Source: Phycisphaerae bacterium (GTDB taxonomy: Bacteria > Planctomycetota > Phycisphaerae > UBA1845 > Fen-1342). From it: DNA of 64,000 nt. The position numbers and the translations under genes are program-made. A model generated the notes under the pieces. That model did not search any database, was not told the origin of the DNA, and was given only the letters and a program-made list of their open reading frames with translations. The stretch spans positions 1-64,000 of the forward strand of contig JASFQK010000025.1 of the NCBI GenBank assembly GCA_050115495.1. Reading direction: 5' to 3'. Shown here one piece after another: positions 1 to 64,000 of this stretch; within the stretch, counting starts at the first letter, position 1; each line of letters starts with the position of its first letter.

Positions 1-112
1 CCAGTTCGGCCATCCAGAAGTCAAAGGCCCGTGCCAGGGGGAAGTTGCCGTTGGCGCAGACGTCGAACCGCCACCAGCCGTCCCCGACTCTGAACTCGAC
101 GTAGTCCAGCAT
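1..112 (-). CDS. Hypothetical protein, 5' part only (runs off the left edge)
   Basis: ATG at 112-110 preceded by GAGGGA. Open frame MLDYVEFRVGDGWWRFDVCANGNFPLARAFDFWMAEL continues to the window edge and lies downstream of the 534-562 promoter. Not in the ORF track because it is truncated. Confidence 0.55.
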   Translation of the reverse strand, partial: MLDYVEFRVGDGWWRFDVCANGNFPLARAFDFWMAEL

Positions 113-251
113 GCTCGTTCCCTCGCGGTTGGCGGGCGCGGCCCGCCCTGCATTCGCGCGCAGGGGTGGCGACGCCGTTGGCGACGGCGGAACGTCGAAC
201 GCTGATGGCACCAAAAGGAAACGGGCGCCACCCGATGCGCTAAAGGCCACC

Positions 252-491
252 GATAAACCGTCAAGCCCATCGATGTGGCCCCGCGCACCGGGCAGCGCCC
301 GCATGATAAGCGCGGACACTACCCTGGGCGAGGGTGCCTTGGCTCGATGGGAAGTCTGACAAGGACGGCCGGTCGCGCCCGCCGTACAAGGTCAGTTTGA
401 CGGTTTATCTGCCAAGACAAACTCGATCATCGGCGCTCGTGATTGAGAGCACCGCTACAAGTCTCCAGTGGCTGCACCACCGCTGCCGATG
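252..491 (-). ncRNA. Candidate structured RNA or long 5' leader (multi-stem, family unknown)
   Basis: Nested inverted repeats: 252-264/397-409 (13 bp perfect), 266-273/344-351, 356-360/391-395, 365-369/381-385, 281-286/310-315, 321-325/331-335, 428-433/486-491. Strand assigned from the minus-strand promoter at 534-562. Confidence 0.5.
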
Positions 492-533
492 GCCCTGCTC
501 GGTCACCGATGGCGGTTCGACCACGATGCCTGT

Positions 534-562
534 AGTATACCGGAGATTCGGATACTTGTCAA
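534..562 (-). promoter_or_regulatory. Near-consensus sigma70 promoter, TTGACA-N17-TATACT
   Basis: Minus strand reads TTGACA agtatccgaatctccgg TATACT (-35 at 562-557, -10 at 539-534), in an AT-rich patch of a GC-rich genome. Confidence 0.8.
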
Positions 563-568
563 CTAAAA

Positions 569-600
569 TGTTCATTCCTGAGGAACAAGAATTCCTTGTT
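569..600. promoter_or_regulatory. Candidate operator palindromes
   Basis: TGTTC-N9-GAACA (569-587) and AACAAG-N5-CTTGTT (584-600), between the leftward -35 and the HTH start codon. Confidence 0.4.
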
Positions 601-609
601 AGAGAACCG

Positions 610-900
610 ATGATCACGGTCAAGCTCAAGGATGCGATGGAGGCTTACCGGCGCAGGACCGGCGAGCGGATGACATATGCGAAGTTATCGCAACTGACCG
701 ACATCTCGCAATCCACGCTGCGGAAGATTGGCAGCGTGCTTTCGTACCATCCCACGTTGAGCAACATCGAGCGCATTTGCGTAGCGCTCGACGCGACTCC
801 CGGCGACATGCTCGAGATCATCCCTGATCCGCCGAAGGCGAAACCCAAGCCCAAGCCGAAGCGTCAGACGAAGAGCCCCAAAGCCGCGAAGCGGCGATAG
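610..900 (+). CDS. Cro/C1-type (XRE/HTH_26-like) transcriptional regulator with basic C-terminal tail
   Basis: MITVKLKDAM...TYAKLSQLTDISQSTLRKI...PTLSNIERICVALDATPGDMLE matches the XRE HTH pattern. ATG at 610 chosen over the ORF-track start at 334. Confidence 0.85.
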   Translation: MITVKLKDAMEAYRRRTGERMTYAKLSQLTDISQSTLRKIGSVLSYHPTLSNIERICVALDATPGDMLEIIPDPPKAKPKPKPKRQTKSPKAAKRR

Positions 901-901
901 T

Positions 902-1796
902 CAGTAGCCCGGCGGCGTAAGCCCCGGGTACCCGTCCATAACCATTCCAATTCAGAGCCCCAGCGGGGCGACAGACTCCTCTATCGCTCCGCTGGGGCTC
1001 AAAGAGGGGTACGTGGGTTTCGGTCCAAGAGCTCACACCCTTGGCTACGTTCGTGCGCCCTCCGGGCGAAAGAGAAGAGGGGTGGGTGAGGCTCCCGGCT
1101 CCAGGGACTGAAGTCCCTGGCAACCAACGTGCGCCCTCCGGGCGAAGAGGAAGGCACGCGTTGCCCCCACCCAGAGACGTACGTTGGTACCTCGCCCACA
1201 AGACGCATTTGCTCGCCCACAGGGCGCGCGATCTCCCCCGCCCAGAAGATACGCCGCATCTCCCAGACGCTGCGCGTCCTCCCCCGAAGGGCGCACCGTC
1301 GTAGCCAGAGGCTTCAATCTCTCATCATCGACACGCGTATACTCCTCCTCGCCCCGAAGGGCGCGCTTCCTCGCCCGGAGGGCGCGCGAGCGTAGCCAGG
1401 GACTTCAGTCCCTGGTAGCGTTCGCCGCCCCCATCTCTCTCTTCTTCCTTCTTCCCTCTTCTTCCTCGCCCGGAGGGCGCGCGAACGTAGCCAGGGACTT
1501 CAGTCCCTGGACCGGCAAGCCTCACCCCCTCCTCTTCTCCGCCCGGACCCGCCGGTCACACCAGCCCCGCAGGGGCGCCAGTCAATAGCCTGGGGCGTGA
1601 GCCCCAGGTACACGGCCACGACAACCCCATTCAGAGCCCCAACGGGGCGACAGATCGCCCGGTCCGCGACCACGTCCCGACGTCCCGCTCATCGCCCGGT
1701 TCCACCTCTGCCGCCCCGCTGGGGCTCGGAGAGACACATGCGTCCCATTCCTGGGGCTCACGCCCCAGGCTACTGACTGCCGCCGCGTTGCGGCGA
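902..1796. repeat. REP/BIME-like mosaic of palindromic repeats
   Basis: Unit CGCCCGGAGGGCGC..CGTAGCCAGGGACTTCAGTCCCTGG at 1372-1415 and 1467-1510 (+), degenerate at 1281-1322 (+), inverted at 1025-1068 and 1101-1144. AGAGCCCC(AG/AA)CGGGGCGACAGA with inverted partners at ~954-1000 and ~1633-1727. TAGCCTGGGGCGTGAGCCCCAGG at ~1586-1608, inverted at ~1750-1772. Confidence 0.85.
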
Positions 1797-2110
1797 AGAA
1801 CCGCCCGCAACCGCTGATTCCCGCCGTGCTGCGGCGAAGACGCTTGCCAATACGCGACAGAATCCGCCAGAATCCGCCAGAGCCTAGCATTCCTAGGAAT
1901 CCTCCTTGCCCCACGCTCGAAGCGCGTCTATCTTTCCCATGCTCACGCAGTTCCCGGGCCCGCCTTGACGGACCCTCGGTCTTCGGAGCCAGGACGTCGA
2001 TCGAAACGTTGTAGCACGGCTAACCCCGTGTGGTCGGCGACCAAACCCCGAAGACCGATCGTCTCGTGACCCGTGCGTCGGCGAAGCACCTTGCCGAGTG
2101 TCGCCAGCCC

Positions 2111-2198
2111 GTAGCGTCGGCCCCCCGTGGCCGACGTCTGTAGCGGCCGGTCTCCGTGCCGGCCGTCTGTAGCGCCGGCCCCCCGTGGCCGACGTCGA
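2111..2198 (+). repeat. Three tandem GTAG-type REP palindromes with a 29-bp period
   Basis: GTAG at 2111, 2140 and 2169, each followed by a GC hairpin. The 28-mer GTAGCGTCGGCCCCCCGTGGCCGACGTC recurs exactly at 6572-6599(-), 8499-8526(-) and 13416-13443(+). Confidence 0.9.
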
Positions 2199-2382
2199 CC
2201 GCCGGCGACCGTTCACTTCGGTGAACACGGCAACGGTGTTCAGAGGACGCCGCTCGCATCGGCGAACGCCAGGACGCGGCTGCCTGCACGGAACCGCACC
2301 CTCGCGGTCACTCAGCGCAGCACCGGAGCGGATCTTTGACAACCGAATACGCGTCCTCGGCCCACGAGCAAGCTGCGATGCA

Positions 2383-2593
2383 GGGGCAAAGGGGCAGAGG
2401 AGCAAAGGAGCAGAGGGAGGGCGATCGGCCCCCGACCGTTCCGCCGCCTCGGCACTCTGAGTGGAGCCGAAGGGGCTGCCTCCGGCTCAGGGCTCAAGGC
2501 TCAAGGCTCACGGCCTGTAGCTGACGGCTGATGGCTGACGGCAGACGGGGGTTCCCTGGCAGCCGAGCGATCGGCGGACCGAGCCCGCCCTAC
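2383..2593. repeat. Short tandem 7-8-mer repeats plus a GTAG REP
   Basis: GG(G/A)GCA(A/G)A x4 (2383-2414), GGCTCAN x4 (~2484-2511), GCTGA(C/T)G x3-4 (2520-2547). GTAGGGCGGGCTCGGTCCGCC on the minus strand at 2573-2593. Confidence 0.75.
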
Positions 2594-2651
2594 GGTGACG
2601 AACGCCGGCAAGTGGGTCCGGTGTGGCGGGGATGTCGGGGATGGCTGGGGT

Positions 2652-3020
2652 CTAGAAGACCGACGGCGGGGTCTGACCATCGAACTCGACGCCCATCTCG
2701 TAGGTGTCGGCCAGCACGCGGCGGGCGTGGACGACCGTTCCACAGACGAACATCGGATCGCCGGTGTGGCGGGGGACGAGGGCTTCGATCCAGGTTCCGG
2801 AAGGCACGAGGCGGTTGAGCTGTATGGCGAAACCGGTGCTGGAGACGTTGATGGTGCGGCCGATGAGGGCGGTGGACTGGCGCGTCTCGGGGTCGTAGAG
2901 GGTGACGCGACAAGCGACGCGAAGCGAGATCCGGACTTCCTGACGCGCGGGGCGCTGGTCCGCAACCGCCTGCTGGCGTGCCGTCGTTCTCTCAGCCGAA
3001 GCAACGAATCCCGCCTTCAT
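2652..3020 (-). CDS. PilZ domain protein (putative c-di-GMP receptor)
   Basis: RxxxR (RQEVR) and (D/N)xSxxG (NVSSTG) motifs, C-terminal GVEF. ATG at 3020. Confidence 0.85.
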   Translation of the reverse strand: MKAGFVASAERTTARQQAVADQRPARQEVRISLRVACRVTLYDPETRQSTALIGRTINVSSTGFAIQLNRLVPSGTWIEALVPRHTGDPMFVCGTVVHARRVLADTYEMGVEFDGQTPPSVF

Positions 3021-3185
3021 GACACTACTCCCGGGAAGCCGCCGAGGGGTGGGCCGCATCAGCGGTCGCGAACACCTGGCCCTGCCACGAATTGCTATCG
3101 ACCAGTTGAGGTGCGGGTCATTAGCAGGGATGTGATGAGTGCGGCGCGCGGCCGGAAATGTGTCGGCGCTGCGGCAGAAAAGGCC

Positions 3186-3449
3186 TCAGGAAGCGGACGT
3201 TTCGCCGAGCAACTCGACGCGCGTCAGCGGATCGACGGTGATGGTCGTCCGCTCGCCGTCGTCCTTTCGCAGACGGAGGCGGAGCAGCCAGAGGCGATCG
3301 TCCTTGGCGTGAGCGTACCAGCTTCCGGTCTTTTCCTGACCGACCGACTCGACCACGCCGGCAACCTCGGTCTGCCAGTTGCCCTCGCGGCGGTCGATCT
3401 CCTGGATGACGCGGATGCGCTGTCCGGGTTTGACCTCGTCGATCGTCAT
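3186..3449 (-). CDS. Small hypothetical protein (beta-rich)
   Basis: 87-aa ORF with GC-rich third codon positions, directly downstream of the vWA gene in the same orientation. Confidence 0.75.
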   Translation of the reverse strand: MTIDEVKPGQRIRVIQEIDRREGNWQTEVAGVVESVGQEKTGSWYAHAKDDRLWLLRLRLRKDDGERTTITVDPLTRVELLGETSAS

Positions 3450-3478
3450 CTCGTGTCCGTTTCCTGGTTGCGGCTGCC

Positions 3479-5524
3479 TCAGATCATCACCCGCCGATTA
3501 TAGATGTACCACTCCAGCAGCACGAGGGCCAGGGCCGCCCCGACGAACCACCGCCAGATCTCCGGAGTCGCCGTGTCGATCGTCTGGCCGGCGACGACCT
3601 GGGCCGAGCCGATGTCGCCGGCGGTGCGAGGCCGAATGTCGCTTTCCCAGGCGTCCTCGAGGTTTACGGCGTAGCGGTCCTCGTGCTGCTCGCCGCCGTG
3701 CGTGTAGCGGACGCGGTAGACGCCCGCAGCGTGGGTGCCGCCGAAGTAGACCACGCCGGCCACGTCGGGCTGGAGGGTCAGGGTCGTGCCGTCGGGGCGG
3801 ACCAGCTCGGCCTTGTCGGTGCCCTCGGGCAGGACGATCCGCAGGGTCTCCCCCGGGCGGACCGGGCCGCCCTCAGCCTCAGCACCGCCGGCGCCGAGGT
3901 AGCGGAGGACGTTGTAGGCGAAGACGGGGAACCCCGGTTTCGACCACCAGTTGCTGTATTCGAGGGGGAAGGACAGGATCATGTAATGCCGGCCGTCCTT
4001 CCGGTAGCGGGCCAACGCCGGCCCGGCGGGCCCCTCGATCAGCGTCTCGGCGTCGGAGGGCAGCTCCAACACAAGCCCCTTGCTCGCGTAGACGTAGTCG
4101 AGGGCGACGTGCCGCAGGACCGCGTGCGTATCGTCCCACCAGACCAGCGGATACGTGCGGTCGAGCTCTTCGGCCACGTTGATCCCCTCGACCTTGGGGA
4201 CCGCTCCGATAAACAGGTAGTTCCCGACCGGTAACGGTCCCGGCTGGTACTTGTCGAAGATCACGACGTCGAACGTCGAGCGGCCTTCGACGGCGAGTTG
4301 CGCCGCCGGCGCCCGCTCGTACTGGGCTGGCGTCATGAAGATCCGCTCCGCCAGTGGCAGGCCGCTCAGCACGCTGTCGAGGAACAGGTTCTGCTCGGTG
4401 ACGACGAGGACACGCAGCCGGCGAGGCGGCGGGATCACCGCCAAGGCCCGGTTGTCCGCCTCCAGGGCGTCCCGACGCGACAGGCGGGCCTCCAGCGTCG
4501 CCGCCCGGTCCAGCGTCAACTCGAAGCTCAGTCCCCGTGTGTTGGCGACGGCTGTCGTACCTTCGGCCGGCGCCGGCGTGCCCGGCTGCGGCGGGGTCAG
4601 GCTCGGGGCGGGGTCGAGCGTCAGGGTCCGCACGTCCGCGTTGGCCAGTTCACCGTCGATGAGGAGCGACACGTCGGTCGTGACCGGCTTGTCGCCGAAG
4701 TTCTGGACCTGGAGGAAGACCTCCAGCGTCTCGGGCTGCTCGTAGTTGCGGCGGGCCCGGAGGGCGGTGATGCCGACGTTGTCGTGGGTCTCGCCGACGG
4801 CCCGGAGCTCGATCTGCCCCTCGCGGAGGACGACGTTCGTCAGGTCGCGCACCGCCCCGTCCGAGAGCAGGACGATCCGGGCGGCACTCTCGGCGCTGAC
4901 GGGCGTCTTGTCGGTGGTCATGGTCGGCGGGGCCGTATAGGCCGCGGCCAGTTCCAGGGCCTCGCGGATGTCGGTCTGGCCGTCGGTCGGCTGGATACCG
5001 CCGATGGCGTCGAGCAATTCGCCCGTGTTCGGCGTGAACGGGGCGATCACGGAGGCGCGGTCGCTGAATCCGATAACCATGGCCTGCGTCTTGGCCTCGG
5101 CTCCGCCCAGGCGGAAGAACGAGAGCCAGCCGCCGCTACGGCGGTTCAGCGTCTTCACCAACCGGACGGCCTGCTCCTTGGCCAGTTCAAGCCGGGAGCC
5201 GTCCTCTTCCTTGGCGTTCATCGACGCCGACCGGTCGACGAGGATCACGAGCCGGCCCTCGGTGGCGGCGGTGGTTTCGATCATCGGACGGGCCAGGGCG
5301 AAGATCGCCAGGCCGAGCACCAGGAGTTGCAGCAGGAGCAGCAGGTTCTTGCGAAGCCGCTGGAACGGGGCGTTGACCTGGAGGTCCTGTACGGCCCGCT
5401 TCCACAGCAGCGTCGAGGCGACGAGCTGCTCCCGCCGGCGGAGCTTCAGGAAGTAGAGGATGAGCAGGGCCGGGATGACGGCCGCAGCGATACCCAGTGC
5501 CCACCATGGGTTCAGAAAGCTCAC
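3479..5524 (-). CDS. BatA/vWA domain membrane protein
   Basis: N-terminal BatA-like double TM (MSFLNPW...LILYFLK...STLLW...LARP), MIDAS DRSASM, SDG, and C-terminal TM ending LEW. Overlaps the DUF58 stop codon (GTGA). Confidence 0.9.
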   Translation of the reverse strand: MSFLNPWWALGIAAAVIPALLILYFLKLRRREQLVASTLLWKRAVQDLQVNAPFQRLRKNLLLLLQLLVLGLAIFALARPMIETTAATEGRLVILVDRSASMNAKEEDGSRLELAKEQAVRLVKTLNRRSGGWLSFFRLGGAEAKTQAMVIGFSDRASVIAPFTPNTGELLDAIGGIQPTDGQTDIREALELAAAYTAPPTMTTDKTPVSAESAARIVLLSDGAVRDLTNVVLREGQIELRAVGETHDNVGITALRARRNYEQPETLEVFLQVQNFGDKPVTTDVSLLIDGELANADVRTLTLDPAPSLTPPQPGTPAPAEGTTAVANTRGLSFELTLDRAATLEARLSRRDALEADNRALAVIPPPRRLRVLVVTEQNLFLDSVLSGLPLAERIFMTPAQYERAPAAQLAVEGRSTFDVVIFDKYQPGPLPVGNYLFIGAVPKVEGINVAEELDRTYPLVWWDDTHAVLRHVALDYVYASKGLVLELPSDAETLIEGPAGPALARYRKDGRHYMILSFPLEYSNWWSKPGFPVFAYNVLRYLGAGGAEAEGGPVRPGETLRIVLPEGTDKAELVRPDGTTLTLQPDVAGVVYFGGTHAAGVYRVRYTHGGEQHEDRYAVNLEDAWESDIRPRTAGDIGSAQVVAGQTIDTATPEIWRWFVGAALALVLLEWYIYNRRVMI

Positions 5525-6444
5525 CGCAACAACCCTCGCTGCCGCAGATAGGCCAGCACGAGCGTGTCAAAGGCGACGCGCGTGCTCGTGAACAGGTACG
5601 TAATCCCCCGGCGAGTGCAGTAGTCCTTCAGTTCGGCGCAGTAGCTCTGGAGGTTGGCCTTGTAGCGCTTCAGGAGCGGCTGGCTGATGGTCACCTCGGC
5701 CAGGTCGTCGTCCTCGACGTCGCGGAGCTTGAGATCGCCGACGAGGGTCGGGTCGACCTCCTCCGGCGAGAGGACCTGGATGACGTAGAGGTCGAGGTTG
5801 CGGCCGAGCAGGTAGCGCAGGCCCTCGGCGAAGCCGCCCTTGTCCATGAAATCGCTGAGGACGACCACGACGCCGCGGGTCGTGTGGCGGATGGCGAAGC
5901 GCCTGGCGACGGCGGTGAAGTCGGAGGCACCCTCGAAGGGGATGTTCTGGAGGAAATGGACGACCTGGCTGATGAGCCGCCGGCCGCGGATGCCGCGCAT
6001 CTCGTGCGCCAGCCGGCCAGAGTAGCCGTAGAGGCTGACGCGGTCGTAGTTGACCAGGCCGATGTAGGCCAAGGCGGCGGCGACACGCTTGACGTAGAGC
6101 CCCTTGTTCGGGCGGCCCCAGTCCATGCTCTTGGACGTGTCGAACAGCACGGTGACGTTGAGGTCCTCCTCTTCGAGGAAGAGCTTGAGCAGCAGCTTTT
6201 CGAGGCGGGCGTAGATGTTCCAATCGAGGAAGCGGAGGTCGTCGCCGACGACGTAGTTGCGGTAGTCGGCGAACTCGACGCTCTCGCCGCGGCGTTTGCT
6301 GCGCCGCTCGCCCTTCAGGCGGCCGACGAAGATCTTGCGGGAGATGATCTCGAGTTGCTCGAGCCGGGACATGAAGTCCGGCGAGAGGAGCTCGCGGTCG
6401 TCGTCGCGTTCACGTTCACGCTGTTGTACGGGCGCCGTCGCCAA
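5521..6444 (-). CDS. DUF58 family protein (MoxR-associated vWA-like)
   Basis: GESVEFADYRNYVVGDDLRFLDWN, DTSKSM and SDF motifs. TTG start after GGAGG. Confidence 0.93.
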   Translation of the reverse strand: MATAPVQQRERERDDDRELLSPDFMSRLEQLEIISRKIFVGRLKGERRSKRRGESVEFADYRNYVVGDDLRFLDWNIYARLEKLLLKLFLEEEDLNVTVLFDTSKSMDWGRPNKGLYVKRVAAALAYIGLVNYDRVSLYGYSGRLAHEMRGIRGRRLISQVVHFLQNIPFEGASDFTAVARRFAIRHTTRGVVVVLSDFMDKGGFAEGLRYLLGRNLDLYVIQVLSPEEVDPTLVGDLKLRDVEDDDLAEVTISQPLLKRYKANLQSYCAELKDYCTRRGITYLFTSTRVAFDTLVLAYLRQRGLLR

Positions 6445-6467
6445 ACTTCGTTACCTCCGCACCCGGC

Positions 6468-6698
6468 GGGTGCCACTGGTGGCTTGTCCACCAGTGCGTT
6501 TCGTTTCCTCCACGCGACGGCCGACACGGAGGTCGGCCGCTACGGCGCGGGTCGTGTCGCTCCAGGCACTCGACGTCGGCCACGGGGGGCCGACGCTACT
6601 CGGTGGCCGGCACGATGGGCGGCTGTTGGCGCACCGGTTACAAACCGGTGCCACAATGAAGACGCCCGCTGTCCCGGCGCGCCGGGATCCGCCGCTAC
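6468..6698. repeat. Composite REP mosaic, copy 1
   Basis: GTGCCACTGGTGGCTTGTCCACCAGTG, three GTAG REPs (6516-6543, 6570-6599, 6673-6698) and GCACCGGTTACAAACCGGTGCCAC. Segment 6533-6664 aligns directly with 8460-8592. Confidence 0.88.
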
Positions 6699-7630
6699 GT
6701 CCTCCCTCGCCACTGCGCGTATTCTCGCGTGAACAGGTCGCGAAGGCGAGCCATGGTGCGCTGGCCGGCGTGGGACAGCTTCCGGTCCGGGTGGCGCAGA
6801 CAAGTGTAGATTCCCGCGGGCTGGCGCTCCAGCAGCCAGTCTTGGTCCACGGCCAAATCGGCGCCTTCGTTCCGCCGCTCCCGGGGCAGCCGGAGGAAGA
6901 GCTGATGGTAGTCCAGCGGCTCGTTCGAGGTGCACAATGTCCCGGGACCGGGCAGCGGGCGACCGCGTTGCAGCGTGGCGTAGTCCACGCGTGCAACGTG
7001 CGACGCGTACTCCTTGAGCAGGCACTCGAGGTAGCCTTCCTGCACAGGCGTGGAACTCTCCAGCGCCGGCCAGCCCGCTTTCTGCACCGGCAAGTCCGGC
7101 GCAAGCCAGCGGTCGGCCGACGTCTCCACCTGCACCAGGCGGCGCTCGCCGGCGTGAACGTTGTCCGGAACACCGTCGGCGTAGCCCACGCGGAGCATGA
7201 ACGCATGGGCGAGCGACGACACGTGGCTATGGGACGCGGACTTCGCCATGTGCCAGAGGAGCGGCGCGGTCAGCGTGACACGCTCGGGGAACTGGTCGTT
7301 CGACTGCACCAGCCGCTCGATAGTGGCATCGTCGAGCGTGGCGCACCCCGCTGCGCCCGGAGGCGGAGCCGAGCCGCTCTTGCCGCTCGCCCACTCGGCC
7401 AGCCACTTGCTCAATTCCTGCAACGCGGCGGGCTCCTGGCAGGCCTCCTCGAACTCGTGCACGGCGATGAGTTCCTGGCAGGCCTCGATGGACGTCGGGG
7501 CGCTGAGCCCGTGCAGGAACATGGAGTGCATGTCGCGCATCCAGCGCAGGAGCTTCCGGAGCGTATCGCCCTCCGGCACACCATGCCGGTACAGCCCCAG
7601 AACGATCGGCGTGTGGTCAGCTTCGGGCAT
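6695..7630 (-). CDS. Hypothetical protein (311 aa, no family recognised)
   Basis: Long ORF starting 3 bp after the stop of the upstream membrane gene. Its TAG stop lies within the GTAG of a REP. Confidence 0.6.
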   Translation of the reverse strand: MPEADHTPIVLGLYRHGVPEGDTLRKLLRWMRDMHSMFLHGLSAPTSIEACQELIAVHEFEEACQEPAALQELSKWLAEWASGKSGSAPPPGAAGCATLDDATIERLVQSNDQFPERVTLTAPLLWHMAKSASHSHVSSLAHAFMLRVGYADGVPDNVHAGERRLVQVETSADRWLAPDLPVQKAGWPALESSTPVQEGYLECLLKEYASHVARVDYATLQRGRPLPGPGTLCTSNEPLDYHQLFLRLPRERRNEGADLAVDQDWLLERQPAGIYTCLRHPDRKLSHAGQRTMARLRDLFTREYAQWRGRT

Positions 7631-7633
7631 GAT

Positions 7634-8233
7634 TCACGTCCCTTGCTGCGTGTCCCGCTGCGCCTCCATACGGGGCGCACCTCGCTGGTCAACGGGCGTT
7701 CCACACTCCGGGCAGCGCTCCGGGCTGGCGCGGAGGTCGTAGCCGCATCGTTCACACAACCCTCGCCGGTGGCGCCGTTTCCGGCGGCGATGCCAAATCA
7801 AGAGGCCCGATCCGACGCCAACAGACAGCAGTAGCACAACCGACCAAATGGGCACGGCAACAAAAAGGAAGGCGGCATTACCGATGGAGAGTGCTGGCCG
7901 AGACCATTCGAACCGCAAGGGGAAGAGCCGCGCCACCCATGACCCACTCTGCGGCGCCGCGCCTGCCGGCGACACGCTTGACACGTGCCAGCCGGCGAAC
8001 TCCCAGTAGTCGCCCTCGGATATGAGGAACCTACGGTCCCAGTATTCAAGCACGCCCCGGTACGCAGCAATCAGCGTGACTTCCTCGTCCGGCGAGCCCG
8101 CCGCCCCGTCGGAGGCTCGGACCCACCGAGTAATCAGAACCTCGCTCACGCAGTAACTGCGGATCCAAAGCGCAATCGCAAGCAGCCACAGCAACGTGCA
8201 CGTCGCCCACAGGATGCGCAGGCTCCACTTCAC
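7634..8233 (-). CDS. Membrane protein with C-terminal CxxCGYDL...CPECG zinc ribbon
   Basis: Two hydrophobic segments, a basic patch, then RGLCERCGYDLRASPERCPECG. GTG at 8233 chosen because the longer start would translate through REP DNA. Confidence 0.8.
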   Translation of the reverse strand: MKWSLRILWATCTLLWLLAIALWIRSYCVSEVLITRWVRASDGAAGSPDEEVTLIAAYRGVLEYWDRRFLISEGDYWEFAGWHVSSVSPAGAAPQSGSWVARLFPLRFEWSRPALSIGNAAFLFVAVPIWSVVLLLSVGVGSGLLIWHRRRKRRHRRGLCERCGYDLRASPERCPECGTPVDQRGAPRMEAQRDTQQGT

Positions 8234-8252
8234 GCCGAACCACCCTTCACCC

Positions 8253-8680
8253 CGTGCCACTGGTGGCTTGTTCACCAGTGTCGTGCGTTCCCTTCCATGC
8301 GACGGGCAACTTGTACGCCCGGGCTCCGTACCGGACGTCCTCCGTTGCACAGGACGCCCCGCCCATGTCGAGCACTGCTCAAGAGCAGTGGCACACCGGG
8401 CCGTTGTCCGGTGCGGCGCGTTTCCTTCGTTCGACGGCCGGCATCCCGGCGCGCCGGGATCGGCCGCTACGCGCCGGGTCGTGTCGTTCCAGGCATTCGA
8501 CGTCGGCCACGGGGGGCCGACGCTACTGGACGGCCGACGTAACGTGCGGCCGTTGACGCACCGGTTACAAACCCGGTGCCACAGAGAAGACGGCCGGCAC
8601 GGAGACCGGCCGCTACGCGCCAGCCGCTGCCGCAGTCAGACGCTACGCGCCGGGTGCCACTCGTGGCTTGCCCACCAGTG
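8253..8680. repeat. Composite REP mosaic, copy 2
   Basis: Same palindrome families as 6468-6698: GTGCCAC-type at 8253-8280, 8372-8396 (inverted) and 8652-8680; GTAG-type at 8444-8470, 8497-8526 and 8589-8616. Confidence 0.88.
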
Positions 8681-8705
8681 CCGCGTTTCCGCCGGCTGAC
8701 GACTG

Positions 8706-9725
<1,020 letters not shown>

Positions 9726-9851
9726 GAACATCTCCCTCTGGGCCCCACCCGCCGCCCCGGCCGATCGGTTCGGCATGAGTCGGGGAAACCCGCCGAATCA
9801 TAGCTGACGAAGCGTGAAGCCGCCAAGGGCCGGGGGACGATCCTCTCCGGC

Positions 9852-11066
9852 TCAGGGTTCACGGTTCCGACGCGCTGCCATCCAGGCCAGGATGTCGGGG
9901 TAGACGCGTTCGCTGGCGATGGGGGCGGCTTCGAACTCGCCGTGGGCGATCTCGGGATAGACGCGGATCTCCTTGTCCGCCGACCGGACGCGGTCGAAGA
10001 AGATCTCGCGGGTCACGTCGGCGTTGGCGATGCGGTCCTCGCCGCCGACGATGACCAGGACGGGCGTCTGTACCAGATCGTAATGGTCCGAATAGAGGTG
10101 GTCCGGCTCGCCGAGGGTGCTGACGAAGCCCCCCTGCCGCACGCTCTTGGCCATCTGCTTCAGGACGCCGGCCTTCATGTGGTCCATGGCCCGCCGGCGG
10201 CCTTCGATGACGACCTGGGCCCGCAGGTTCGTGGCCCCGGTGAACCGGCCGGCGATGTCCAGCATGCCCTGCGTGATGGTCGTGCGCAGCGTGTCCACGC
10301 GATCGGCCATCGGCTTCGGCAGCTTCCGCCACCAAGCCTCGCCCGGGGCCATCCGAAAGCGGTCGAGCGGAACCTCGCCCACGAACTCCAGCAAGGCGTG
10401 CAGCCAGCCCCAGCGGGCCATCAGCTCGAACGGGTAGTTCGCCTTTGCCGACCAGGGCGACTCCAGGCCGAGCAGCCGCTGCCAGTCGAGGCGTCCCTCC
10501 GGCGTGTAGAGCGCCTGCGGCCAGCGCAATGCCGCCGGGAACTCGACGAGTACGGCGCCGGCGACGTCGGCGGCCCGCTGGCTGGCGGTGGCCTCGTCGG
10601 CGACGACGTGGACGGTGGGATCGCTCCCGCCCGCCGTAGCCCCCTGGACGAAGCCGGCGGTGACCATCGCCCCCATACTGGCCCCGACGAGGAAAGGCCG
10701 CTGGCCGGTATCCCGCCGAACACGGTCCACGACGGCGGGCAGGTCGTAGACGATGAAGTGGTCGACGCACCAGTCGTCGCTGCCGGGAGCGGGCTCGCTG
10801 CGCATGTGCGGCGCCCCGTAGCCGCGGAGGTTGATGAACCACAGGTCGTACCCCGCGTCGTGCAGCAGATCGCCGAGGCTGCGGTAGACGAAGCCGGGGC
10901 CGGTGACGCTCGGCAGGTCCCAATGGTCGGCGTTGGAAGCGATGCCGTGCAACAGGACGACCGGCGACCCGCCGGCCCGCGGACGGCGTTTGACGGCGAC
11001 GCGACCGCCGTCGGCGGTCGGAACATGGCACAAGATCGGTGACTGCGAGGCGGACCCCTGGTTCAT
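9852..11066 (-). CDS. Alpha/beta hydrolase (lipase/esterase-like)
   Basis: LLHG oxyanion segment, nucleophile elbow GASMG, candidate catalytic Asp (GGEDRI) and His (AHG). Confidence 0.87.
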   Translation of the reverse strand: MNQGSASQSPILCHVPTADGGRVAVKRRPRAGGSPVVLLHGIASNADHWDLPSVTGPGFVYRSLGDLLHDAGYDLWFINLRGYGAPHMRSEPAPGSDDWCVDHFIVYDLPAVVDRVRRDTGQRPFLVGASMGAMVTAGFVQGATAGGSDPTVHVVADEATASQRAADVAGAVLVEFPAALRWPQALYTPEGRLDWQRLLGLESPWSAKANYPFELMARWGWLHALLEFVGEVPLDRFRMAPGEAWWRKLPKPMADRVDTLRTTITQGMLDIAGRFTGATNLRAQVVIEGRRRAMDHMKAGVLKQMAKSVRQGGFVSTLGEPDHLYSDHYDLVQTPVLVIVGGEDRIANADVTREIFFDRVRSADKEIRVYPEIAHGEFEAAPIASERVYPDILAWMAARRNREP

Positions 11067-11123
11067 GAGCAGCCCTCCACCCGCGGGCGCCCTGCCGCAG
11101 CCGACAGCGGCGGCAGAAATGGA

Positions 11124-11151
11124 CGACGCCGGGCGCGGGCACCCGGCGTCG
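11124..11151 (-). terminator. Probable intrinsic terminator after rplT
   Basis: 10-bp stem CGACGCCGGG/CCCGGCGTCG followed on the minus strand by TCCATTTCT. Confidence 0.55.
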
Positions 11152-11175
11152 GTACAATCGTTGCGGGGCCGGGCG

Positions 11176-11535
11176 TCAGGACGCCGTGGCGGCCTTGGCC
11201 AGCTCGACCAGGCGGTCGAAGCCGGCGGGATCAGCGATGGCGACCTCGCTGAGCATCTTGCGGTTGAGAATGACGTTGCCGAGCTTCAGCCCGTTCATGA
11301 AGCGGTGATACGGGATGCCCCGGGAATGGCACGCCGCGCTGACGCGGGTGATCCACAGGGCGCGGAACTCGCGTTTGCGGGCTCGGCGGTCGCGAAACGC
11401 GTACTGCTCGGCCTTGATGACGAACTGCTTGGCGACGCGGAAGAGCTTGCTCCGCGAACCCCAGTAACCCGAGGCCTTGCGAAGCGTGCGGCGGTGCCGT
11501 TGGCGGGTGGCGGCTCCCGGTCGAACACGAGGCAT
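11176..11535 (-). CDS. rplT: 50S ribosomal protein L20
   Basis: MPRV...KASGYWGSRS...YAFRDRRARKREFRALWITR...LNRKMLSE. Confidence 0.98.
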   Translation of the reverse strand: MPRVRPGAATRQRHRRTLRKASGYWGSRSKLFRVAKQFVIKAEQYAFRDRRARKREFRALWITRVSAACHSRGIPYHRFMNGLKLGNVILNRKMLSEVAIADPAGFDRLVELAKAATAS

Positions 11536-11562
11536 GCGATCTTCTCCTTTCGCCGGGAACGG

Positions 11563-11760
11563 CTAGCTGGCGCCGAGGGCGCGCTTCAGGGCGTCGGCAA
11601 TCTTCCCAGTGACCAGGACCTGGCGGCGCAGGCGCTGCCGCCGAGTTCCGGGCTTGCCACTCATGAGGTGGGCGTGGAACGCCTGGCGGCGTTTCACCTT
11701 GCCGGTGCCGGTGATCTTGACGCGTTTGGACAACCCTTTGTGGGTCTTCTGCTTGGCCAT
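11563..11760 (-). CDS. rpmI: 50S ribosomal protein L35
   Basis: MAKQKTHKGLSKRVKITGTGKV...HLMSGK, upstream of rplT. Confidence 0.97.
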   Translation of the reverse strand: MAKQKTHKGLSKRVKITGTGKVKRRQAFHAHLMSGKPGTRRQRLRRQVLVTGKIADALKRALGAS

Positions 11761-11802
11761 AACAATCATCCCTTACGTCTGATACAGCGCAAAGAGCCAA
11801 TT

Positions 11803-11831
11803 AATATACACCGGGCCGGGGGGATCCGCAA
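11803..11831 (-). promoter_or_regulatory. sigma70-type promoter of rpmI-rplT
   Basis: TTGCGG-N17-TATATT on the minus strand, ~43 nt upstream of the rpmI ATG. Confidence 0.6.
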
Positions 11832-12025
11832 CGGGTCGGCTGCCAAAAGTGCCCGGGCCCATTGCCAAAGGGGGCCGGTTGCCCTACCGTGCGCCGGTCG
11901 CCCGCCCGAGCGGAGGCCCGCGCCCCAGCCTTTACCAGGGGAGGCGGCGGGCCAGCCGGCTAAGATCATCCGGAGAGCGTGTCGATAACCTCTCTGGACG
12001 CTTTATCACCCAGGAAAACGCGCAA

Positions 12026-13393
12026 ATGGCTACCAAACGTATGGGCATTGTCGTCGGCGGCGGACCCGCCCCCGGCATTAACGCCGTCATCGGGGCGGCG
12101 GTCATCCAGGCGATCAACTGCGGGTTCGAGGCTATCGGCTTCTACGACGGGTTCAAGTGGCTTACCGCCCCTCAGTTCGACCCGCCGACGCACTCGACGC
12201 GCCTAGCCATCCGGGACGTGGCCCGCATCCACTTCGACGGCGGGTCCATCCTGCGCATCGCCCGGGCCAACCTCCTCGATGAGCAGGCCCTGAAGACCGA
12301 GAACATCGTCAAGCCCAACCCCAAGAAGGTCTCGCTGGCGCTCGGCCGCTTGCGCGAACTGGGCATCAACTGCCTGCTCACCATCGGCGGCGACGATACG
12401 GCGCTCAGCGCCCGCTACATCGCCGAGGCCGGCGGCGACGCCCTCCGCGTCGTGCACGTGCCCAAGACCATCGACAACGACGTGCCCCTGCCCCAGAACC
12501 AGCATACGTTCGGGTTCGCCTCGGCGCGGTTCCACGGGACGCACCTGGTCAAGAACCTGATGCAGGATTCGCAGACGACCGGGCGGTGGTACCTGATCAC
12601 GGCCATGGGCCGCAGCGCCGGTCACCTGACGCTGTCGATCGGTATGGCCGCCGGCTCGACGCTCAGCCTGATCCCCGAGGAATTCGCCGACCGCACGACC
12701 GTGCAGCAGATCGCCGACGTGCTCGAAGGGGCGATTCTCAAGCGGCGGGTGATGGGCCGCCCGGACGGCGTGGCTCTCATCGCCGAGGGGCTGGCCTATC
12801 GGCTGGGCGACCGCGAGGAGCTGGCCCGGCTGCTGGGGCGAGAGGTTCCGGTGGACGCCGCCGGTCACCCGCGGCTGGCCGAAGTGCCGCTGGTGGATTT
12901 GCTGAAGCGCGAGGTGCAGGCCCGCTTCAAGGCTCGCGGCGAGTCGCTGTCGCTGATCACGCACACGATCGGCTACGAGCTGCGCTCGGCGGACCCGACG
13001 CCGCGCGACATGTCGTACTGCCGCAGCCTGGGCTATCACAGTATCAAGCTGTTCAGCGACGATGTGCCGCAACCGAAGTCGGGCTACCTGGTGGCGCTGG
13101 TTAATGAGAACCTGGCGCCGCTCGAGCTGCACGAGTTGCTCGACACGGAGACGAGCCGCATTCGCACGCGGCTGGTGGACGTGTCCAGCGACAACTATGA
13201 GGTGGCTCGGGCGTACCAGATTCGGCTGGAGTGCGCCGACCTGCGCGATCCGGTCATGCTGGCCAAGCTGGCCGTCGAGGCGCACACGTCGCCGGCGGAG
13301 TTCAAGAAGCGTTACTGCCGAGCGGCGATGCGCATCGGGCAGATCGAGTGCCCCGACTGCGAGCATTCGCCCACGGCCGAGGCGGCGACGTAG
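12026..13393 (+). CDS. pfp: Pyrophosphate-dependent phosphofructokinase
   Basis: GGGPAPGIN, IGGDDT and PKTIDND (the GGDD Asp and PKT Lys are the PPi-specificity residues), MGRSAG, GYELR. Confidence 0.92.
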   Translation: MATKRMGIVVGGGPAPGINAVIGAAVIQAINCGFEAIGFYDGFKWLTAPQFDPPTHSTRLAIRDVARIHFDGGSILRIARANLLDEQALKTENIVKPNPKKVSLALGRLRELGINCLLTIGGDDTALSARYIAEAGGDALRVVHVPKTIDNDVPLPQNQHTFGFASARFHGTHLVKNLMQDSQTTGRWYLITAMGRSAGHLTLSIGMAAGSTLSLIPEEFADRTTVQQIADVLEGAILKRRVMGRPDGVALIAEGLAYRLGDREELARLLGREVPVDAAGHPRLAEVPLVDLLKREVQARFKARGESLSLITHTIGYELRSADPTPRDMSYCRSLGYHSIKLFSDDVPQPKSGYLVALVNENLAPLELHELLDTETSRIRTRLVDVSSDNYEVARAYQIRLECADLRDPVMLAKLAVEAHTSPAEFKKRYCRAAMRIGQIECPDCEHSPTAEAAT

Positions 13394-13415
13394 CGCGAAT
13401 CCGCGTGGCCGAGGT

Positions 13416-13573
13416 GTAGCGTCGGCCCCCCGTGGCCGACGTCGAACGCCAGGAAACGCCTTCCCTGCGACCAGCATTAGCGGTGTGGCATGCCGAAGCT
13501 CTCAGGCGCCGGCATGTCGCCTTCGCGTGTCGGGAGTAACATGCCCGCGCCTTATAGCTTGGGCATGCCACAC
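13416..13573. repeat. REP cluster between convergent genes
   Basis: GTAG REP at 13416-13445 plus an inverted pair GTGTGGCATGCC.../...GGCATGCCACAC (13483-13573). Confidence 0.8.
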
Positions 13574-13610
13574 TTCGGGTTCGCTCGCCGCGGGCCACTG
13601 CCGCGCGGCG

Positions 13611-14267
13611 TCAGCGGACGAGAACGCCGGTCGCCCAGGTGCTCGGGTCGACGTTCCAGCCCAGCTCGTCGTCGACGGTGAGGTGCTGGCCGCCGAGCGC
13701 GGTGTCCTTGACCTTGTAGAACACGCCGAGACGGGGGTGGTCCGCCGGACTCCAGCCGTGCAGGCACGCCGCGGGGATCGCCACTTCGAGGCTGTAGCCC
13801 CGGCGGTGGAAATGGGCGGCGGCGCGGATGCGGGCGACGTCGACGGGCGGCGGGGGTTCCTTGGCCCGGCTCATGCGATGCTGGCCGACGACGGGATGCT
13901 TGCCCTGCGGGCCGCCGCCGACGGGCAGGACGTAGAAGAAGTGGCAGAAGCGCGTAGCCCGCTTGACGTCGCGGGCGTCACGCGTGTCGATGCAGATGCG
14001 CACGCCGTTCTTCTTCCACCAGTGCGCCGGGTCACACTCCAGCCGTCCGGATCGCCCGGTCACGTCGAACGCCACCACCAGGCCGTCGTCGTTCCAGGAC
14101 CAGTACACGTCGGCGAAAGGCCGCTGGTCCTCCAGCTCCACCAGCGGCGGGACGAGATACTCCGCGTCCCACTTGCTCACGATCCCGTCGATGGGCGGCG
14201 TTGGGGCGAGGTAGCGAATCGGCAGTTCGAAACGCAACAGCGCCCGCCGCGGCAGGCTGTCCAGCAT
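13611..14267 (-). CDS. CBM9/DOMON-like beta-sandwich protein
   Basis: WNDDGLVVAFDV, GVRICIDTRD, GYSLEVAIPAACL and PSTWATGVL resemble CBM9-like folds. Confidence 0.65.
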   Translation of the reverse strand: MLDSLPRRALLRFELPIRYLAPTPPIDGIVSKWDAEYLVPPLVELEDQRPFADVYWSWNDDGLVVAFDVTGRSGRLECDPAHWWKKNGVRICIDTRDARDVKRATRFCHFFYVLPVGGGPQGKHPVVGQHRMSRAKEPPPPVDVARIRAAAHFHRRGYSLEVAIPAACLHGWSPADHPRLGVFYKVKDTALGGQHLTVDDELGWNVDPSTWATGVLVR

Positions 14268-14272
14268 GGCAG

Positions 14273-14896
14273 TTAATCGCTCGGGCAGTCGAAGACCTTG
14301 TGAATCAACGCGTACTCGTCGAGGAAACCCGCCGGCGTGCGCGGATCGTCCTGCGGCATGTTGAATTGTAGCAGCAACCGCGTGCCACTGCGTGTGACGT
14401 CCACGGTGTAGACCGGCAGTGTTTCGTAGTCGTCGGTGACGTCGGCAATCTCGCCACTGGGCAGGTTGGATTCGATCTTCGTGACGGTGAAGGTGAACGC
14501 GCTGCCGTCGTCATTGAGCTCGTACGTCCCGATCTGGATGTCGAGCGTTTCGATGAAGCCGAAGACCTTCTGAACCACGTAGCGGGTCAGCGTGCCCGAG
14601 TCGGGGTCGAAGTGCAGGGCCTGCCACATGCGCAGGTTGCGGCCCGTCTTCGGCGGGTCGATTCCTTCGAACGCGCCCCAGCAGCCGTCCAGTGTCTCGA
14701 CGTCGTCCAGGATCGTACCGGGCGTGACGGCGCGCAGTGCGTCGCTCTCGGCCGTGCTGTATGTCGACGAATGGTTGTAGACACTCTTGAGCACCGACGG
14801 CAACGCGGCCGGCAGCGAGTACAGCGGACAACCCCCGGGCAACATGAGTGCAGTGAGTGCGACCAGACCAAGCAGACGAATTCCGCGCGAACGCAT
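14273..14896 (-). CDS. Hypothetical lipoprotein
   Basis: Signal peptide ending LPGGC. ATG at 14896 after GGAGG. Confidence 0.7.
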   Translation of the reverse strand: MRSRGIRLLGLVALTALMLPGGCPLYSLPAALPSVLKSVYNHSSTYSTAESDALRAVTPGTILDDVETLDGCWGAFEGIDPPKTGRNLRMWQALHFDPDSGTLTRYVVQKVFGFIETLDIQIGTYELNDDGSAFTFTVTKIESNLPSGEIADVTDDYETLPVYTVDVTRSGTRLLLQFNMPQDDPRTPAGFLDEYALIHKVFDCPSD

Positions 14897-15138
14897 GGTT
14901 CCTCCTTCTGCCAATCTCAGAGAGCGCCTCGCAAGGCAAGACCCCGGCCGGCGACCCGGCGCCAAACGGACAACCGTCCGTACCCGCGTCTGTCACCGGA
15001 CCACCGGCACAATGCCACTCGACGGCCGTCGGCGATCCCGACCGCCGTCTCCTGCATCATCATAGCGCTCCCTCAAGTGTCCGCGCACGTCCGCTTCACC
15101 GCACGCCGCCGGTGCCGGCGACAGCCGGACGCCCGAGC

Positions 15139-15561
15139 TTAGCCGGGCGAGGAGTACGGAACACGCTTCAGGACATCGGCCGGTGCCGGCGTCACCGGTG
15201 GGAACTTCACCTTCTGCTGGCCATACTGCAGCGATTCTGTCGGATCGACGTAGTGCAGGTAGAATACCGCGCGGGTCTTGCCCGCCGTGGTCTCGAGCAC
15301 CTCTTCGAGCCACGGGACCTGGGCGTCCATCGAGCGATCAGGGTACCCGAGTTCGTCGAAGTTGATCTCCTCCTCCGAGCCGGTGACTTCGACGACGACG
15401 AGCCAGGCGTTGTCCCAGTTTTCGCGTAACTGGTCCCGCCATTCGTCCTGCGCCTCTGGATCCGTACCGGCACACTGGACGAGATCCTGTTTGAACAGTG
15501 CCTCGTCAAACGGCACTCTGTGCAGCCCCACGATACTCATGGTGTGTTCCGTTCCTGGCAT
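15139..15561 (-). CDS. Hypothetical acidic protein
   Basis: GGAGG RBS before MPGTEH; coding-like codon bias. Confidence 0.7.
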   Translation of the reverse strand: MPGTEHTMSIVGLHRVPFDEALFKQDLVQCAGTDPEAQDEWRDQLRENWDNAWLVVVEVTGSEEEINFDELGYPDRSMDAQVPWLEEVLETTAGKTRAVFYLHYVDPTESLQYGQQKVKFPPVTPAPADVLKRVPYSSPG

Positions 15562-15627
15562 GGCGATCCTCCCTTGTGGTGTGCGGGCGACGCGCCGAGC
15601 GCCGTACCACACACCGCACCGGCCATA

Positions 15628-18600
15628 CTAAGGCATACCGGCGACTGCTTTCAAATATGCCTTCGCCGCCTTCTTCACGAACCGACGGAACGCCGGCGTG
15701 TTGATCTCCTTCTTGTCGTGCACGTACACCGCGACGGCGTCGAGGCCGTCACGCCGCTTGCGCACGTCCACACGCGACCAGTCCCCGTACGTGGGCAGAT
15801 CCTCGCGTTCGTCGAGCGTCTTCAATCCCAGCTCTTCATCGATGGCCGGCCACTTGAACGTGCCGGGCGGCACGCGGAAGTACAGCTCGAGCAGCCACTC
15901 GCCGCCGGTGAGGGCGTGCAGGAACCACTTGGGCGCGTCGGGTGCGGTCACCTCAACGCTGGCCCGTTCGTTCCAGTTGGCGGGCGCGAACGGGCCGGCC
16001 TTCTGCACAAGCTCGATGACGTATTCGAGCGCCGCCGGCTCCCAACGACGTTCCTGGCCGCCGCGGCTTTCGCGCTGGCTGAGGTGCCACTTGCGACCGT
16101 CGACCTGCCAGGGCATGCGGACGTCGCGGCCGACCTCGCCGAAGCCGCCCTGGGCCGCTTCGAGTTCGCGGGCGGCATGCGCCGCAGCGTCGTACGGCTG
16201 ACGATGCTCGCGCGGGCTGCTCGCCAGAACCGGTTCCAGTGCCGCCGCCGTATGGGAGGTCAGTTTCGGCTGTTCCGCCGACGAGAGCTGCGCGGCCCGG
16301 CGCTGGGCGGCGCCTTCGAGCAGCTCTTCCGGCGTACCCAGAGCCACGAGCGCTCCGCCCTCTTCGCCGGCTTCGGGACCGAGGTCGATGACCCAGTCCG
16401 CCGATTTGATCACGTCGAGGTTGTGCTCGACGACGAGGACCGTGTTGCCCAGATCGACGAGTCGGTGAATGACGGCGAGCAGCTTGCGTACATCGTCGAA
16501 GTGCAGGCCGGTGGTCGGCTCGTCGAGGATGTAGAACGTGCGGCCGGTGTCCGGCTTGCCCAATTCAGCGGCGAGCTTGACCCGCTGAGCCTCGCCACCG
16601 GAGAGCGTCGGCGCCGGCTGGCCGAGCTGTACGTAGTCGAGGCCGACGTCGGCGAGCGTCTGGAGCATGCGGCGGACGCGGGGAATGTTGCCGAAGAGGT
16701 CCAGGGCCTCGCCCACGCGCAGGTCGAGCACGTCGGCGATGGACTTGTCCTTGAACTTCACGGCGAGCGTCTCGGGGTTGTAGCGATGGCCGTGGCAAGT
16801 CTCGCACTCGACCCAGACGTCGGGCATGAAGTGCATCTCGATGCACTTCTGGCCGTAGCCCTCGCAGGCCTCGCAGCGACCGCCGGGGCGGTTGAAGCTG
16901 AAGCGGTTCGGGCCGTAGCCGCGCATTTTGCTGTCCGGCAGGCGGGCGAAGAGTTCGCGGATGCCGTCGAAGGCGCCGGTGTACGTGGCGGGGTTGCTCG
17001 ACGGCGTGCTGCCGATGGGCGACTGGTCGACGTTGATGACCTTGTCGAGATCGCCGGCACCTTCGAGGGCGTCGTGCTCGCCGGGCGTGAGGGCGGCCCG
17101 CTGCAACTCGATGGCCAGGGCGGGCCAGAGGATGTCGTTGACGAGCGAGCTCTTGCCCGAGCCGGACACGCCGGTGACGCAGGTGAAACGCCCGAGCGGG
17201 ATCGGCACGTCGATGTTGCGGAGGTTGTTCTGGCGGGCGCCGCGGACAACGAGCCAACCGGGATCGCTCCCGGGTTCCTTCTCCCCTTTCTTCCTCTTCC
17301 GCTGCGGGCGTTGCGATTCGAGCGTCTCAAACGCCACCGGTCGGCGGTTCGTCGGGACCGCGACGGCGGTTGCGCCGCTGAGGTAGGCACGGGTGAGCGA
17401 TGGTGGCTGTTGCTGTTTCGCGCCGCCATCGCCCGCCGGCGTCAGGAAGTCACCTGCCGCCCCTTGCGCGACGATCTGGCCGCCGGTCGTGCCCGCGCCC
17501 GGTCCGAAATCGAGCAGCCGGTCGGCGTGGGCGATGACCTCGCGGTCGTGCTCGACGACGAGCAGCGTGTTGCCGAGGTCGCGGAGCTTGCGCAGGGCGT
17601 TGATCAGACGGAGGTTGTCGCGCTGGTGCAGGCCGATGGTCGGCTCGTCCAGGACATACAGGACGCCGGAGAGGCCGCTACCGATCTGGCTGGCCAGGCG
17701 GATGCGCTGGGCCTCGCCGCCGGAGAGCGTGGGAGCGGCGCGGTGCAGGTTGAGATATTCGAGGCCGACGTCGAGGAGGAACTGGAGGCGGTCGCGGATT
17801 TCCTTGAGGACTTCGCCGGCGATCTGCCGCTGGCGGGTGTCGAACTTCAGTGTGCGGAAGAACTCGGCGGCGTCCCTGAGCGGCATTTCGCAGACTTCGA
17901 CGATCGTGCGGCCGGTGCCGTTTGTCCGTGAATCGTCCGGGCTGGCGGGGCCGCCGAGGCGCACGGCCGACGCATCGGGCCGCAGTCGCCCGCCGTGGCA
18001 GGCGACGCAGGGGATGTCGGTGACGACGTTGTGCAGGCGGTGGCGGAAGAGCCAGCTATTGCGGGTGGCGGCGTCGATGGCCGGGACGAAGCCGCACCAC
18101 TGGAAACGCACGCCGGCGAAGACGTCCTTGCCGTCGAGCCAGCCGCCGCGGCCGGTGGCGGCGGTGCCGTAGAGCAGCACGCGTTTCTGGGCGGCGGTCC
18201 AGGAGCGCAGCGGCGTGCTCGGCTTCACGCCGAGGTGGTGGCACAGTGCCAGCAGCGTGCGGCCGAAGGGCGATTGCCGGTCGATCGGGCCCCAGCCGGC
18301 GATGGCCCCGTCGAAGAGCGAGTGGGTCGGATGGGCGATGATCGCCGCCACCGGTGCCCCGCGCTGCACGCCGAGCCCTTCGCATGTCTCGCACCAGCCG
18401 AGCTGACTGTTGAAGCTGTAGTGGTGCGGGCTGAGCTCCTCGTAGCTGGTTCCGCACTGCGGGCAGGCCAGCTTCTGCGAAAACATGAACTCGCGGGCGG
18501 GACTATGGCGGACACGCGGCGCGGCCGGCGGAGCAGCTTCCACGTCGGCGGCGGCAGAATCCTCGGGTGGCGGCTCTTCCTCGACCGTCTCGAACGCCTC

Positions 18601-20469
18601 GACCAACAGCGTCATCACGCCGCCGGCGAGCGCGAGAGCGTGCTCGACACCTTCGGTGATGCGGCCGCGGCTGCGGGCCCGCACGACGGTGCGGTCGATC
18701 ACGACCTCGACCCGGTGCCGCCGGCGGGCGTCGAGCGTCGTGGCGCCGGCGGTGAGCTGGATCTCGCCGTCGACGCGGACGCGCGTGTAGCCCGAGTTCT
18801 TCAGCCGCGTGAAGAGCGTCGCGTACGTTTCGCCGTCGCCGAGGCTGACCGGGGCGAGCAGGATGATCGGCGTACCGGCGTCCAGGGCCATGATGCGGCC
18901 GACCATCTCGTCGACCGTTTGCGAGCCGATCGGCACGTGGCAGCGGACGCAATGCGGCGTGCCGACGCGAGCCCACAGCACGCGCATGTAGTCGTAGATC
19001 TCGGTGATCGTGCCGACCGTCGAGCGCGGGCTCTTGCTGGCCGCCTTCTGCTCGATGCAGATGGCCGGCGAGAGGCCGGCGACGTGCTCGACGCGCGGCT
19101 TGCCCATCTGGCCGAGGAACTGCCGGGCGTACGCCGACAGCGACTCGACGTACCGCCGGTAGCCCTCGATGAAGACCGTGTCGATGGCGAAGCTCGTCTT
19201 GCCCGAGCCGGAGACGCCGGTGCAGACCGTCAGGCGGTCGCGCGGGAACGATACGGTGACGTTTTTCAGGTTGTGCTGGCGGGCGCCGACGACGGTGATG
19301 GCGTCGCGGGCGAATTCAGGCGTGGTGTCGGCGACGGGTCGCGTCGCCGGCGGTGACGCCGCTCTCCGGCGTCGCGTCGTGCCCAGCACCTCATGCAGGG
19401 CTGCGCCGGTGTGCGACTGGGCACAGGCGGCGACGTCCTCCGGCGTACCCTCGACGACGATCGTACCCCCCTGCTCGCCGCCCTCGGGACCGAGGTCGAT
19501 CACCCAGTCCGCCGTCTTGATCACGTCCAGGTTGTGCTCGATCACGACGACCGTGTTGCCGGCGTCGACGAAGCCGTGCAGCACGACCAGCAGGCGGCGG
19601 ATGTCGTCGAAGTGCAGGCCGGTGGTCGGCTCGTCGAGGACGTAGAGCGTACGGCCGGTGGCTTTCTTGACGAGCTCGCGGGCGAGCTTGATGCGCTGGG
19701 CCTCGCCGCCGGAGAGCGTGGTGCTCGGCTGGCCGAGCTTGATGTAGTCGAGGCCGACGTCGTGGAGCGTCTGGAGCATGCCGCGGACGCGGGGCACGTT
19801 CTCGAAGTGGTCCAGAGCCTCCTGTACGTCCATCTCGAGGACGTCGGCGATGGAGCAGCCCTTGTAGCGCATCTGGAGGGTTTCGCGCGTGAAGCGGGCC
19901 CCGGCGCAGACCGGGCAGGTCACCCACACATCGGCGAGGAAATCCATCTCGATGCGGTTGGCGCCGTTGCCCTCGCAGGCCTCGCAGCGGCCGCCGCCCC
20001 GACGGGAGGAGACATTGAAGCTGAAGCGGCCGGAACGGTAGCCACGCAGACGGGCGTCCGGCAGCTTGGTGAACAGGTGGCGAATCTCGTCGAAGACCTT
20101 GATGTACGTCGCCGGGTTGCTCCGCGGCGTGCGGCCGATCGGCGACTGGTCAATGGCGATAATCTTGTCTAGGTGCGTGAGGCCGTCGATGCCGGCGTGG
20201 CGGCCGGGCCGCACCGTGGTGGCCCGGTTCAATTCGCGGGCCAGCGCCGCGTAGAGAATGTCGTTGACCAGCGAGCTCTTGCCCGAGCCGGAAACGCCGG
20301 TGACGCACGTGAACCGTCCCAGCGGGAAGCCGGCATCGATCTCCCGCAGGTTATTGTGCGCCGCGCCGCGGACGACCAGCCAGGGCACGTCGCCGTTACC
20401 GGCGCGCACGTTCCCCACGGCCGTTGTGTCGGCGGACGATTTCGTACTGCGTGGCCCGCTCTTGCTCAT
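15628..20469 (-). CDS. uvrA: Excinuclease ABC subunit A, extended form with three ABC cassettes and a C-terminal extension
   Basis: Three sets of GVSGSGK(S/T), LSGGEAQR and LDEP, UvrA zinc fingers, [15 protein letters not shown]. Confidence 0.95.
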
Positions 20470-20507
20470 CTCTCCCTGGTTGCGCCGGCGGTGCGGCGAA
20501 AACCCGC

Positions 20508-20516
20508 ATTATACCA
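20508..20516 (-). promoter_or_regulatory. Extended -10 element (TGGTATAAT) upstream of uvrA
   Basis: TGnTATAAT ~39 nt upstream of the uvrA ATG. Confidence 0.6.
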
Positions 20517-20533
20517 CCTGCCGGCCAGGGAAT

Positions 20534-20560
20534 CGGGCGGCGGGAAGCTCCCGCCGCCCG
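20534..20560. terminator. 12-bp GC hairpin (terminator or REP) after the DUF1579 gene
   Basis: CGGGCGGCGGGA-agc-TCCCGCCGCCCG; no clear U-tract. Confidence 0.45.
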
Positions 20561-20593
20561 TGCCAACGCGCCGCCACGACCTCCGTTCCCGGG

Positions 20594-21220
20594 CTACTTG
20601 CGGCGCGTATAGACGATCTCCATGATCTTGAATTCGTCCGCTCCGGCGGGCTTCTCGTACATCTCCAGGACCAGCCGGTCCGACGATTCCTCGCGCCAGA
20701 CCGTGCGCGACATCTTGTCCCGCTCGCCGGTCATGGGGTCGTCGGTGAAACCGTAGTAGGTGACAACCTTGCCGGTGGCGTCCGGCGAGCCGAGCGACAG
20801 GTACATGCCCGTGCTCATGCTGTCGATCCACAGCGAGACGTATTTCTTCTTCAGGTTGTCGTAGCCGATCAGGTCCAGGCCGTCGAAGGCCATCTCCGGC
20901 GCGTCGCACTTGTAGTCCTGCTGGAGGTAGCGGCCGTCGAGGATCGTCTTGAACACGGCCTCGGCCTTGGACTCCATCACCGGGGCGCCCGGCGCCGGCC
21001 ACATCCGCGAGACAGCATCCCACGTGCCGACGAAGCTCGCGAGGTGCTCGTGCTCGGGCCCCTTCGCGTTCACCTCGACCCACTTGGCCATCATTTCGTC
21101 GAACTGCGGCTCCGCCGGCGGCGTGGCGGGTTTGTCCTGAGACCAGCCCGGCCCCGCGAACATCGCCAGCACCGCCACCAGGGCAACCAGACCCACGACC
21201 ACTTTCATTCTCGAACCCAT
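20594..21220 (-). CDS. DUF1579 family secreted protein
   Basis: Signal peptide; GPEHEHLASFVGTW, ILDGRYL, GYDNLKKKYVSLWIDSMSTG and MEIVYTR match DUF1579. Confidence 0.85.
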   Translation of the reverse strand: MGSRMKVVVGLVALVAVLAMFAGPGWSQDKPATPPAEPQFDEMMAKWVEVNAKGPEHEHLASFVGTWDAVSRMWPAPGAPVMESKAEAVFKTILDGRYLQQDYKCDAPEMAFDGLDLIGYDNLKKKYVSLWIDSMSTGMYLSLGSPDATGKVVTYYGFTDDPMTGERDKMSRTVWREESSDRLVLEMYEKPAGADEFKIMEIVYTRRK

Positions 21221-21555
21221 GCTCGTTCTCCTGACATCTGACTGCGTGAACTGTGTCCTTCGGCCGAAGCACCTCGGCCCGCCAGGCGGGCAGTCTACCG
21301 GAATCCGGAATACCAAACAAGAGCCTAACTCATAGAATTTGTCGGCTACGCGGCCGGGCTGCGGTTTGGCAGGAAAAGCGGTACAATATGCCGCCTCAGA
21401 AGGGTATAGCGCGGGCAACGGATTGGCCGCGGTGCGCGGCGTGGCAGGCGCTGCCGGGACCTGCCGACATCGGGGGGCCGTTCCGGACCGATCCGTCCCG
21501 CTGAAGAGACAGACGGCGCGCGGTGCAGCAACCGCAGCCAAGGCCTGGAGCGCGA

Positions 21556-24270
21556 ATGAGCGACGCAACGACATCGCCGAGCAATTCCTCGATGGAGATT
21601 CCGACACCCATCTCGCAGGAGATGCAGGAGTCATACCTCACTTACGCCATGAGCGTCATCATGGCCCGGGCCCTGCCCGACGTCCGCGACGGCCTCAAAC
21701 CTTCGCAACGCCGCATCCTCGTGGCCATGCACGACCTCAACCTCAACCCGCGGGCCAAGCACCGCAAGTGCGCCAAGATCTGCGGCGACACGGGCGGCAA
21801 CTACCACCCGCACGGCGACGGCGTCATCTATCCCACGCTCGTCCGCATGGGCCAGGAGTGGAGCCTGCGAGCCACGCTCGTCGATCCGCAGGGCAACTTC
21901 GGCAGCATCGACGGTGATCCGCCGGCGGCCATGCGTTATACGGAGGCCCGGCTGGCCCCGCCCGCCGAGCTGATGCTCGACGACATCGACAAGGAAACGG
22001 TCGACTTCGAGGACAACTACGACGGCACGCGGCAAGAGCCCGTCGTTCTGCCGAGCAAGTTCCCGAACCTGCTGGTGAACGGCTCGGAGGGCATTGCGGT
22101 CGGCATGGCCACGCGCCTGCTGCCGCACAACCTGGGCGAAATCTGCGACGCGGTCGTGGCCATTATCAACCGCCCGGAGATCACCACCGACGAGCTGATG
22201 AAGATCGTGCCGGGGCCGGACTTCCCGACGGGCGGGGTCATCTGCGGCACGGCGGGCATTCGCGAGGCGCACGAGACGGGCCGCGGGGCGCTGAAGGTCC
22301 GCGGTGTGCTGCACACGGAAGAGACCAAGTCGGGCCGCACGCAGATCGTGGTCGACGAGATCCCCTACGGCATCCTCCTGCCGACGATCAAGGACCGCAT
22401 CCTGGACATGATCCAGAACGGCACGATCAAGGGCATCGAGGACCTGCGCGACGAGTCGGGCCGGGACCAGATGGTGAAGCTGGTCATCGCCCTGAAGAAG
22501 GACGCCGACCCGCAGATCGTCATCAACCAGCTCTGGCGCTACACGCCGCTGCAGTCGAACATCTACGCCATGAACGTTGTGCTGGTTAACCGCGTGCCGA
22601 GGACGCTGAGCCTCCGGCAGCTCATCGACCAGTTCATCGAACACCGGGTAATCGTCGTCCGCCGGCGGACGGCCTTCCTGCTGCGCAAGGCCCGCCAGCG
22701 GGCGCATGTGCTCGAAGGGTTGATCCTCGCCGTGGCCGACATCGACGAGATCATCCGGCTGATCCGCGAGTCGCCGGACGTGGAAACGGCTCGCCAGCGT
22801 TTGATGGCCAAGCCGCTACGGCTGAGCGAGGCGGCGACGGTCCGCCGGCTGCTGCCGGAGGCGTTCGTGCAGCGGGCTACGGCGGCGGACCAGCACCTGA
22901 CCCGCACGCAGGCCGACGCCATCCTGTCCATGCAGCTCCGCCGGCTCACCGGGCTGGAGATCGAGCAGCTCGCCGCGGAGTACAGCAAGCTGGTCGAGGA
23001 AATCACCGATTTCGAGTTGATTCTGGCCGATCCGCGGCGTGTGCTGGACATCATCGCCGAGGACATGCACGAGCTGAAGCAGCGCTTCAGTGAGCCGCGG
23101 CGGACGCACATCGGCGGCGACGTGGACGCCCTCAACCTGGACGAGCTGATCCAGGAAGAAACGGTCGTCGTCATCATCTCGCACGAGGGTTACATCAAGC
23201 GCGTGCCGCTGGACACCTTCCGCAGCCAGGGGCGCGGCGGGCGCGGCGTACGCGGCACCGAGGCGAAGGACGGCGACTTCATCGAGCACATGCGCGTCGC
23301 GTCGACGCACGACTACCTGCTCGTGCTGACCAACCGCGGGCGGCTCTACTGGCTGCGCGTGTACGACATTCCCAGCCTGCAGCGCACCAGCCGCGGGCGT
23401 TCGCTGGCCAACGTCATCACCATGCAGGCCAACGAGCGGCATGTCGCCGTGCTGGCCGTGCAGCAGTTCGACGACGACCGCTTCGTCTTCTTCGCCACCG
23501 AGCGGGGCACCGTGAAGAAGACGCCGCTGTCGGCCTTCTCGCACCCGCGCGCCAGCGGCATCCAGGCCATCACCATGGACCTGGACGATTCGCTCATCAA
23601 GGTGTCGCTGAGCAACGGCAAGCAGCAGATCGTGCTCGGCACGCGACAGGGTATGGCCTGCCGCTTCAACGAGACGGACGTGCGGCCGATGGGGCGCTCG
23701 GCCCGTGGCGTGCGCGGCATCGACCTGCGCGGCGACGACCAAGTCATCGATATGGTGGTCATCGAACCCGGCATGAGCCTGCTGACCGTCTGCGAGCGCG
23801 GCTACGGCAAGCGCACCGACATCGACGAGTACCGCCTGACCCGCCGCGGCGGCAAGGGCGTGATCAACATCCGCGCCTCCGAGCGCAACGGTCCGGTGAT
23901 CGCTCTGCGAGCCGTCACCGACGAGCACGCCCTCATGCTCATCACGGGCAAGGGCACGCTGCTACGCACGGACCTGAGCGAATTGCGTGAGATCGGCCGG
24001 GCCACGCAGGGTGTGCGCCTGATCCGCGTCGACGAGGACGATCAGGTCGTCGCCGTCGCCCGCGTGATCACCGAGAAGGAAGAGTTGGAAATCGACGGCA
24101 CCGCCGAAGAGACTCCGGCCGCCGAGACAGCGGCGCCGGCGGAACCCGCCGACGAGGCCGAACTCCCGGATGCGAAGGATGAAGCAGAGGTCGACGAGCC
24201 GCTCGACGAAGAGAACGTGGGCGACGACGAGCCTGCGGACGACGACGACGCGGACGATACCGAAGCGTAG
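21556..24270 (+). CDS. gyrA: DNA gyrase subunit A
   Basis: RALPDVRDGLKP, HPHGD, catalytic AAMRYTE, GyrA-box QGRGGRG, beta-pinwheel repeats and an acidic tail. Confidence 0.96.
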   Translation: MSDATTSPSNSSMEIPTPISQEMQESYLTYAMSVIMARALPDVRDGLKPSQRRILVAMHDLNLNPRAKHRKCAKICGDTGGNYHPHGDGVIYPTLVRMGQEWSLRATLVDPQGNFGSIDGDPPAAMRYTEARLAPPAELMLDDIDKETVDFEDNYDGTRQEPVVLPSKFPNLLVNGSEGIAVGMATRLLPHNLGEICDAVVAIINRPEITTDELMKIVPGPDFPTGGVICGTAGIREAHETGRGALKVRGVLHTEETKSGRTQIVVDEIPYGILLPTIKDRILDMIQNGTIKGIEDLRDESGRDQMVKLVIALKKDADPQIVINQLWRYTPLQSNIYAMNVVLVNRVPRTLSLRQLIDQFIEHRVIVVRRRTAFLLRKARQRAHVLEGLILAVADIDEIIRLIRESPDVETARQRLMAKPLRLSEAATVRRLLPEAFVQRATAADQHLTRTQADAILSMQLRRLTGLEIEQLAAEYSKLVEEITDFELILADPRRVLDIIAEDMHELKQRFSEPRRTHIGGDVDALNLDELIQEETVVVIISHEGYIKRVPLDTFRSQGRGGRGVRGTEAKDGDFIEHMRVASTHDYLLVLTNRGRLYWLRVYDIPSLQRTSRGRSLANVITMQANERHVAVLAVQQFDDDRFVFFATERGTVKKTPLSAFSHPRASGIQAITMDLDDSLIKVSLSNGKQQIVLGTRQGMACRFNETDVRPMGRSARGVRGIDLRGDDQVIDMVVIEPGMSLLTVCERGYGKRTDIDEYRLTRRGGKGVINIRASERNGPVIALRAVTDEHALMLITGKGTLLRTDLSELREIGRATQGVRLIRVDEDDQVVAVARVITEKEELEIDGTAEETPAAETAAPAEPADEAELPDAKDEAEVDEPLDEENVGDDEPADDDDADDTEA

Positions 24271-24280
24271 CCGCCCGGCG

Positions 24281-24928
24281 CTACCGCCGCCGAACGCTCA
24301 CCGCCAATCCGCAACCGATCGGCAGCCACGTCGTGGCCAGCGCTGGATGATCGCGCAGCGCTCGGTTGTACGCGTCGATCGCGGCTGCCCAGTGGCGGGC
24401 GCTCTCGGGCAGGTCGTATACGGGGAACAACACGTCATCACTGATGAGCACGCCGCCCGGCTCCAGCAGCGCGACGAGCTGCGGCAGCATGGGCTCGTAG
24501 AGCTCCTTGTCGGCGTCCTGGATGATGAGGCCGTACGGCTCGTTCACCGACGCCACGTACTCGCGGGCGTCGGCGTGCACGACGGTCACCGTGTCGGCGA
24601 GGCCGGCGGCGGTCACGTTCGCCCGGGCTCGCGAGGCGATGTCGGCGTCGATCTCGACCGTGGTCAGATGCCCGTCCCAACTCTGTGCGGCCCGGCCCAG
24701 GGCGATAGCCCCATGCCCCAGCGACGTTCCCACCTCCAGCATCCGCCGCGGTCGAACAGTGCTGGCCACGACGGTTACCAGCCCCGCCGCCAGCAGGCCC
24801 AGTGGCGGCTGTGTGCGTAGGTCCGCCGGTATCGCTCCGCACCAGCTTTCGTCGCTCAGCTCTGCCGGCAGTAGCGATTGGGCGTACTCGGCCGCCCGCG
24901 GCTCGATGAAGGGTTCGTCGTGGGACAT
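24281..24928 (-). CDS. SAM-dependent O-methyltransferase
   Basis: LEVGTSLG motif I, DADKELY, GGVLISDDVL, PIGCGL. Confidence 0.9.
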   Translation of the reverse strand: MSHDEPFIEPRAAEYAQSLLPAELSDESWCGAIPADLRTQPPLGLLAAGLVTVVASTVRPRRMLEVGTSLGHGAIALGRAAQSWDGHLTTVEIDADIASRARANVTAAGLADTVTVVHADAREYVASVNEPYGLIIQDADKELYEPMLPQLVALLEPGGVLISDDVLFPVYDLPESARHWAAAIDAYNRALRDHPALATTWLPIGCGLAVSVRRR

Positions 24929-24958
24929 ATCGCGGCTGACTCCCGGCGTGTCGGCAGC

Positions 24959-26419
24959 TCAGGACACGTCTTCGCGGGCTCCGACGCGGTGCACGAGCGT
25001 CGTGTCCGTTGCTCCCGGCGTTCGAGGCCGCCGCGAGGTGACCACGACGACCAGGTCATCGACGAGAGCCAGCTTGCGGTCGAGCAGGATGCGGTCGAGC
25101 GTTTGCGCCATTTCCGCCGGGTCGCTCATCGGTTCGACGCGGATCGGCAGCACGCCGTAGAGGAGGTTCATCTGGCGGCAAACGCGCTCGTCGTACGCCA
25201 GGCCGACGACGGGCATCGGCAGCCGGTGCGTGGCGACCATGCGCACCGTGGCTCCCGTCGCCGTCCACACCGCTACGACGCGTGCGCCCAGGTCTCGCGC
25301 CGCCTGCACCGCAGCGTGTGCCACGGCTCCCGTCGGACGGTAACGCCCGGTGACCGGAGCCGGTCCGACCGGCGGCGGTCGGTGCGTCAGGTATTCCTCG
25401 GTGGCGGCGGCGATGCGGTTCATCAGGTCGACGGCCTGCCCCGGGTAATGCCCCACCGCCGTCTCGGCGGAGAGCATCACCGCGTCGGTCCGGTCAAAGA
25501 TGGCGTTGGCCACGTCGCTGACTTCGGCCCGCGTCGGCATCGGACTGTTGACCATCGATTGCAGCATCTGCGTGGCGACGATGACCGGCACGCCGGCGCC
25601 CTGGCAGCGGGCGATGATATCCTTCTGGAGCAGTGGCACGCGCCAGAGATCCGTCTCCACGCCCAGGTCGCCGCGGGCGACCAGCACCACGTCGGTGTTG
25701 GCGATGAGCTCGTCGAGATGCTCCAGCGCTTCGGTCTTTTCGATCTTGATGATGACCCGCGGCCCGCCCCCCTGCTGCTTGATCAGGCGCTTGAGCTCGT
25801 ACAGGTCTTCCGGCTGCCGCACGAAGGAGAGGGCCACGTAATCCAGTTCGTGCTCGATCGCCCAGGTGAGGTCGCGGCGGTCCTTGTCGGTCAGGGCCGA
25901 CACCGCCAGGCGCGTGTCGGGCAGGTTGATGCCCTTGTGATCGCTGATCGTGCCGCCCGTTGTGCACGTGCAGACGAGCTCATCGCTGCCGTGCTCGACC
26001 ACCAGCAGGCGGACGAGGCCGTCGTCGATGTAGAGGCGCTGGCCGACCTGGACTTCATCGACGAGCGTGGGCAGGTTGGTGCTGAGGCAATCCACGCGGC
26101 ACGGGGCCTCGCCGCGCACGATGCGCACCGTCTGCCCCGCGGGCAGCTCGACCGGCCCGTCCGGAAACGACCCCAACCGAATCTTCGGCCCGCACAAATC
26201 GCCGATGACGCACAACGGCACATCCCGTTCGGCGGCGACGCTGCGGATCAGCTCCAGCGACCGCCCGTGACTCTCCAGATCGCCGTGGCTGAAATTCAGC
26301 CGGCAGGCGTCGAGTCCGGCGTCCAGCATCTCCAACAGCCGCTCGCGGCTCGTGCTGGCCGGTCCGAGCGTGGCGACGATCTTCGTCTTGAAGAGGCTGC
26401 CCGTGCCCGTCTTGTTCAT
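24959..26419 (-). CDS. pyk: Pyruvate kinase
   Basis: KTKIVATLGPAS, RLNFSHG, ARGDLGVE, ATQMLQSM, PTRAEVSDVANA. Confidence 0.97.
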   Translation of the reverse strand: MNKTGTGSLFKTKIVATLGPASTSRERLLEMLDAGLDACRLNFSHGDLESHGRSLELIRSVAAERDVPLCVIGDLCGPKIRLGSFPDGPVELPAGQTVRIVRGEAPCRVDCLSTNLPTLVDEVQVGQRLYIDDGLVRLLVVEHGSDELVCTCTTGGTISDHKGINLPDTRLAVSALTDKDRRDLTWAIEHELDYVALSFVRQPEDLYELKRLIKQQGGGPRVIIKIEKTEALEHLDELIANTDVVLVARGDLGVETDLWRVPLLQKDIIARCQGAGVPVIVATQMLQSMVNSPMPTRAEVSDVANAIFDRTDAVMLSAETAVGHYPGQAVDLMNRIAAATEEYLTHRPPPVGPAPVTGRYRPTGAVAHAAVQAARDLGARVVAVWTATGATVRMVATHRLPMPVVGLAYDERVCRQMNLLYGVLPIRVEPMSDPAEMAQTLDRILLDRKLALVDDLVVVVTSRRPRTPGATDTTLVHRVGAREDVS

Positions 26420-26513
26420 CTCACTACCTCCACCGTCGCGGGCCGTCTGCGGCCCGGTCATTCCGCGTATCACGCTCCCGCGTCAGCGGGAGCGCTCGGG
26501 CGTCACGCGCTAT

Positions 26514-27983
26514 CTACGCGGCAATCGCCGGCCGGCGCGTGTGCCAGTCGGTTTCCCGTTCGTACAACCTGGCGACTTGCAGCAGGCCGCGCTCGCCGAA
26601 CGCCGGCCCAATGAGTTGCAGGCCGATCGGCAGGCTATCCTCGCTGAGCCCGCACGGCACGGACAGCGCCGGCAGCCCGGCCAGATTCACTGCCGCAGTG
26701 TACACGTCGGCGAGGTACATCTGGAGAGGGTCGTCCATCTTTTCGCCCAGACGGAAGGCCGTGGTCGGCGAAGTCGGACAGGCGAGCACGTCAACCTGGG
26801 CGAAGGCGTGGTCGAAATCGTCCTTGATCAGGCGTCGCACCCGCAGGGCCCGATCGTAGTAGGCGTCGTAGTAACCCGCGGACAGGGCGAACGTGCCGAG
26901 CAGAACGCGTCGGGTCACCTCCGCCCCGAAACCCTCTGCCCGCGAGGCGCAATACACGTCCAGCAGGGACTGGGCCCCTTCCGCCCGCCGGCCGTAGTGC
27001 ACGCCGTCGAAACGGGCCAGATTGCTGGAGCACTCCGCCATCGCCACGACGTAGTACGCGGCGATGCTGTACTGGGCGTGCGGCAGGTCCACATCGACGA
27101 TCTGGGCTCCCAGTCGGCGGTACGTGTCGAGGGCTGCCTCGACCGCCGACCGGACCTGCGGATCGAGGCCCGGACCGAACGACGCCCGCGGCACGCCGAT
27201 GCGCAGACCGCGGCAACGGGACTCCAGTTCGCTATCGGCGAGCGCGGCGGCGTAGTCGCTCACGGGCTCTTCCACGGACGTGTTGTCCGCCGGGTCGCGG
27301 CCGGCGATCACCGCCAGCAGTGCAGCGCAGTCGGCGACACACGTCGCCAGCGGGCCGATCTGGTCGAGACTGGAACCGTAGGCTACGAGTCCGTAGCGTG
27401 ACACGCGGCCGTACGTCGGCTTAAGCCCGACGATGCCGCAGAGTGCGGCCGGCTGGCGGATCGAGCCGCCCGTGTCGGAGCCGAGGGCCAGGGGGACGAT
27501 CCGGGCAGCCACCGCCGCACTGGACCCGCCGGACGAGCCGCCCGGTACGCGCTGCGCGTCCCACGGGTTGCGCGTGGGGCCGAAGGCGCTGTTCTCGTTG
27601 GACGAGCCCATGGCGAACTCGTCGAGGTTGGTCTTGCCGACGATGAGGGCGCCCGCCGCTTCGAGGCGGTCGATCACCGTCGCGTTATACGGGGAGACGT
27701 AGTCTCGCAGGATTTGTGAGGCGCAGGTCGTGTGGCCGAAGGTGGTGCACAAGTTGTCTTTGATCGCCACCGGCACGCCAGCAAGCGGTCCGACCGGCCG
27801 ACCCGCGGCCACGTCGGCGTCGATGCGCTCGGCTTGTGCGCGGGCGTGGTCGGCGGTCAGTTCGAGGAAGGCGTACAGTTCGGGATTGAGCCGGGCAGCA
27901 GCGGCCAGCGCCGCGGCACAAACATCCGCAGCCCGAGCGCGGCCGGCGGCCACTTCCGCAGCAATCGCTCTCGCCGTCTCCAT
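26514..27983 (-). CDS. gatA: Asp/Glu-tRNA amidotransferase subunit A
   Basis: [51 protein letters not shown] at 27983. Confidence 0.97.
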
Positions 27984-28203
27984 TGTCCGATGGCCTCCCG
28001 CGCCGGCTCGCCAACCGGCGGTCACGGCCTTGGCTCCCAGTTTCCGCGCAAACCCCCGCAGCCGCAAGAGCAGCCGAGCCATCCGCACACGGATTGGCGT
28101 CGGTGAAACGTCACCTTGAATCTCGCCGCGATGGTTGAGGAAGGCGGCGACGGCGGACGGGGATATGCGGTGTGACCGCCAACTGCGGCCGTGGCATCGG
28201 AAC

Positions 28204-28512
28204 TCAGGCGCTCGGCGGTGGTTTGAGAACAGGCGGGACCAGGAAGAAATCCCCCTCGCGCGCCGGAGCGCTGGCCAATGCTGCGGCGACGGGCATCGGC
28301 GTACCCGGCTCATCGTCCCGCAGGACGTTCGTCACCGGCAGCGGATGCGACAGTGGCGAGACCCCCGTCGTATCCACCTCGTCGAGCTGCTGCATGTACT
28401 GGAGAATCTGCGCTAACTGCGCGGTCAGCCGCGGCACCTGTTCATCGCGAACATGCAGCCGGGCCAGGCGGGCAATGCGACGAACCTGCTCCTCGTCAAT
28501 GATAGGCTTCAC
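28204..28512 (-). CDS. gatC: Asp/Glu-tRNA amidotransferase subunit C
   Basis: [30 protein letters not shown]. Confidence 0.95.
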
Positions 28513-28537
28513 GGGCGCCAGACCGCCGCGGTGCGGC

Positions 28538-28810
28538 TCAGGACTGGGCGGCCTCAGGCTCGGGCCGCTGCCAATCGCGCTTCGGCGGCTTGACGATCAG
28601 GCCGAGGCGAATGGCCTTGGCGCTGACGCGGATGCGCGTGATCTTGCCGTCGATCAACGCCCGCACACGCTGGATATTGGGCTTGAAGCGGCGTTTGCTG
28701 ATGCCGGTGACCTTGCGACCCACGCCGCCCAGGTACTTGGCCTTACCACGGCGGGCGATAGACCGGCCGAAGATCGTCTGCTTTCCGGTATAGGGACACC
28801 TGCGGGCCAT
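28538..28810 (-). CDS. rpmB: 50S ribosomal protein L28
   Basis: MARRCPYTGK...RGKAKYLGGVG...RRFKPNIQ...VSAKAIR. Confidence 0.96.
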   Translation of the reverse strand: MARRCPYTGKQTIFGRSIARRGKAKYLGGVGRKVTGISKRRFKPNIQRVRALIDGKITRIRVSAKAIRLGLIVKPPKRDWQRPEPEAAQS

Positions 28811-28889
28811 CGGGCCACCTCGCTGTCGCAATCCTGGTCACACTAGCTGCCACGGCCGGCCGGCAGCCGCGGCACGGCACGAGTCACGT

Positions 28890-28918
28890 ACTGTACCCCC
28901 TCCGAGCGGATAGGTCAA
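28890..28918 (-). promoter_or_regulatory. sigma70-type promoter of rpmB-gatCA
   Basis: TTGACC-N17-TACAGT on the minus strand. Confidence 0.6.
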
Positions 28919-29060
28919 TCCGTCGGCGGCCACTGGCCACGGGCGACGGGGCGGGTTAGAGTGTTGGGTTCTGGCGCGGATTGGGTCCGGCGGAGCCGGC
29001 AGGTTCCCCGAAAACGGGCTGGGCCCGGCACAAGGCCCTGGTTATGGGAGCAACCGCGAT

Positions 29061-30152
29061 ATGAGCAAGAAAGCCGCCATACCCTCGCCGTACAGCGAGC
29101 GCATCGCCGGCCTGCGGGCGCAGATGGTGCGCCGCGGACTGGACGGCTACCTGATCGTCAACCGGATGGACCAGTACTGGCTGACCGGGTTCACGGGTGA
29201 GGACGGGCAGGTGCTATTGACGCCCCGGGCGGTCGTTTTGCTGACCGACGGGCGGTTCAGCGAGGCCGCCGACCTCCAGGCCCCGTATGCCCGGAAGGTG
29301 GTGCGGAAGACGCGCACGCCGGCGACCAACGCCAAGGAGATCGCCCGCCACAAGCTGGGCAAGCTGGGTTTCGACCCTGACCACGTGAGCGTCGCCGACT
29401 TCACCGCCCTGAAGAAGCTGGTCAAGCCGACGAAGCTCGTGGCGGCGAGTGGTCTGACGCATGCCGCCCGGCTGCTCAAGGACGCCGGTGAAGTGGCCGC
29501 CATCCGCAAGGCGATCGACGTCGCCGAGAAGGCCTTCCGCCGGCTGTGCAAGTGGCTTAAGCCCGGCGTGACCGAACGGGAAGTGGCCGCGCGGCTCGAA
29601 TATGAAATGCAGATGCTCGGGGCGCAGGGGCCGAGCTTCTCCACGATCGTCGCGGTCGGGGCGAACTCGTCACTGCCGCACTACGAGCCCGGGACGACGG
29701 TCGTGGCCAACGGCCTGCCGATCCTGATCGACTGGGGGGCGCGGGTGAACTGGTATTGCAGCGATCTGACCCGCATGATCTGGCTGGGCAAGCCGCCGGC
29801 CAAGATGGTCGAAATTAACCGGATCGTGCACGAGGCGCACGACGCCGCCATCGCCGCCGTCCGGCCGGGCATGACCGCCAACGACGTGGACAAGGTCGCC
29901 CGCAACCACATCAAGAAGGCGGGCTACGGGCCGGCGTTCAGCCATTCGCTCGGACACGGCATGGGCTTGGACATCCACGAGCCGCCCTGGGTGCGCGTCG
30001 GCAGCGACACCGTGCTCGAGCCGGGTGCCGTGTTCACCATCGAGCCGGGCATCTACCTGCCGGGGGTCGGAGGCGTGCGCATTGAGGACGACGTGCTGGT
30101 CACCAAGACCGGCTGCGAAGTCCTGACGTCAATGACGATCGACAAACCCTAG
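29061..30152 (+). CDS. Xaa-Pro aminopeptidase (M24B)
   Basis: Creatinase-like N-domain; [34 protein letters not shown]. Confidence 0.93.
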
Positions 30153-30206
30153 GGCGGGCCGCGGCCGCGTCTGGCCGACCCGTCCCGGACAGCCGGGTAG
30201 AACAAC

Positions 30207-30650
30207 GTGATGGATATCAAGCATATCAAGAACCTCGTCCAGCTCATGGTGGAGAACGACCTGAGCCGCGTGGAGCTGCGCGAGGGCGACACCCACATTC
30301 TCCTGCGACGCGGGCAGGCACCGCTCGTTTCCACGGCCCCGGTCAGTGTTACCCCGGCCCCCAGCACCGCGCCCGCCCAGGCAGCGCCGCCCCCCAGCCC
30401 CGAGCCGGACGAGCACTACATCCGCTCGCCGATGGTCGGGACCTTCTACACCTCGGCCGATCCGGAAACGCCGCCGTTCGTCAACATCGGCGACCACGTG
30501 ACGGCGGAATCGGTCGTCTGCCTCGTCGAGGCCATGAAGGTGTTCAACGAGATCAAGGCGGACGTGGCGGGCCGGATCACCAAGGTGCTGGTGAAGAACG
30601 CCCAGGCTGTAGAGTTCGACCAGCCCCTGTTCGCCGTGGCCGCGAGCTGA
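30207..30650 (+). CDS. accB: Acetyl-CoA carboxylase biotin carboxyl carrier protein
   Basis: SPMVGTFY and the biotinylation motif EAMK. Confidence 0.97.
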
Positions 30651-30678
30651 ACGGCGCAACGCAACGGACGCGAGTCGT

Positions 30679-32043
30679 ATGTTCAGACGGATCCTGGTGG
30701 CCAATCGAGGCGAGATCGCCCTGCGGATCATCCGGGCGTGTCGCGACATGGGCATCGAGGCGGTGGCGGTGTACAGCCGCGCCGACCGCGACGCCGCCTA
30801 CCTGAAGCTGGCCCACGATGCGATCTGCATCGGGCCCGAATCGCCGGCGCAGTCGTACCTCAACGCGGCCGCCGTGATTTCGGCCGCCGAGGTGGCCGAC
30901 GTGCAGGCCATCCACCCGGGCTACGGTTTTCTGGCCGAGAACCCGACCTTCGCCCAGATGTGCCGCGATTGCTCGATCGAGTTCATCGGCCCCAGTGCCG
31001 AGTCGATGCGCCTGCTGGGCAACAAGCTCGAAGCCCGCAAGCTGGCCCGCACGGCCCGTGTGCCCTCCGTCCCCGGCAGCCAGGACCCCGTGGCCAACGA
31101 GGACGAGGCCGTGGCCATCGCCGAGAAGATCGGCTTCCCCGTCATGATCAAGGCGGCGGCCGGCGGCGGCGGGCGTGGCATGCGGCCGGCGCACAACGAA
31201 GCGACGCTGCGCACCAGCTTCCGCAACGCCCGTACCGAGGCCGAGACTTCCTTCAAGGACGGCAGCCTGTACATCGAGAAGCTGCTCGAACGGCCGCGCC
31301 ACGTCGAGGTCCAGTTCATCGCTGACCGCAAGGGCAACTGCGTGCACCTGTGGGAGCGTGACTGCTCGCTCCAGCGGCGGCACCAGAAGCTGGTCGAGGA
31401 ATCGCCCTCGCCGCACATCTCGGCCCGCACGCGGCAGAAGCTCTGTACCGCCGCCGTGCGTCTGGCGAAGACGGCCGGCTATTACTCCGCCGGCACGTGC
31501 GAGTTCCTGGTGGACGCTGACGAGAATTTCTACTTCATCGAGGTCAACGCCCGCGTGCAGGTCGAGCACCCGGTGACAGAGATGGTCACCGGCGTCGATA
31601 TCGTGCAATGGCAGATCCGCATCGCCGCCGGCGAGCCGCTCAAGCTGCGGCAGGATGCCGTCCCGCAGAACGGAGCGGCGATCGAGTGCCGCATCAACGC
31701 CGAGTCGCCGGAGCACGACTTCCGCCCCTGCCCCGGACGGATCGAGGAGTTCATCCTCCCCGGCGGGCCCGGGGTGCGCGTCGACACGCACGCCTACGCC
31801 GGCTACGTCGTCGGCCCGCACTACGATTCACTGGTGGCGAAGCTCCTCGTGCACCGTCCGACGCGGTCCGAGGCGATCACCGCCATGCGGCGGGCCCTCG
31901 AGGAGTTCACGATCAGGCCCCTGTCCACGACGATGCCGCTCCACCAGGCTGTGATGGAGCACGCCGACTTCGTCAAGGGCAACGTCGACACGCAGTTCAT
32001 TGAGCGCACCTTCGCCCCCGGCGCACGCGGCCTCTCCGGCTAG
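30679..32043 (+). CDS. accC: Acetyl-CoA carboxylase biotin carboxylase
   Basis: [43 protein letters not shown]. Confidence 0.98.
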
Positions 32044-32181
32044 ACTCTCGGCGCGGCAGGTGCTCGGCGACGGAAGACAAGGAAGTACGCAGGCGGTAAC
32101 CGACCGGCAATCGCGGTCGCGGGCTGCCGAACGGAATACGGCCACCCGCGCGATCGCGCGGGCCGTCGGAGGGCGTCGATC

Positions 32182-33384
32182 ATGAATATTCTGGTCACGT
32201 GTGAGCTGCCCGAGTTCGCCCTGGAGCAACTGCGCAGCCTCGGCTCCGTCGTCGACTACAAACCGCAACTGCCCCCCGAGCAACTGCGCGACGCCATCCC
32301 CGGCATCAGCGTACTCGTCGTCGATTCGCGACGGGTCTCGCCGGAGACCATCGCCCGCGGCGACATGCTCCAGATGATCGTCCGGGCCGGGGCCGGTCCG
32401 GGCGACGTCGCCGTCGAGGAGGCATCCGCGCAGGGCGTCTTCGTCACCCACTGCCCGACACAGCACGCCGTCGCCGTCGCCGAACTGACCTTCGGCCTGC
32501 TGCTGGCCCTCGATCGGCGGATCCTGGACATGACCGAGGCCACGCATGAAGGACGCTGGGTCCGCGGCAAGTTCAAGGATGCCCGCGGCCTCGCCGGCCG
32601 GACGCTCGGTGTCCTCGGGTACGGCGCGGCCGGGCGCGAAGTGGCCCGGCGGGCGACGGCTTTCGGCATGAAGGTGCTGGCCTGGTGCCCGACGCTGGCG
32701 GCTGAGGCCCCGCACGAGCCGGGTATCACGTTCTGCAACTGGCCACGCGAACTGGCCCGCCAGAGCGATTTCGTAACCGTTCACGTCCCCCCTGGGCCCG
32801 AGGAACGCATCGCCCTGGTCGACACCGAGTTCCTGGAGAGCATGCGACCGGGCGCCTGCCTGGTGCACGTGGGCCATCCAACCGCCGAAGAGGAGGCCGC
32901 CCTGGCCGACGCGGTGACCCGCCGGGGCCTGCGCGTCGCCCTGGACGCATACGGGGCGGCTCCGACGGCGGATTCGGCCCGGTACCGCTGCCCGCTGGCC
33001 GATCTGCCCGGGACGATCGTCACCCAGCACCAGGGCCCGCTGACGGAGCAGGCTCAGCACGCCATCGCGGCTGAGGTCGTCCGCATCGCGCGGTCGTTCA
33101 TCGTTTCAGGGGACATCACGAATTGCCTGAACCTATTGGAGCGGAGCCCGGCGACATGGCAGCTCGTGCTGCGGGCCCGGGATGCGGTGGGCGTCATGGC
33201 CTCGATTCTGGAGGCGGTGCGTGCCGATGGCATCAACGTCGAGGAGATTTCCAGCCGCGTCTTCCTCGGAGCCCGGGCGGCCTGGTGCACGGTGGCCCTG
33301 GACGAACGTCCGAGTAATGAGGCCCTGGAAGCTATCCGCTCGCTCGACGAGGTGCTATACTTGGAACTTCGTGCCGTGGTCTGA
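32182..33384 (+). CDS. D-2-hydroxyacid/phosphoglycerate dehydrogenase-like protein with C-terminal ACT domain (degenerate active site)
   Basis: RAGAG, AVAE, Rossmann GYGAAG, VHVP and an ACT-like tail. Expected ARG and EP motifs are replaced. Confidence 0.8.
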   Translation: MNILVTCELPEFALEQLRSLGSVVDYKPQLPPEQLRDAIPGISVLVVDSRRVSPETIARGDMLQMIVRAGAGPGDVAVEEASAQGVFVTHCPTQHAVAVAELTFGLLLALDRRILDMTEATHEGRWVRGKFKDARGLAGRTLGVLGYGAAGREVARRATAFGMKVLAWCPTLAAEAPHEPGITFCNWPRELARQSDFVTVHVPPGPEERIALVDTEFLESMRPGACLVHVGHPTAEEEAALADAVTRRGLRVALDAYGAAPTADSARYRCPLADLPGTIVTQHQGPLTEQAQHAIAAEVVRIARSFIVSGDITNCLNLLERSPATWQLVLRARDAVGVMASILEAVRADGINVEEISSRVFLGARAAWCTVALDERPSNEALEAIRSLDEVLYLELRAVV

Positions 33385-33503
33385 GCGCGAAGCCGTGGCC
33401 GGTGTTCCAAACAGCGCAGGAAGTCGTGCGGAACCTGGGCCGGCGTGGCCGGTATAAGAGGGCGGAAATAGCCGGCGCCCGCGTCGGCCAGGGAGTATGT
33501 GTC

Positions 33504-34607
33504 GTGCGAGAGCCAGTCTCCGGTCGCAGCCGAGCATGGAATCTGCTGTTTCCGCTCATTCTGGCGGCGACGGCCGCCGCCCAGGAACCGGTCGGCGAGA
33601 GGGACGTCCAGCGCGAGCCGCTCTGTGCCGAGGTCGCGACGACCCACCACCTGCTTCCCACCAACCAGCCCATTTGGATACGGTTTACCCTGCGCAATAC
33701 ATCCGATGAGCCCGTCCGCATTCCCCTGCCGGCGGGAGCGGCCACCAACGGCGGCATCGCCCTTCCCGCCGAAGTCGTCTTCGGCAGTGCGGACTCGCCG
33801 GCCCTGACCATCACGTACGAAGCCGAGCGTCCGGCCACCATCACGCCGCCGACGCCGGAAGAACCGGTCGGCGGAACCGACGTCCTCGTGCTGGCGCCGC
33901 GCGGCTCGATCGGCACCGAGATCGATCTGCGCGAGCACTTCCTCGGCTTGCGCTATGCTGGTCACTACCGGCTTGAATGGAGTCCGCTCGACGGACGGCT
34001 CGAGCCGGCGGTCGTGGAGTTCCGCGTCGAGCCCCGCAAGGAAGCCATCCTCGTCACCGACAAGGGCAAGATCACCTTCACGCTCGCCTACGACACCGCC
34101 CCGCGCAACGTCGAGAACTTCCTCGACCTGGTTCGCGAGGGTTTCTACGACGGCAAGACGATCCACCGCGTCATCCCCGGGTTCCTCTTCCAGGGTGGCT
34201 GCTCCAAGGGCGACGGCTCGGGCGTGCGGCCCGACGGCAAGCTGATCCCCGCCGAATTCAGCGACGCCCCGTTCGTGCTCGGTACGCTGGCGATGGCCCG
34301 CAAGCCGTCGGACCCGAACTCCGCGAGCTGCCAGTTCCTCGTGACGCTGGCCCGCGCGCCCGAGCTGGACGGCGAATACACCATCATCGGCCAGGCCACC
34401 GACGAAGAAAGCATGCGGACCCTGGCACAGATCGCCGCCGAACCGACTGATGGGAAATGGCGCCCGCGGCTTCCGCTCGTGATCCGCTCGATCAACCTGG
34501 TGGACGTGGATCAGTCCAGCGTCACCCACCTCGAGTTGAAGGGCAACAAACCCACGGCGCCCGCGACATCGACACCGGCGGCCGAGACCGAGCACGAAGA
34601 GCCCTGA
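33504..34607 (+). CDS. Secreted cyclophilin-type peptidyl-prolyl isomerase with N-terminal Ig-like domain
   Basis: APRNVENF, GFYDG, HRVIPGFLFQGG, GTLAMAR, NSASCQF. Signal peptide ending AAAQ. Start codon uncertain (GTG at 33504). Confidence 0.88.
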   Translation: MREPVSGRSRAWNLLFPLILAATAAAQEPVGERDVQREPLCAEVATTHHLLPTNQPIWIRFTLRNTSDEPVRIPLPAGAATNGGIALPAEVVFGSADSPALTITYEAERPATITPPTPEEPVGGTDVLVLAPRGSIGTEIDLREHFLGLRYAGHYRLEWSPLDGRLEPAVVEFRVEPRKEAILVTDKGKITFTLAYDTAPRNVENFLDLVREGFYDGKTIHRVIPGFLFQGGCSKGDGSGVRPDGKLIPAEFSDAPFVLGTLAMARKPSDPNSASCQFLVTLARAPELDGEYTIIGQATDEESMRTLAQIAAEPTDGKWRPRLPLVIRSINLVDVDQSSVTHLELKGNKPTAPATSTPAAETEHEEP

Positions 34608-34633
34608 GCTTAACCGGTCCGGCGCACTCCCCC

Positions 34634-35080
34634 CTACCGCCCGCCACCCCAGTCTCCGTACAGGTATTCGTGCAGGTAGCGGATCGTCTGCTGGTGCTCG
34701 GCCTCGGTGACTTCGAGGATGTCGCCGATGGAGACGATGCCGTGCAGGCGTTCACCCTCGACGACCGGCAGGTGCCGGATGCGTCGCTGGCGCATCACGG
34801 CGCGGCATTCGGCCCAGGTGGTGGCCGGCGTGCAGCAGGCGACCGGCGCGGTCATGACGTCGCGGACGTGAATGGACATCGGATCTCGCCGGGCGGCGAC
34901 GACCCGGCAGAGGATGTCGCGCTCGGTGAAAATGCCCACGACCTTGTCGCCGGCGGTGACGACCAGGCCGCCGATGCGGTGGTCGTTCATGAGGCTCGCG
35001 GCCTCGTGCACGGTGGCGTCAACGGACACACTGTGCACCCGCGTGCCCTTCTTCTCCAGAATGTCACGAACGGTGGCCAT
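34634..35080 (-). CDS. CBS domain pair protein
   Basis: GIFTERD, VRDVMT, RHLPVV, GIVSIGD. Confidence 0.93.
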   Translation of the reverse strand: MATVRDILEKKGTRVHSVSVDATVHEAASLMNDHRIGGLVVTAGDKVVGIFTERDILCRVVAARRDPMSIHVRDVMTAPVACCTPATTWAECRAVMRQRRIRHLPVVEGERLHGIVSIGDILEVTEAEHQQTIRYLHEYLYGDWGGGR

Positions 35081-35168
35081 CGCTGTCCCCTTGTGGTGAA
35101 ATCGCCGCATCGGCGGTGCGGCTCGGCCCGAAACTGACAGGGGAACCCGGCGGGCGCAGGCGGACGAC

Positions 35169-36038
35169 TCAGGGCGCTGCGGGCGATCCCGCGGCGGTAT
35201 CCGCCGGCGTGGCGGCGGGTACGCCCGTCGCCATCCACCGGGCCTCGTTCTCCTGGATGATAGGCGCGAGATAGCCGCGGACGAACGGCCGGTAGACCCA
35301 GCCCAGGTGGCCGCCGGCATTGCCGTATCGCCGCCAGAGCTCGGCGTTCCAGGCCACCTGCCGCAGCCGGCGGGCGTAAAGGGTCTTGCCGGCAGCGTCC
35401 AGACCCTCGGGCGGGCGGAAGCCCACCGCCCCGGCCGCGGGGCCCAGCTCCCGGTCGATCGTCCCGAACATGCTCGTGCCCGCCTTGAGCAGGAACACGT
35501 CGTTCGCCGAGTAGAAGTTGACCAGACGCGTGCGTACGTGCCGCAGGGCGCTGGTCAGGTCGTACTCCGGCGAGAGGGCCGGGGCCAACAACAGGGCCAT
35601 CTCGACCTCGCGACCGGCGGGCAATGCTTCGAGCCCGAGCACCGTCACACCCCCACCGCCCGAATGGCCGATGATGTACACCGGCCGGCCCGGAAACTCG
35701 CGCTGGTAGTCGAGGATGCGCGTGGCCAGGCGGCTGCCTTCCCGGCGATTGCGTTCGAGGTCCATGAGGTTCTGCATGTAGCCCCCGGGCACGGTCGACG
35801 TCCAGTCCCACACCTCGACCGCCGACGCCACCCCGCCTTGCTCCAGGCCCAGGGCGACCTCGCGATCGGTGAAGCTCGGGCCGACAATGCCCGGCAGGAC
35901 CAGCACCAGGCCGTACGCGTAACGCTGCGGTGCGGCCAGCCGCCGGGGCGGTTCGGCGCAGCCGGCGAGTGTCAGGCCGCCGATCAGCAGCAGCAGACCG
36001 CAACCCGGAGCACGGTGGTGCGTGAGCAGCCGCCTCAT
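35169..36038 (-). CDS. Lipoprotein alpha/beta hydrolase
   Basis: Lipobox LAGC, LPG oxyanion segment, GHSGG nucleophile, GGH. Confidence 0.85.
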   Translation of the reverse strand: MRRLLTHHRAPGCGLLLLIGGLTLAGCAEPPRRLAAPQRYAYGLVLVLPGIVGPSFTDREVALGLEQGGVASAVEVWDWTSTVPGGYMQNLMDLERNRREGSRLATRILDYQREFPGRPVYIIGHSGGGGVTVLGLEALPAGREVEMALLLAPALSPEYDLTSALRHVRTRLVNFYSANDVFLLKAGTSMFGTIDRELGPAAGAVGFRPPEGLDAAGKTLYARRLRQVAWNAELWRRYGNAGGHLGWVYRPFVRGYLAPIIQENEARWMATGVPAATPADTAAGSPAAP

Positions 36039-36053
36039 GTCAGCCCCTCGCCG

Positions 36054-36563
36054 TCAACCGCGTGACCAGGACGGTCCGTGCATCCCGTGCCGCTGCGCCA
36101 GGGGCACGATGAACGTGGCCAGTGCCGCCACCAGTGCTCCCGTCAGAGACAGCACCAACGCCGACACGAGCAGTCCGCCCAGACCGGCGCCGGTGGCATC
36201 GAGCACGTAGCGCAGGTGCAGACCAAGCAGTACCTGCCCCGGCAGCGCCGCCAGAAAGCAGATCGCCAGTCGTATCCACCACAGCGTGCCGTTGACGCGC
36301 TCGCGCAGCACGGTCAGGAAATACGCGGTCAGCCCGAGCGCAAACGCGTGCGCCCCCAGCGGGCCCTCGGTCATCAGGTCGACACCGAAGCCGATGATCC
36401 AACCGGCCAGCCGCGCCTCGGCGAGCGGTGCGGCCAGCCCGTAGATCAGGGCCAGGGCGAGCAGCAGATCGACGCCGTACGGACTCGCCAGACCCAGCCA
36501 GTGCAGGCCGGTTTGCAGCACGAGCGATACCAGCAGCGCTGCCAGCAGTCCCAGCCAGGTCAT
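36054..36563 (-). CDS. mreD: Rod shape-determining protein MreD-like membrane protein
   Basis: 169 aa with ~5 TMs; LQT...DLLL...GWIIGFGVDL...PLGAHA pattern. ATGA overlap with the upstream lipoprotein. Confidence 0.7.
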   Translation of the reverse strand: MTWLGLLAALLVSLVLQTGLHWLGLASPYGVDLLLALALIYGLAAPLAEARLAGWIIGFGVDLMTEGPLGAHAFALGLTAYFLTVLRERVNGTLWWIRLAICFLAALPGQVLLGLHLRYVLDATGAGLGGLLVSALVLSLTGALVAALATFIVPLAQRHGMHGPSWSRG

Positions 36564-37177
36564 GGTGCCGGGCTCGCCGGCGGCGGCTCCGCGTTGGCCG
36601 GCTCATTCGGCTCCGCCGGCCGATAGCCGATGGGGACGGGCACACGGAAGCGACGCGGCGTACCCTCGATCACCCGTTGGTCCAGCCGCTCATAGCCGAA
36701 GACGATCTCGACCTGCTTGCCGACGAGGTCGACGCCCGCCGGCCAGCGCAGGGGGAACCCGTACTGGTAGCCCAGCTTCCGCTCGTAGCGGACGCGCCAC
36801 TGCATCGCGTCGTGCTCGTTCATTTCCCAGCCGTGGACGAAGTCGCGCGTGTAGCGTCCGTCCGAGCCGCGCTGCACCGTGTACAACCAGACGAGAACCT
36901 TCCCGGGGACGAACGCCCCGCGCTCGGTCGCCGCCGAGTGGAAGAAGACCGAGGACTTGAAGCCAATGACGATGCCGTCGTTGTCGCGCAGCCAGGGGTC
37001 GCGGGCGTAGAAGCAATAGACGGCGGTGATGTCGTCGTGCGTCTTGATGCGGTGCACGTCGATCTCACCCATGCCCTGTCCGCCGCCGGACGGCGCGGTA
37101 CAGGCCGACAACCCCAACAGGCAGGCGGCCGCGAGCGCGACCGCAACGCAGTTTCGGCAAGACGTCAACGTGGGCAC
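36560..37177 (-). CDS. Lipoprotein of unknown function (pilotin candidate)
   Basis: Lipobox LSAC; GGAGG and GTG start 12 bp after the secretin stop. Confidence 0.75.
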   Translation of the reverse strand: MPTLTSCRNCVAVALAAACLLGLSACTAPSGGGQGMGEIDVHRIKTHDDITAVYCFYARDPWLRDNDGIVIGFKSSVFFHSAATERGAFVPGKVLVWLYTVQRGSDGRYTRDFVHGWEMNEHDAMQWRVRYERKLGYQYGFPLRWPAGVDLVGKQVEIVFGYERLDQRVIEGTPRRFRVPVPIGYRPAEPNEPANAEPPPASPAP

Positions 37178-37189
37178 GGCGGCCTCCGG

Positions 37190-40100
37190 CTAGTCCTTGC
37201 TGGCAAACAGGCTCATCGGCACATCGTACGAGTTCGGGTCGTAACGCAGCCCCAGGTCCCGCGGCTCGAGCCGGACCGGCGGCAGCGGACCGTACTGCTC
37301 CTCTTCGGTGCCCTGATCGGTGGGCTCACCGCTGCGATAGGGCCCCAGCAATTCGCCGCCGTCGACCGGCATGAGCTCTTCCGGGCGAACGCGCAGGCCG
37401 CGCATCAGTGGATCGGTCTTCACCTTGTCCGGGATGATGCCGGCATGGTCGCGGGCCTCGATGGAAAGCTCGCGGTAATCCTCGACGGTGCGCACCACGC
37501 GCGGCGTCAGGATGACCAGCAGCTCCGAGCGCTTGTGGTCGTCGGTCTGGAATCGGAACAGCGGCCCGAGCAGCGGCAGGTCGCCCACCAGGGGCACCTT
37601 CTGCTCGGTCTTCGACTCGCGCGTCTGGATCAGGCCACCGAGCACCACCGTCTCGTTGTCCTGCACGGTGACCACGGTCTCGGCGACGCGCTCGTTGAAG
37701 ATGGGGGCGGTCAGGCCCTGGCCGACGGCGATCGTCGAATCGCTCAGGTCCGACACTTCCTGGCGGATCTCGAGGCGGACGTAGCCGTCGGGGTTAATCT
37801 GCGGCGTGACCTCGAGCTTGATACCGACGTCGGAGCGCTGCACCGAGGTCGAGATCTGCCCGCCGGTGGTGGTCTGCGTCCCGGTCACGTAGGGCACGCT
37901 GTCGGTGACGCTGATGCTGGCCGGCTGGTTGTCCATGGCCACGATGTGCGGGCGGCTGAGCACGTTCAGGCTGTTCTCGCTCTGCAACGTGTGCAGCAGG
38001 AAGTTGAAGTCACGCCCGGTGATCGTGAAGGTGAACCCGCCGAGACCGGCCCCGGCGGCGCCCACGTCGGTCCCGCCGACGTAGTCGAACGTCGTCGTGT
38101 CGTCGAGCCCGGCTTTGACGTACTGGAGATCCTGGAAGGCGAACTCGACGCCCAGCTCGAGCGAGTTGCCCATGGACACCTCGACGATCAGCACCTCGAT
38201 GCTGACCTGCGGCGGGCACTGGTCGAGCTCGCGCACCATGCGCAGGATCTCCTCCTCGCGCCGCGGGCTATAGCTGAGGATGATGCGGTTCGAGGCCTCG
38301 TAGGCGATCGCCCCGACCTCGCTCTCCTGCCGGACGGCCAGCGAGATGTCCTCGCCCAGCTCGTCCAGCCGCTGCTGCTCCTGGTCGCTCCAGTCCTTCA
38401 CGGCGGTGGCCAGGTCGGCCGCCACCATGTTCCGCGGCGGATAGACGATCGTCTTGCGATCGACCATCGGCACCGTGTCCAGTTGCAGGATTAACTGCTC
38501 GACCAGGTCGAGATAGCCGGGCGTGCCGGCGGCGATCACCGAGTTCGTCCGCATGTCGGTGGTGAAGCTCACTTCTTCACGCCCACCGCCCGCTCCGCCG
38601 CCGAGCGTCAGCTCACGCTCCGATTCGTCGCTGCCGCTGCGGCTCCCGCCGGACTGGCCGGCCGTCCGCCGCTCGAACAGCTCGTTGAGCATGTTGACCG
38701 TTTCCTCGGCGTCGGCGTTCTTCAGGGCGAAGATGCGAATGCGGGCCGCGTCGGGCGGCACGTCGATCACCGCCACCAGCGACTCCATCAGGGGCATGCT
38801 CTCCGGCGGCGCGATGATCACGAGCGAGTTCGTCCGCAGGTCACCGATGACGGTGACGTCGCCGCGCATGGCCTTCAGCGTCTCCAGGCCCTCGCCGGGA
38901 TTCTCACGCTGGAAGAGCAGCATGACCTGCTTCTCGTTCGCCTGCGTCGAGCGGCCGCTGCTGCCGCCGCTGCTGCCACCCACCGAGCCGCCACGACCTT
39001 CGAGAATGTTGCTCAGCACGTCGCTGGCTGACTCGGCATCCGTCTGCTCCAGCTTGAAGATCCGCACGATCGCCCCGGTGCCCGGATCGGTGTCGTCCAG
39101 ACGCCGCGCGAAGTCGGCGATTTCGGCCACCAGGGCCGGCGGACCGAAGGCCACGACCGAATTCGTCGAGGGATCCGACGTTACGGAGACGTCGACGTCG
39201 TTGTCGCCGACGTTTTTGAAGATGGTCTCCGCCGCCTTGGCGACGTCCTCCGCCGAACCACGCCGCAGCGGCACGATCTTCATCATGCGGCCAAGCTCGT
39301 TGGGCCGATCCAGCAGATCGACCCAGCGGTCCAGGTTCACCATGTCCTCCGCCGACGCCGCCATCAACAGGCTTTCCGAGAGCGGATCGGAGGCGATGTG
39401 GATCGGCGTACCCTTGAGGTTCGAGTCCTGCTCCTTGAGCGCCGTGTCGACCAGGTCCTGGAGCAGCGTGGCGATGTTCGCCGCGCTGTTCAGCTTGATC
39501 GGCCGCACCTTCATGACCACCGTCGGGTCGAACTGCTGGTCGAGGTTGTCGATCAGCGCCTCGGCCTCGGCCAGGTAGTCACGCGTGCCGGTCAGGATCA
39601 GCGAATTGCTCCGCGCGTCGGCGATGACGCTGAGCACGTCCTTCGCCTCGGAAGACTGCTCCTTCTCGGCGTCCTTCTTGCGGTCGAAGAGCTCTTCGAG
39701 CAGCCCGGCGAGCTTCTGGGCGTCGGCGTGGCCCAGCCGCCGGTAGCGCGTCGCCACCACACGGTACGGGTCCGGCGCGTCCAGCTCCATCGCCAGCTCC
39801 TCGATCATGTCGTACACGTCGCGGGTGGCGAAGACGACCAGCCGATTCGAGCGGTCGTCGGGGATGATCACGGCGTTGTCCCGTGACTCGTTCTTGCCAC
39901 CCAGAGCCTGCGTGCGCTGCTCCAGCAGGTCGCTCAGCTTCTCCTGGAGCGACGTGGCCGGGATGTTCTTCAGCTCGATCACGTACGCCCGCATGCCCAG
40001 TTCCTGCGTGGGCTTGTCCAGTTCGGCGATCAGGCCGGCCGCCAGCAGCACCGCGTCCTGCCGCCCGATGACGATCACCGTGTTGCTGCGCACGTCGTGC

Positions 40101-43100
40101 TGCACCACCACGTTGTAGGGCAGACCCTTGCCAGTCACGCCCGGCGGCACCGGCGGCAACACGCCTTCTTTGAAGCCCTGGCTGTCGCCCTCGCTGGGCC
40201 GCATCAGCGGGCTCTTGTCCTTGAACACTTCCTCGAGCAGGCTGGCCACGTCCTCGGCGCTCGCGTATTGCAGCGAGATCGCCCGCAGCTCCGTCTCCGC
40301 TCCGATCGGCAGCGTGTCGAACACCTGCACGATCTCGGTGAGGGCCTCGTTGTTCTTCGGCGTCGAGAAGATGATCAGCGAGTTCGTGCCTTCCTCGGCG
40401 ACGATGCGGATCGGCCGCTCCAAATCGAGCTCGGGCAGCTCGCGCCCGTCCGGCATCCGCAGCTTGATGACGCTCACGTACGGCTTGGCGGCCCGGTCAC
40501 CGCCGCTGCTCGCCTCGCGGGCGGCATCCTGCTCCGCCTCGATCATGTCGGTCAGCACCTTGGCGATGTCCGTGGCCTGACCGTTCTGGAGCTGGATAAG
40601 CATGGCGTCAGCCCGCACGAAGCTCGCCCGGGCCTCGTCATCCTTGATCTCCACGTCGTACGCTTCGAGCATGCGCTCGATGTCGGCCACGTCCTGCAGC
40701 GTACCCACGACGAACACGCTGTTCGAACGGTCGTCGGCCTCGATCGTGGCCTGCGATTCCTTGGGCACCTCGCGCTGGTCGTTCAACTTCTCGATGATCG
40801 GCCGCAACTTGGCCACGGCCTCCGACGCCCGCACGTGCTGCAACGGCACGCAGCGGAAGTCGGTCCGGTCCGTCGGATCCAGATCCAGCTTCTCGATGAG
40901 CTCGGCGATCTGCTCCATGATCGTCTCCGAGGCGGCGACGATCAGGGCGTTGCTGCGACCCTCGGCGTTGATGCTGAACTGCTCGTCGATGCCGGTGACG
41001 TCGATGCGAGCCTTGATGGCCGTCTCGATGACCGGGGCCAGGGCCGTCGCCTTGGCGTTGTTCACGTAGAAGACCTCGACGAGGGCCTGCGGCGCGGTCG
41101 CCTCCATCATGATCAGAATCTGCTCGATGAAGTCGATGTCGGTTTCGTCGCCCGAGAGAATGACCTGGTGGTCATCGATGGCCGTGACAATCACGTCGCC
41201 GCGCAATTCGCCGCTGATACCGGTGATGCCCTCGACGACGGGCTGCGTCTGCGGCGCGTCGGTGACCGGCTCTTCGGCGGCCGGCTTCGGCGTCGCCTTG
41301 ACCGGCGTCGTTCGGACGGGCGCCGGCTGGGCCTTCGGCTGTTTGTCCGCTCCGGCGCGGGGCCGCTGGGGGCGAGCCGGCGTCGTGCCGCGCGGTCGCG
41401 GCTTCGGCCCGGCCTGCGGTGGGTCATCCTCGCTGTCGTCGCTCAGCCACTGCCCCACCAGCGCCGCCCCAACGCTCGGCTGGAGCATCGTGACGCTGAC
41501 GTATGGCGCCAGGCCCGCCGGCGTCGGTGCCGGCCAGAGCGACTCGCGCGTCTCGCGCATGTTCGGCCAGGTGGCGTCGCCGCGGCCGCGCGACCGGCGG
41601 GACGACCCGCCCGAGCGCGTCGGCGTGCTGCGCGAACCGCCCGACGAGCCGCGGCGCTGCTGCAACTCGTTGATGAGATTCTGCACGTCCTGTGCAGAAC
41701 GTCCGCGCAACTGAATGACGCGCGTTACCTGGCGATCAGCCTTAACCGCAGCGAGCTGGTCCACCACCATCTGAACGCGTCCGAACAGGATCTGGTCGCC
41801 GCCGACCATCAGAGTATTCGTGTAGAGCTCGGGTTCCACCGACACGCGACGCGCCGTACGGCCCGTGCGCTCGGCGTCCTGCTCCTCGCTTTCGTTGACG
41901 ATGCGCTCGACGTTAGTGGCCAGCCGCTCGACGTCCTGACCCAGCGGCACCTTGATCACGGCGATGTTCGGGCTGATTACATCCGGGTGGTCGAAGCGCT
42001 CGACGAGTCCGCGAATCTCCTCGATGTCACGCGGCGTGCCACGCACGACCAGCGTCTGGTTGTTGTCAAAGGGGACCATCTGCGGGCCCGTGCTCTCGCC
42101 GGCCGCCCCGCGTCCACCGCTGCCCCGCCCACGACTGCTGCCACCGCTCTGCTCGCGCTGGTCGATGAACTGCCAGATGAACGAGGCGATCTCCGTCGGC
42201 TTGACGTTCTCCACGGGGATGGTCGCGATCTGGAACTGGATCGATTCCTCATACATGTCGATGACCTTCTCGGCCACGAAGTCAATATCATCCGACCGGC
42301 CGAAGACCATCACGGCATTGGTGCTCACGTCCGCGGTGGCCTGTACATCCAGCTCCCGCGCGGACATCGACGTACCGCCACCCATCATGCTCATCATGCC
42401 CCGGCCGCCGCCGCGGCGCATCGAGCCGGCACTTTCGCTGGAGCCGCCGGAGGCGTAGCTGTTGATCGCCTCGGCGACGACTTCGGCGTCGGCCTTGTCG
42501 AGCACGAAGACGCGGAAGTCACGCCGCATGTCGGCCGGCGTCTCCACGTCGATCGTAGCCAGCACGCTCTCCACGAAAGCGAACGTCTGCTGCGAGCCGA
42601 CGACGATGATGCTCTTGGTGCGCGTATCGGGCACCACGGTGAACGGGTCGAAGCCGAGCTCCATGCTGCGACCGCCGCCGCGCCCGCTGAAGCTGTTCAT
42701 CTGCACGAACTGCATGAGCGCGTCCTGCAGCGTGGCTACCAGCGACTCGGGGTCGGCGTATTGCACCGCGAAGCGGCGAAGCTGCATGCCCTCGTTCGGC
42801 TGATCCAGCGTGGCGACGACGTCCTCGATCTGGAGGAAGGTGGGATCGGGGGCGCGCACGAGGAGCTTCTTCGAGTTCTTGTCGCCGATGATGACGAGGG
42901 AACCGCCGGTGCTGCCACTACTACCACGCGGTCCGCGGCGGCTGCTGGTCGCCGCGCCGGTGCCGCCGAACATCTCCAGCAGCTTGTCGGCGAGCTCTTC
43001 CGGATTGGCGTAGATGACGTCGATTTCGCGGATATCGCGCTTGTCGCCCAGATCGAGCTCCTCGATCTTCTCCAGGACGATCGCCCGCTTGTCGGGCGTA

Positions 43101-46100
43101 CCGAAGACGACGATGACGTTGCTAGTCGGCTCGGCCACGATGCGCAGATCCTGGCTCGCGACCGAGGTGTTGCCGCCGCCGCCCCGCCCCGGGCGCCCCG
43201 TCGTTCCGCCGGCGTAGATCGAACTGACCACGTCGGCGATCGCCGACGCGTCGCCGTACTTGCAGGCGTACGTCTCGGCCTCGGCGATGGCGCCTTCGAT
43301 GTCCAGGCGCTGGATCTGGTCGAGGACCTTCTCCACGTCCTTGGCTTCGGCGGTGAAGATGATCGTGTTGGTGCGCGGGTCGCCGGAGATGGTCACCGGA
43401 CCCAGGGACCCGGGCGAACCGGCGCTGCCGCGACCGCCGCGGCCACCGCCGCCGCTCGTCGCCGCCGCGAAGACTTCCTGAAGCAGCGGCAGCACGTCGT
43501 CGACGCGCTTGGCGTTCAGCAACTCGTAGTGGTAGATGCCCACCACGTCGCGGCCTTCGAGCTGCTCGAGCTCGGTAATGACCTCTTCAATAAGCTGCAT
43601 GACCTCCGGCGGAGCGGAGACCATCAGCGAGTTGGTCACGGCGTTGGCCACAATCTCAACGCTCTCGACCTTGGCCCCGCCCTCCACGCCGGCGACGGCC
43701 ACCGTTTGCTGCTGAAGCATCTCCAGCAACTGCTGCTGCGCGTTGCCGCCGCGTCGGTTCGTGCGGGGGGCGCTGCTGCCGCGCCGTTGCTGGACCTTGT
43801 TAATGCCCAGCACTTCCCTGATGTTCCCAGCCGTCTCCTGGGCATCGAGGTTGTACAACTGGAAGACCTTGATCTCGACCTTTCCCGGCGGAATGTCCAA
43901 TTCGCGGAGAAGCTGCTTGATCTCGGGCAGGTCGCTCTCCTGGCACTTGATAATAAGGTAGTTGTGGCCCGGGTCGGTGGCGATGCGGACGCGCTCGCCG
44001 GAGGTGGTCCGGCCGCTCCGCCCGCCGGACTGCCGGCCACCGACCATGCCGCGGAACTGGTCCATCATGCCGCCCTGGTCGCGGCCCTGCTGATCGCCCC
44101 GGCCGCGCTGCATCATCTGCTGCATCTGCTGCTGCATTTGTTGCATCTGCTGCATCTGCTGCGGCAGGCGCAGCGTCTGCCGGTCGTTGAACATGATCTG
44201 CACGACCTCGGCGGCCGCGGCCACGTCGCCGTACTTGAACTGGAAGATGCGGATCACCTCGCCGAGGTCCATGTCCTCTTCGAGCATGTCGAGGACGTCC
44301 TCAACCTCGTCAACGTCTTCCTTGGGACCGTAGATGATCGCCGTGTTGTCCGGCTGTATGACGATGCGCGTCTGCTCCTTCTCCAGCGGCGGCTCCTGGC
44401 CGGCGGCCGGCGGCTCGCGCTTCGGCGGCTCCTGGGCCGTAGCAGGCTTCGCTGTCGGGGGCGACGGCCGCCGTCCCGCCGGTTGCGTCGTCGGCGGCTG
44501 ATCGTCGAACAACGCCTCTTCGAAGTCGTCGCCGAGCAGGGCCACGCTCACCGGCAGGCCCAGCTTGAACGGCTGCACGTCCTTGCCCGAAGAACTGCGC
44601 TGCGGTTTGTCCTGCCGCTCCCGGCGCGGCGTCCGCTCCGGCGCCGAGTTCTCTTCCTGCTCCCACGGCAGCGGCTCATCGTCCTCCCACAGCGGCTCGA
44701 CGATCGTCTTCCGCTGCGTCGGCGCCGGCATGTACTGGACGTCGAGGGTGTCACCGCCCATGCGCTCACGCAGGTACGCCACCGCCGCCTCTGTGTCGCC
44801 GGTCAGCTTGCGGATGCGCGCCACGTGCTCGGGGTGAATCCACCTCTCATGCTTGCGGATGGCGGCAACGATACGGTCGTACTCGTTCGGCCGGCACCGC
44901 ACCTTGATGTACTCGCCGAACCAGTCGGCCTCGATCACCGGGCCGCCCTTGTCCTCCGGCGGGAACATCTGGCGCACGTCCCAGGCGAGATCGAAGGCGC
45001 TGCCGCGGAGAACCTCGACGAAGAAGAGCTCCCGCCCGTTCGGGTCGGTCAGCCCGTCGCCCATGTCGATCTCCGCATCCAACTGCGCAACGAAAGCCTC
45101 AATCTGACGCATCTTGCGCTTGTTCGCCGTTATCAGCAGCCGATTGGCCGATTCGTCCGGCGTGATGGTCACCTTGTCCATCGCGGCCCCGCGGCCGCCA
45201 CTCGGGAACAACTGCCCCAGCGTGTCGGCCACGTCGTAGGCACTGCTGTTGCGAAGCTGAAAGATCTGGAGCTCGGGGATCACCTCGCTCTTCGATTCGA
45301 GCTCTTCGATCCACTTCTCCACTTTGGCCATGTCCTCCGGCATGCCCGCCAGGATGATCGAGTTGCTGGCGGCGTCGGCGGTGATCCGCACCGTGGCCGC
45401 GCCACTGCGGGCCCCGGGCGAGCCGGCAGACCGGCCCATCCCGGCAACCACCGTATTCAGCGACTGGCCCATCTGCACGGCATCCGCCTTCTCCAGGGCG
45501 ATGATGTGCACGATGTCGCCGCTCTCCACCTCCTGGTCGACCATGTTGATCAGCTCTTCGGCGAGCTTCTGGTACTCCTCCGGCGCCATGACGAACAGCC
45601 GGTTGCCGACCATGTCGGCCAACACAGCGGTCTGGGCCTGGATCTGCCGAGCAAGCTGACCCTCCGACTGGGCGATGCGAGCCTTGAGCATGGTGTCCAC
45701 GCTCTGGGCCACCTGCTCCGCACGCGAGTTCTTCAATACATACGTGCGGGCGTCGGACTCCGGCATCTTCTGGCTTTCAAACCCGTTGATCAGCCGGTCG
45801 ATGAACGGCATGTGATCCGGCGGAGCGATGACCAGCAGCGTATTGGTGGTCGGCTCCGGGAACGCTCCCGGCCGCATCTGCCCCCGCGCCGGCGCCGGCA
45901 GCACGCTGCTCAGATAAGCCTGCACCTGCCCCGCCACCTGCGCGGCATTGAGCACCTTCAACTCGTACACCTGGATCTTCAGGTCGGCCGGGGCCACGGC
46001 ATCGAGCTGCTCGATGATCGCGAGGATGTCAGTCATCCTGTCCGGCGGAGCCTGCACGACAATGCTGCGGCCGCCCGTAACGTTGAAGGAGATCTCCTGC

Positions 46101-49100
46101 CCCAGTTGGTTCCGCTGGCCGACGCGCCGCGGAACGTATTGGGAATTGAGGATGTTGAGCACCTCGTACGGATCAGCGGTCTTCAGCTCAACGATCTTCA
46201 TCTCGCCCCGGTGCGGATCGACCCGGCTCTCCAGGTCCATCGCCCACTTCTCAATCTCGTGGAAGTCCTCATCCCCGCCGCCGACGATGAGTGAGTTCGT
46301 CAGCGGTTCAGCCGTGATCTGCAGCGTCTTCGCGCGGATCTTCTCGTTGAAGATGTTGTTCAGGACACCGGCCACCGCGTTTGCATCCGCCTTCACCAGC
46401 GAAATCGTGCGCAGACGACTCCCCGCCACCGGCGGCTGGTCCAACTGCGCGATCAGCGCTTTGGCCATGGGCATCACAAACTTCGGCACGTTCAGCACGA
46501 CCTCATTCAGCCGTGGCTCAACCGTGATGCTGATCCGGTCCGCCACCGTCCGCGTTCGCGCCGATTGCGCGACCAGGATCTGGCGAAGCTGGTTACCGAC
46601 GTGCGCCGCATCGGCGTTGACGATCTTCACAAACTCCTGTTCTAGCGCGAGGTCCGCCGTCTCCTTCTCAAACGACGTGATAACCTCGTTGATCCGATCG
46701 AACATGTCCTTCGGCGCACTGACGATCAGCATCTCCGTCGTCTCGTCGTAAGAGAACGTCGCCCGCAGCCTGTCGGGGCGCGGCGGTTCCTTGGAGAAGA
46801 TGCTGTTCAGATTGCTCGCCAACTTGCGCACGTCCAACCCGACTAGCTTGATGGTCTTGTTGACAATGACCGGCTCCGGCTGCTTGACCGGCTCGATGTC
46901 GTACTGGTCGAGCAGTAACAGGCCCTGCTTGACCGCCACATCCGGGCCGTTGATCACCACGCGGTTGGTCCGGGCGTCCGCTGTCACCTTGATTTTCGAA
47001 GCCGCCTGGCGCCCCAGAATGCCCTGCATGTACGTCACGAGTTGCTCACGCAGCCAATTGGCCGCCTCGGTCGCCTGGGCGTAGTTCATCTGGCGAAACT
47101 CGATCCGCGGCTCCGTGCCCTTCTGCGCTTCGGCGTAGTCGGCGATGAGCCGGTCGATCTCCTCCTGCACATCCTTGGAGCATGTAACGACGATCGTCTC
47201 TGCCTGCGTATCCGCGTCAAAACGAGCCACGACGTTGTTGCGAGAACGGAAGGCGTTGCCCAGCTTGCTGGCGATCTGGGCCACGTCCGCCCCCTCCAGC
47301 TTGACCGTCCGAATGATGATCTCGCTACCCTTCGGATCGTCGAGCTGCGCGATGAAGGCCGAGATCTCAGGCATGACGTCCTTCGGCGCCTCGATCACGA
47401 CCTGCGGCCCGGAGGCTACCGCCTTGATCTGCGGACCGACCGGTCGCCCCCCCTTCCGGGATCCGCTACCGTACATGGCCTGCACGGCCGATGCCACTTC
47501 CCGCGACTGGGCGAAACGCAGCGTGAAGAAGCGCTGCTCGGGGAGCTGCGCCCCGACCGCCTCGTCGCGCTCCTGGGCGTAGGCCTTGATCTTTTCCAGC
47601 GTCGCCGTATCGGCCTGGACGATCAGCGAGTTCGTCACGGACTCGGCCTGAATGATGGCCCCGCCGCTTCCGCCGACGGCTCGCCCCGGACGACGGCCAC
47701 TCATGACCCCGCCGAAGAGCTGCATGGCTTCGGTGGCCACCTGCGTGGCGTCGGCGTGGGCCAGGGGCAGAATCTCGTAGCGGCTGCTGTCCTCGCGATC
47801 GAGGGCCTCGATCAGCGGCTTGATCTCGTCGATCGCCGGCTTGATGGCGTACAGCAGCACCGTGCTGCCGTCGGCCTGAATCAAGACCGCCGAGCGGCCC
47901 AGCGCCGGGTGCACGTACTGCCCGCGATACATGTTGTTCAGCAGGCTGGCGATGGACATCGCGTCGCCGAACTGCAGGTCGATCGTCTCCAGGCGCGGCT
48001 TGTTCGAGACCACGCCCTCGTCGAGCACCTGGATGATCTCCTCCACCTTGGTCCAGTCCTCGTCCGAGCAGACCACGATGAGCGTCTGGGCCTCGTCCAG
48101 CGGGATGATCTGGACCTCGGTCGATACCGCCGCCGGCGTCGCTCCGCGCATCCGGTTGAACCGTCCGCGCGTGGGCGTCATGCTGCGCGTGGTGCCGCCG
48201 GACATCAGAACGGGCGTGATGACCTCGGCCACGCGGCTTGGGGCGATGTTCTGGAGCTGCACCATGTGCCGCAGGCCCTCGGGCGTGGCCACGTCCAGCT
48301 CGGCGATGACCTCCTCGATCTGCTGCATCGCCTCGCGCTCGGCGATGATGTGGAACTGATTGTTCGCCTCGTCCAGCACGATGCTGGCCCCACGGCCGCG
48401 GCCGCCGGCCCCGATGTTCTGCACGATCTGGCTGATCGTGGGGAAGACCTGGGCGGCGTCGGCCTGCTCCAGCTTGATCGTCTGGAAGTTGCTCGGCTGA
48501 ACCTTGTCGATTGTCTCCAGCAGTTCGCGGACGCGCTTCTGACCTTCGGCGTTGGCGTAGACGATCAACGAGTTTGTCCGCTCGTCCGCCGCCAGCCGGA
48601 TCGTCTTCTTGGCCCGCTCGAACGTGCCCTCGGCCAGAATGTCCTCAGGCGAGGTCTGCGCCTGTGTGGGCGTCCGGGTCGTCCGTCGCGTCCGCGACGA
48701 TCCTCGCTGCTGCAACTGCCGCAGGCGCTGCCAGGCCGGCGTCGTAGCTGTTGAACCCTGCTCCTGCGAAAAGATCTTGTTCAGCAGGTCGGCGACGTCC
48801 GAGGCGTTGGCGTTCTCGATCACGATGACTTCGGTCTTGAACTCGCCGATATCCGGCTTCGCGTCGACCTTGTCAATAAGGTCCTGAATCTCCTCGAGCT
48901 TGGACGGGATGGCCTTGGCGATGATCGTGTTCGTGCGCTCGTCCGCGACGATGCGGATGTCCCGATCGTCGCCGCCCCCCGTCGTCACTGGAATCATCCG
49001 TCCGGTGCGCGGGTCGCGCTGCAGTTGCATCTGCGGACCGCTGCTCACCTCCAGCAGTTCACGGACGATCCGCTCGACCTCGCTCGCGTTGGTCTTGACG

Positions 49101-50140
49101 TTGAAGATCTTTACCTTTCGCGGGTCACCTTCCTTGATGGCGATGCGGTCCATCAGGTCCAGCACCTTCCGGATCTCCCGCACCGGGCCGGTCATCTTGA
49201 GCTGGTTGGTATCGTCCAGGGCCGAGATGGTCAGCCCCTCCGAAACCATCAGCTCGAACATGGACTGCACACGCGCCGCTGGATGCCCGGTCACAGTCAC
49301 GAACACCGTCACGAAGTCCATCGGCCGCGCCGTGGCCTTCTCGAACTCCTGCCGCGAACCGAAGATCTGTGATTCCTTCACATGCCAGGGCATCTCCGAC
49401 AGCAGCACGACGTAGATGTGGTGCTCTTCCTCAACGAACCGGAAACCCCGCATCTGCATGATGAGGTTCAGTTCGTCGATCGCCTCGTCCTTCGTGAACT
49501 TGTAGTCGCTGTGGTAGGTCAGCGTGCCGCCGATCGCCAGCATGTCCATGTCCGTCATCAGCGGCTTGCCGATGCGATCCGCGAAATACTGGATCACGTC
49601 CTCCCACGGCATGTCGTCGAAGTTGAACCACTCCTCGTCATCCGTGGCGTGGCTCACCGGCTTCGCCGGCCGCATCTCGACCTCGCGTGACCGCTGCATC
49701 TCATCCGGCCTGGGCACGGGCACCACCGGCTGCGTCGCGACGCCGTTCTCCGTCAAGAGCTCGCGCGGCGTGGCCGGCGGATATGGCGGACCGAAAAAGT
49801 CGTCATCCGGATCAACCGCCGGACGCTCCCCACGCGGCGTGACCACGTGCCCCGCCGGTTGTGAACCGGGTGCAGTCGGCGGCGGCTCGCCGGCTTCCTC
49901 CCGCTGCTTCTGCTCCTCAGCCTGCCGGGCCAGCTCCAGGAGGATCCGCATGTCCTCATCGGTATCCGGCTGGCTGGCCGGCTGCGAAGCCGGCGGCTGT
50001 TGCCCGCCGGCCTGCGCGTTCGGCGCCGCCGGCTGCGGTGGCTGGGTATCCTGCGCCGTCGCGAGGCCGATCAGGCCGATCGCAACGACCGCGCTGAGTA
50101 TCGCGCCCCATGCACTGTGTCGAAGGTCTTGCCGCAACAT
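37190..50140 (-). CDS. gspD: Giant secretin (GspD-like, ~4316 aa) with ~40 Secretin_N-like repeats
   Basis: Signal peptide, N0-like domain (FNFDDMPW), repeated I.AD.RTNSL-type units, and a C-terminal secretin domain (PPQVSIEVLIVEV, LSRPHI, GIKLEVTPQI, VVLGGLI, KVPLVGDLPLLGPLFR, ELLVILTPRVV). Confidence 0.93.
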   Translation of the reverse strand: MLRQDLRHSAWGAILSAVVAIGLIGLATAQDTQPPQPAAPNAQAGGQQPPASQPASQPDTDEDMRILLELARQAEEQKQREEAGEPPPTAPGSQPAGHVVTPRGERPAVDPDDDFFGPPYPPATPRELLTENGVATQPVVPVPRPDEMQRSREVEMRPAKPVSHATDDEEWFNFDDMPWEDVIQYFADRIGKPLMTDMDMLAIGGTLTYHSDYKFTKDEAIDELNLIMQMRGFRFVEEEHHIYVVLLSEMPWHVKESQIFGSRQEFEKATARPMDFVTVFVTVTGHPAARVQSMFELMVSEGLTISALDDTNQLKMTGPVREIRKVLDLMDRIAIKEGDPRKVKIFNVKTNASEVERIVRELLEVSSGPQMQLQRDPRTGRMIPVTTGGGDDRDIRIVADERTNTIIAKAIPSKLEEIQDLIDKVDAKPDIGEFKTEVIVIENANASDVADLLNKIFSQEQGSTATTPAWQRLRQLQQRGSSRTRRTTRTPTQAQTSPEDILAEGTFERAKKTIRLAADERTNSLIVYANAEGQKRVRELLETIDKVQPSNFQTIKLEQADAAQVFPTISQIVQNIGAGGRGRGASIVLDEANNQFHIIAEREAMQQIEEVIAELDVATPEGLRHMVQLQNIAPSRVAEVITPVLMSGGTTRSMTPTRGRFNRMRGATPAAVSTEVQIIPLDEAQTLIVVCSDEDWTKVEEIIQVLDEGVVSNKPRLETIDLQFGDAMSIASLLNNMYRGQYVHPALGRSAVLIQADGSTVLLYAIKPAIDEIKPLIEALDREDSSRYEILPLAHADATQVATEAMQLFGGVMSGRRPGRAVGGSGGAIIQAESVTNSLIVQADTATLEKIKAYAQERDEAVGAQLPEQRFFTLRFAQSREVASAVQAMYGSGSRKGGRPVGPQIKAVASGPQVVIEAPKDVMPEISAFIAQLDDPKGSEIIIRTVKLEGADVAQIASKLGNAFRSRNNVVARFDADTQAETIVVTCSKDVQEEIDRLIADYAEAQKGTEPRIEFRQMNYAQATEAANWLREQLVTYMQGILGRQAASKIKVTADARTNRVVINGPDVAVKQGLLLLDQYDIEPVKQPEPVIVNKTIKLVGLDVRKLASNLNSIFSKEPPRPDRLRATFSYDETTEMLIVSAPKDMFDRINEVITSFEKETADLALEQEFVKIVNADAAHVGNQLRQILVAQSARTRTVADRISITVEPRLNEVVLNVPKFVMPMAKALIAQLDQPPVAGSRLRTISLVKADANAVAGVLNNIFNEKIRAKTLQITAEPLTNSLIVGGGDEDFHEIEKWAMDLESRVDPHRGEMKIVELKTADPYEVLNILNSQYVPRRVGQRNQLGQEISFNVTGGRSIVVQAPPDRMTDILAIIEQLDAVAPADLKIQVYELKVLNAAQVAGQVQAYLSSVLPAPARGQMRPGAFPEPTTNTLLVIAPPDHMPFIDRLINGFESQKMPESDARTYVLKNSRAEQVAQSVDTMLKARIAQSEGQLARQIQAQTAVLADMVGNRLFVMAPEEYQKLAEELINMVDQEVESGDIVHIIALEKADAVQMGQSLNTVVAGMGRSAGSPGARSGAATVRITADAASNSIILAGMPEDMAKVEKWIEELESKSEVIPELQIFQLRNSSAYDVADTLGQLFPSGGRGAAMDKVTITPDESANRLLITANKRKMRQIEAFVAQLDAEIDMGDGLTDPNGRELFFVEVLRGSAFDLAWDVRQMFPPEDKGGPVIEADWFGEYIKVRCRPNEYDRIVAAIRKHERWIHPEHVARIRKLTGDTEAAVAYLRERMGGDTLDVQYMPAPTQRKTIVEPLWEDDEPLPWEQEENSAPERTPRRERQDKPQRSSSGKDVQPFKLGLPVSVALLGDDFEEALFDDQPPTTQPAGRRPSPPTAKPATAQEPPKREPPAAGQEPPLEKEQTRIVIQPDNTAIIYGPKEDVDEVEDVLDMLEEDMDLGEVIRIFQFKYGDVAAAAEVVQIMFNDRQTLRLPQQMQQMQQMQQQMQQMMQRGRGDQQGRDQGGMMDQFRGMVGGRQSGGRSGRTTSGERVRIATDPGHNYLIIKCQESDLPEIKQLLRELDIPPGKVEIKVFQLYNLDAQETAGNIREVLGINKVQQRRGSSAPRTNRRGGNAQQQLLEMLQQQTVAVAGVEGGAKVESVEIVANAVTNSLMVSAPPEVMQLIEEVITELEQLEGRDVVGIYHYELLNAKRVDDVLPLLQEVFAAATSGGGGRGGRGSAGSPGSLGPVTISGDPRTNTIIFTAEAKDVEKVLDQIQRLDIEGAIAEAETYACKYGDASAIADVVSSIYAGGTTGRPGRGGGGNTSVASQDLRIVAEPTSNVIVVFGTPDKRAIVLEKIEELDLGDKRDIREIDVIYANPEELADKLLEMFGGTGAATSSRRGPRGSSGSTGGSLVIIGDKNSKKLLVRAPDPTFLQIEDVVATLDQPNEGMQLRRFAVQYADPESLVATLQDALMQFVQMNSFSGRGGGRSMELGFDPFTVVPDTRTKSIIVVGSQQTFAFVESVLATIDVETPADMRRDFRVFVLDKADAEVVAEAINSYASGGSSESAGSMRRGGGRGMMSMMGGGTSMSARELDVQATADVSTNAVMVFGRSDDIDFVAEKVIDMYEESIQFQIATIPVENVKPTEIASFIWQFIDQREQSGGSSRGRGSGGRGAAGESTGPQMVPFDNNQTLVVRGTPRDIEEIRGLVERFDHPDVISPNIAVIKVPLGQDVERLATNVERIVNESEEQDAERTGRTARRVSVEPELYTNTLMVGGDQILFGRVQMVVDQLAAVKADRQVTRVIQLRGRSAQDVQNLINELQQRRGSSGGSRSTPTRSGGSSRRSRGRGDATWPNMRETRESLWPAPTPAGLAPYVSVTMLQPSVGAALVGQWLSDDSEDDPPQAGPKPRPRGTTPARPQRPRAGADKQPKAQPAPVRTTPVKATPKPAAEEPVTDAPQTQPVVEGITGISGELRGDVIVTAIDDHQVILSGDETDIDFIEQILIMMEATAPQALVEVFYVNNAKATALAPVIETAIKARIDVTGIDEQFSINAEGRSNALIVAASETIMEQIAELIEKLDLDPTDRTDFRCVPLQHVRASEAVAKLRPIIEKLNDQREVPKESQATIEADDRSNSVFVVGTLQDVADIERMLEAYDVEIKDDEARASFVRADAMLIQLQNGQATDIAKVLTDMIEAEQDAAREASSGGDRAAKPYVSVIKLRMPDGRELPELDLERPIRIVAEEGTNSLIIFSTPKNNEALTEIVQVFDTLPIGAETELRAISLQYASAEDVASLLEEVFKDKSPLMRPSEGDSQGFKEGVLPPVPPGVTGKGLPYNVVVQHDVRSNTVIVIGRQDAVLLAAGLIAELDKPTQELGMRAYVIELKNIPATSLQEKLSDLLEQRTQALGGKNESRDNAVIIPDDRSNRLVVFATRDVYDMIEELAMELDAPDPYRVVATRYRRLGHADAQKLAGLLEELFDRKKDAEKEQSSEAKDVLSVIADARSNSLILTGTRDYLAEAEALIDNLDQQFDPTVVMKVRPIKLNSAANIATLLQDLVDTALKEQDSNLKGTPIHIASDPLSESLLMAASAEDMVNLDRWVDLLDRPNELGRMMKIVPLRRGSAEDVAKAAETIFKNVGDNDVDVSVTSDPSTNSVVAFGPPALVAEIADFARRLDDTDPGTGAIVRIFKLEQTDAESASDVLSNILEGRGGSVGGSSGGSSGRSTQANEKQVMLLFQRENPGEGLETLKAMRGDVTVIGDLRTNSLVIIAPPESMPLMESLVAVIDVPPDAARIRIFALKNADAEETVNMLNELFERRTAGQSGGSRSGSDESERELTLGGGAGGGREEVSFTTDMRTNSVIAAGTPGYLDLVEQLILQLDTVPMVDRKTIVYPPRNMVAADLATAVKDWSDQEQQRLDELGEDISLAVRQESEVGAIAYEASNRIILSYSPRREEEILRMVRELDQCPPQVSIEVLIVEVSMGNSLELGVEFAFQDLQYVKAGLDDTTTFDYVGGTDVGAAGAGLGGFTFTITGRDFNFLLHTLQSENSLNVLSRPHIVAMDNQPASISVTDSVPYVTGTQTTTGGQISTSVQRSDVGIKLEVTPQINPDGYVRLEIRQEVSDLSDSTIAVGQGLTAPIFNERVAETVVTVQDNETVVLGGLIQTRESKTEQKVPLVGDLPLLGPLFRFQTDDHKRSELLVILTPRVVRTVEDYRELSIEARDHAGIIPDKVKTDPLMRGLRVRPEELMPVDGGELLGPYRSGEPTDQGTEEEQYGPLPPVRLEPRDLGLRYDPNSYDVPMSLFASKD

Positions 50141-50374
50141 CCGTGCACCTCTTCCTGATAAGGCGTCTGAGCCGTCCGTTCCAGAGCGGCTCTCAGGCAC
50201 TGTCATGAACGGCCGCCGCGCTGGCCGGCACGTCCCTCTCCCATCTCTCACAACAACTGATCCGGTCGGGGCCGTCCCCGGAATCCGTCCCGCCCCGAGG
50301 CCCCGGCGACCCGTCAGGTCATCAACTTATACTCACCAACCGCGCCCGGGTCGCACGACCCGGACCCACTCTGC

Positions 50375-51508
50375 TTAACCCGGAGCCAGGGCCAGCTCCA
50401 GCGCCCGCTGAAGCTCCGGCTCGCTCGCCGGATCCAGCTCCCGGCGATCCGCAAACGTGGCTCCCAGGTCGTACACGTAGTACTTGTATCCGAACGATCC
50501 ATCCCGCTCTTCCGCGGGCACCTGCTCCACCATGCCCCGCGGATAGACGAGCACCAGCGTCCCATCCCACACGGGCTCGTTGATGTGGATCCTCTCCGGC
50601 TCCAGGTCCAGCCGGTCATCGTCCCGCACGTACGCCGTCAACACGCCGTCCGTCGACGTCACGCCGATCAGTGTCTTGTTCGGCGGCGGCTCCTCGCGCA
50701 CCACCACTGGCCCCGGCTCCGGCCCGTCGTTGGCGATCGGCGGCGGGTCGGGCGGCGTTGGCGTTGTCCGCGTCGGCGTCCACAGTTTGAAGACGTTCTT
50801 GTCCAGAACGGCCGCGTACTCGTCCGACGGCCGCGGCAACCGCCCCTGCTGCGCCTCGTCCACCGGCTCAGGCCGTTCGATCGCGGCCTGCTCTACATCC
50901 TTGATCTCCGGCAGCACTAGCGCCGTCGCCGTCAGGGTGATGTTGAGCGGCGGGCCGTCCGGTCCGGCGGCCACCGGCTGCTCGTTACGCCGGTTTGACG
51001 GCGCGTTACGTGCCCCGGGGCCGCGGCTCCGCGACGACCGCCTGCTCTCCACCGCCGACAGGTTGATCTGCTCCAGGCGGGCCGGGTACTCCCGGCGGTA
51101 GAAGTCGCACAGGAAGCCGAGCACCTGCTTGAACGTGCCGCGCGTGGTCACCGACAGGCGTACCTCGGTGAAGTGCGTCGACTTCAGCGTGCGGGCCGGC
51201 AGGTTGCGGATCGTGCAGCTTTCGCCCAGCCCATGCGCATCGAGCAGGTTGCTCATGTCCTCGCGGAAGCGCCCCGCCCCGACACCTTCGTTGTGCGCCA
51301 GGGGCTGAATGGCCCCCCAGTCCTCGACTGCACGCTTGGCGTGCACTAGCCGCGTCTCCAGCTCCTGCTTGCGGCTGATCGCTGCCGTCATCTCTTTGTC
51401 GAGATTGTCCCAGCGGTCGATCACCCCCCACTGGATCGCCATCCAGAGCCCGCCGAGAACCAGGATGCCGGCCACACACGCAGCCAGGACTCTCTCGCGT
51501 GGATTCAT
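50375..51508 (-). CDS. GspM/PilO-like inner-membrane protein with a GspC-like C-terminal domain
   Basis: MNPRER + TM + coiled coil + ferredoxin-like segment (RGTFKQVLGFL), Pro-rich linker, then beta-rich LIGVT...AYV domain. Confidence 0.7.
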   Translation of the reverse strand: MNPRERVLAACVAGILVLGGLWMAIQWGVIDRWDNLDKEMTAAISRKQELETRLVHAKRAVEDWGAIQPLAHNEGVGAGRFREDMSNLLDAHGLGESCTIRNLPARTLKSTHFTEVRLSVTTRGTFKQVLGFLCDFYRREYPARLEQINLSAVESRRSSRSRGPGARNAPSNRRNEQPVAAGPDGPPLNITLTATALVLPEIKDVEQAAIERPEPVDEAQQGRLPRPSDEYAAVLDKNVFKLWTPTRTTPTPPDPPPIANDGPEPGPVVVREEPPPNKTLIGVTSTDGVLTAYVRDDDRLDLEPERIHINEPVWDGTLVLVYPRGMVEQVPAEERDGSFGYKYYVYDLGATFADRRELDPASEPELQRALELALAPG

Positions 51509-51538
51509 CAACACACTCCGTAGGCAACCACCGTGGGC

Positions 51539-53134
51539 CTAGAGCTTCTTGAGCTTCTGCTTGCGGGCCTTCTCGCGCGCTTCCCGCTCTTCCAGGTGCT
51601 TCTGCAGGGTGCGCAGCTGCACCTCGACGTCCACCGCCTTGCGGAAGTCGCCGTCGCGGCTGGTCACCGTTCGCAGGCTGCCCTGCTTGGCCAGGTACGG
51701 CCGCACGCCGTCGACCTCGAGAGCGTTCAGCGCCGCCACGAACTGGCCCGGCACCTCCCACTCCGTCGCCAGCACCTTCTTCAGCGTCATCTTCGCCTGC
51801 CGCGCGTCCAGGGACATCTGCTGCACCAGCATGTCCTTGCCCGGCTCCACGGCCGCTTCGGCCAACTGCCGCAGGTGCTCCGGCCAGACGGCGTCCACCT
51901 GCCAGTCCTCCACGGACTCGACCATGTTCTCGATCTTGACGTAGCTCTCCAGCTCTTTGCGAATCTTGGATGACTCGCTCCGGATGGTCCGCAACTCGGC
52001 GCTGCGCCGCATGTAGAGCGACGCGTCCGTCACCGCCGCCGCCACCAGCACGACCCCCGCCGCCATCGCCCCCATCCGCAGCCGGCGCTTCAGCACCGCC
52101 CGCGGCGGAACCGGCTTCTTCGGATTCAGAAAGTCGATCGCCAGCGAGCCGTCCCGCCCCAGTCCCCAGGCCAGGCCCAGCGGTGCGGCGAAGGAACGCA
52201 GCTTGACCGAGTCCTCCACCGGCGCGCCCAACGCTTCCGTCGGGTCGAACAGCATGCCGCGCACGCCGAAGCGGCGATCCGCCGCCTCCAGCAGCGCCGC
52301 CTCCACGCCCGTTCCGCCGGCCACGACGATGCGGTCGATGACCGCCTCCGGCTCGTTGGCCCGGTAGGCCTGCAACGTGCGGGTGATCTCGACGGTGAGC
52401 TCGCGTACTGCCGCCTCGACAGCGTCGTCGGCGCCTTCCAGGTCGGTCACGTCGGCCAGCGACGTCAGCCGCGAATCCTCGGTCGACGCCTCCGCCGCCA
52501 TCGGTACGGTCACGTTGGCCGAGCGGGCGAAGACCAGTTGCCCGCTGATCATGATGTCGATCTCGGCCGTGGTCGGGCCGACGTTCACGAAGAGCACGCG
52601 CTGGTCGGCGAGACCGGCCAGATGATTGACGCTGACCAGGCTCGAATAGGGCCGCAGGCCAACACGGGCCGCGGTCAGCCCGGCCGCCGTGCAGGTGGCC
52701 TGCACCGCTTCGAGCGCCTCGCGCGGCACCGCCGCCAGCAGCACCTCCGTGGTCAGGCCGCGGTCATCGCGGGCCCGCACCACGTAGTCGATGGCCGCCC
52801 CTTCCAGCGGGAAGGGCAGCTCCTTCATCGCCTGGAACCGCACCGCTGCGGCCACCTCATGGGCCGGCGTCGGCGGCAGCGTCAGCCGATTGATCACCGC
52901 CTTCTCACGCGGGATGTCCACCACTGCCCGCGTGTGGTGCCAGTGGTGGCGGCGCACCATCTGCTGAATGAACTCGCCCAGCGCCTCCGGGTTCTCCACG
53001 TCCACCGTCTTCGGAATGCGGTGCGAGTGGGCGTCCTCCAGCGTCATCTGCCCGCTACCCAGGCGAGCCACGACCAACCGGAGCGACGACGCGTCCCAGT
53101 CGAGGCACAGCACTTTCCGCGGAAGTTTCGTCAC
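51539..53134 (-). CDS. GspL-like protein (PilM actin-like domain fused to PilN-like TM/periplasmic part)
   Basis: LCLDWD, ELPFP, VLLAAV, VNVG, VAGG, GLAWG, IDFLNP, then TM and coiled coil. GTG start at 53134. Confidence 0.82.
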   Translation of the reverse strand: MTKLPRKVLCLDWDASSLRLVVARLGSGQMTLEDAHSHRIPKTVDVENPEALGEFIQQMVRRHHWHHTRAVVDIPREKAVINRLTLPPTPAHEVAAAVRFQAMKELPFPLEGAAIDYVVRARDDRGLTTEVLLAAVPREALEAVQATCTAAGLTAARVGLRPYSSLVSVNHLAGLADQRVLFVNVGPTTAEIDIMISGQLVFARSANVTVPMAAEASTEDSRLTSLADVTDLEGADDAVEAAVRELTVEITRTLQAYRANEPEAVIDRIVVAGGTGVEAALLEAADRRFGVRGMLFDPTEALGAPVEDSVKLRSFAAPLGLAWGLGRDGSLAIDFLNPKKPVPPRAVLKRRLRMGAMAAGVVLVAAAVTDASLYMRRSAELRTIRSESSKIRKELESYVKIENMVESVEDWQVDAVWPEHLRQLAEAAVEPGKDMLVQQMSLDARQAKMTLKKVLATEWEVPGQFVAALNALEVDGVRPYLAKQGSLRTVTSRDGDFRKAVDVEVQLRTLQKHLEEREAREKARKQKLKKL

Positions 53135-53168
53135 CGCCTGTCCCTTTCTGCACGCCACGGCAAACGCA

Positions 53169-54728
53169 TCACGGCTCGGTCCCGCCCATCTCCACGCCCG
53201 TGCCGGCAATCTCCTCGTTGTCGATCGGCCACGCCGGCCCCAGCCGGTTCAGGTCGCGGTAGTAGCGCACCTGGTCCAGCGGCCCGGCCATCTCGATCAC
53301 CCATTCAATCCGCTGTATCGCCTGCTGATGGTCGGCGTAGCCCAGCACTTCGACGTGGAACTGGTACGCCTTCGTCGTGATGTACGGAGCGATGGCGTGG
53401 AACGTCGCCACGTCCACCGCTTCGGCCATCATCGGCCAGGCCGTCGTCCGCCGGGCGTCGGCCGACAGTTGCGCCCGCGTCTCCACGAGCATCGCCGCCC
53501 CCTCCGCCGGCAGCCCCGGGATCAGCGCCAGCACGCGAACCGGCGCCGTGTTGACGTTGATCAGTCCCTCCAGCGCTTCCTGGGCCGCTTCGGTCGAACG
53601 CGTAGTGAAACGGTCCATCAGGTAGGGCAGCTCCTCGAGCGTCACCGGGCTCCCGGCGAGCGCCCCGCCGCCCTGGCCCTCTTCGGCCGCGAGCGCGTCC
53701 GCCCCCTGGTACAGCTCCGCCGGGCTCTGAAGCTGGCTGAAATTGAAGTTCTCTCCCTTGAGCTGGAGGATGTAGTTGATGGCCCCCTGGCACACGGCCA
53801 AGTCATCCTCGCTGAAGCACACGGCGATCTGCGCCTGGATCGACGCCGCGTCGAGGTTCAGGTTGATCCGTGGCTTGTTGTCCAGCGCGGTGTCCGGCTC
53901 GCTCGACCAGACCGTCAGGAACGGCGCGATGCCGCGGTTCAGGATCCCGTCCGCGTTGTCGTAGTACGGGAACGATCCCTCGCCATCGTCCTCGTTCGGA
54001 TCGAGGATGCCGTTGCGGTTGACGTCCTCGCCCCACAGCACCGCGGCGTTGAAGCCCTTCACCAGCAGCAGTTCCTCGATCGAATCGAACCGCCCGTTCT
54101 TCGCCTGGTACGGCGGCTCGAGCGTGTTGTAGTAGTCGCTGCTCTCCGCTCCGCCGTCGCGCGTGTCGTCGTCCTCGTCCCGCCAGTCCAGCAGGGCGTT
54201 GATCAGGTCTTCCGGATTCTCGACCTCCAGGTCGAACAGCAGCGGCCCCAGCAGTTCGCCGATCTGATCTTCCGTCGCCGTGTTCAGGTTCAGCTTGCTC
54301 GCCTCGGGCGTGACGCCGAAGCGCATCGAAGGCGTCTCGGAACCCGCCGGATCCTGGTAGCGGTCGGCCACGACGCTGAAGCGCCAGGCCGGCTCCGGCA
54401 CGTTCTGCGTGCGAAACAGCTCGGCCCGCGAACCTGTCTGCCGCACCGGATCGCTCTCGCGATCGTACGACCGCGCCCAGATCAGGGCGTGCCGAAAACG
54501 GCTCGGCCGGTCGAACCATGCCGACGCATCGTGCGGGCTCTCCCGCAGGATCGAGATCACCTCTTCCATCCCCGACTGCGCCGCCAGCCGCGCCTGCTGC
54601 CCCTCGCCGAAGGCCACCGTGCCGGCGTTTTCCGCCCGCACGAAAAAGATGAACCCCGCCATGGTCAGGGCCAGCAGCCCGATCAGCACGAGCACGATCG
54701 GCAGAATGATGCCGCGGCGATGGGCCAT
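53169..54728 (-). CDS. gspK: Minor pseudopilin GspK
   Basis: RRG|IILPIVL, EASKLNLNTA, LDWRDED, GAESSDYY, FDSIEELLLVKG, INVNTAP. Confidence 0.92.
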   Translation of the reverse strand: MAHRRGIILPIVLVLIGLLALTMAGFIFFVRAENAGTVAFGEGQQARLAAQSGMEEVISILRESPHDASAWFDRPSRFRHALIWARSYDRESDPVRQTGSRAELFRTQNVPEPAWRFSVVADRYQDPAGSETPSMRFGVTPEASKLNLNTATEDQIGELLGPLLFDLEVENPEDLINALLDWRDEDDDTRDGGAESSDYYNTLEPPYQAKNGRFDSIEELLLVKGFNAAVLWGEDVNRNGILDPNEDDGEGSFPYYDNADGILNRGIAPFLTVWSSEPDTALDNKPRINLNLDAASIQAQIAVCFSEDDLAVCQGAINYILQLKGENFNFSQLQSPAELYQGADALAAEEGQGGGALAGSPVTLEELPYLMDRFTTRSTEAAQEALEGLINVNTAPVRVLALIPGLPAEGAAMLVETRAQLSADARRTTAWPMMAEAVDVATFHAIAPYITTKAYQFHVEVLGYADHQQAIQRIEWVIEMAGPLDQVRYYRDLNRLGPAWPIDNEEIAGTGVEMGGTEP

Positions 54729-55558
54729 CAGAAGTTACCCTCCACGCCGAGCTGCTCCCCGAACTCCTTGCCCACGCGCTGCAACCGGCTCGAGAAGAAC
54801 CGGTCGGCCGCCGGAATCCGCACGATGATGCTGTAGCGGTCCGGATGGACCTGGTCGTCACCCAGCGGATAGTCGGCGATGGGGTACGTCGTCAGGTCCT
54901 GGTCTTCGTACTCCTCACGCAGCAACGGGTCGAACCCCACCGTGACCTGCACCAGTTGCGGCAGCGGGTTGCCCTCTTCCAGGTCCCACGTCGTCGTCCA
55001 TTCCACGCCGTCGAAGTAGCGGAACTCGAGGTAGTGCAGTTCCGGCGACCACAGATCATGGCGAAGCTGCTCCGGGTCCTCCTCGTCCACCAGGAACTGG
55101 TTCAGCGTCTTCTTCTCGACACGCAGCAGACCCTCCACCACCGGGTCGCCGTCTTCCGTCTCCTCGTCCGGGTTGATGTGCAGCATGTAGCTGAGCTCGA
55201 CCAGGTCGTGCTGGCCGGGCGGCAGCGTGTCGAACTCGCTGTAGAACTGGTACTGCTCGTCGGCCGGCAGCGCCGTCGTCACGAAGTGGATGCTGCGCCG
55301 GTCCCCTGTGAGCCGCGGCTCGACCGGAAAGCCAAACTGCTCCGTGCCCAGACAGCCGCGCAGCTCGGCGGCGATGCGGCTCAGCACCAGGCGGGCGACC
55401 TCCGTACGGTCGGCGATCGCCGCGGCCTGCTGCCGCATGTTGAGGCTCCCGAAGTAGAAGGTCAGCAGCGCACCGACGAGCATGGTGATCAGCGTGATGG
55501 AGATCACCACTTCGAGCAGGGTGAGGCCCCGCGTCGGCCGTCGGGCGCACTGCGTCAT
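54728..55558 (-). CDS. gspJ: Minor pseudopilin GspJ-like
   Basis: G|LTLLEV prepilin site; LEFRYFDG.EW...W...LP motif; gene order. Confidence 0.8.
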   Translation of the reverse strand: MTQCARRPTRGLTLLEVVISITLITMLVGALLTFYFGSLNMRQQAAAIADRTEVARLVLSRIAAELRGCLGTEQFGFPVEPRLTGDRRSIHFVTTALPADEQYQFYSEFDTLPPGQHDLVELSYMLHINPDEETEDGDPVVEGLLRVEKKTLNQFLVDEEDPEQLRHDLWSPELHYLEFRYFDGVEWTTTWDLEEGNPLPQLVQVTVGFDPLLREEYEDQDLTTYPIADYPLGDDQVHPDRYSIIVRIPAADRFFSSRLQRVGKEFGEQLGVEGNF

Positions 55559-56547
55559 CTGCCGCCTCTCTGCTGGCGCTCGAACTCGTCGCGCATGCGA
55601 ATGAGGTCCTCGATGGTGTACTCCGGCTCGCCGCCGGACTGCCCCTGCCCGCCGCCGCGGGCCGCGCCGGGACGCCCCTGTCCGCCGGCCGTGCCGCCGC
55701 CGCGCGTTCCTGACCGACCGCCTCGGCCGGCAGCGCCGCCCGCCACCGCCCCCTGGCCACCGCGACCGCCCTGGCCGCCACGACCACCGGGACCGCCGCC
55801 GCGCCCGATGTCCTGGAGGAACTGCCCGGTGATGTTGTCGCCCGAGCCTTCGTCCATGTCATTGACCATGCCCGTGATCTGTTCCTGGAGCGCGGCCAGG
55901 TCACCCATGCCACCGCCCTCGGCCCCGCCGAACTGCTGGAACAGCGGCAGGAGCGACGGCGCCATCTCCAGCAGCCCCGCCAACAGCTCCGGATTCTCCG
56001 TAAGCAGCGCGACCAGTTGCTGCGGATCGACGTTCGTCGGATCGAAGTCGGCCAGCGGCAGCAGCGCCTCGAACTCGGCCAGTTGCTCCTCGCCGACGCC
56101 GAAGTCCTCCACCAGGTTGATCCGCCCCGGCACCGCCTTCAGCAGGGCGACGCGGCGGACGAGCGAGCCGCCCTCCCGCGTTCCGTGCTGGTTCGGATCC
56201 TCCTGGTAATACACCTCGACCGTCACCAGCCCGAGCCCCGTCGCGTCCACGATGGGCTCCGACTCGATGCGCCAGTACCAGCCCGGGTACTGATCGCCGA
56301 AGTCGCCGTCGGTCTCTTCCTCGACCTGAAGCATCTCCTGGACCTCGGGATCGAGCTCGACCAGGGCCAGCAGCCGGTCGACGAACGCCGTCCCGCGGGT
56401 CGTGCGATCCATCGCCGCCGTCATGCGCAGCCCGCCGACGAGCTGTGCCCCGAGCACGCCCATCGCCGCCACCATGATCGTGAGGGCCACCACTACTTCG
56501 AGGAGCAGTGCGGCCCTCCGCCGATCGACACCGATCTGACCGGTCAT
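55555..56547 (-). CDS. gspI: Minor pseudopilin GspI-like with Gly/Arg-rich extension
   Basis: RRRA|ALLLEVVVAL, GDF...YPGWYW; lies between H and J. Start at the ATGA overlap (56553 is an alternative). Confidence 0.7.
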   Translation of the reverse strand: MTGQIGVDRRRAALLLEVVVALTIMVAAMGVLGAQLVGGLRMTAAMDRTTRGTAFVDRLLALVELDPEVQEMLQVEEETDGDFGDQYPGWYWRIESEPIVDATGLGLVTVEVYYQEDPNQHGTREGGSLVRRVALLKAVPGRINLVEDFGVGEEQLAEFEALLPLADFDPTNVDPQQLVALLTENPELLAGLLEMAPSLLPLFQQFGGAEGGGMGDLAALQEQITGMVNDMDEGSGDNITGQFLQDIGRGGGPGGRGGQGGRGGQGAVAGGAAGRGGRSGTRGGGTAGGQGRPGAARGGGQGQSGGEPEYTIEDLIRMRDEFERQQRGGR

Positions 56548-57242
56548 TGCCATGGCCCGCCCTCCAGCTCTTCCCAATCGTCCCAGGCGTCGTAGTCCGC
56601 GTTCGGGTCGTCCCACGGCTCCGGACGTTCCACCGACTCCGGGTCCAGCGGCTCGACCGGCACCACGCTGATCCGCCCCAGCCGACCGTCCAGCGTCATC
56701 TCCACGCCCCGGCCCTGCTGCTCGCGCAGGACCCAGCGCAGCGACGTGCTCGTCCCGTCCGGGCGAAACTCGATCAGCACGGGCCCGTCGTACTCCTCCA
56801 TCGGGATCGGCTCGAGCTCCAGGTCGTAGTCGTACCCGCGATCCTCGTACTCGACCACCTCGTCATCCAGGAGCACCGGCGGCGGCCCTTCCGGCAGCGG
56901 CGTCACCGACTCGACCCACACCGAGTCCAGCAGGATCGCCAGCCGCACCCAGTCGCTGCGCACGCGTCCGTAGAGCTGCGGCGCCCGGATCGGGTGCACC
57001 TGCTGCTCGACCTTCAGCGTGCCGTCCGGATGGATCGCCACGCGGTACATCCGCGACTGGTTCATGGCCTCCGCCCGGCACATGGCCACCAGCGAACGCA
57101 TGCGGCCCGTGGACTCGTCGAGCTGCCGGCTGCGGCTGACCGAATCAAAGTTCGGCCAGAGCACCATCGCCAGGACCGCCAGCAGGCTGATCACCAGCAG
57201 CAGTTCGACGAGCGTGAAGCCTTGCCGCATGCCTCTGGCCAC
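56544..57242 (-). CDS. gspH: Minor pseudopilin GspH/FimT-like
   Basis: G|FTLVELLLVI, CRAEA, IEFRPDG. Confidence 0.85.
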   Translation of the reverse strand: MARGMRQGFTLVELLLVISLLAVLAMVLWPNFDSVSRSRQLDESTGRMRSLVAMCRAEAMNQSRMYRVAIHPDGTLKVEQQVHPIRAPQLYGRVRSDWVRLAILLDSVWVESVTPLPEGPPPVLLDDEVVEYEDRGYDYDLELEPIPMEEYDGPVLIEFRPDGTSTSLRWVLREQQGRGVEMTLDGRLGRISVVPVEPLDPESVERPEPWDDPNADYDAWDDWEELEGGPWQ

Positions 57243-57268
57243 GATGGCTCCTTGTGCCGAATGACGCC

Positions 57269-57332
57269 GGACCCCGGCGCCGTGCCGGGGTCCTCCGCGC
57301 CGGCGATGCCGGTCTGCGCCGGCTCGCCGGCG
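57269..57332. terminator. Two tandem GC hairpins immediately after gspG
   Basis: Stems 57269-57278/57284-57293 and 57298-57306/57324-57332. Confidence 0.5.
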
Positions 57333-57788
57333 TTACTCTTCCGTCCAGTTCTTGATGTCGTCTTCGGTGCCGGACTCGCGGTCGGGGCCGGCGCTGGAGA
57401 GGTCGTAGCTGTTTTCGTTGTACGTGCCGGGGCACTCATAGATATAGTCGATGCCCCAGGAGTCCTTCAGATCGTCGGCCTTCTTGACGTACGGGCCGTG
57501 CCACTTCTTGGCTTCCTCGTCGTCATCCGGCTGCTCGTACAGAGCCATCAGCCCGCCGTCGTCCTCGCGGGGGTAACGACCCATGTCGACCTTGTACAGG
57601 TCGAGGGCGCCGTTCAGCCCACGGTCCACCGTGGACTGCACGAGACTGACCTGGGCGGCCTCGCGCCTCCCAAACAGGTTGGGCACCACGAACGCCGCCA
57701 GCAGCCCGATGATGGCCACGACCATCAGCACTTCCAGCAGCGTGAACGCCCGACGAATTCGCCTCACCCGCTTCTGCCTGCTCATCAT
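57333..57788 (-). CDS. gspG: Major pseudopilin GspG
   Basis: A|FTLLEV, ALDLYKVDMGRYP, WHGPY, DSWG, SAGPD...TEDDI.NW. Confidence 0.95.
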   Translation of the reverse strand: MMSRQKRVRRIRRAFTLLEVLMVVAIIGLLAAFVVPNLFGRREAAQVSLVQSTVDRGLNGALDLYKVDMGRYPREDDGGLMALYEQPDDDEEAKKWHGPYVKKADDLKDSWGIDYIYECPGTYNENSYDLSSAGPDRESGTEDDIKNWTEE

Positions 57789-57815
57789 GTTCTCTCCTGC
57801 TGGGCCACGCCTCGC

Positions 57816-59024
57816 CTACTGCTTCAACTGCGATGTCGCCATCAGCAGGATGGGCAGCAACAGGGCGATGGCAATGAAACCGATCATCACACCCATGAGT
57901 AACAACATCAGCGGCTCGAGCAGCCGCACCACGAAATCGATCTGCTGCGACGTGCGCTGTTCCTGCGTCTCGGCGATCTCGACCAACACCTTGTCGAGCG
58001 TGTTGCTCTCCTCGGCGACCGAGATCATGTCCACGATCACCGGCGGGAAGACCTTGCTCGCCGCCAGCGGTGCCGCCAGCGGCTCGCCGTGCCGCACGTT
58101 CTCCGCGGCCCGGTCCACCACCTCGGCCAGGATCGGGTTGCCCGTCGAGTCCTTGGCGATCTTCAGTGATTGCAGAATCGGAATCCCGTTCGCCAGCAGC
58201 GTGCCGAACACCCGGCAGAACCGGCACAGGGACACCATCGTGTACACGCGACCGAAGCCCGGCGCCCGCAGCTTCACCCGCGCCATGATCGCCTGCCCCA
58301 TCGCGCTCCGCAGGTAGGCCACGACCGCGCCGACGACCACCACCGCCGCACCCAGGATCACCAGGTAGTGCTGACGCAGCGCGTCGCTGACCCCGAACAC
58401 CACCCTCGTCGCCCAGGGCAGGGTCTGCCCCTCGAGCACGCCGCGCATCCCGGGCACCACGAAGGTCATGATGAACACGACCGCTCCGATCGCGCCCAGC
58501 AGCAGCACGCACGGATAGATCATCGCGCCGATGAACTTGTTCCGCAGCATGTCCTGCCGGTGCACGAACTCGGCCAGTCGCGAGAGCACGTCCTCGAGGA
58601 AGCCGCCCTTCTCGCCGGCGCGGATCATCGACGCGTGCAGTTCGGGGAAGGCGTGCGGGTGACGCGCCATGGCGTCCGCCAGCGAGTCACCGCCCGACAC
58701 ATCCTCTCGCAACTCGCGCAGGACGCGCGACAGCGCCGGCGACGCGCTCTGCTCGCACAGCACGCTCAGCGCCCGCAGCATCGGCACGCCGGCCCGCAGC
58801 AGGTCGGCCAGTTGCTCGTACATCAGACCGATCTTCGCCAGCTTCACCCGCCGCGCCCGGCCGGTCAGCAACGATCGATCCGCCGTCTGCACTTCGTCGA
58901 CCGCCACCGGCATCAGCGAACGGTCGCCCAGCAAACGGGTGGCGGCAGCCACCGTGTCGGCGACGAGGGTGCCTCGCGTCTCCTGTCCGGATAGGTCTCG
59001 GGCTCGATAACTGAACGTCGGCAT
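57816..59024 (-). CDS. gspF: Type II secretion inner-membrane platform protein GspF
   Basis: LLRAGVP, AGEKGG, AMIYP, LLANGIP, VAEES, LLEP, ALLLPI. Confidence 0.95.
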   Translation of the reverse strand: MPTFSYRARDLSGQETRGTLVADTVAAATRLLGDRSLMPVAVDEVQTADRSLLTGRARRVKLAKIGLMYEQLADLLRAGVPMLRALSVLCEQSASPALSRVLRELREDVSGGDSLADAMARHPHAFPELHASMIRAGEKGGFLEDVLSRLAEFVHRQDMLRNKFIGAMIYPCVLLLGAIGAVVFIMTFVVPGMRGVLEGQTLPWATRVVFGVSDALRQHYLVILGAAVVVVGAVVAYLRSAMGQAIMARVKLRAPGFGRVYTMVSLCRFCRVFGTLLANGIPILQSLKIAKDSTGNPILAEVVDRAAENVRHGEPLAAPLAASKVFPPVIVDMISVAEESNTLDKVLVEIAETQEQRTSQQIDFVVRLLEPLMLLLMGVMIGFIAIALLLPILLMATSQLKQ

Positions 59025-59325
59025 CGGCCTGCCTGGCTCCTGGGGCCGCCCCTACGGGCCCAATAACTATATACTCCCGCCGCACTTTATACCCATCGGC
59101 CGGCCCGTGGGTTGCACTGGCCCTCTCTGGTCGCCGTCTATCGGCCCGTACACGCTCCCGGCCGCCCGGCCGCGGCCGTCCACCAATGGTCCACTCGCCC
59201 CCGCCGGAACGCTTGTGCTTCCCGGCGAGGCGGCTAGATTATGGCCCAGAATCGCACCCGTGAGAAGCTGGCCCGACCCGAAGTCCTTATCGGCCGTCCA
59301 GCTTACCGTACAAGGAATATCCGTG

Positions 59326-60642
59326 ATGGAGCACATGCAAGACGCCCCTTCCTCCGAGGTCGGAACCTGGGAGGAGCTCGGCCTCAGTGCCGAATTGCTG
59401 GCCGCGGTCGGCGACGCCGGCTTCAAGGCCCCCTCCGACATCCAGTGGGCCCTCATCCCCCCGGCCCTGGCCGGCCGCGACTGTCTCGGTCAGGCCAAGA
59501 CCGGCACCGGCAAGACGGCCGCCTTCGCCATCCCCATCCTCCAGATGGTGACGCCCCGGCAGCCCGTGCAGGCCCTGGTCCTCGTCCCCACGCGCGAGCT
59601 CGCCGCCCAGGTCGATGAGCACGTCCGCACGCTCGCCGGCCGCCGCAAGTTTCGGACGGCCCTCGTCTACGGCGGGCAGCGCATCCAGACGCAGATCCGC
59701 CAGCTCAAGGCCGGCGCGGAGATCGTCATCGGAACGCCCGGTCGCATCCTCGATCTCATGCACCGCAGGGAGCTGGACATCGCGAACGTTCGCTTCGCCG
59801 TGCTCGACGAGGTGGACCGGATGCTCGACATCGGCTTCCGCGACGACATCCGCCGAATCCTCCGGGCGATCAAGGCGCCGCATCAGACGCTCTTCGTCTC
59901 GGCGACGATCACCGAGGACATCCGCCGGCTGGCCAAGTCGTACATGGAGAACCCCCTCGAACTGAACGTCTCGCAGGACGACCACCTCACCGTCGAGACG
60001 ATCGACCAGGCATACGTCACCGTCGATCCGCGCGACAAGGCCCAGACGCTGATCGGCTTCCTCCAGCACGAGAAGCCGAAGCTGGCCATCGTCTTCACCA
60101 ACACGAAGCACGCCGCCCGCCGCACGGCCGAGCGTCTGAAGATGGCCGGCATCAACTGCAAGGAGATCCACGGTGATCTGATGCAGTCCCGTCGCGAGCG
60201 CGTGATGAAGAGCTTCCGCAGCGCGAAGATCCAGGTGCTGGTGGCCACCGACCTCGCCTCGCGCGGCCTCGACGTGATGGAGGTCTCGCACATCGTCAAC
60301 TACGATGTGCCCGCCGACGCGGCGGCGTACGTCCACCGCATCGGTCGCACCGCCCGCATGGGCAAGCAGGGCTACGCCATCACCTTCGTCCGCCCGGACG
60401 AGGGCAATTTCCTGACCGAGATCGAGAAGCTGATCAACAAGGAGCTGCGTAAGCTCGACGCGCCCTGGATCGTGCCGCTGGCCCCGCAGCCGGTTGCACC
60501 GCCGGCGGCCGACGACGAGGAGCAGCGCTCGACCCGGTTCGCGGAGACGTTGCGTCGCTGCCGCGTGCTGGACGCGCACGGCGTCCAGCCGGTCCCGCGC
60601 ACGCTGGGCAGCCGTTTCCGCAGCAGCCGACGACGACGCTGA
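59326..60642 (+). CDS. DEAD-box RNA helicase
   Basis: Q motif, AKTGTGKT, PTRELA, TPGR, DEVD, SAT, SRGLD, HRIGRTAR. Confidence 0.95.
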   Translation: MEHMQDAPSSEVGTWEELGLSAELLAAVGDAGFKAPSDIQWALIPPALAGRDCLGQAKTGTGKTAAFAIPILQMVTPRQPVQALVLVPTRELAAQVDEHVRTLAGRRKFRTALVYGGQRIQTQIRQLKAGAEIVIGTPGRILDLMHRRELDIANVRFAVLDEVDRMLDIGFRDDIRRILRAIKAPHQTLFVSATITEDIRRLAKSYMENPLELNVSQDDHLTVETIDQAYVTVDPRDKAQTLIGFLQHEKPKLAIVFTNTKHAARRTAERLKMAGINCKEIHGDLMQSRRERVMKSFRSAKIQVLVATDLASRGLDVMEVSHIVNYDVPADAAAYVHRIGRTARMGKQGYAITFVRPDEGNFLTEIEKLINKELRKLDAPWIVPLAPQPVAPPAADDEEQRSTRFAETLRRCRVLDAHGVQPVPRTLGSRFRSSRRRR

Positions 60643-60663
60643 GAGAAAGGCCGTATTCCCCTC

Positions 60664-60780
60664 GGGTGGGTCGGGCGTCCCGCCCGACATTCGTTGGTCT
60701 CAAGGCAAGATTGGCGGGCGAGACGCCCGCCCCACCCGGGGTTGAGGATTGTCTCACAGGCTCAGACGCCCGCTCCACCC
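60664..60780. repeat. Inverted REP doublet between convergent genes
   Basis: GGGTGGGTCGGGCGTCCCGCCCGAC with inverted GGCGGGCGAGACGCCCGCCCCACCC, plus a third partial copy AGACGCCCGCTCCACCC. Confidence 0.75.
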
Positions 60781-60839
60781 AGAGTGGGGGTTGTCACACG
60801 TGCCCTCTCGCCTGCCCCTCGCGCAACATCTGCGCGACG

Positions 60840-61277
60840 TTACGCCTCTGGTTCGGCACCGCCCTCGGGGGCGTTGGGCCGCTGGATCACCTGGAACCGC
60901 CGACGGCCAAGCAGCTCGCTCGCGCACAGCACCTCGAACGCATACTGCCCCGGGGCGGTGATCCGCGTGCCGCGCATCGTGAACACCAAGTCCACGATCG
61001 CCAGCGGCGACGGCGCAGCGATCGGCCCGTGCGTGTGGAACAGCACCTGGTTGTCCGCATCGCGCACCAGCCGCAACTCGAGCTCGATCCGTGACTCGAT
61101 TTCCGTCAGGCTGGCCAGCACGACCATCTGGTTGATCGTCGCCGGCATCTTCGGCACCAGGATCGCGTTGAACAGCCCGATCGCGCTCTTCTTGCTGGTG
61201 ATCTTGTCGTCGATCACCTGATCGCAGATCAGCAGGGATACGAGCGTCGGCGGGGCGATCGGGGCACGTTCATCCAT
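60840..61277 (-). CDS. DUF6941-like hypothetical protein
   Basis: LLICDQVIDD..T.KKSAIGLF...PGQYAFEV pattern. ATG at 61277. Confidence 0.75.
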   Translation of the reverse strand: MDERAPIAPPTLVSLLICDQVIDDKITSKKSAIGLFNAILVPKMPATINQMVVLASLTEIESRIELELRLVRDADNQVLFHTHGPIAAPSPLAIVDLVFTMRGTRITAPGQYAFEVLCASELLGRRRFQVIQRPNAPEGGAEPEA

Positions 61278-61365
61278 ACCAGCCTCCTTGTCCTGTGCCC
61301 TATGATACTGCGGAGCGCGCCGGGACGCGCGGCCTTGCCCACCCGGCCGTATGGAGGACGATGCG

Positions 61366-62439
61366 ATGCCGTACCGCTGTCGGTTGCTTTGCTGTCTGTT
61401 GCCCGTCGTCGCTACCTGGCCCGCCCTCATCGGCTGCAACAGCAGCGCGCTGTACATCATCCAGCAGGGCTACGGCCAAGTCATGATCGTCACCCACACG
61501 GTGAGCATCGACGACGCCCTCGCCGGCGATACGCTCACCGCCGAGCAGCAGCGCAAGCTCACGCTCGTGACCGAGGCCCGCGACTTCGCCCGCGACGTCC
61601 TCGGGCTCAGCGTCGGCGACAGCTTCCAGGACTACCACGACACCGGCGGCGAGCCCGTCGCCTGGAACCTGTCGTCCGCCCGCCGCGACGCCCTCGTCTC
61701 GCGCGAGTGGTGGTTCCCGATCATCGGCGACATCGCCTACCTCGGCTTCTTCTCGCGTGACGACGCCGACCGCGCCGCGGAGCGCCTCGCCGACGCCGGC
61801 GAGGACACGTACATCTACGGCGTCGACGCCTACAGCACGCTCGGCTGGTTCCCCGACCCGGTGCACACACCGTTCCTGAACCGCAGCGACGGCTCGGTGG
61901 TCGAAACGGTCATCCACGAGCTCGCCCACAACACGATCTACGCCCCCGGCCAGAGCACGTTCAACGAAAGCCTGGCCACGTACATCGGCCGCCTCGGCGT
62001 GCAGCTCTTCTACGCTCAACAGGGCGACGCCGGCCAGGAGATCGTTACCGCCCTCGAGCGCACCTACGGCGACCAGGAGAAGATCACAGCCTGGATGACG
62101 CAGTTCGAGACCGACCTGCGGGCGTACTACGCGAGTGACCTGTCGTCCGAGGAAAAGATCGCCGGCCGTGAAGCCGTCTTCCAGGCCGCCCGCGACCGCT
62201 TCGTCGACGAGGTCCAGCCGCAACTGGCCGAACCGCAGCGCTACGCCGGCTGGGCCAACCTGCCGACCAATAACGCCTACGTCCTGCTCCACCGGCGATA
62301 TCACCTGGATCTCGACGTCTTCGCCGATCGCTATGCGGGCTGCGATGGAGACTTCGCCGCCTTCCTGAACGTGCTGCGTCAGGCGGCGGCGGCCGACGAC
62401 CCCTTCGCCGCCCTCCGCGAAGGCGCGGGTTCACCATAA
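61366..62439 (+). CDS. Putative zinc aminopeptidase lipoprotein (DUF2265-like)
   Basis: LIGC lipobox, WWFPIIG..YLGFF, AYSTLGWF.DP, HELAH, FNESLA. Confidence 0.88.
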   Translation: MPYRCRLLCCLLPVVATWPALIGCNSSALYIIQQGYGQVMIVTHTVSIDDALAGDTLTAEQQRKLTLVTEARDFARDVLGLSVGDSFQDYHDTGGEPVAWNLSSARRDALVSREWWFPIIGDIAYLGFFSRDDADRAAERLADAGEDTYIYGVDAYSTLGWFPDPVHTPFLNRSDGSVVETVIHELAHNTIYAPGQSTFNESLATYIGRLGVQLFYAQQGDAGQEIVTALERTYGDQEKITAWMTQFETDLRAYYASDLSSEEKIAGREAVFQAARDRFVDEVQPQLAEPQRYAGWANLPTNNAYVLLHRRYHLDLDVFADRYAGCDGDFAAFLNVLRQAAAADDPFAALREGAGSP

Positions 62440-62516
62440 GGGCGGCGAGGCATAAAATCCGACCGGAACGGGGACGGCCGACCGTCCACATGGAGTAAAC
62501 ACCGGAGGTATCCCGC

Positions 62517-64000
62517 GTGCGTCCGCGAACCGCTGGCCCAGGACTGGCACTTTCGCTCGCCCTCCTGCTCTGCGCCCTCGCGGCGCCAGCCGGCCACGCT
62601 CAACCCACCGTCTCCCTCGCGGTGGACAGCACCGACGCCTTCATCAACGAGCCTGTGACTGTCCTGCTCCGCATCTCGGATTTCGAAACCGCTGAACCGC
62701 CCATCTTCCCCGAGATTCCCAACGCGACGGTGAGCGGGCCGCAGGGGCCGATGGACTCATCGTTCACACTGGGCCTGAACAGGCGCAAGACCGTCTCGCG
62801 CACCCGTAGCTACACCTACGAGGTCACGCCGCAGGCCGCGGGCGAGCTGGTCATTCCGCCCGTGCAGGTCAAGGTCGACGGCCGCGTGCTCGAGACCGAG
62901 CCGGTGCACCTCCAGGTGCGCTCCAGCGACGCCGACGAGCTCATCTCCGTCGAGATCTCCTGCGACCGCCAGCGTCTCTACGTCGGCCAGCGCATCCGCG
63001 TCATCATGACCATCTGGATCAAGCCGTTCGTCTGGCGCAACCAGCCGCTCGGCGTGGACGACATGACCCGCTTGTTCGATCCCCGCGGCATGAACCTCGG
63101 CCCTTTCCCCGCCAACGTCAGCCACGACATCCGCCGCCTCGACGACGCCCAGGGCAACAGCCAGATTTACTACACGTACACGACCTCCGTCGATTACGTG
63201 CCGACGGTGCCCGGGACGCTGTCCTTCGACGACGTCGTCATCGGCTATCAGTATCCGACGCAGCTTGCCCGAGGTATCTTCGGACGCCTCGAAGTCCAGG
63301 CCGTCCGCCGCCTACGGGTCCGCCCCAAGGTCCAGCAGATCGAGGTCCTTCCCCTGCCCACGGGCGGCCGGCCCGACAACTTCACCGGCGCCGTCGGCAC
63401 CTTCGGCATCACCGCCTCCGCCGAGCCCACCACCGTCCGCGTCGGCGACCCGATCACGCTCACCGTCCAGATCCGCGGCTCCGGCGATCTCGACACGCTA
63501 CCGCCCCCCAACCTCAGCGCCGACCCCCGGCTCACCCAGTCCTTCCGCGTGCCCCGCGAGGAGCTCGCCGGCGAAGTCGTCGGCAGCTTCAAGCGCTTCA
63601 CGCAAGTCATCCGCGCCACGCGCGCCGACGTCGAGGAAATCCCCGCCATCGAGTATCCCTACTTCGACCCCGACCGCGGCATGTACGTCGTCGCCCTCAG
63701 CGCGCCGATCCCCGTCGCCGTCCTGCCCGCTGTCGAGCTCAGCACCGAGAGCCTCATCACTCCCTCCAAAGTCTCCGGCAAGGCGGGCGGCGGCGAGCTG
63801 CGCGCCCTCGACGGCCTTCGCGGCGATGAGACCCGCGAGAGCGTGCTGCTCCAGCCGGTGGCCGGCGTCTCCGTCCGCGACCTGGCTCTCGTCACCGCCG
63901 CCCCGCCGGGCGTCTTCGCCCTCGCCTGCGTCGCGACGCTCTACACGCAGTCGCGCAGCCCCGCGCAGCGCCGCCGACAGAAGGCCCTGCGTCGCGCACA
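62517..64000 (+). CDS. batD: BatD family protein, truncated by the window end
   Basis: Not in the ORF track. GGAGG then GTG at 62517, signal peptide ...AGHA|QPT, LYVGQ, PDNFTGAVGTF...VRVGDPITL, YPYFDP. Frame stays open to the edge. Confidence 0.85.
   Translation, partial: MRPRTAGPGLALSLALLLCALAAPAGHAQPTVSLAVDSTDAFINEPVTVLLRISDFETAEPPIFPEIPNATVSGPQGPMDSSFTLGLNRRKTVSRTRSYTYEVTPQAAGELVIPPVQVKVDGRVLETEPVHLQVRSSDADELISVEISCDRQRLYVGQRIRVIMTIWIKPFVWRNQPLGVDDMTRLFDPRGMNLGPFPANVSHDIRRLDDAQGNSQIYYTYTTSVDYVPTVPGTLSFDDVVIGYQYPTQLARGIFGRLEVQAVRRLRVRPKVQQIEVLPLPTGGRPDNFTGAVGTFGITASAEPTTVRVGDPITLTVQIRGSGDLDTLPPPNLSADPRLTQSFRVPREELAGEVVGSFKRFTQVIRATRADVEEIPAIEYPYFDPDRGMYVVALSAPIPVAVLPAVELSTESLITPSKVSGKAGGGELRALDGLRGDETRESVLLQPVAGVSVRDLALVTAAPPGVFALACVATLYTQSRSPAQRRRQKALRRA

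Follow-up and report, generated by a model that had tools for sequence, protein, structure and literature searches.

A giant GspD-type secretin with about 41 N-domains and two interrupted domains in a type II secretion-like operon of a Phycisphaerae genome

Secretins rank among the most thoroughly studied channels of bacteria. Known pores carry three to six ring-building domains, and six already count as exceptional in the field. The locus described here, in a window of 64,000 nt (positions 1 to 64,000 of contig JASFQK010000025.1, from a Phycisphaerae genome), belongs to a family with 20–64 such domains that is common in one bacterial class, and it raises the question of how a machine of this kind fits and works in the cell envelope. 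The answer could reveal a novel envelope architecture in Phycisphaerae. The gene is the last of a conserved type II secretion-like operon.

37190..50140, minus strand: one intact gene for the giant secretin, with 4,316 codons counted from the ATG and a stop codon

The open frame spans 37190..50251 on the minus strand and contains 4,353 codons counted from the first GTG (50251); residue numbers below refer to this longer frame (P0001). The ATG at 50140 is the likely start: AGGAAGAGG is located 8 nt upstream, and the 4,316 aa encoded from this ATG equal the database gene call P0002 in length. An ORF scan returned the same coordinates and uninterrupted frame as an initial sequence-only reading of this DNA.

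The product is an intact GspD-type outer-membrane secretin of a type II secretion-like machine. It consists, in order, of a signal peptide, a disordered linker, an N0 domain, about 41 β-α-β-β-α N-domains, a secretin barrel and a conserved tail. The N-domain array is interrupted at two places, which are listed separately below.

50051..50140, minus strand: predicted signal peptide (residues 38–67), with a basic n-region, core 47–65, then AQ/D; from a hydropathy scan only
49649..50050, minus strand: Pro/Gln/Glu-rich linker (residues 68–201), probably disordered judging by its sequence; without Pfam or own-HMM match
49400..49648, minus strand: N0 domain (residues 202–284); AlphaFold2 model and VIA-align
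49130..49315, minus strand: first N-domain after N0, divergent (residues 313–374); weak own-HMM match and AlphaFold2 model
45074..49111, minus strand: N-domains Q01–Q17, 17 consecutive (residues 381–1726); own HMM
41747..44401, minus strand: second half of the seam-1 domain (residues 1951–1992, HMM positions 31–72, 37 bits) and N-domains Q19–Q27
38219..41077, minus strand: N-domains Q29–Q39, 11 in number (residues 3059–4011); own HMM
37490..37987, minus strand: secretin barrel domain (residues 4089–4254); PF00263
37193..37489, minus strand: C-terminal tail (residues 4255–4353), with a conserved SYDVP motif at 37217–37240 (alignment consensus)

The sole strongly hydrophobic stretch is formed by residues 47–65 (Kyte-Doolittle mean 2.04 over 19 residues). 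Pfam detects Secretin_N in 33 stretches (990 bits) and a single Secretin domain, the latter with 175.9 bits against a cut-off of 27.5 and with residues 4089–4254 covering profile positions 2–169 of 169. The GspD model TIGR02517 scores 1082.3 bits against 351.35, a total inflated by 18 matched stretches; its best stretch, 3823–4263, corresponds to profile positions 148–600 of 600. An HMM built by iterating on the giant secretin itself gave 41 matches, two of them weak and 39 with i-E < 1e-11, and these 39 represent 37 whole domains and two half-domains. At 37 of 39 junctions, the linker joining one domain to the next does not exceed 17 residues (∼7–10 between listed matches). Together with fold prediction, the total is N0 plus about 41 N-domains; of these, a domain at 1740–1802 (1.9 bits) and the β1-α1 half at seam 1 were assigned by eye only.

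N0 is weak by sequence (PF21305, 21.2 bits, under the cut-off of 27), and a phmmer comparison of residues 195–380 with PDB sequences yielded chance matches only (E of 0.77 and 1.7); the domain was recognized later by a fold search. Model residues 8–90 superpose on N0 of ETEC GspD (4jtm_A) with a Z-score of 10.6 and an rmsd of 2.5 Å over 80/81 residues, and on 3oss_D with an rmsd of 1.9 Å over 77 residues (VIA-align). The N-terminal model was used over residues 13–200 only, its source alignment being scrambled in the last 76 residues. In the model of residues 313–374, the β-α-β-β-α order is present, and the domain matches 9k8v_A (Z 8.1, rmsd 1.8 Å, 59 residues). The sequence-only reading had proposed a signal peptide, a single C-terminal secretin domain, an N0-like domain and about 41 repeats counted by eye. 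The first two are confirmed by hydropathy and by PF00263, N0 holds by fold with a sequence match under the cut-off, and the count agrees with the total given above. The profile search it had suggested returned the tallies listed there, and the modelled repeats are predicted to fold as N-domains, in that AlphaFold2 pieces superpose on known ones (see also below).

The domain types and their order are those of type II secretion system (T2SS) secretins GspD/PulD/EpsD/ExeD/XcpQ (5zdh, 6i1x, 6i1y, 6hcg, 5wln; PF00263, PF03958 and PF21305). However, GspD has three N-domains in ∼650–800 aa, compared to ∼41 in 4,316 aa here. The giant protein also differs in its R/G/S/Q-rich loops, which are inserted at one fixed site, in two seams with inserts of more than 100 residues, and in the SYDVP tail, which takes the place of a recognised S-domain.

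Since GC-rich DNA yields long spurious frames, and a 2,065-codon frame is present on the opposite strand here, an assembly artefact, a pseudogene or a chance ORF has to be weighed. Such an origin is extremely improbable. GC3 of the secretin frame is 0.89, with similar values in neighbouring genes, and every part of the product matches secretin profiles. In a second assembly, made with an independent assembler, one contig of 31,934 nt covers 36000–52000 with 0 differences. Closed single-contig genomes of the same class contain orthologous frames of 4,484–4,634 aa. In addition, the repeats are too dissimilar, in DNA or protein, to collapse or expand during assembly. Identical short contigs were found in two other DNA runs, and 14 in an RNA library, the latter from a metatranscriptome, which can hold DNA. 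An apparent joint in run X1 was rejected as a rearrangement, as it rests on 22-nt matches to another contig; bins without coverage in runs X2–X4 are uninformative.

Comparison with four orthologues shows conservation repeat by repeat along the array: 36–38 of the 39 repeats have the collinear repeat as their best match, mostly at 50–158 bits (lowest 39), and the best match of a repeat inside the same protein scores 21–40 bits. The last nine of Q29–Q39 are collinear with the most distant clade too. This position-specific conservation marks the expansion as old and maintained. Homologues of 2,394–7,618 residues number at least 232; a phylum-wide search began with a stricter filter, which makes its tallies a floor. 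In a survey of the class, 51 of 151 sampled genomes have a match in a frame of at least 2,000 residues. A related-locus search of genome contigs gave two loci only, both from Phycisphaerae bacterium MAGs. The protein is typical of its large family, whose giant forms were confined, among the genomes searched, to this class. An old, maintained expansion that is no assembly artefact was what the sequence-only reading had expected; it had also called for a survey of secretin length against phylogeny, whose outcome is the confinement just described. It had counted an architecture already characterised in the literature against its proposal; our literature search found no paper describing the giant secretin family.

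The array is not uniform, a feature that the sequence-only reading had missed. It contains two seams, new here, at each of which an N-domain is cut in its α1-β2 loop by an insert of 110–150 residues.

44402..45073, minus strand: seam 1 (residues 1727–1950); domain assignments by eye (1.9 bits)
41099..41722, minus strand: seam-2 split N-domain (residues 2844–3051); β1-α1 and β2-β3-α2 halves with a ∼145-residue insert between them
41444..41512, minus strand: conserved hydrophobic island in the seam-2 insert (residues 2914–2936); basic RS/RG-rich before, acidic after

Seam 1 comprises a possible divergent N-domain (1740–1802) and a possible β1-α1 half (1808–1835), followed by an insert of ∼115 residues in which one stretch is basic, another is acidic and Pro-rich, and a hydrophobic island reaches a 15-mer Kyte-Doolittle mean of 1.37. 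At seam 2, AlphaFold2 joins a half-match at 2844–2875 and a weak match near 3013–3051 (helix to 3052 in the model) into one N-domain, with pLDDT of 84–94 for both halves and below 50 for the insert. This domain alone superposes on InvG N1 (6pem_A) over 63 residues (rmsd 2.8 Å, Z 6.6; VIA-align). A three-domain piece, consisting of the seam-2 domain and its two neighbours, aligns with N1–N3 of assembled GspD (5zdh_A) over 189 residues (rmsd 4.5 Å, Z 11.6) and with N1–N3 of assembled GspD, ExeD and EpsD over 186–194 residues (rmsd 4.5–5.3 Å, Z 10.5–11.6), an rmsd that is moderate for three domains and a geometry that AlphaFold2 may reproduce from GspD structures in its training. Seam 2 is present in 71 of 77 clade members, at a distance of 10–12 repeats from the barrel.

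A possible origin of the seams is suggested by sister Phycisphaerae families (L027–L029), in which the giant secretin is encoded by two genes within the same operon and keeps its total size. The two genes part where seam 2 is found here, in the α1-β2 loop of one N-domain. The array protein (2,747–2,787 aa) ends with β1-α1 and a basic tail, while the barrel protein (1,655–1,744 aa) begins with a signal peptide, then has an acidic stretch and β2-β3-α2, and aligns from our residues 2991/3016 onward with E-values of 1e-38 to 1e-44. Added together, the two proteins are as long as the fused giants. Both arrangements share the order of basic tail, hydrophobic signal or island, and acidic stretch, and the seam-2 island is the positional counterpart of the barrel protein's signal peptide. 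However, a stop codon, a 170–240-nt spacer and a true signal peptide separate the two proteins in the sister families, whereas here the stretch is translated as a loop of one chain. Both seams may be scars of gene fission or fusion, and the two chains of the sister families would rejoin by complementing halves of one N-domain, which would make the tube modular. A domain split between two genes and then closed could be useful for protein engineering. No published description of two-gene giant secretins was found in our literature search. A gene split at seam 1, suggested by frames of 2,475–2,602 aa in one family, was rejected, as these are complete secretins of 20–21 repeats, each having a signal peptide and an N0 of its own. 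P0076 and P0077 appear to be gene calls cut short, and the sequence of locus L035 is broken by withheld bases. A tree of 59 rows, built with a quick method from the last 800 residues and with the seamless clade as root, joins the split, seam and seam-B lineages in a three-way fork that does not give the branching order of split versus fused forms.

Since relatives split the gene at a seam, the giant chain might itself be processed into fragments, an outcome that the sequence-only reading had counted against its own proposal. Cleavage would occur in one seam or in both, one candidate site being next to the signal-peptide-like island, and the pieces would be held by split-domain complementation as in the two-gene relatives, which demonstrate that two chains of matching summed size are viable and whose gene junction has the same basic-island-acidic order as seam 2. 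We regard processing as quite improbable. Here the island, which lacks a clear A-x-A site, is only moderately hydrophobic (Kyte-Doolittle 1.31 over 19 residues; some homologues reach 15-residue means of 2.0–2.3). For signal peptidase, the topology of an internal segment behind an exported domain is wrong, and among the clade members compared, in-frame start codons ahead of the island are not conserved.

The neighbouring genes indicate the type of machine that the secretin serves.

36560..37177, minus strand: lipoprotein of 205 aa with lipobox L-S-A-C, directly downstream of the secretin; candidate pilotin or accessory protein of no known family
50375..51514, minus strand: 379-aa membrane protein, candidate N0 partner judging by its sequence
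51539..53209, minus strand: PilM-like plus transmembrane protein, GspL analogue; PF11104 (PilM_2), conserved in 8 of 9 loci
53169–54728, minus strand: GspK; Pfam (T2SSK_1st)
54728–55558, 55555–56616 and 56544–57242, minus strand: three pseudopilin-like genes; Pfam (N_methyl)
57333–57788, minus strand: GspG; Pfam (T2SSG)
57816–59024, minus strand: GspF; Pfam (T2SSF)

The gspF, gspG, pseudopilin, gspK, PilM-like and PilO/PilP-like genes lie upstream on the same strand in an order conserved in other loci, and provide the partners of a T2SS GspD (GspF, G, K and analogues of L/M/C). In three other loci, an ORF of 561–597 aa without annotation precedes gspF. Unlike in the T2SS, gspE is outside the operon: no GspE ATPase is encoded in it or on this contig, and other contigs account for all 14 matches to the T2SSE family in the genome. 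By its sequence, the 379-aa protein combines a PilO/GspM-like N-terminal part with a PilP/GspC-HR-like C-terminal part across a Pro-rich linker, and its atlas matches serve as leads only; neither it nor the 205-aa lipoprotein has a Pfam match even at E up to 5. The lipoprotein is conserved after the secretin in L029, L030 and L031 at 31–45% identity, and neither it nor the SYDVP tail matches a known S-domain or pilotin family.

These partners also bear on whether the locus encodes, in place of a protein-secreting T2SS, a machine of the type IV filament kind, extruding or retracting a fibre that serves adhesion, polymer uptake or DNA uptake, with the long secretin as the fibre sheath. The inner-membrane partners are PilM/PilN- and PilO/PilP-like, the PilQ model TIGR02515 scores above its cut-off (335 vs 284 bits), Thermus PilQ is a known many-ring precedent, and a 2025 review, in its accessible part, discusses pili and the enlarged periplasm as a planctomycete uptake system. 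However, GspD is the best-scoring model (1082 bits), the pseudopilins include GspG and GspK types, Pfam detects no AMIN domain, and no retraction ATPase is linked to the locus. The PilM- and PilO/PilP-like proteins are homologous to GspL/M/C. We judge a filament machine unlikely.

Solved secretins contain 12–15 protomers and form one ring per N-domain position. By analogy, 12–15 copies of the giant protein would assemble, with each N-domain position forming one ring, an assumption where the mid-array domains are concerned. About 42 rings stacked under the barrel, at 3–4 nm per ring, would give a sleeve of ∼125–170 nm. N0, which lies at the barrel-distal end, would dock on the 379-aa inner-membrane protein, the PilO-PilP-like partner encoded next door, by way of the latter's PilP/GspC-like domain. 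Through such a sleeve, the pseudopilus with its cargo could be led across a periplasm that is very wide or invaginated. The sequence-only reading had likewise proposed a conduit many tens of nm long, a proposal that is partly supported. Indirect support for stacking comes from the short linkers, from the superposition of the three-domain piece on N1–N3 of assembled GspD, and from the position of N0 together with its nearby partner gene. We consider this arrangement, a sleeve of stacked N-domain rings with N0 docked on its partner, somewhat more probable than otherwise.

A related design on a smaller scale is found in PilQ of Thermus thermophilus, a secretin for type IV pili and DNA uptake with six stacked rings (N0–N5) and a length of 350 Å, which its authors, in the accessible part of the report, call "exceptionally long" and "one of the largest" characterised (PMC5745081). 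Its extra N-domain rings lengthen the channel across a wide periplasm, and the giant sleeve would play the same role on a larger scale. The likeness is one of principle, as PilQ is described there with six rings against ∼42 here, is of the T4P and not the GspD type, and has no seams. A straight tube of 125–170 nm would be several times the ordinary width of the periplasm; our literature search found no imaging of the Phycisphaerae envelope.

A bolder version of the sleeve, which we put forward tentatively and with more doubt than belief, would make it the longest known periplasmic channel, modular, with ∼40 rings and a length above 100 nm. The seams would then be fission or fusion scars where segments exported one by one snap together, each completing the other's split N-domain, the number of repeats would tune the length to the width of the envelope, and the R/G/S/Q loops might line the lumen as a disordered and selective filter.

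The seam inserts, 110–150 residues long and disordered in the model, might work as hinges, in which case the array would not have to form a single rigid tube. Blocks of ∼19, 10 and 12 domains might fold back or angle at the seams into something shorter, be it multi-layered, bent or cage-like, that a normal envelope could accommodate. The length and low pLDDT of the inserts and the maintained position of the seam relative to the barrel are compatible with such a segmented array, as is the difficulty of fitting a straight tube of this length in a cell. Nevertheless, we judge it unlikely. The seam-2 insert is a loop of a closed domain in the model, so that the chain of domains is continuous. Moreover, one whole clade of giants with 38–64 repeats is mostly seamless, indicating that seams are not required for packing. 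For the sleeve of stacked rings, the family as a whole would represent a natural series of tubes of differing length.

The giant secretin is encoded on the minus strand by a frame of 4,353 codons, from a first GTG at 50251 to a stop at 37190 (residue numbers follow this frame), with a GC3 of 0.89, similar to that of the surrounding genes. A candidate ATG start lies at 50140, with AGGAAGAGG 8 nt upstream. The coordinates 37190–50140 proposed in the sequence-only reading are exact, because translation from this ATG yields 4,316 aa and so matches the public gene call (P0002) in length. The sole strongly hydrophobic segment of the protein, residues 47–65 (Kyte-Doolittle mean 2.04), lies in a region that, judging from its sequence, is arranged like a signal peptide.

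The domain total is an N0 domain and 41 N-domains, in agreement with the approximately 41 repeats originally counted by eye. Pfam detects 33 Secretin_N stretches (990 bits), a single Secretin domain (residues 4089–4254, 175.9 bits) and a sub-threshold N0 match (21.2 vs 27 bits); among NCBIfam models, the GspD equivalog scores 1082 bits, PilQ 335 and SctC 297. A self-iterated profile gives 41 matches, 39 of them with i-E < 1e-11 (strong repeats Q01–Q39). Doubtful regions were covered by two AlphaFold2 models, each with an alignment of 26 full-length homologues; the last 76 residues of the N-terminal model, where the alignment was scrambled, were left out. Modeled residues 202–284 correspond to a GspD N0 domain (4jtm_A, 80/81 residues, Z 10.6, rmsd 2.5 Å; 3oss_D, 77 residues, rmsd 1.9 Å), and residues 313–374 to an N-domain (9k8v_A, Z 8.1, rmsd 1.8 Å). 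Two elements near seam 1 that enter the total were read by eye: a domain at 1740–1802 (1.9 bits) and a β1-α1 half at 1808–1835. Neighboring domains are at most 17 residues apart at 37 of the 39 junctions, with ∼7–10 residues between the listed matches. Inserts of four or more residues within repeats occur at a single site, the α1-β2 loop after profile nodes 29/32, which accounts for 300 of the 334 inserted residues. These loop inserts are rich in G, R, S and Q (also M), as in the Q/M-rich run in residues 2001–2120.

The earlier claim that the gene is not an assembly artefact holds: in the sequencing run from which this DNA may derive, a 31,934-nt contig from a different assembler spans 36000–52000 with 0 differences, and single-contig genomes of the same class contain frames of 4,557, 4,484, 4,631 and 4,634 aa. 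Identical short contigs were found in two more wetland DNA runs (25/30 and 19/30 bins). A metatranscriptome contributed 14 identical contigs (14/30 bins), from the 5′ part of the gene to its 3′ end and in the upstream genes; they give only a hint of transcription, because the evidence consists of contigs and DNA can be present in an RNA library. The repeats are highly diverged, each matching its best counterpart within the protein at 21–40 bits. In four orthologues, by contrast, the best match is the collinear repeat for 36–38 of the 39 repeats, mostly at 50–158 bits (minimum 39 bits; identity 29–77%). These sequence comparisons argue, as first suggested, for an old and maintained expansion in which each position is under its own constraint. 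Gain or loss of repeats occurs in blocks, between Q13 and Q14.

The otherwise regular array is broken at two seams, which are the two exceptions to the short spacing. At seam 2, a first-half match (residues 2844–2875, profile positions 1–33) is separated by ∼145 residues from a second-half match (∼3013–3051). Both halves have pLDDT values of 84–94 in the AlphaFold2 model, and the insert falls below 50. With the loop trimmed, the three-domain model superposes on N1–N3 of ETEC GspD (5zdh_A, 189 residues, rmsd 4.5 Å, Z 11.6) and on ExeD, EpsD and E. coli K12 GspD (186–194 residues, rmsd 4.6–5.2 Å); the split domain by itself superposes on InvG N1 (63 residues, rmsd 2.8 Å, Z 6.6). Because its halves are modeled confidently and superpose on known N-domains, seam 2 is predicted to be a huge loop within one closed N-domain. 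Within the insert, a basic RS/RG-rich stretch comes first, followed by a conserved hydrophobic island (residues 2914–2936), then by an acidic and finally by a Pro-rich stretch. Of the 77 proteins P0002–P0078, 71 have a seam of this kind 9–12 repeats ahead of the barrel; the six non-detections are the giant secretin itself and P0061, both through the threshold used, and four truncated entries. The island's Kyte-Doolittle mean over 15 residues rises to 2.0–2.3 in some relatives.

In nine genomes from three sister families, the frames are just 1,487–1,843 aa long. In the three fetched loci of this split form (L027–L029), an array protein of 2,747–2,787 aa (21–24 repeats) is followed after 170–240 nt by a barrel protein of 1,655–1,744 aa (13–14 repeats). 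A first-half match and a basic tail close the array protein. In the barrel protein, an initial signal peptide is followed by an acidic stretch and a second-half match, and the start of this protein aligns to the giant secretin from residues 2991/3016 onward (28% identity, E 1e-38 to 1e-44). Since these ends mirror the two halves of seam 2, the seam is the translated-through counterpart of the gene junction. When a tree is built from the last 800 residues, seam-bearing and split forms make up one clade (98% SH-aLRT), with a branching order that fits either the split or the fused state as the older one. A clade of giants with 38–64 repeats mostly lacks seams.

Seam 1 (window 44402–45073, minus strand; residues 1727–1950) has the same order of elements as seam 2: basic, hydrophobic island, acidic, Pro-rich, then a second-half N-domain. 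No lineage with a gene split at seam 1 was found among the homologues and loci examined. Homologue P0077 (2,409 aa; 1.5-Mb contig) has a gene call that begins inside seam 1 and lacks a signal peptide.

A homologue search restricted to 2,394–7,618 aa found 232 proteins from Phycisphaerae or Planctomycetota MAGs, whose source names go no further than GspD or "secretin N-terminal domain-containing protein". The 120 homologues listed carry 17–64 strong repeats by the self-iterated profile, a range that also takes in the fetched loci and whose lowest counts include apparently truncated gene calls. With residues 2950–4353 as query, 115 of 151 genomes sampled from the class match at E ≤ 1e-30; among the matches listed, at least 51 genomes have a frame of ≥2,000 aa and at least 41 one of ≥3,000 aa, the longest being 6,169 aa. 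A search of 301 genomes sampled from the phylum, with a stricter initial filter that makes its counts lower bounds, gave matches in 12 (E ≤ 1e-70): eight from Phycisphaerae, including the genome studied here (frames of 3,942–5,073 aa), and four from other classes (939–1,326 aa). Complete "medium" secretins of 2,509–2,593 aa with 20–21 repeats, encoded in the same operon, occur in one family of the class (L032, L033 and L034). The portion of the full-text literature available to us contained no paper on many-N-domain secretins in Planctomycetota.

Upstream on the same strand are gspF, gspG, three pseudopilin-like genes, gspK, a PilM-like/GspL-like gene and a gene for a 379-aa membrane protein; the order F-G-...-K-L-D is found again in other families. 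The 379-aa protein has no Pfam match, and leads from the atlas suggest a PilO/GspM-like N-terminal part and a PilP-like C-terminal part. PilP and the HR domain of GspC are the partners of secretin N0 in T4P and T2SS. Two genes follow the giant secretin:

36560–37177, minus strand: lipoprotein directly 3′ of the giant secretin; no Pfam family; predicted β-sandwich
36054–36563, minus strand: small multi-pass membrane protein after the lipoprotein; weak MreD match (19.6 bits, below cut-off)

The lipoprotein occupies the same place in three of nine compared loci (31–45% identity) and is a pilotin candidate. At the C-terminus of the giant secretin lies a D-x-x-S-Y-D-V-P motif (window 37217–37240, minus strand; residues 4338–4345) that is conserved in a 26-homologue consensus and follows a Y-G-P-x-R-P motif; it might be a docking peptide for a pilotin. 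No T2SSE ATPase was found on the window's contig, and the giant system's ATPase gene is not linked to it; all 14 T2SSE-family matches of the genome are on other contigs. These matches and five other secretin-domain frames (544–988 aa), noted for contigs C1, C9, C35 and C46, show that the genome encodes several type IV filament-type machines.

In all solved secretins known to us, every N-domain position builds one ring of a 12–15-mer, and N0 contacts the inner-membrane platform. With N0 located 41 domains from the barrel and an inner-membrane anchor on its candidate partner, the array would have to bridge both membranes. In Thermus PilQ, six rings and the barrel together measure 350 Å in length (PMC5745081). 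By analogy, each ring may contribute ∼3–4 nm, and 42 rings would extend over 125–170 nm. A length of this order would imply that the periplasm is very wide or invaginated, or that the array is bent or folded. The accessible part of a 2025 review of the phylum describes an enlarged periplasm and pili emerging from crateriform structures, and the term "secretion system" is absent from that part.

The remainder of the window carries housekeeping genes. A 1,613-aa UvrA-like protein (15628–20469, minus strand), ∼1.7 times the usual UvrA length, contains UvrA interaction and DNA-binding domains. Genes for a MoxR AAA ATPase, DUF58 and BatA/VWA proteins (3479–9776, minus strand; 62499–63998, plus strand), with a BatD-like gene at the window end, are an aerotolerance-type (Bat) set.
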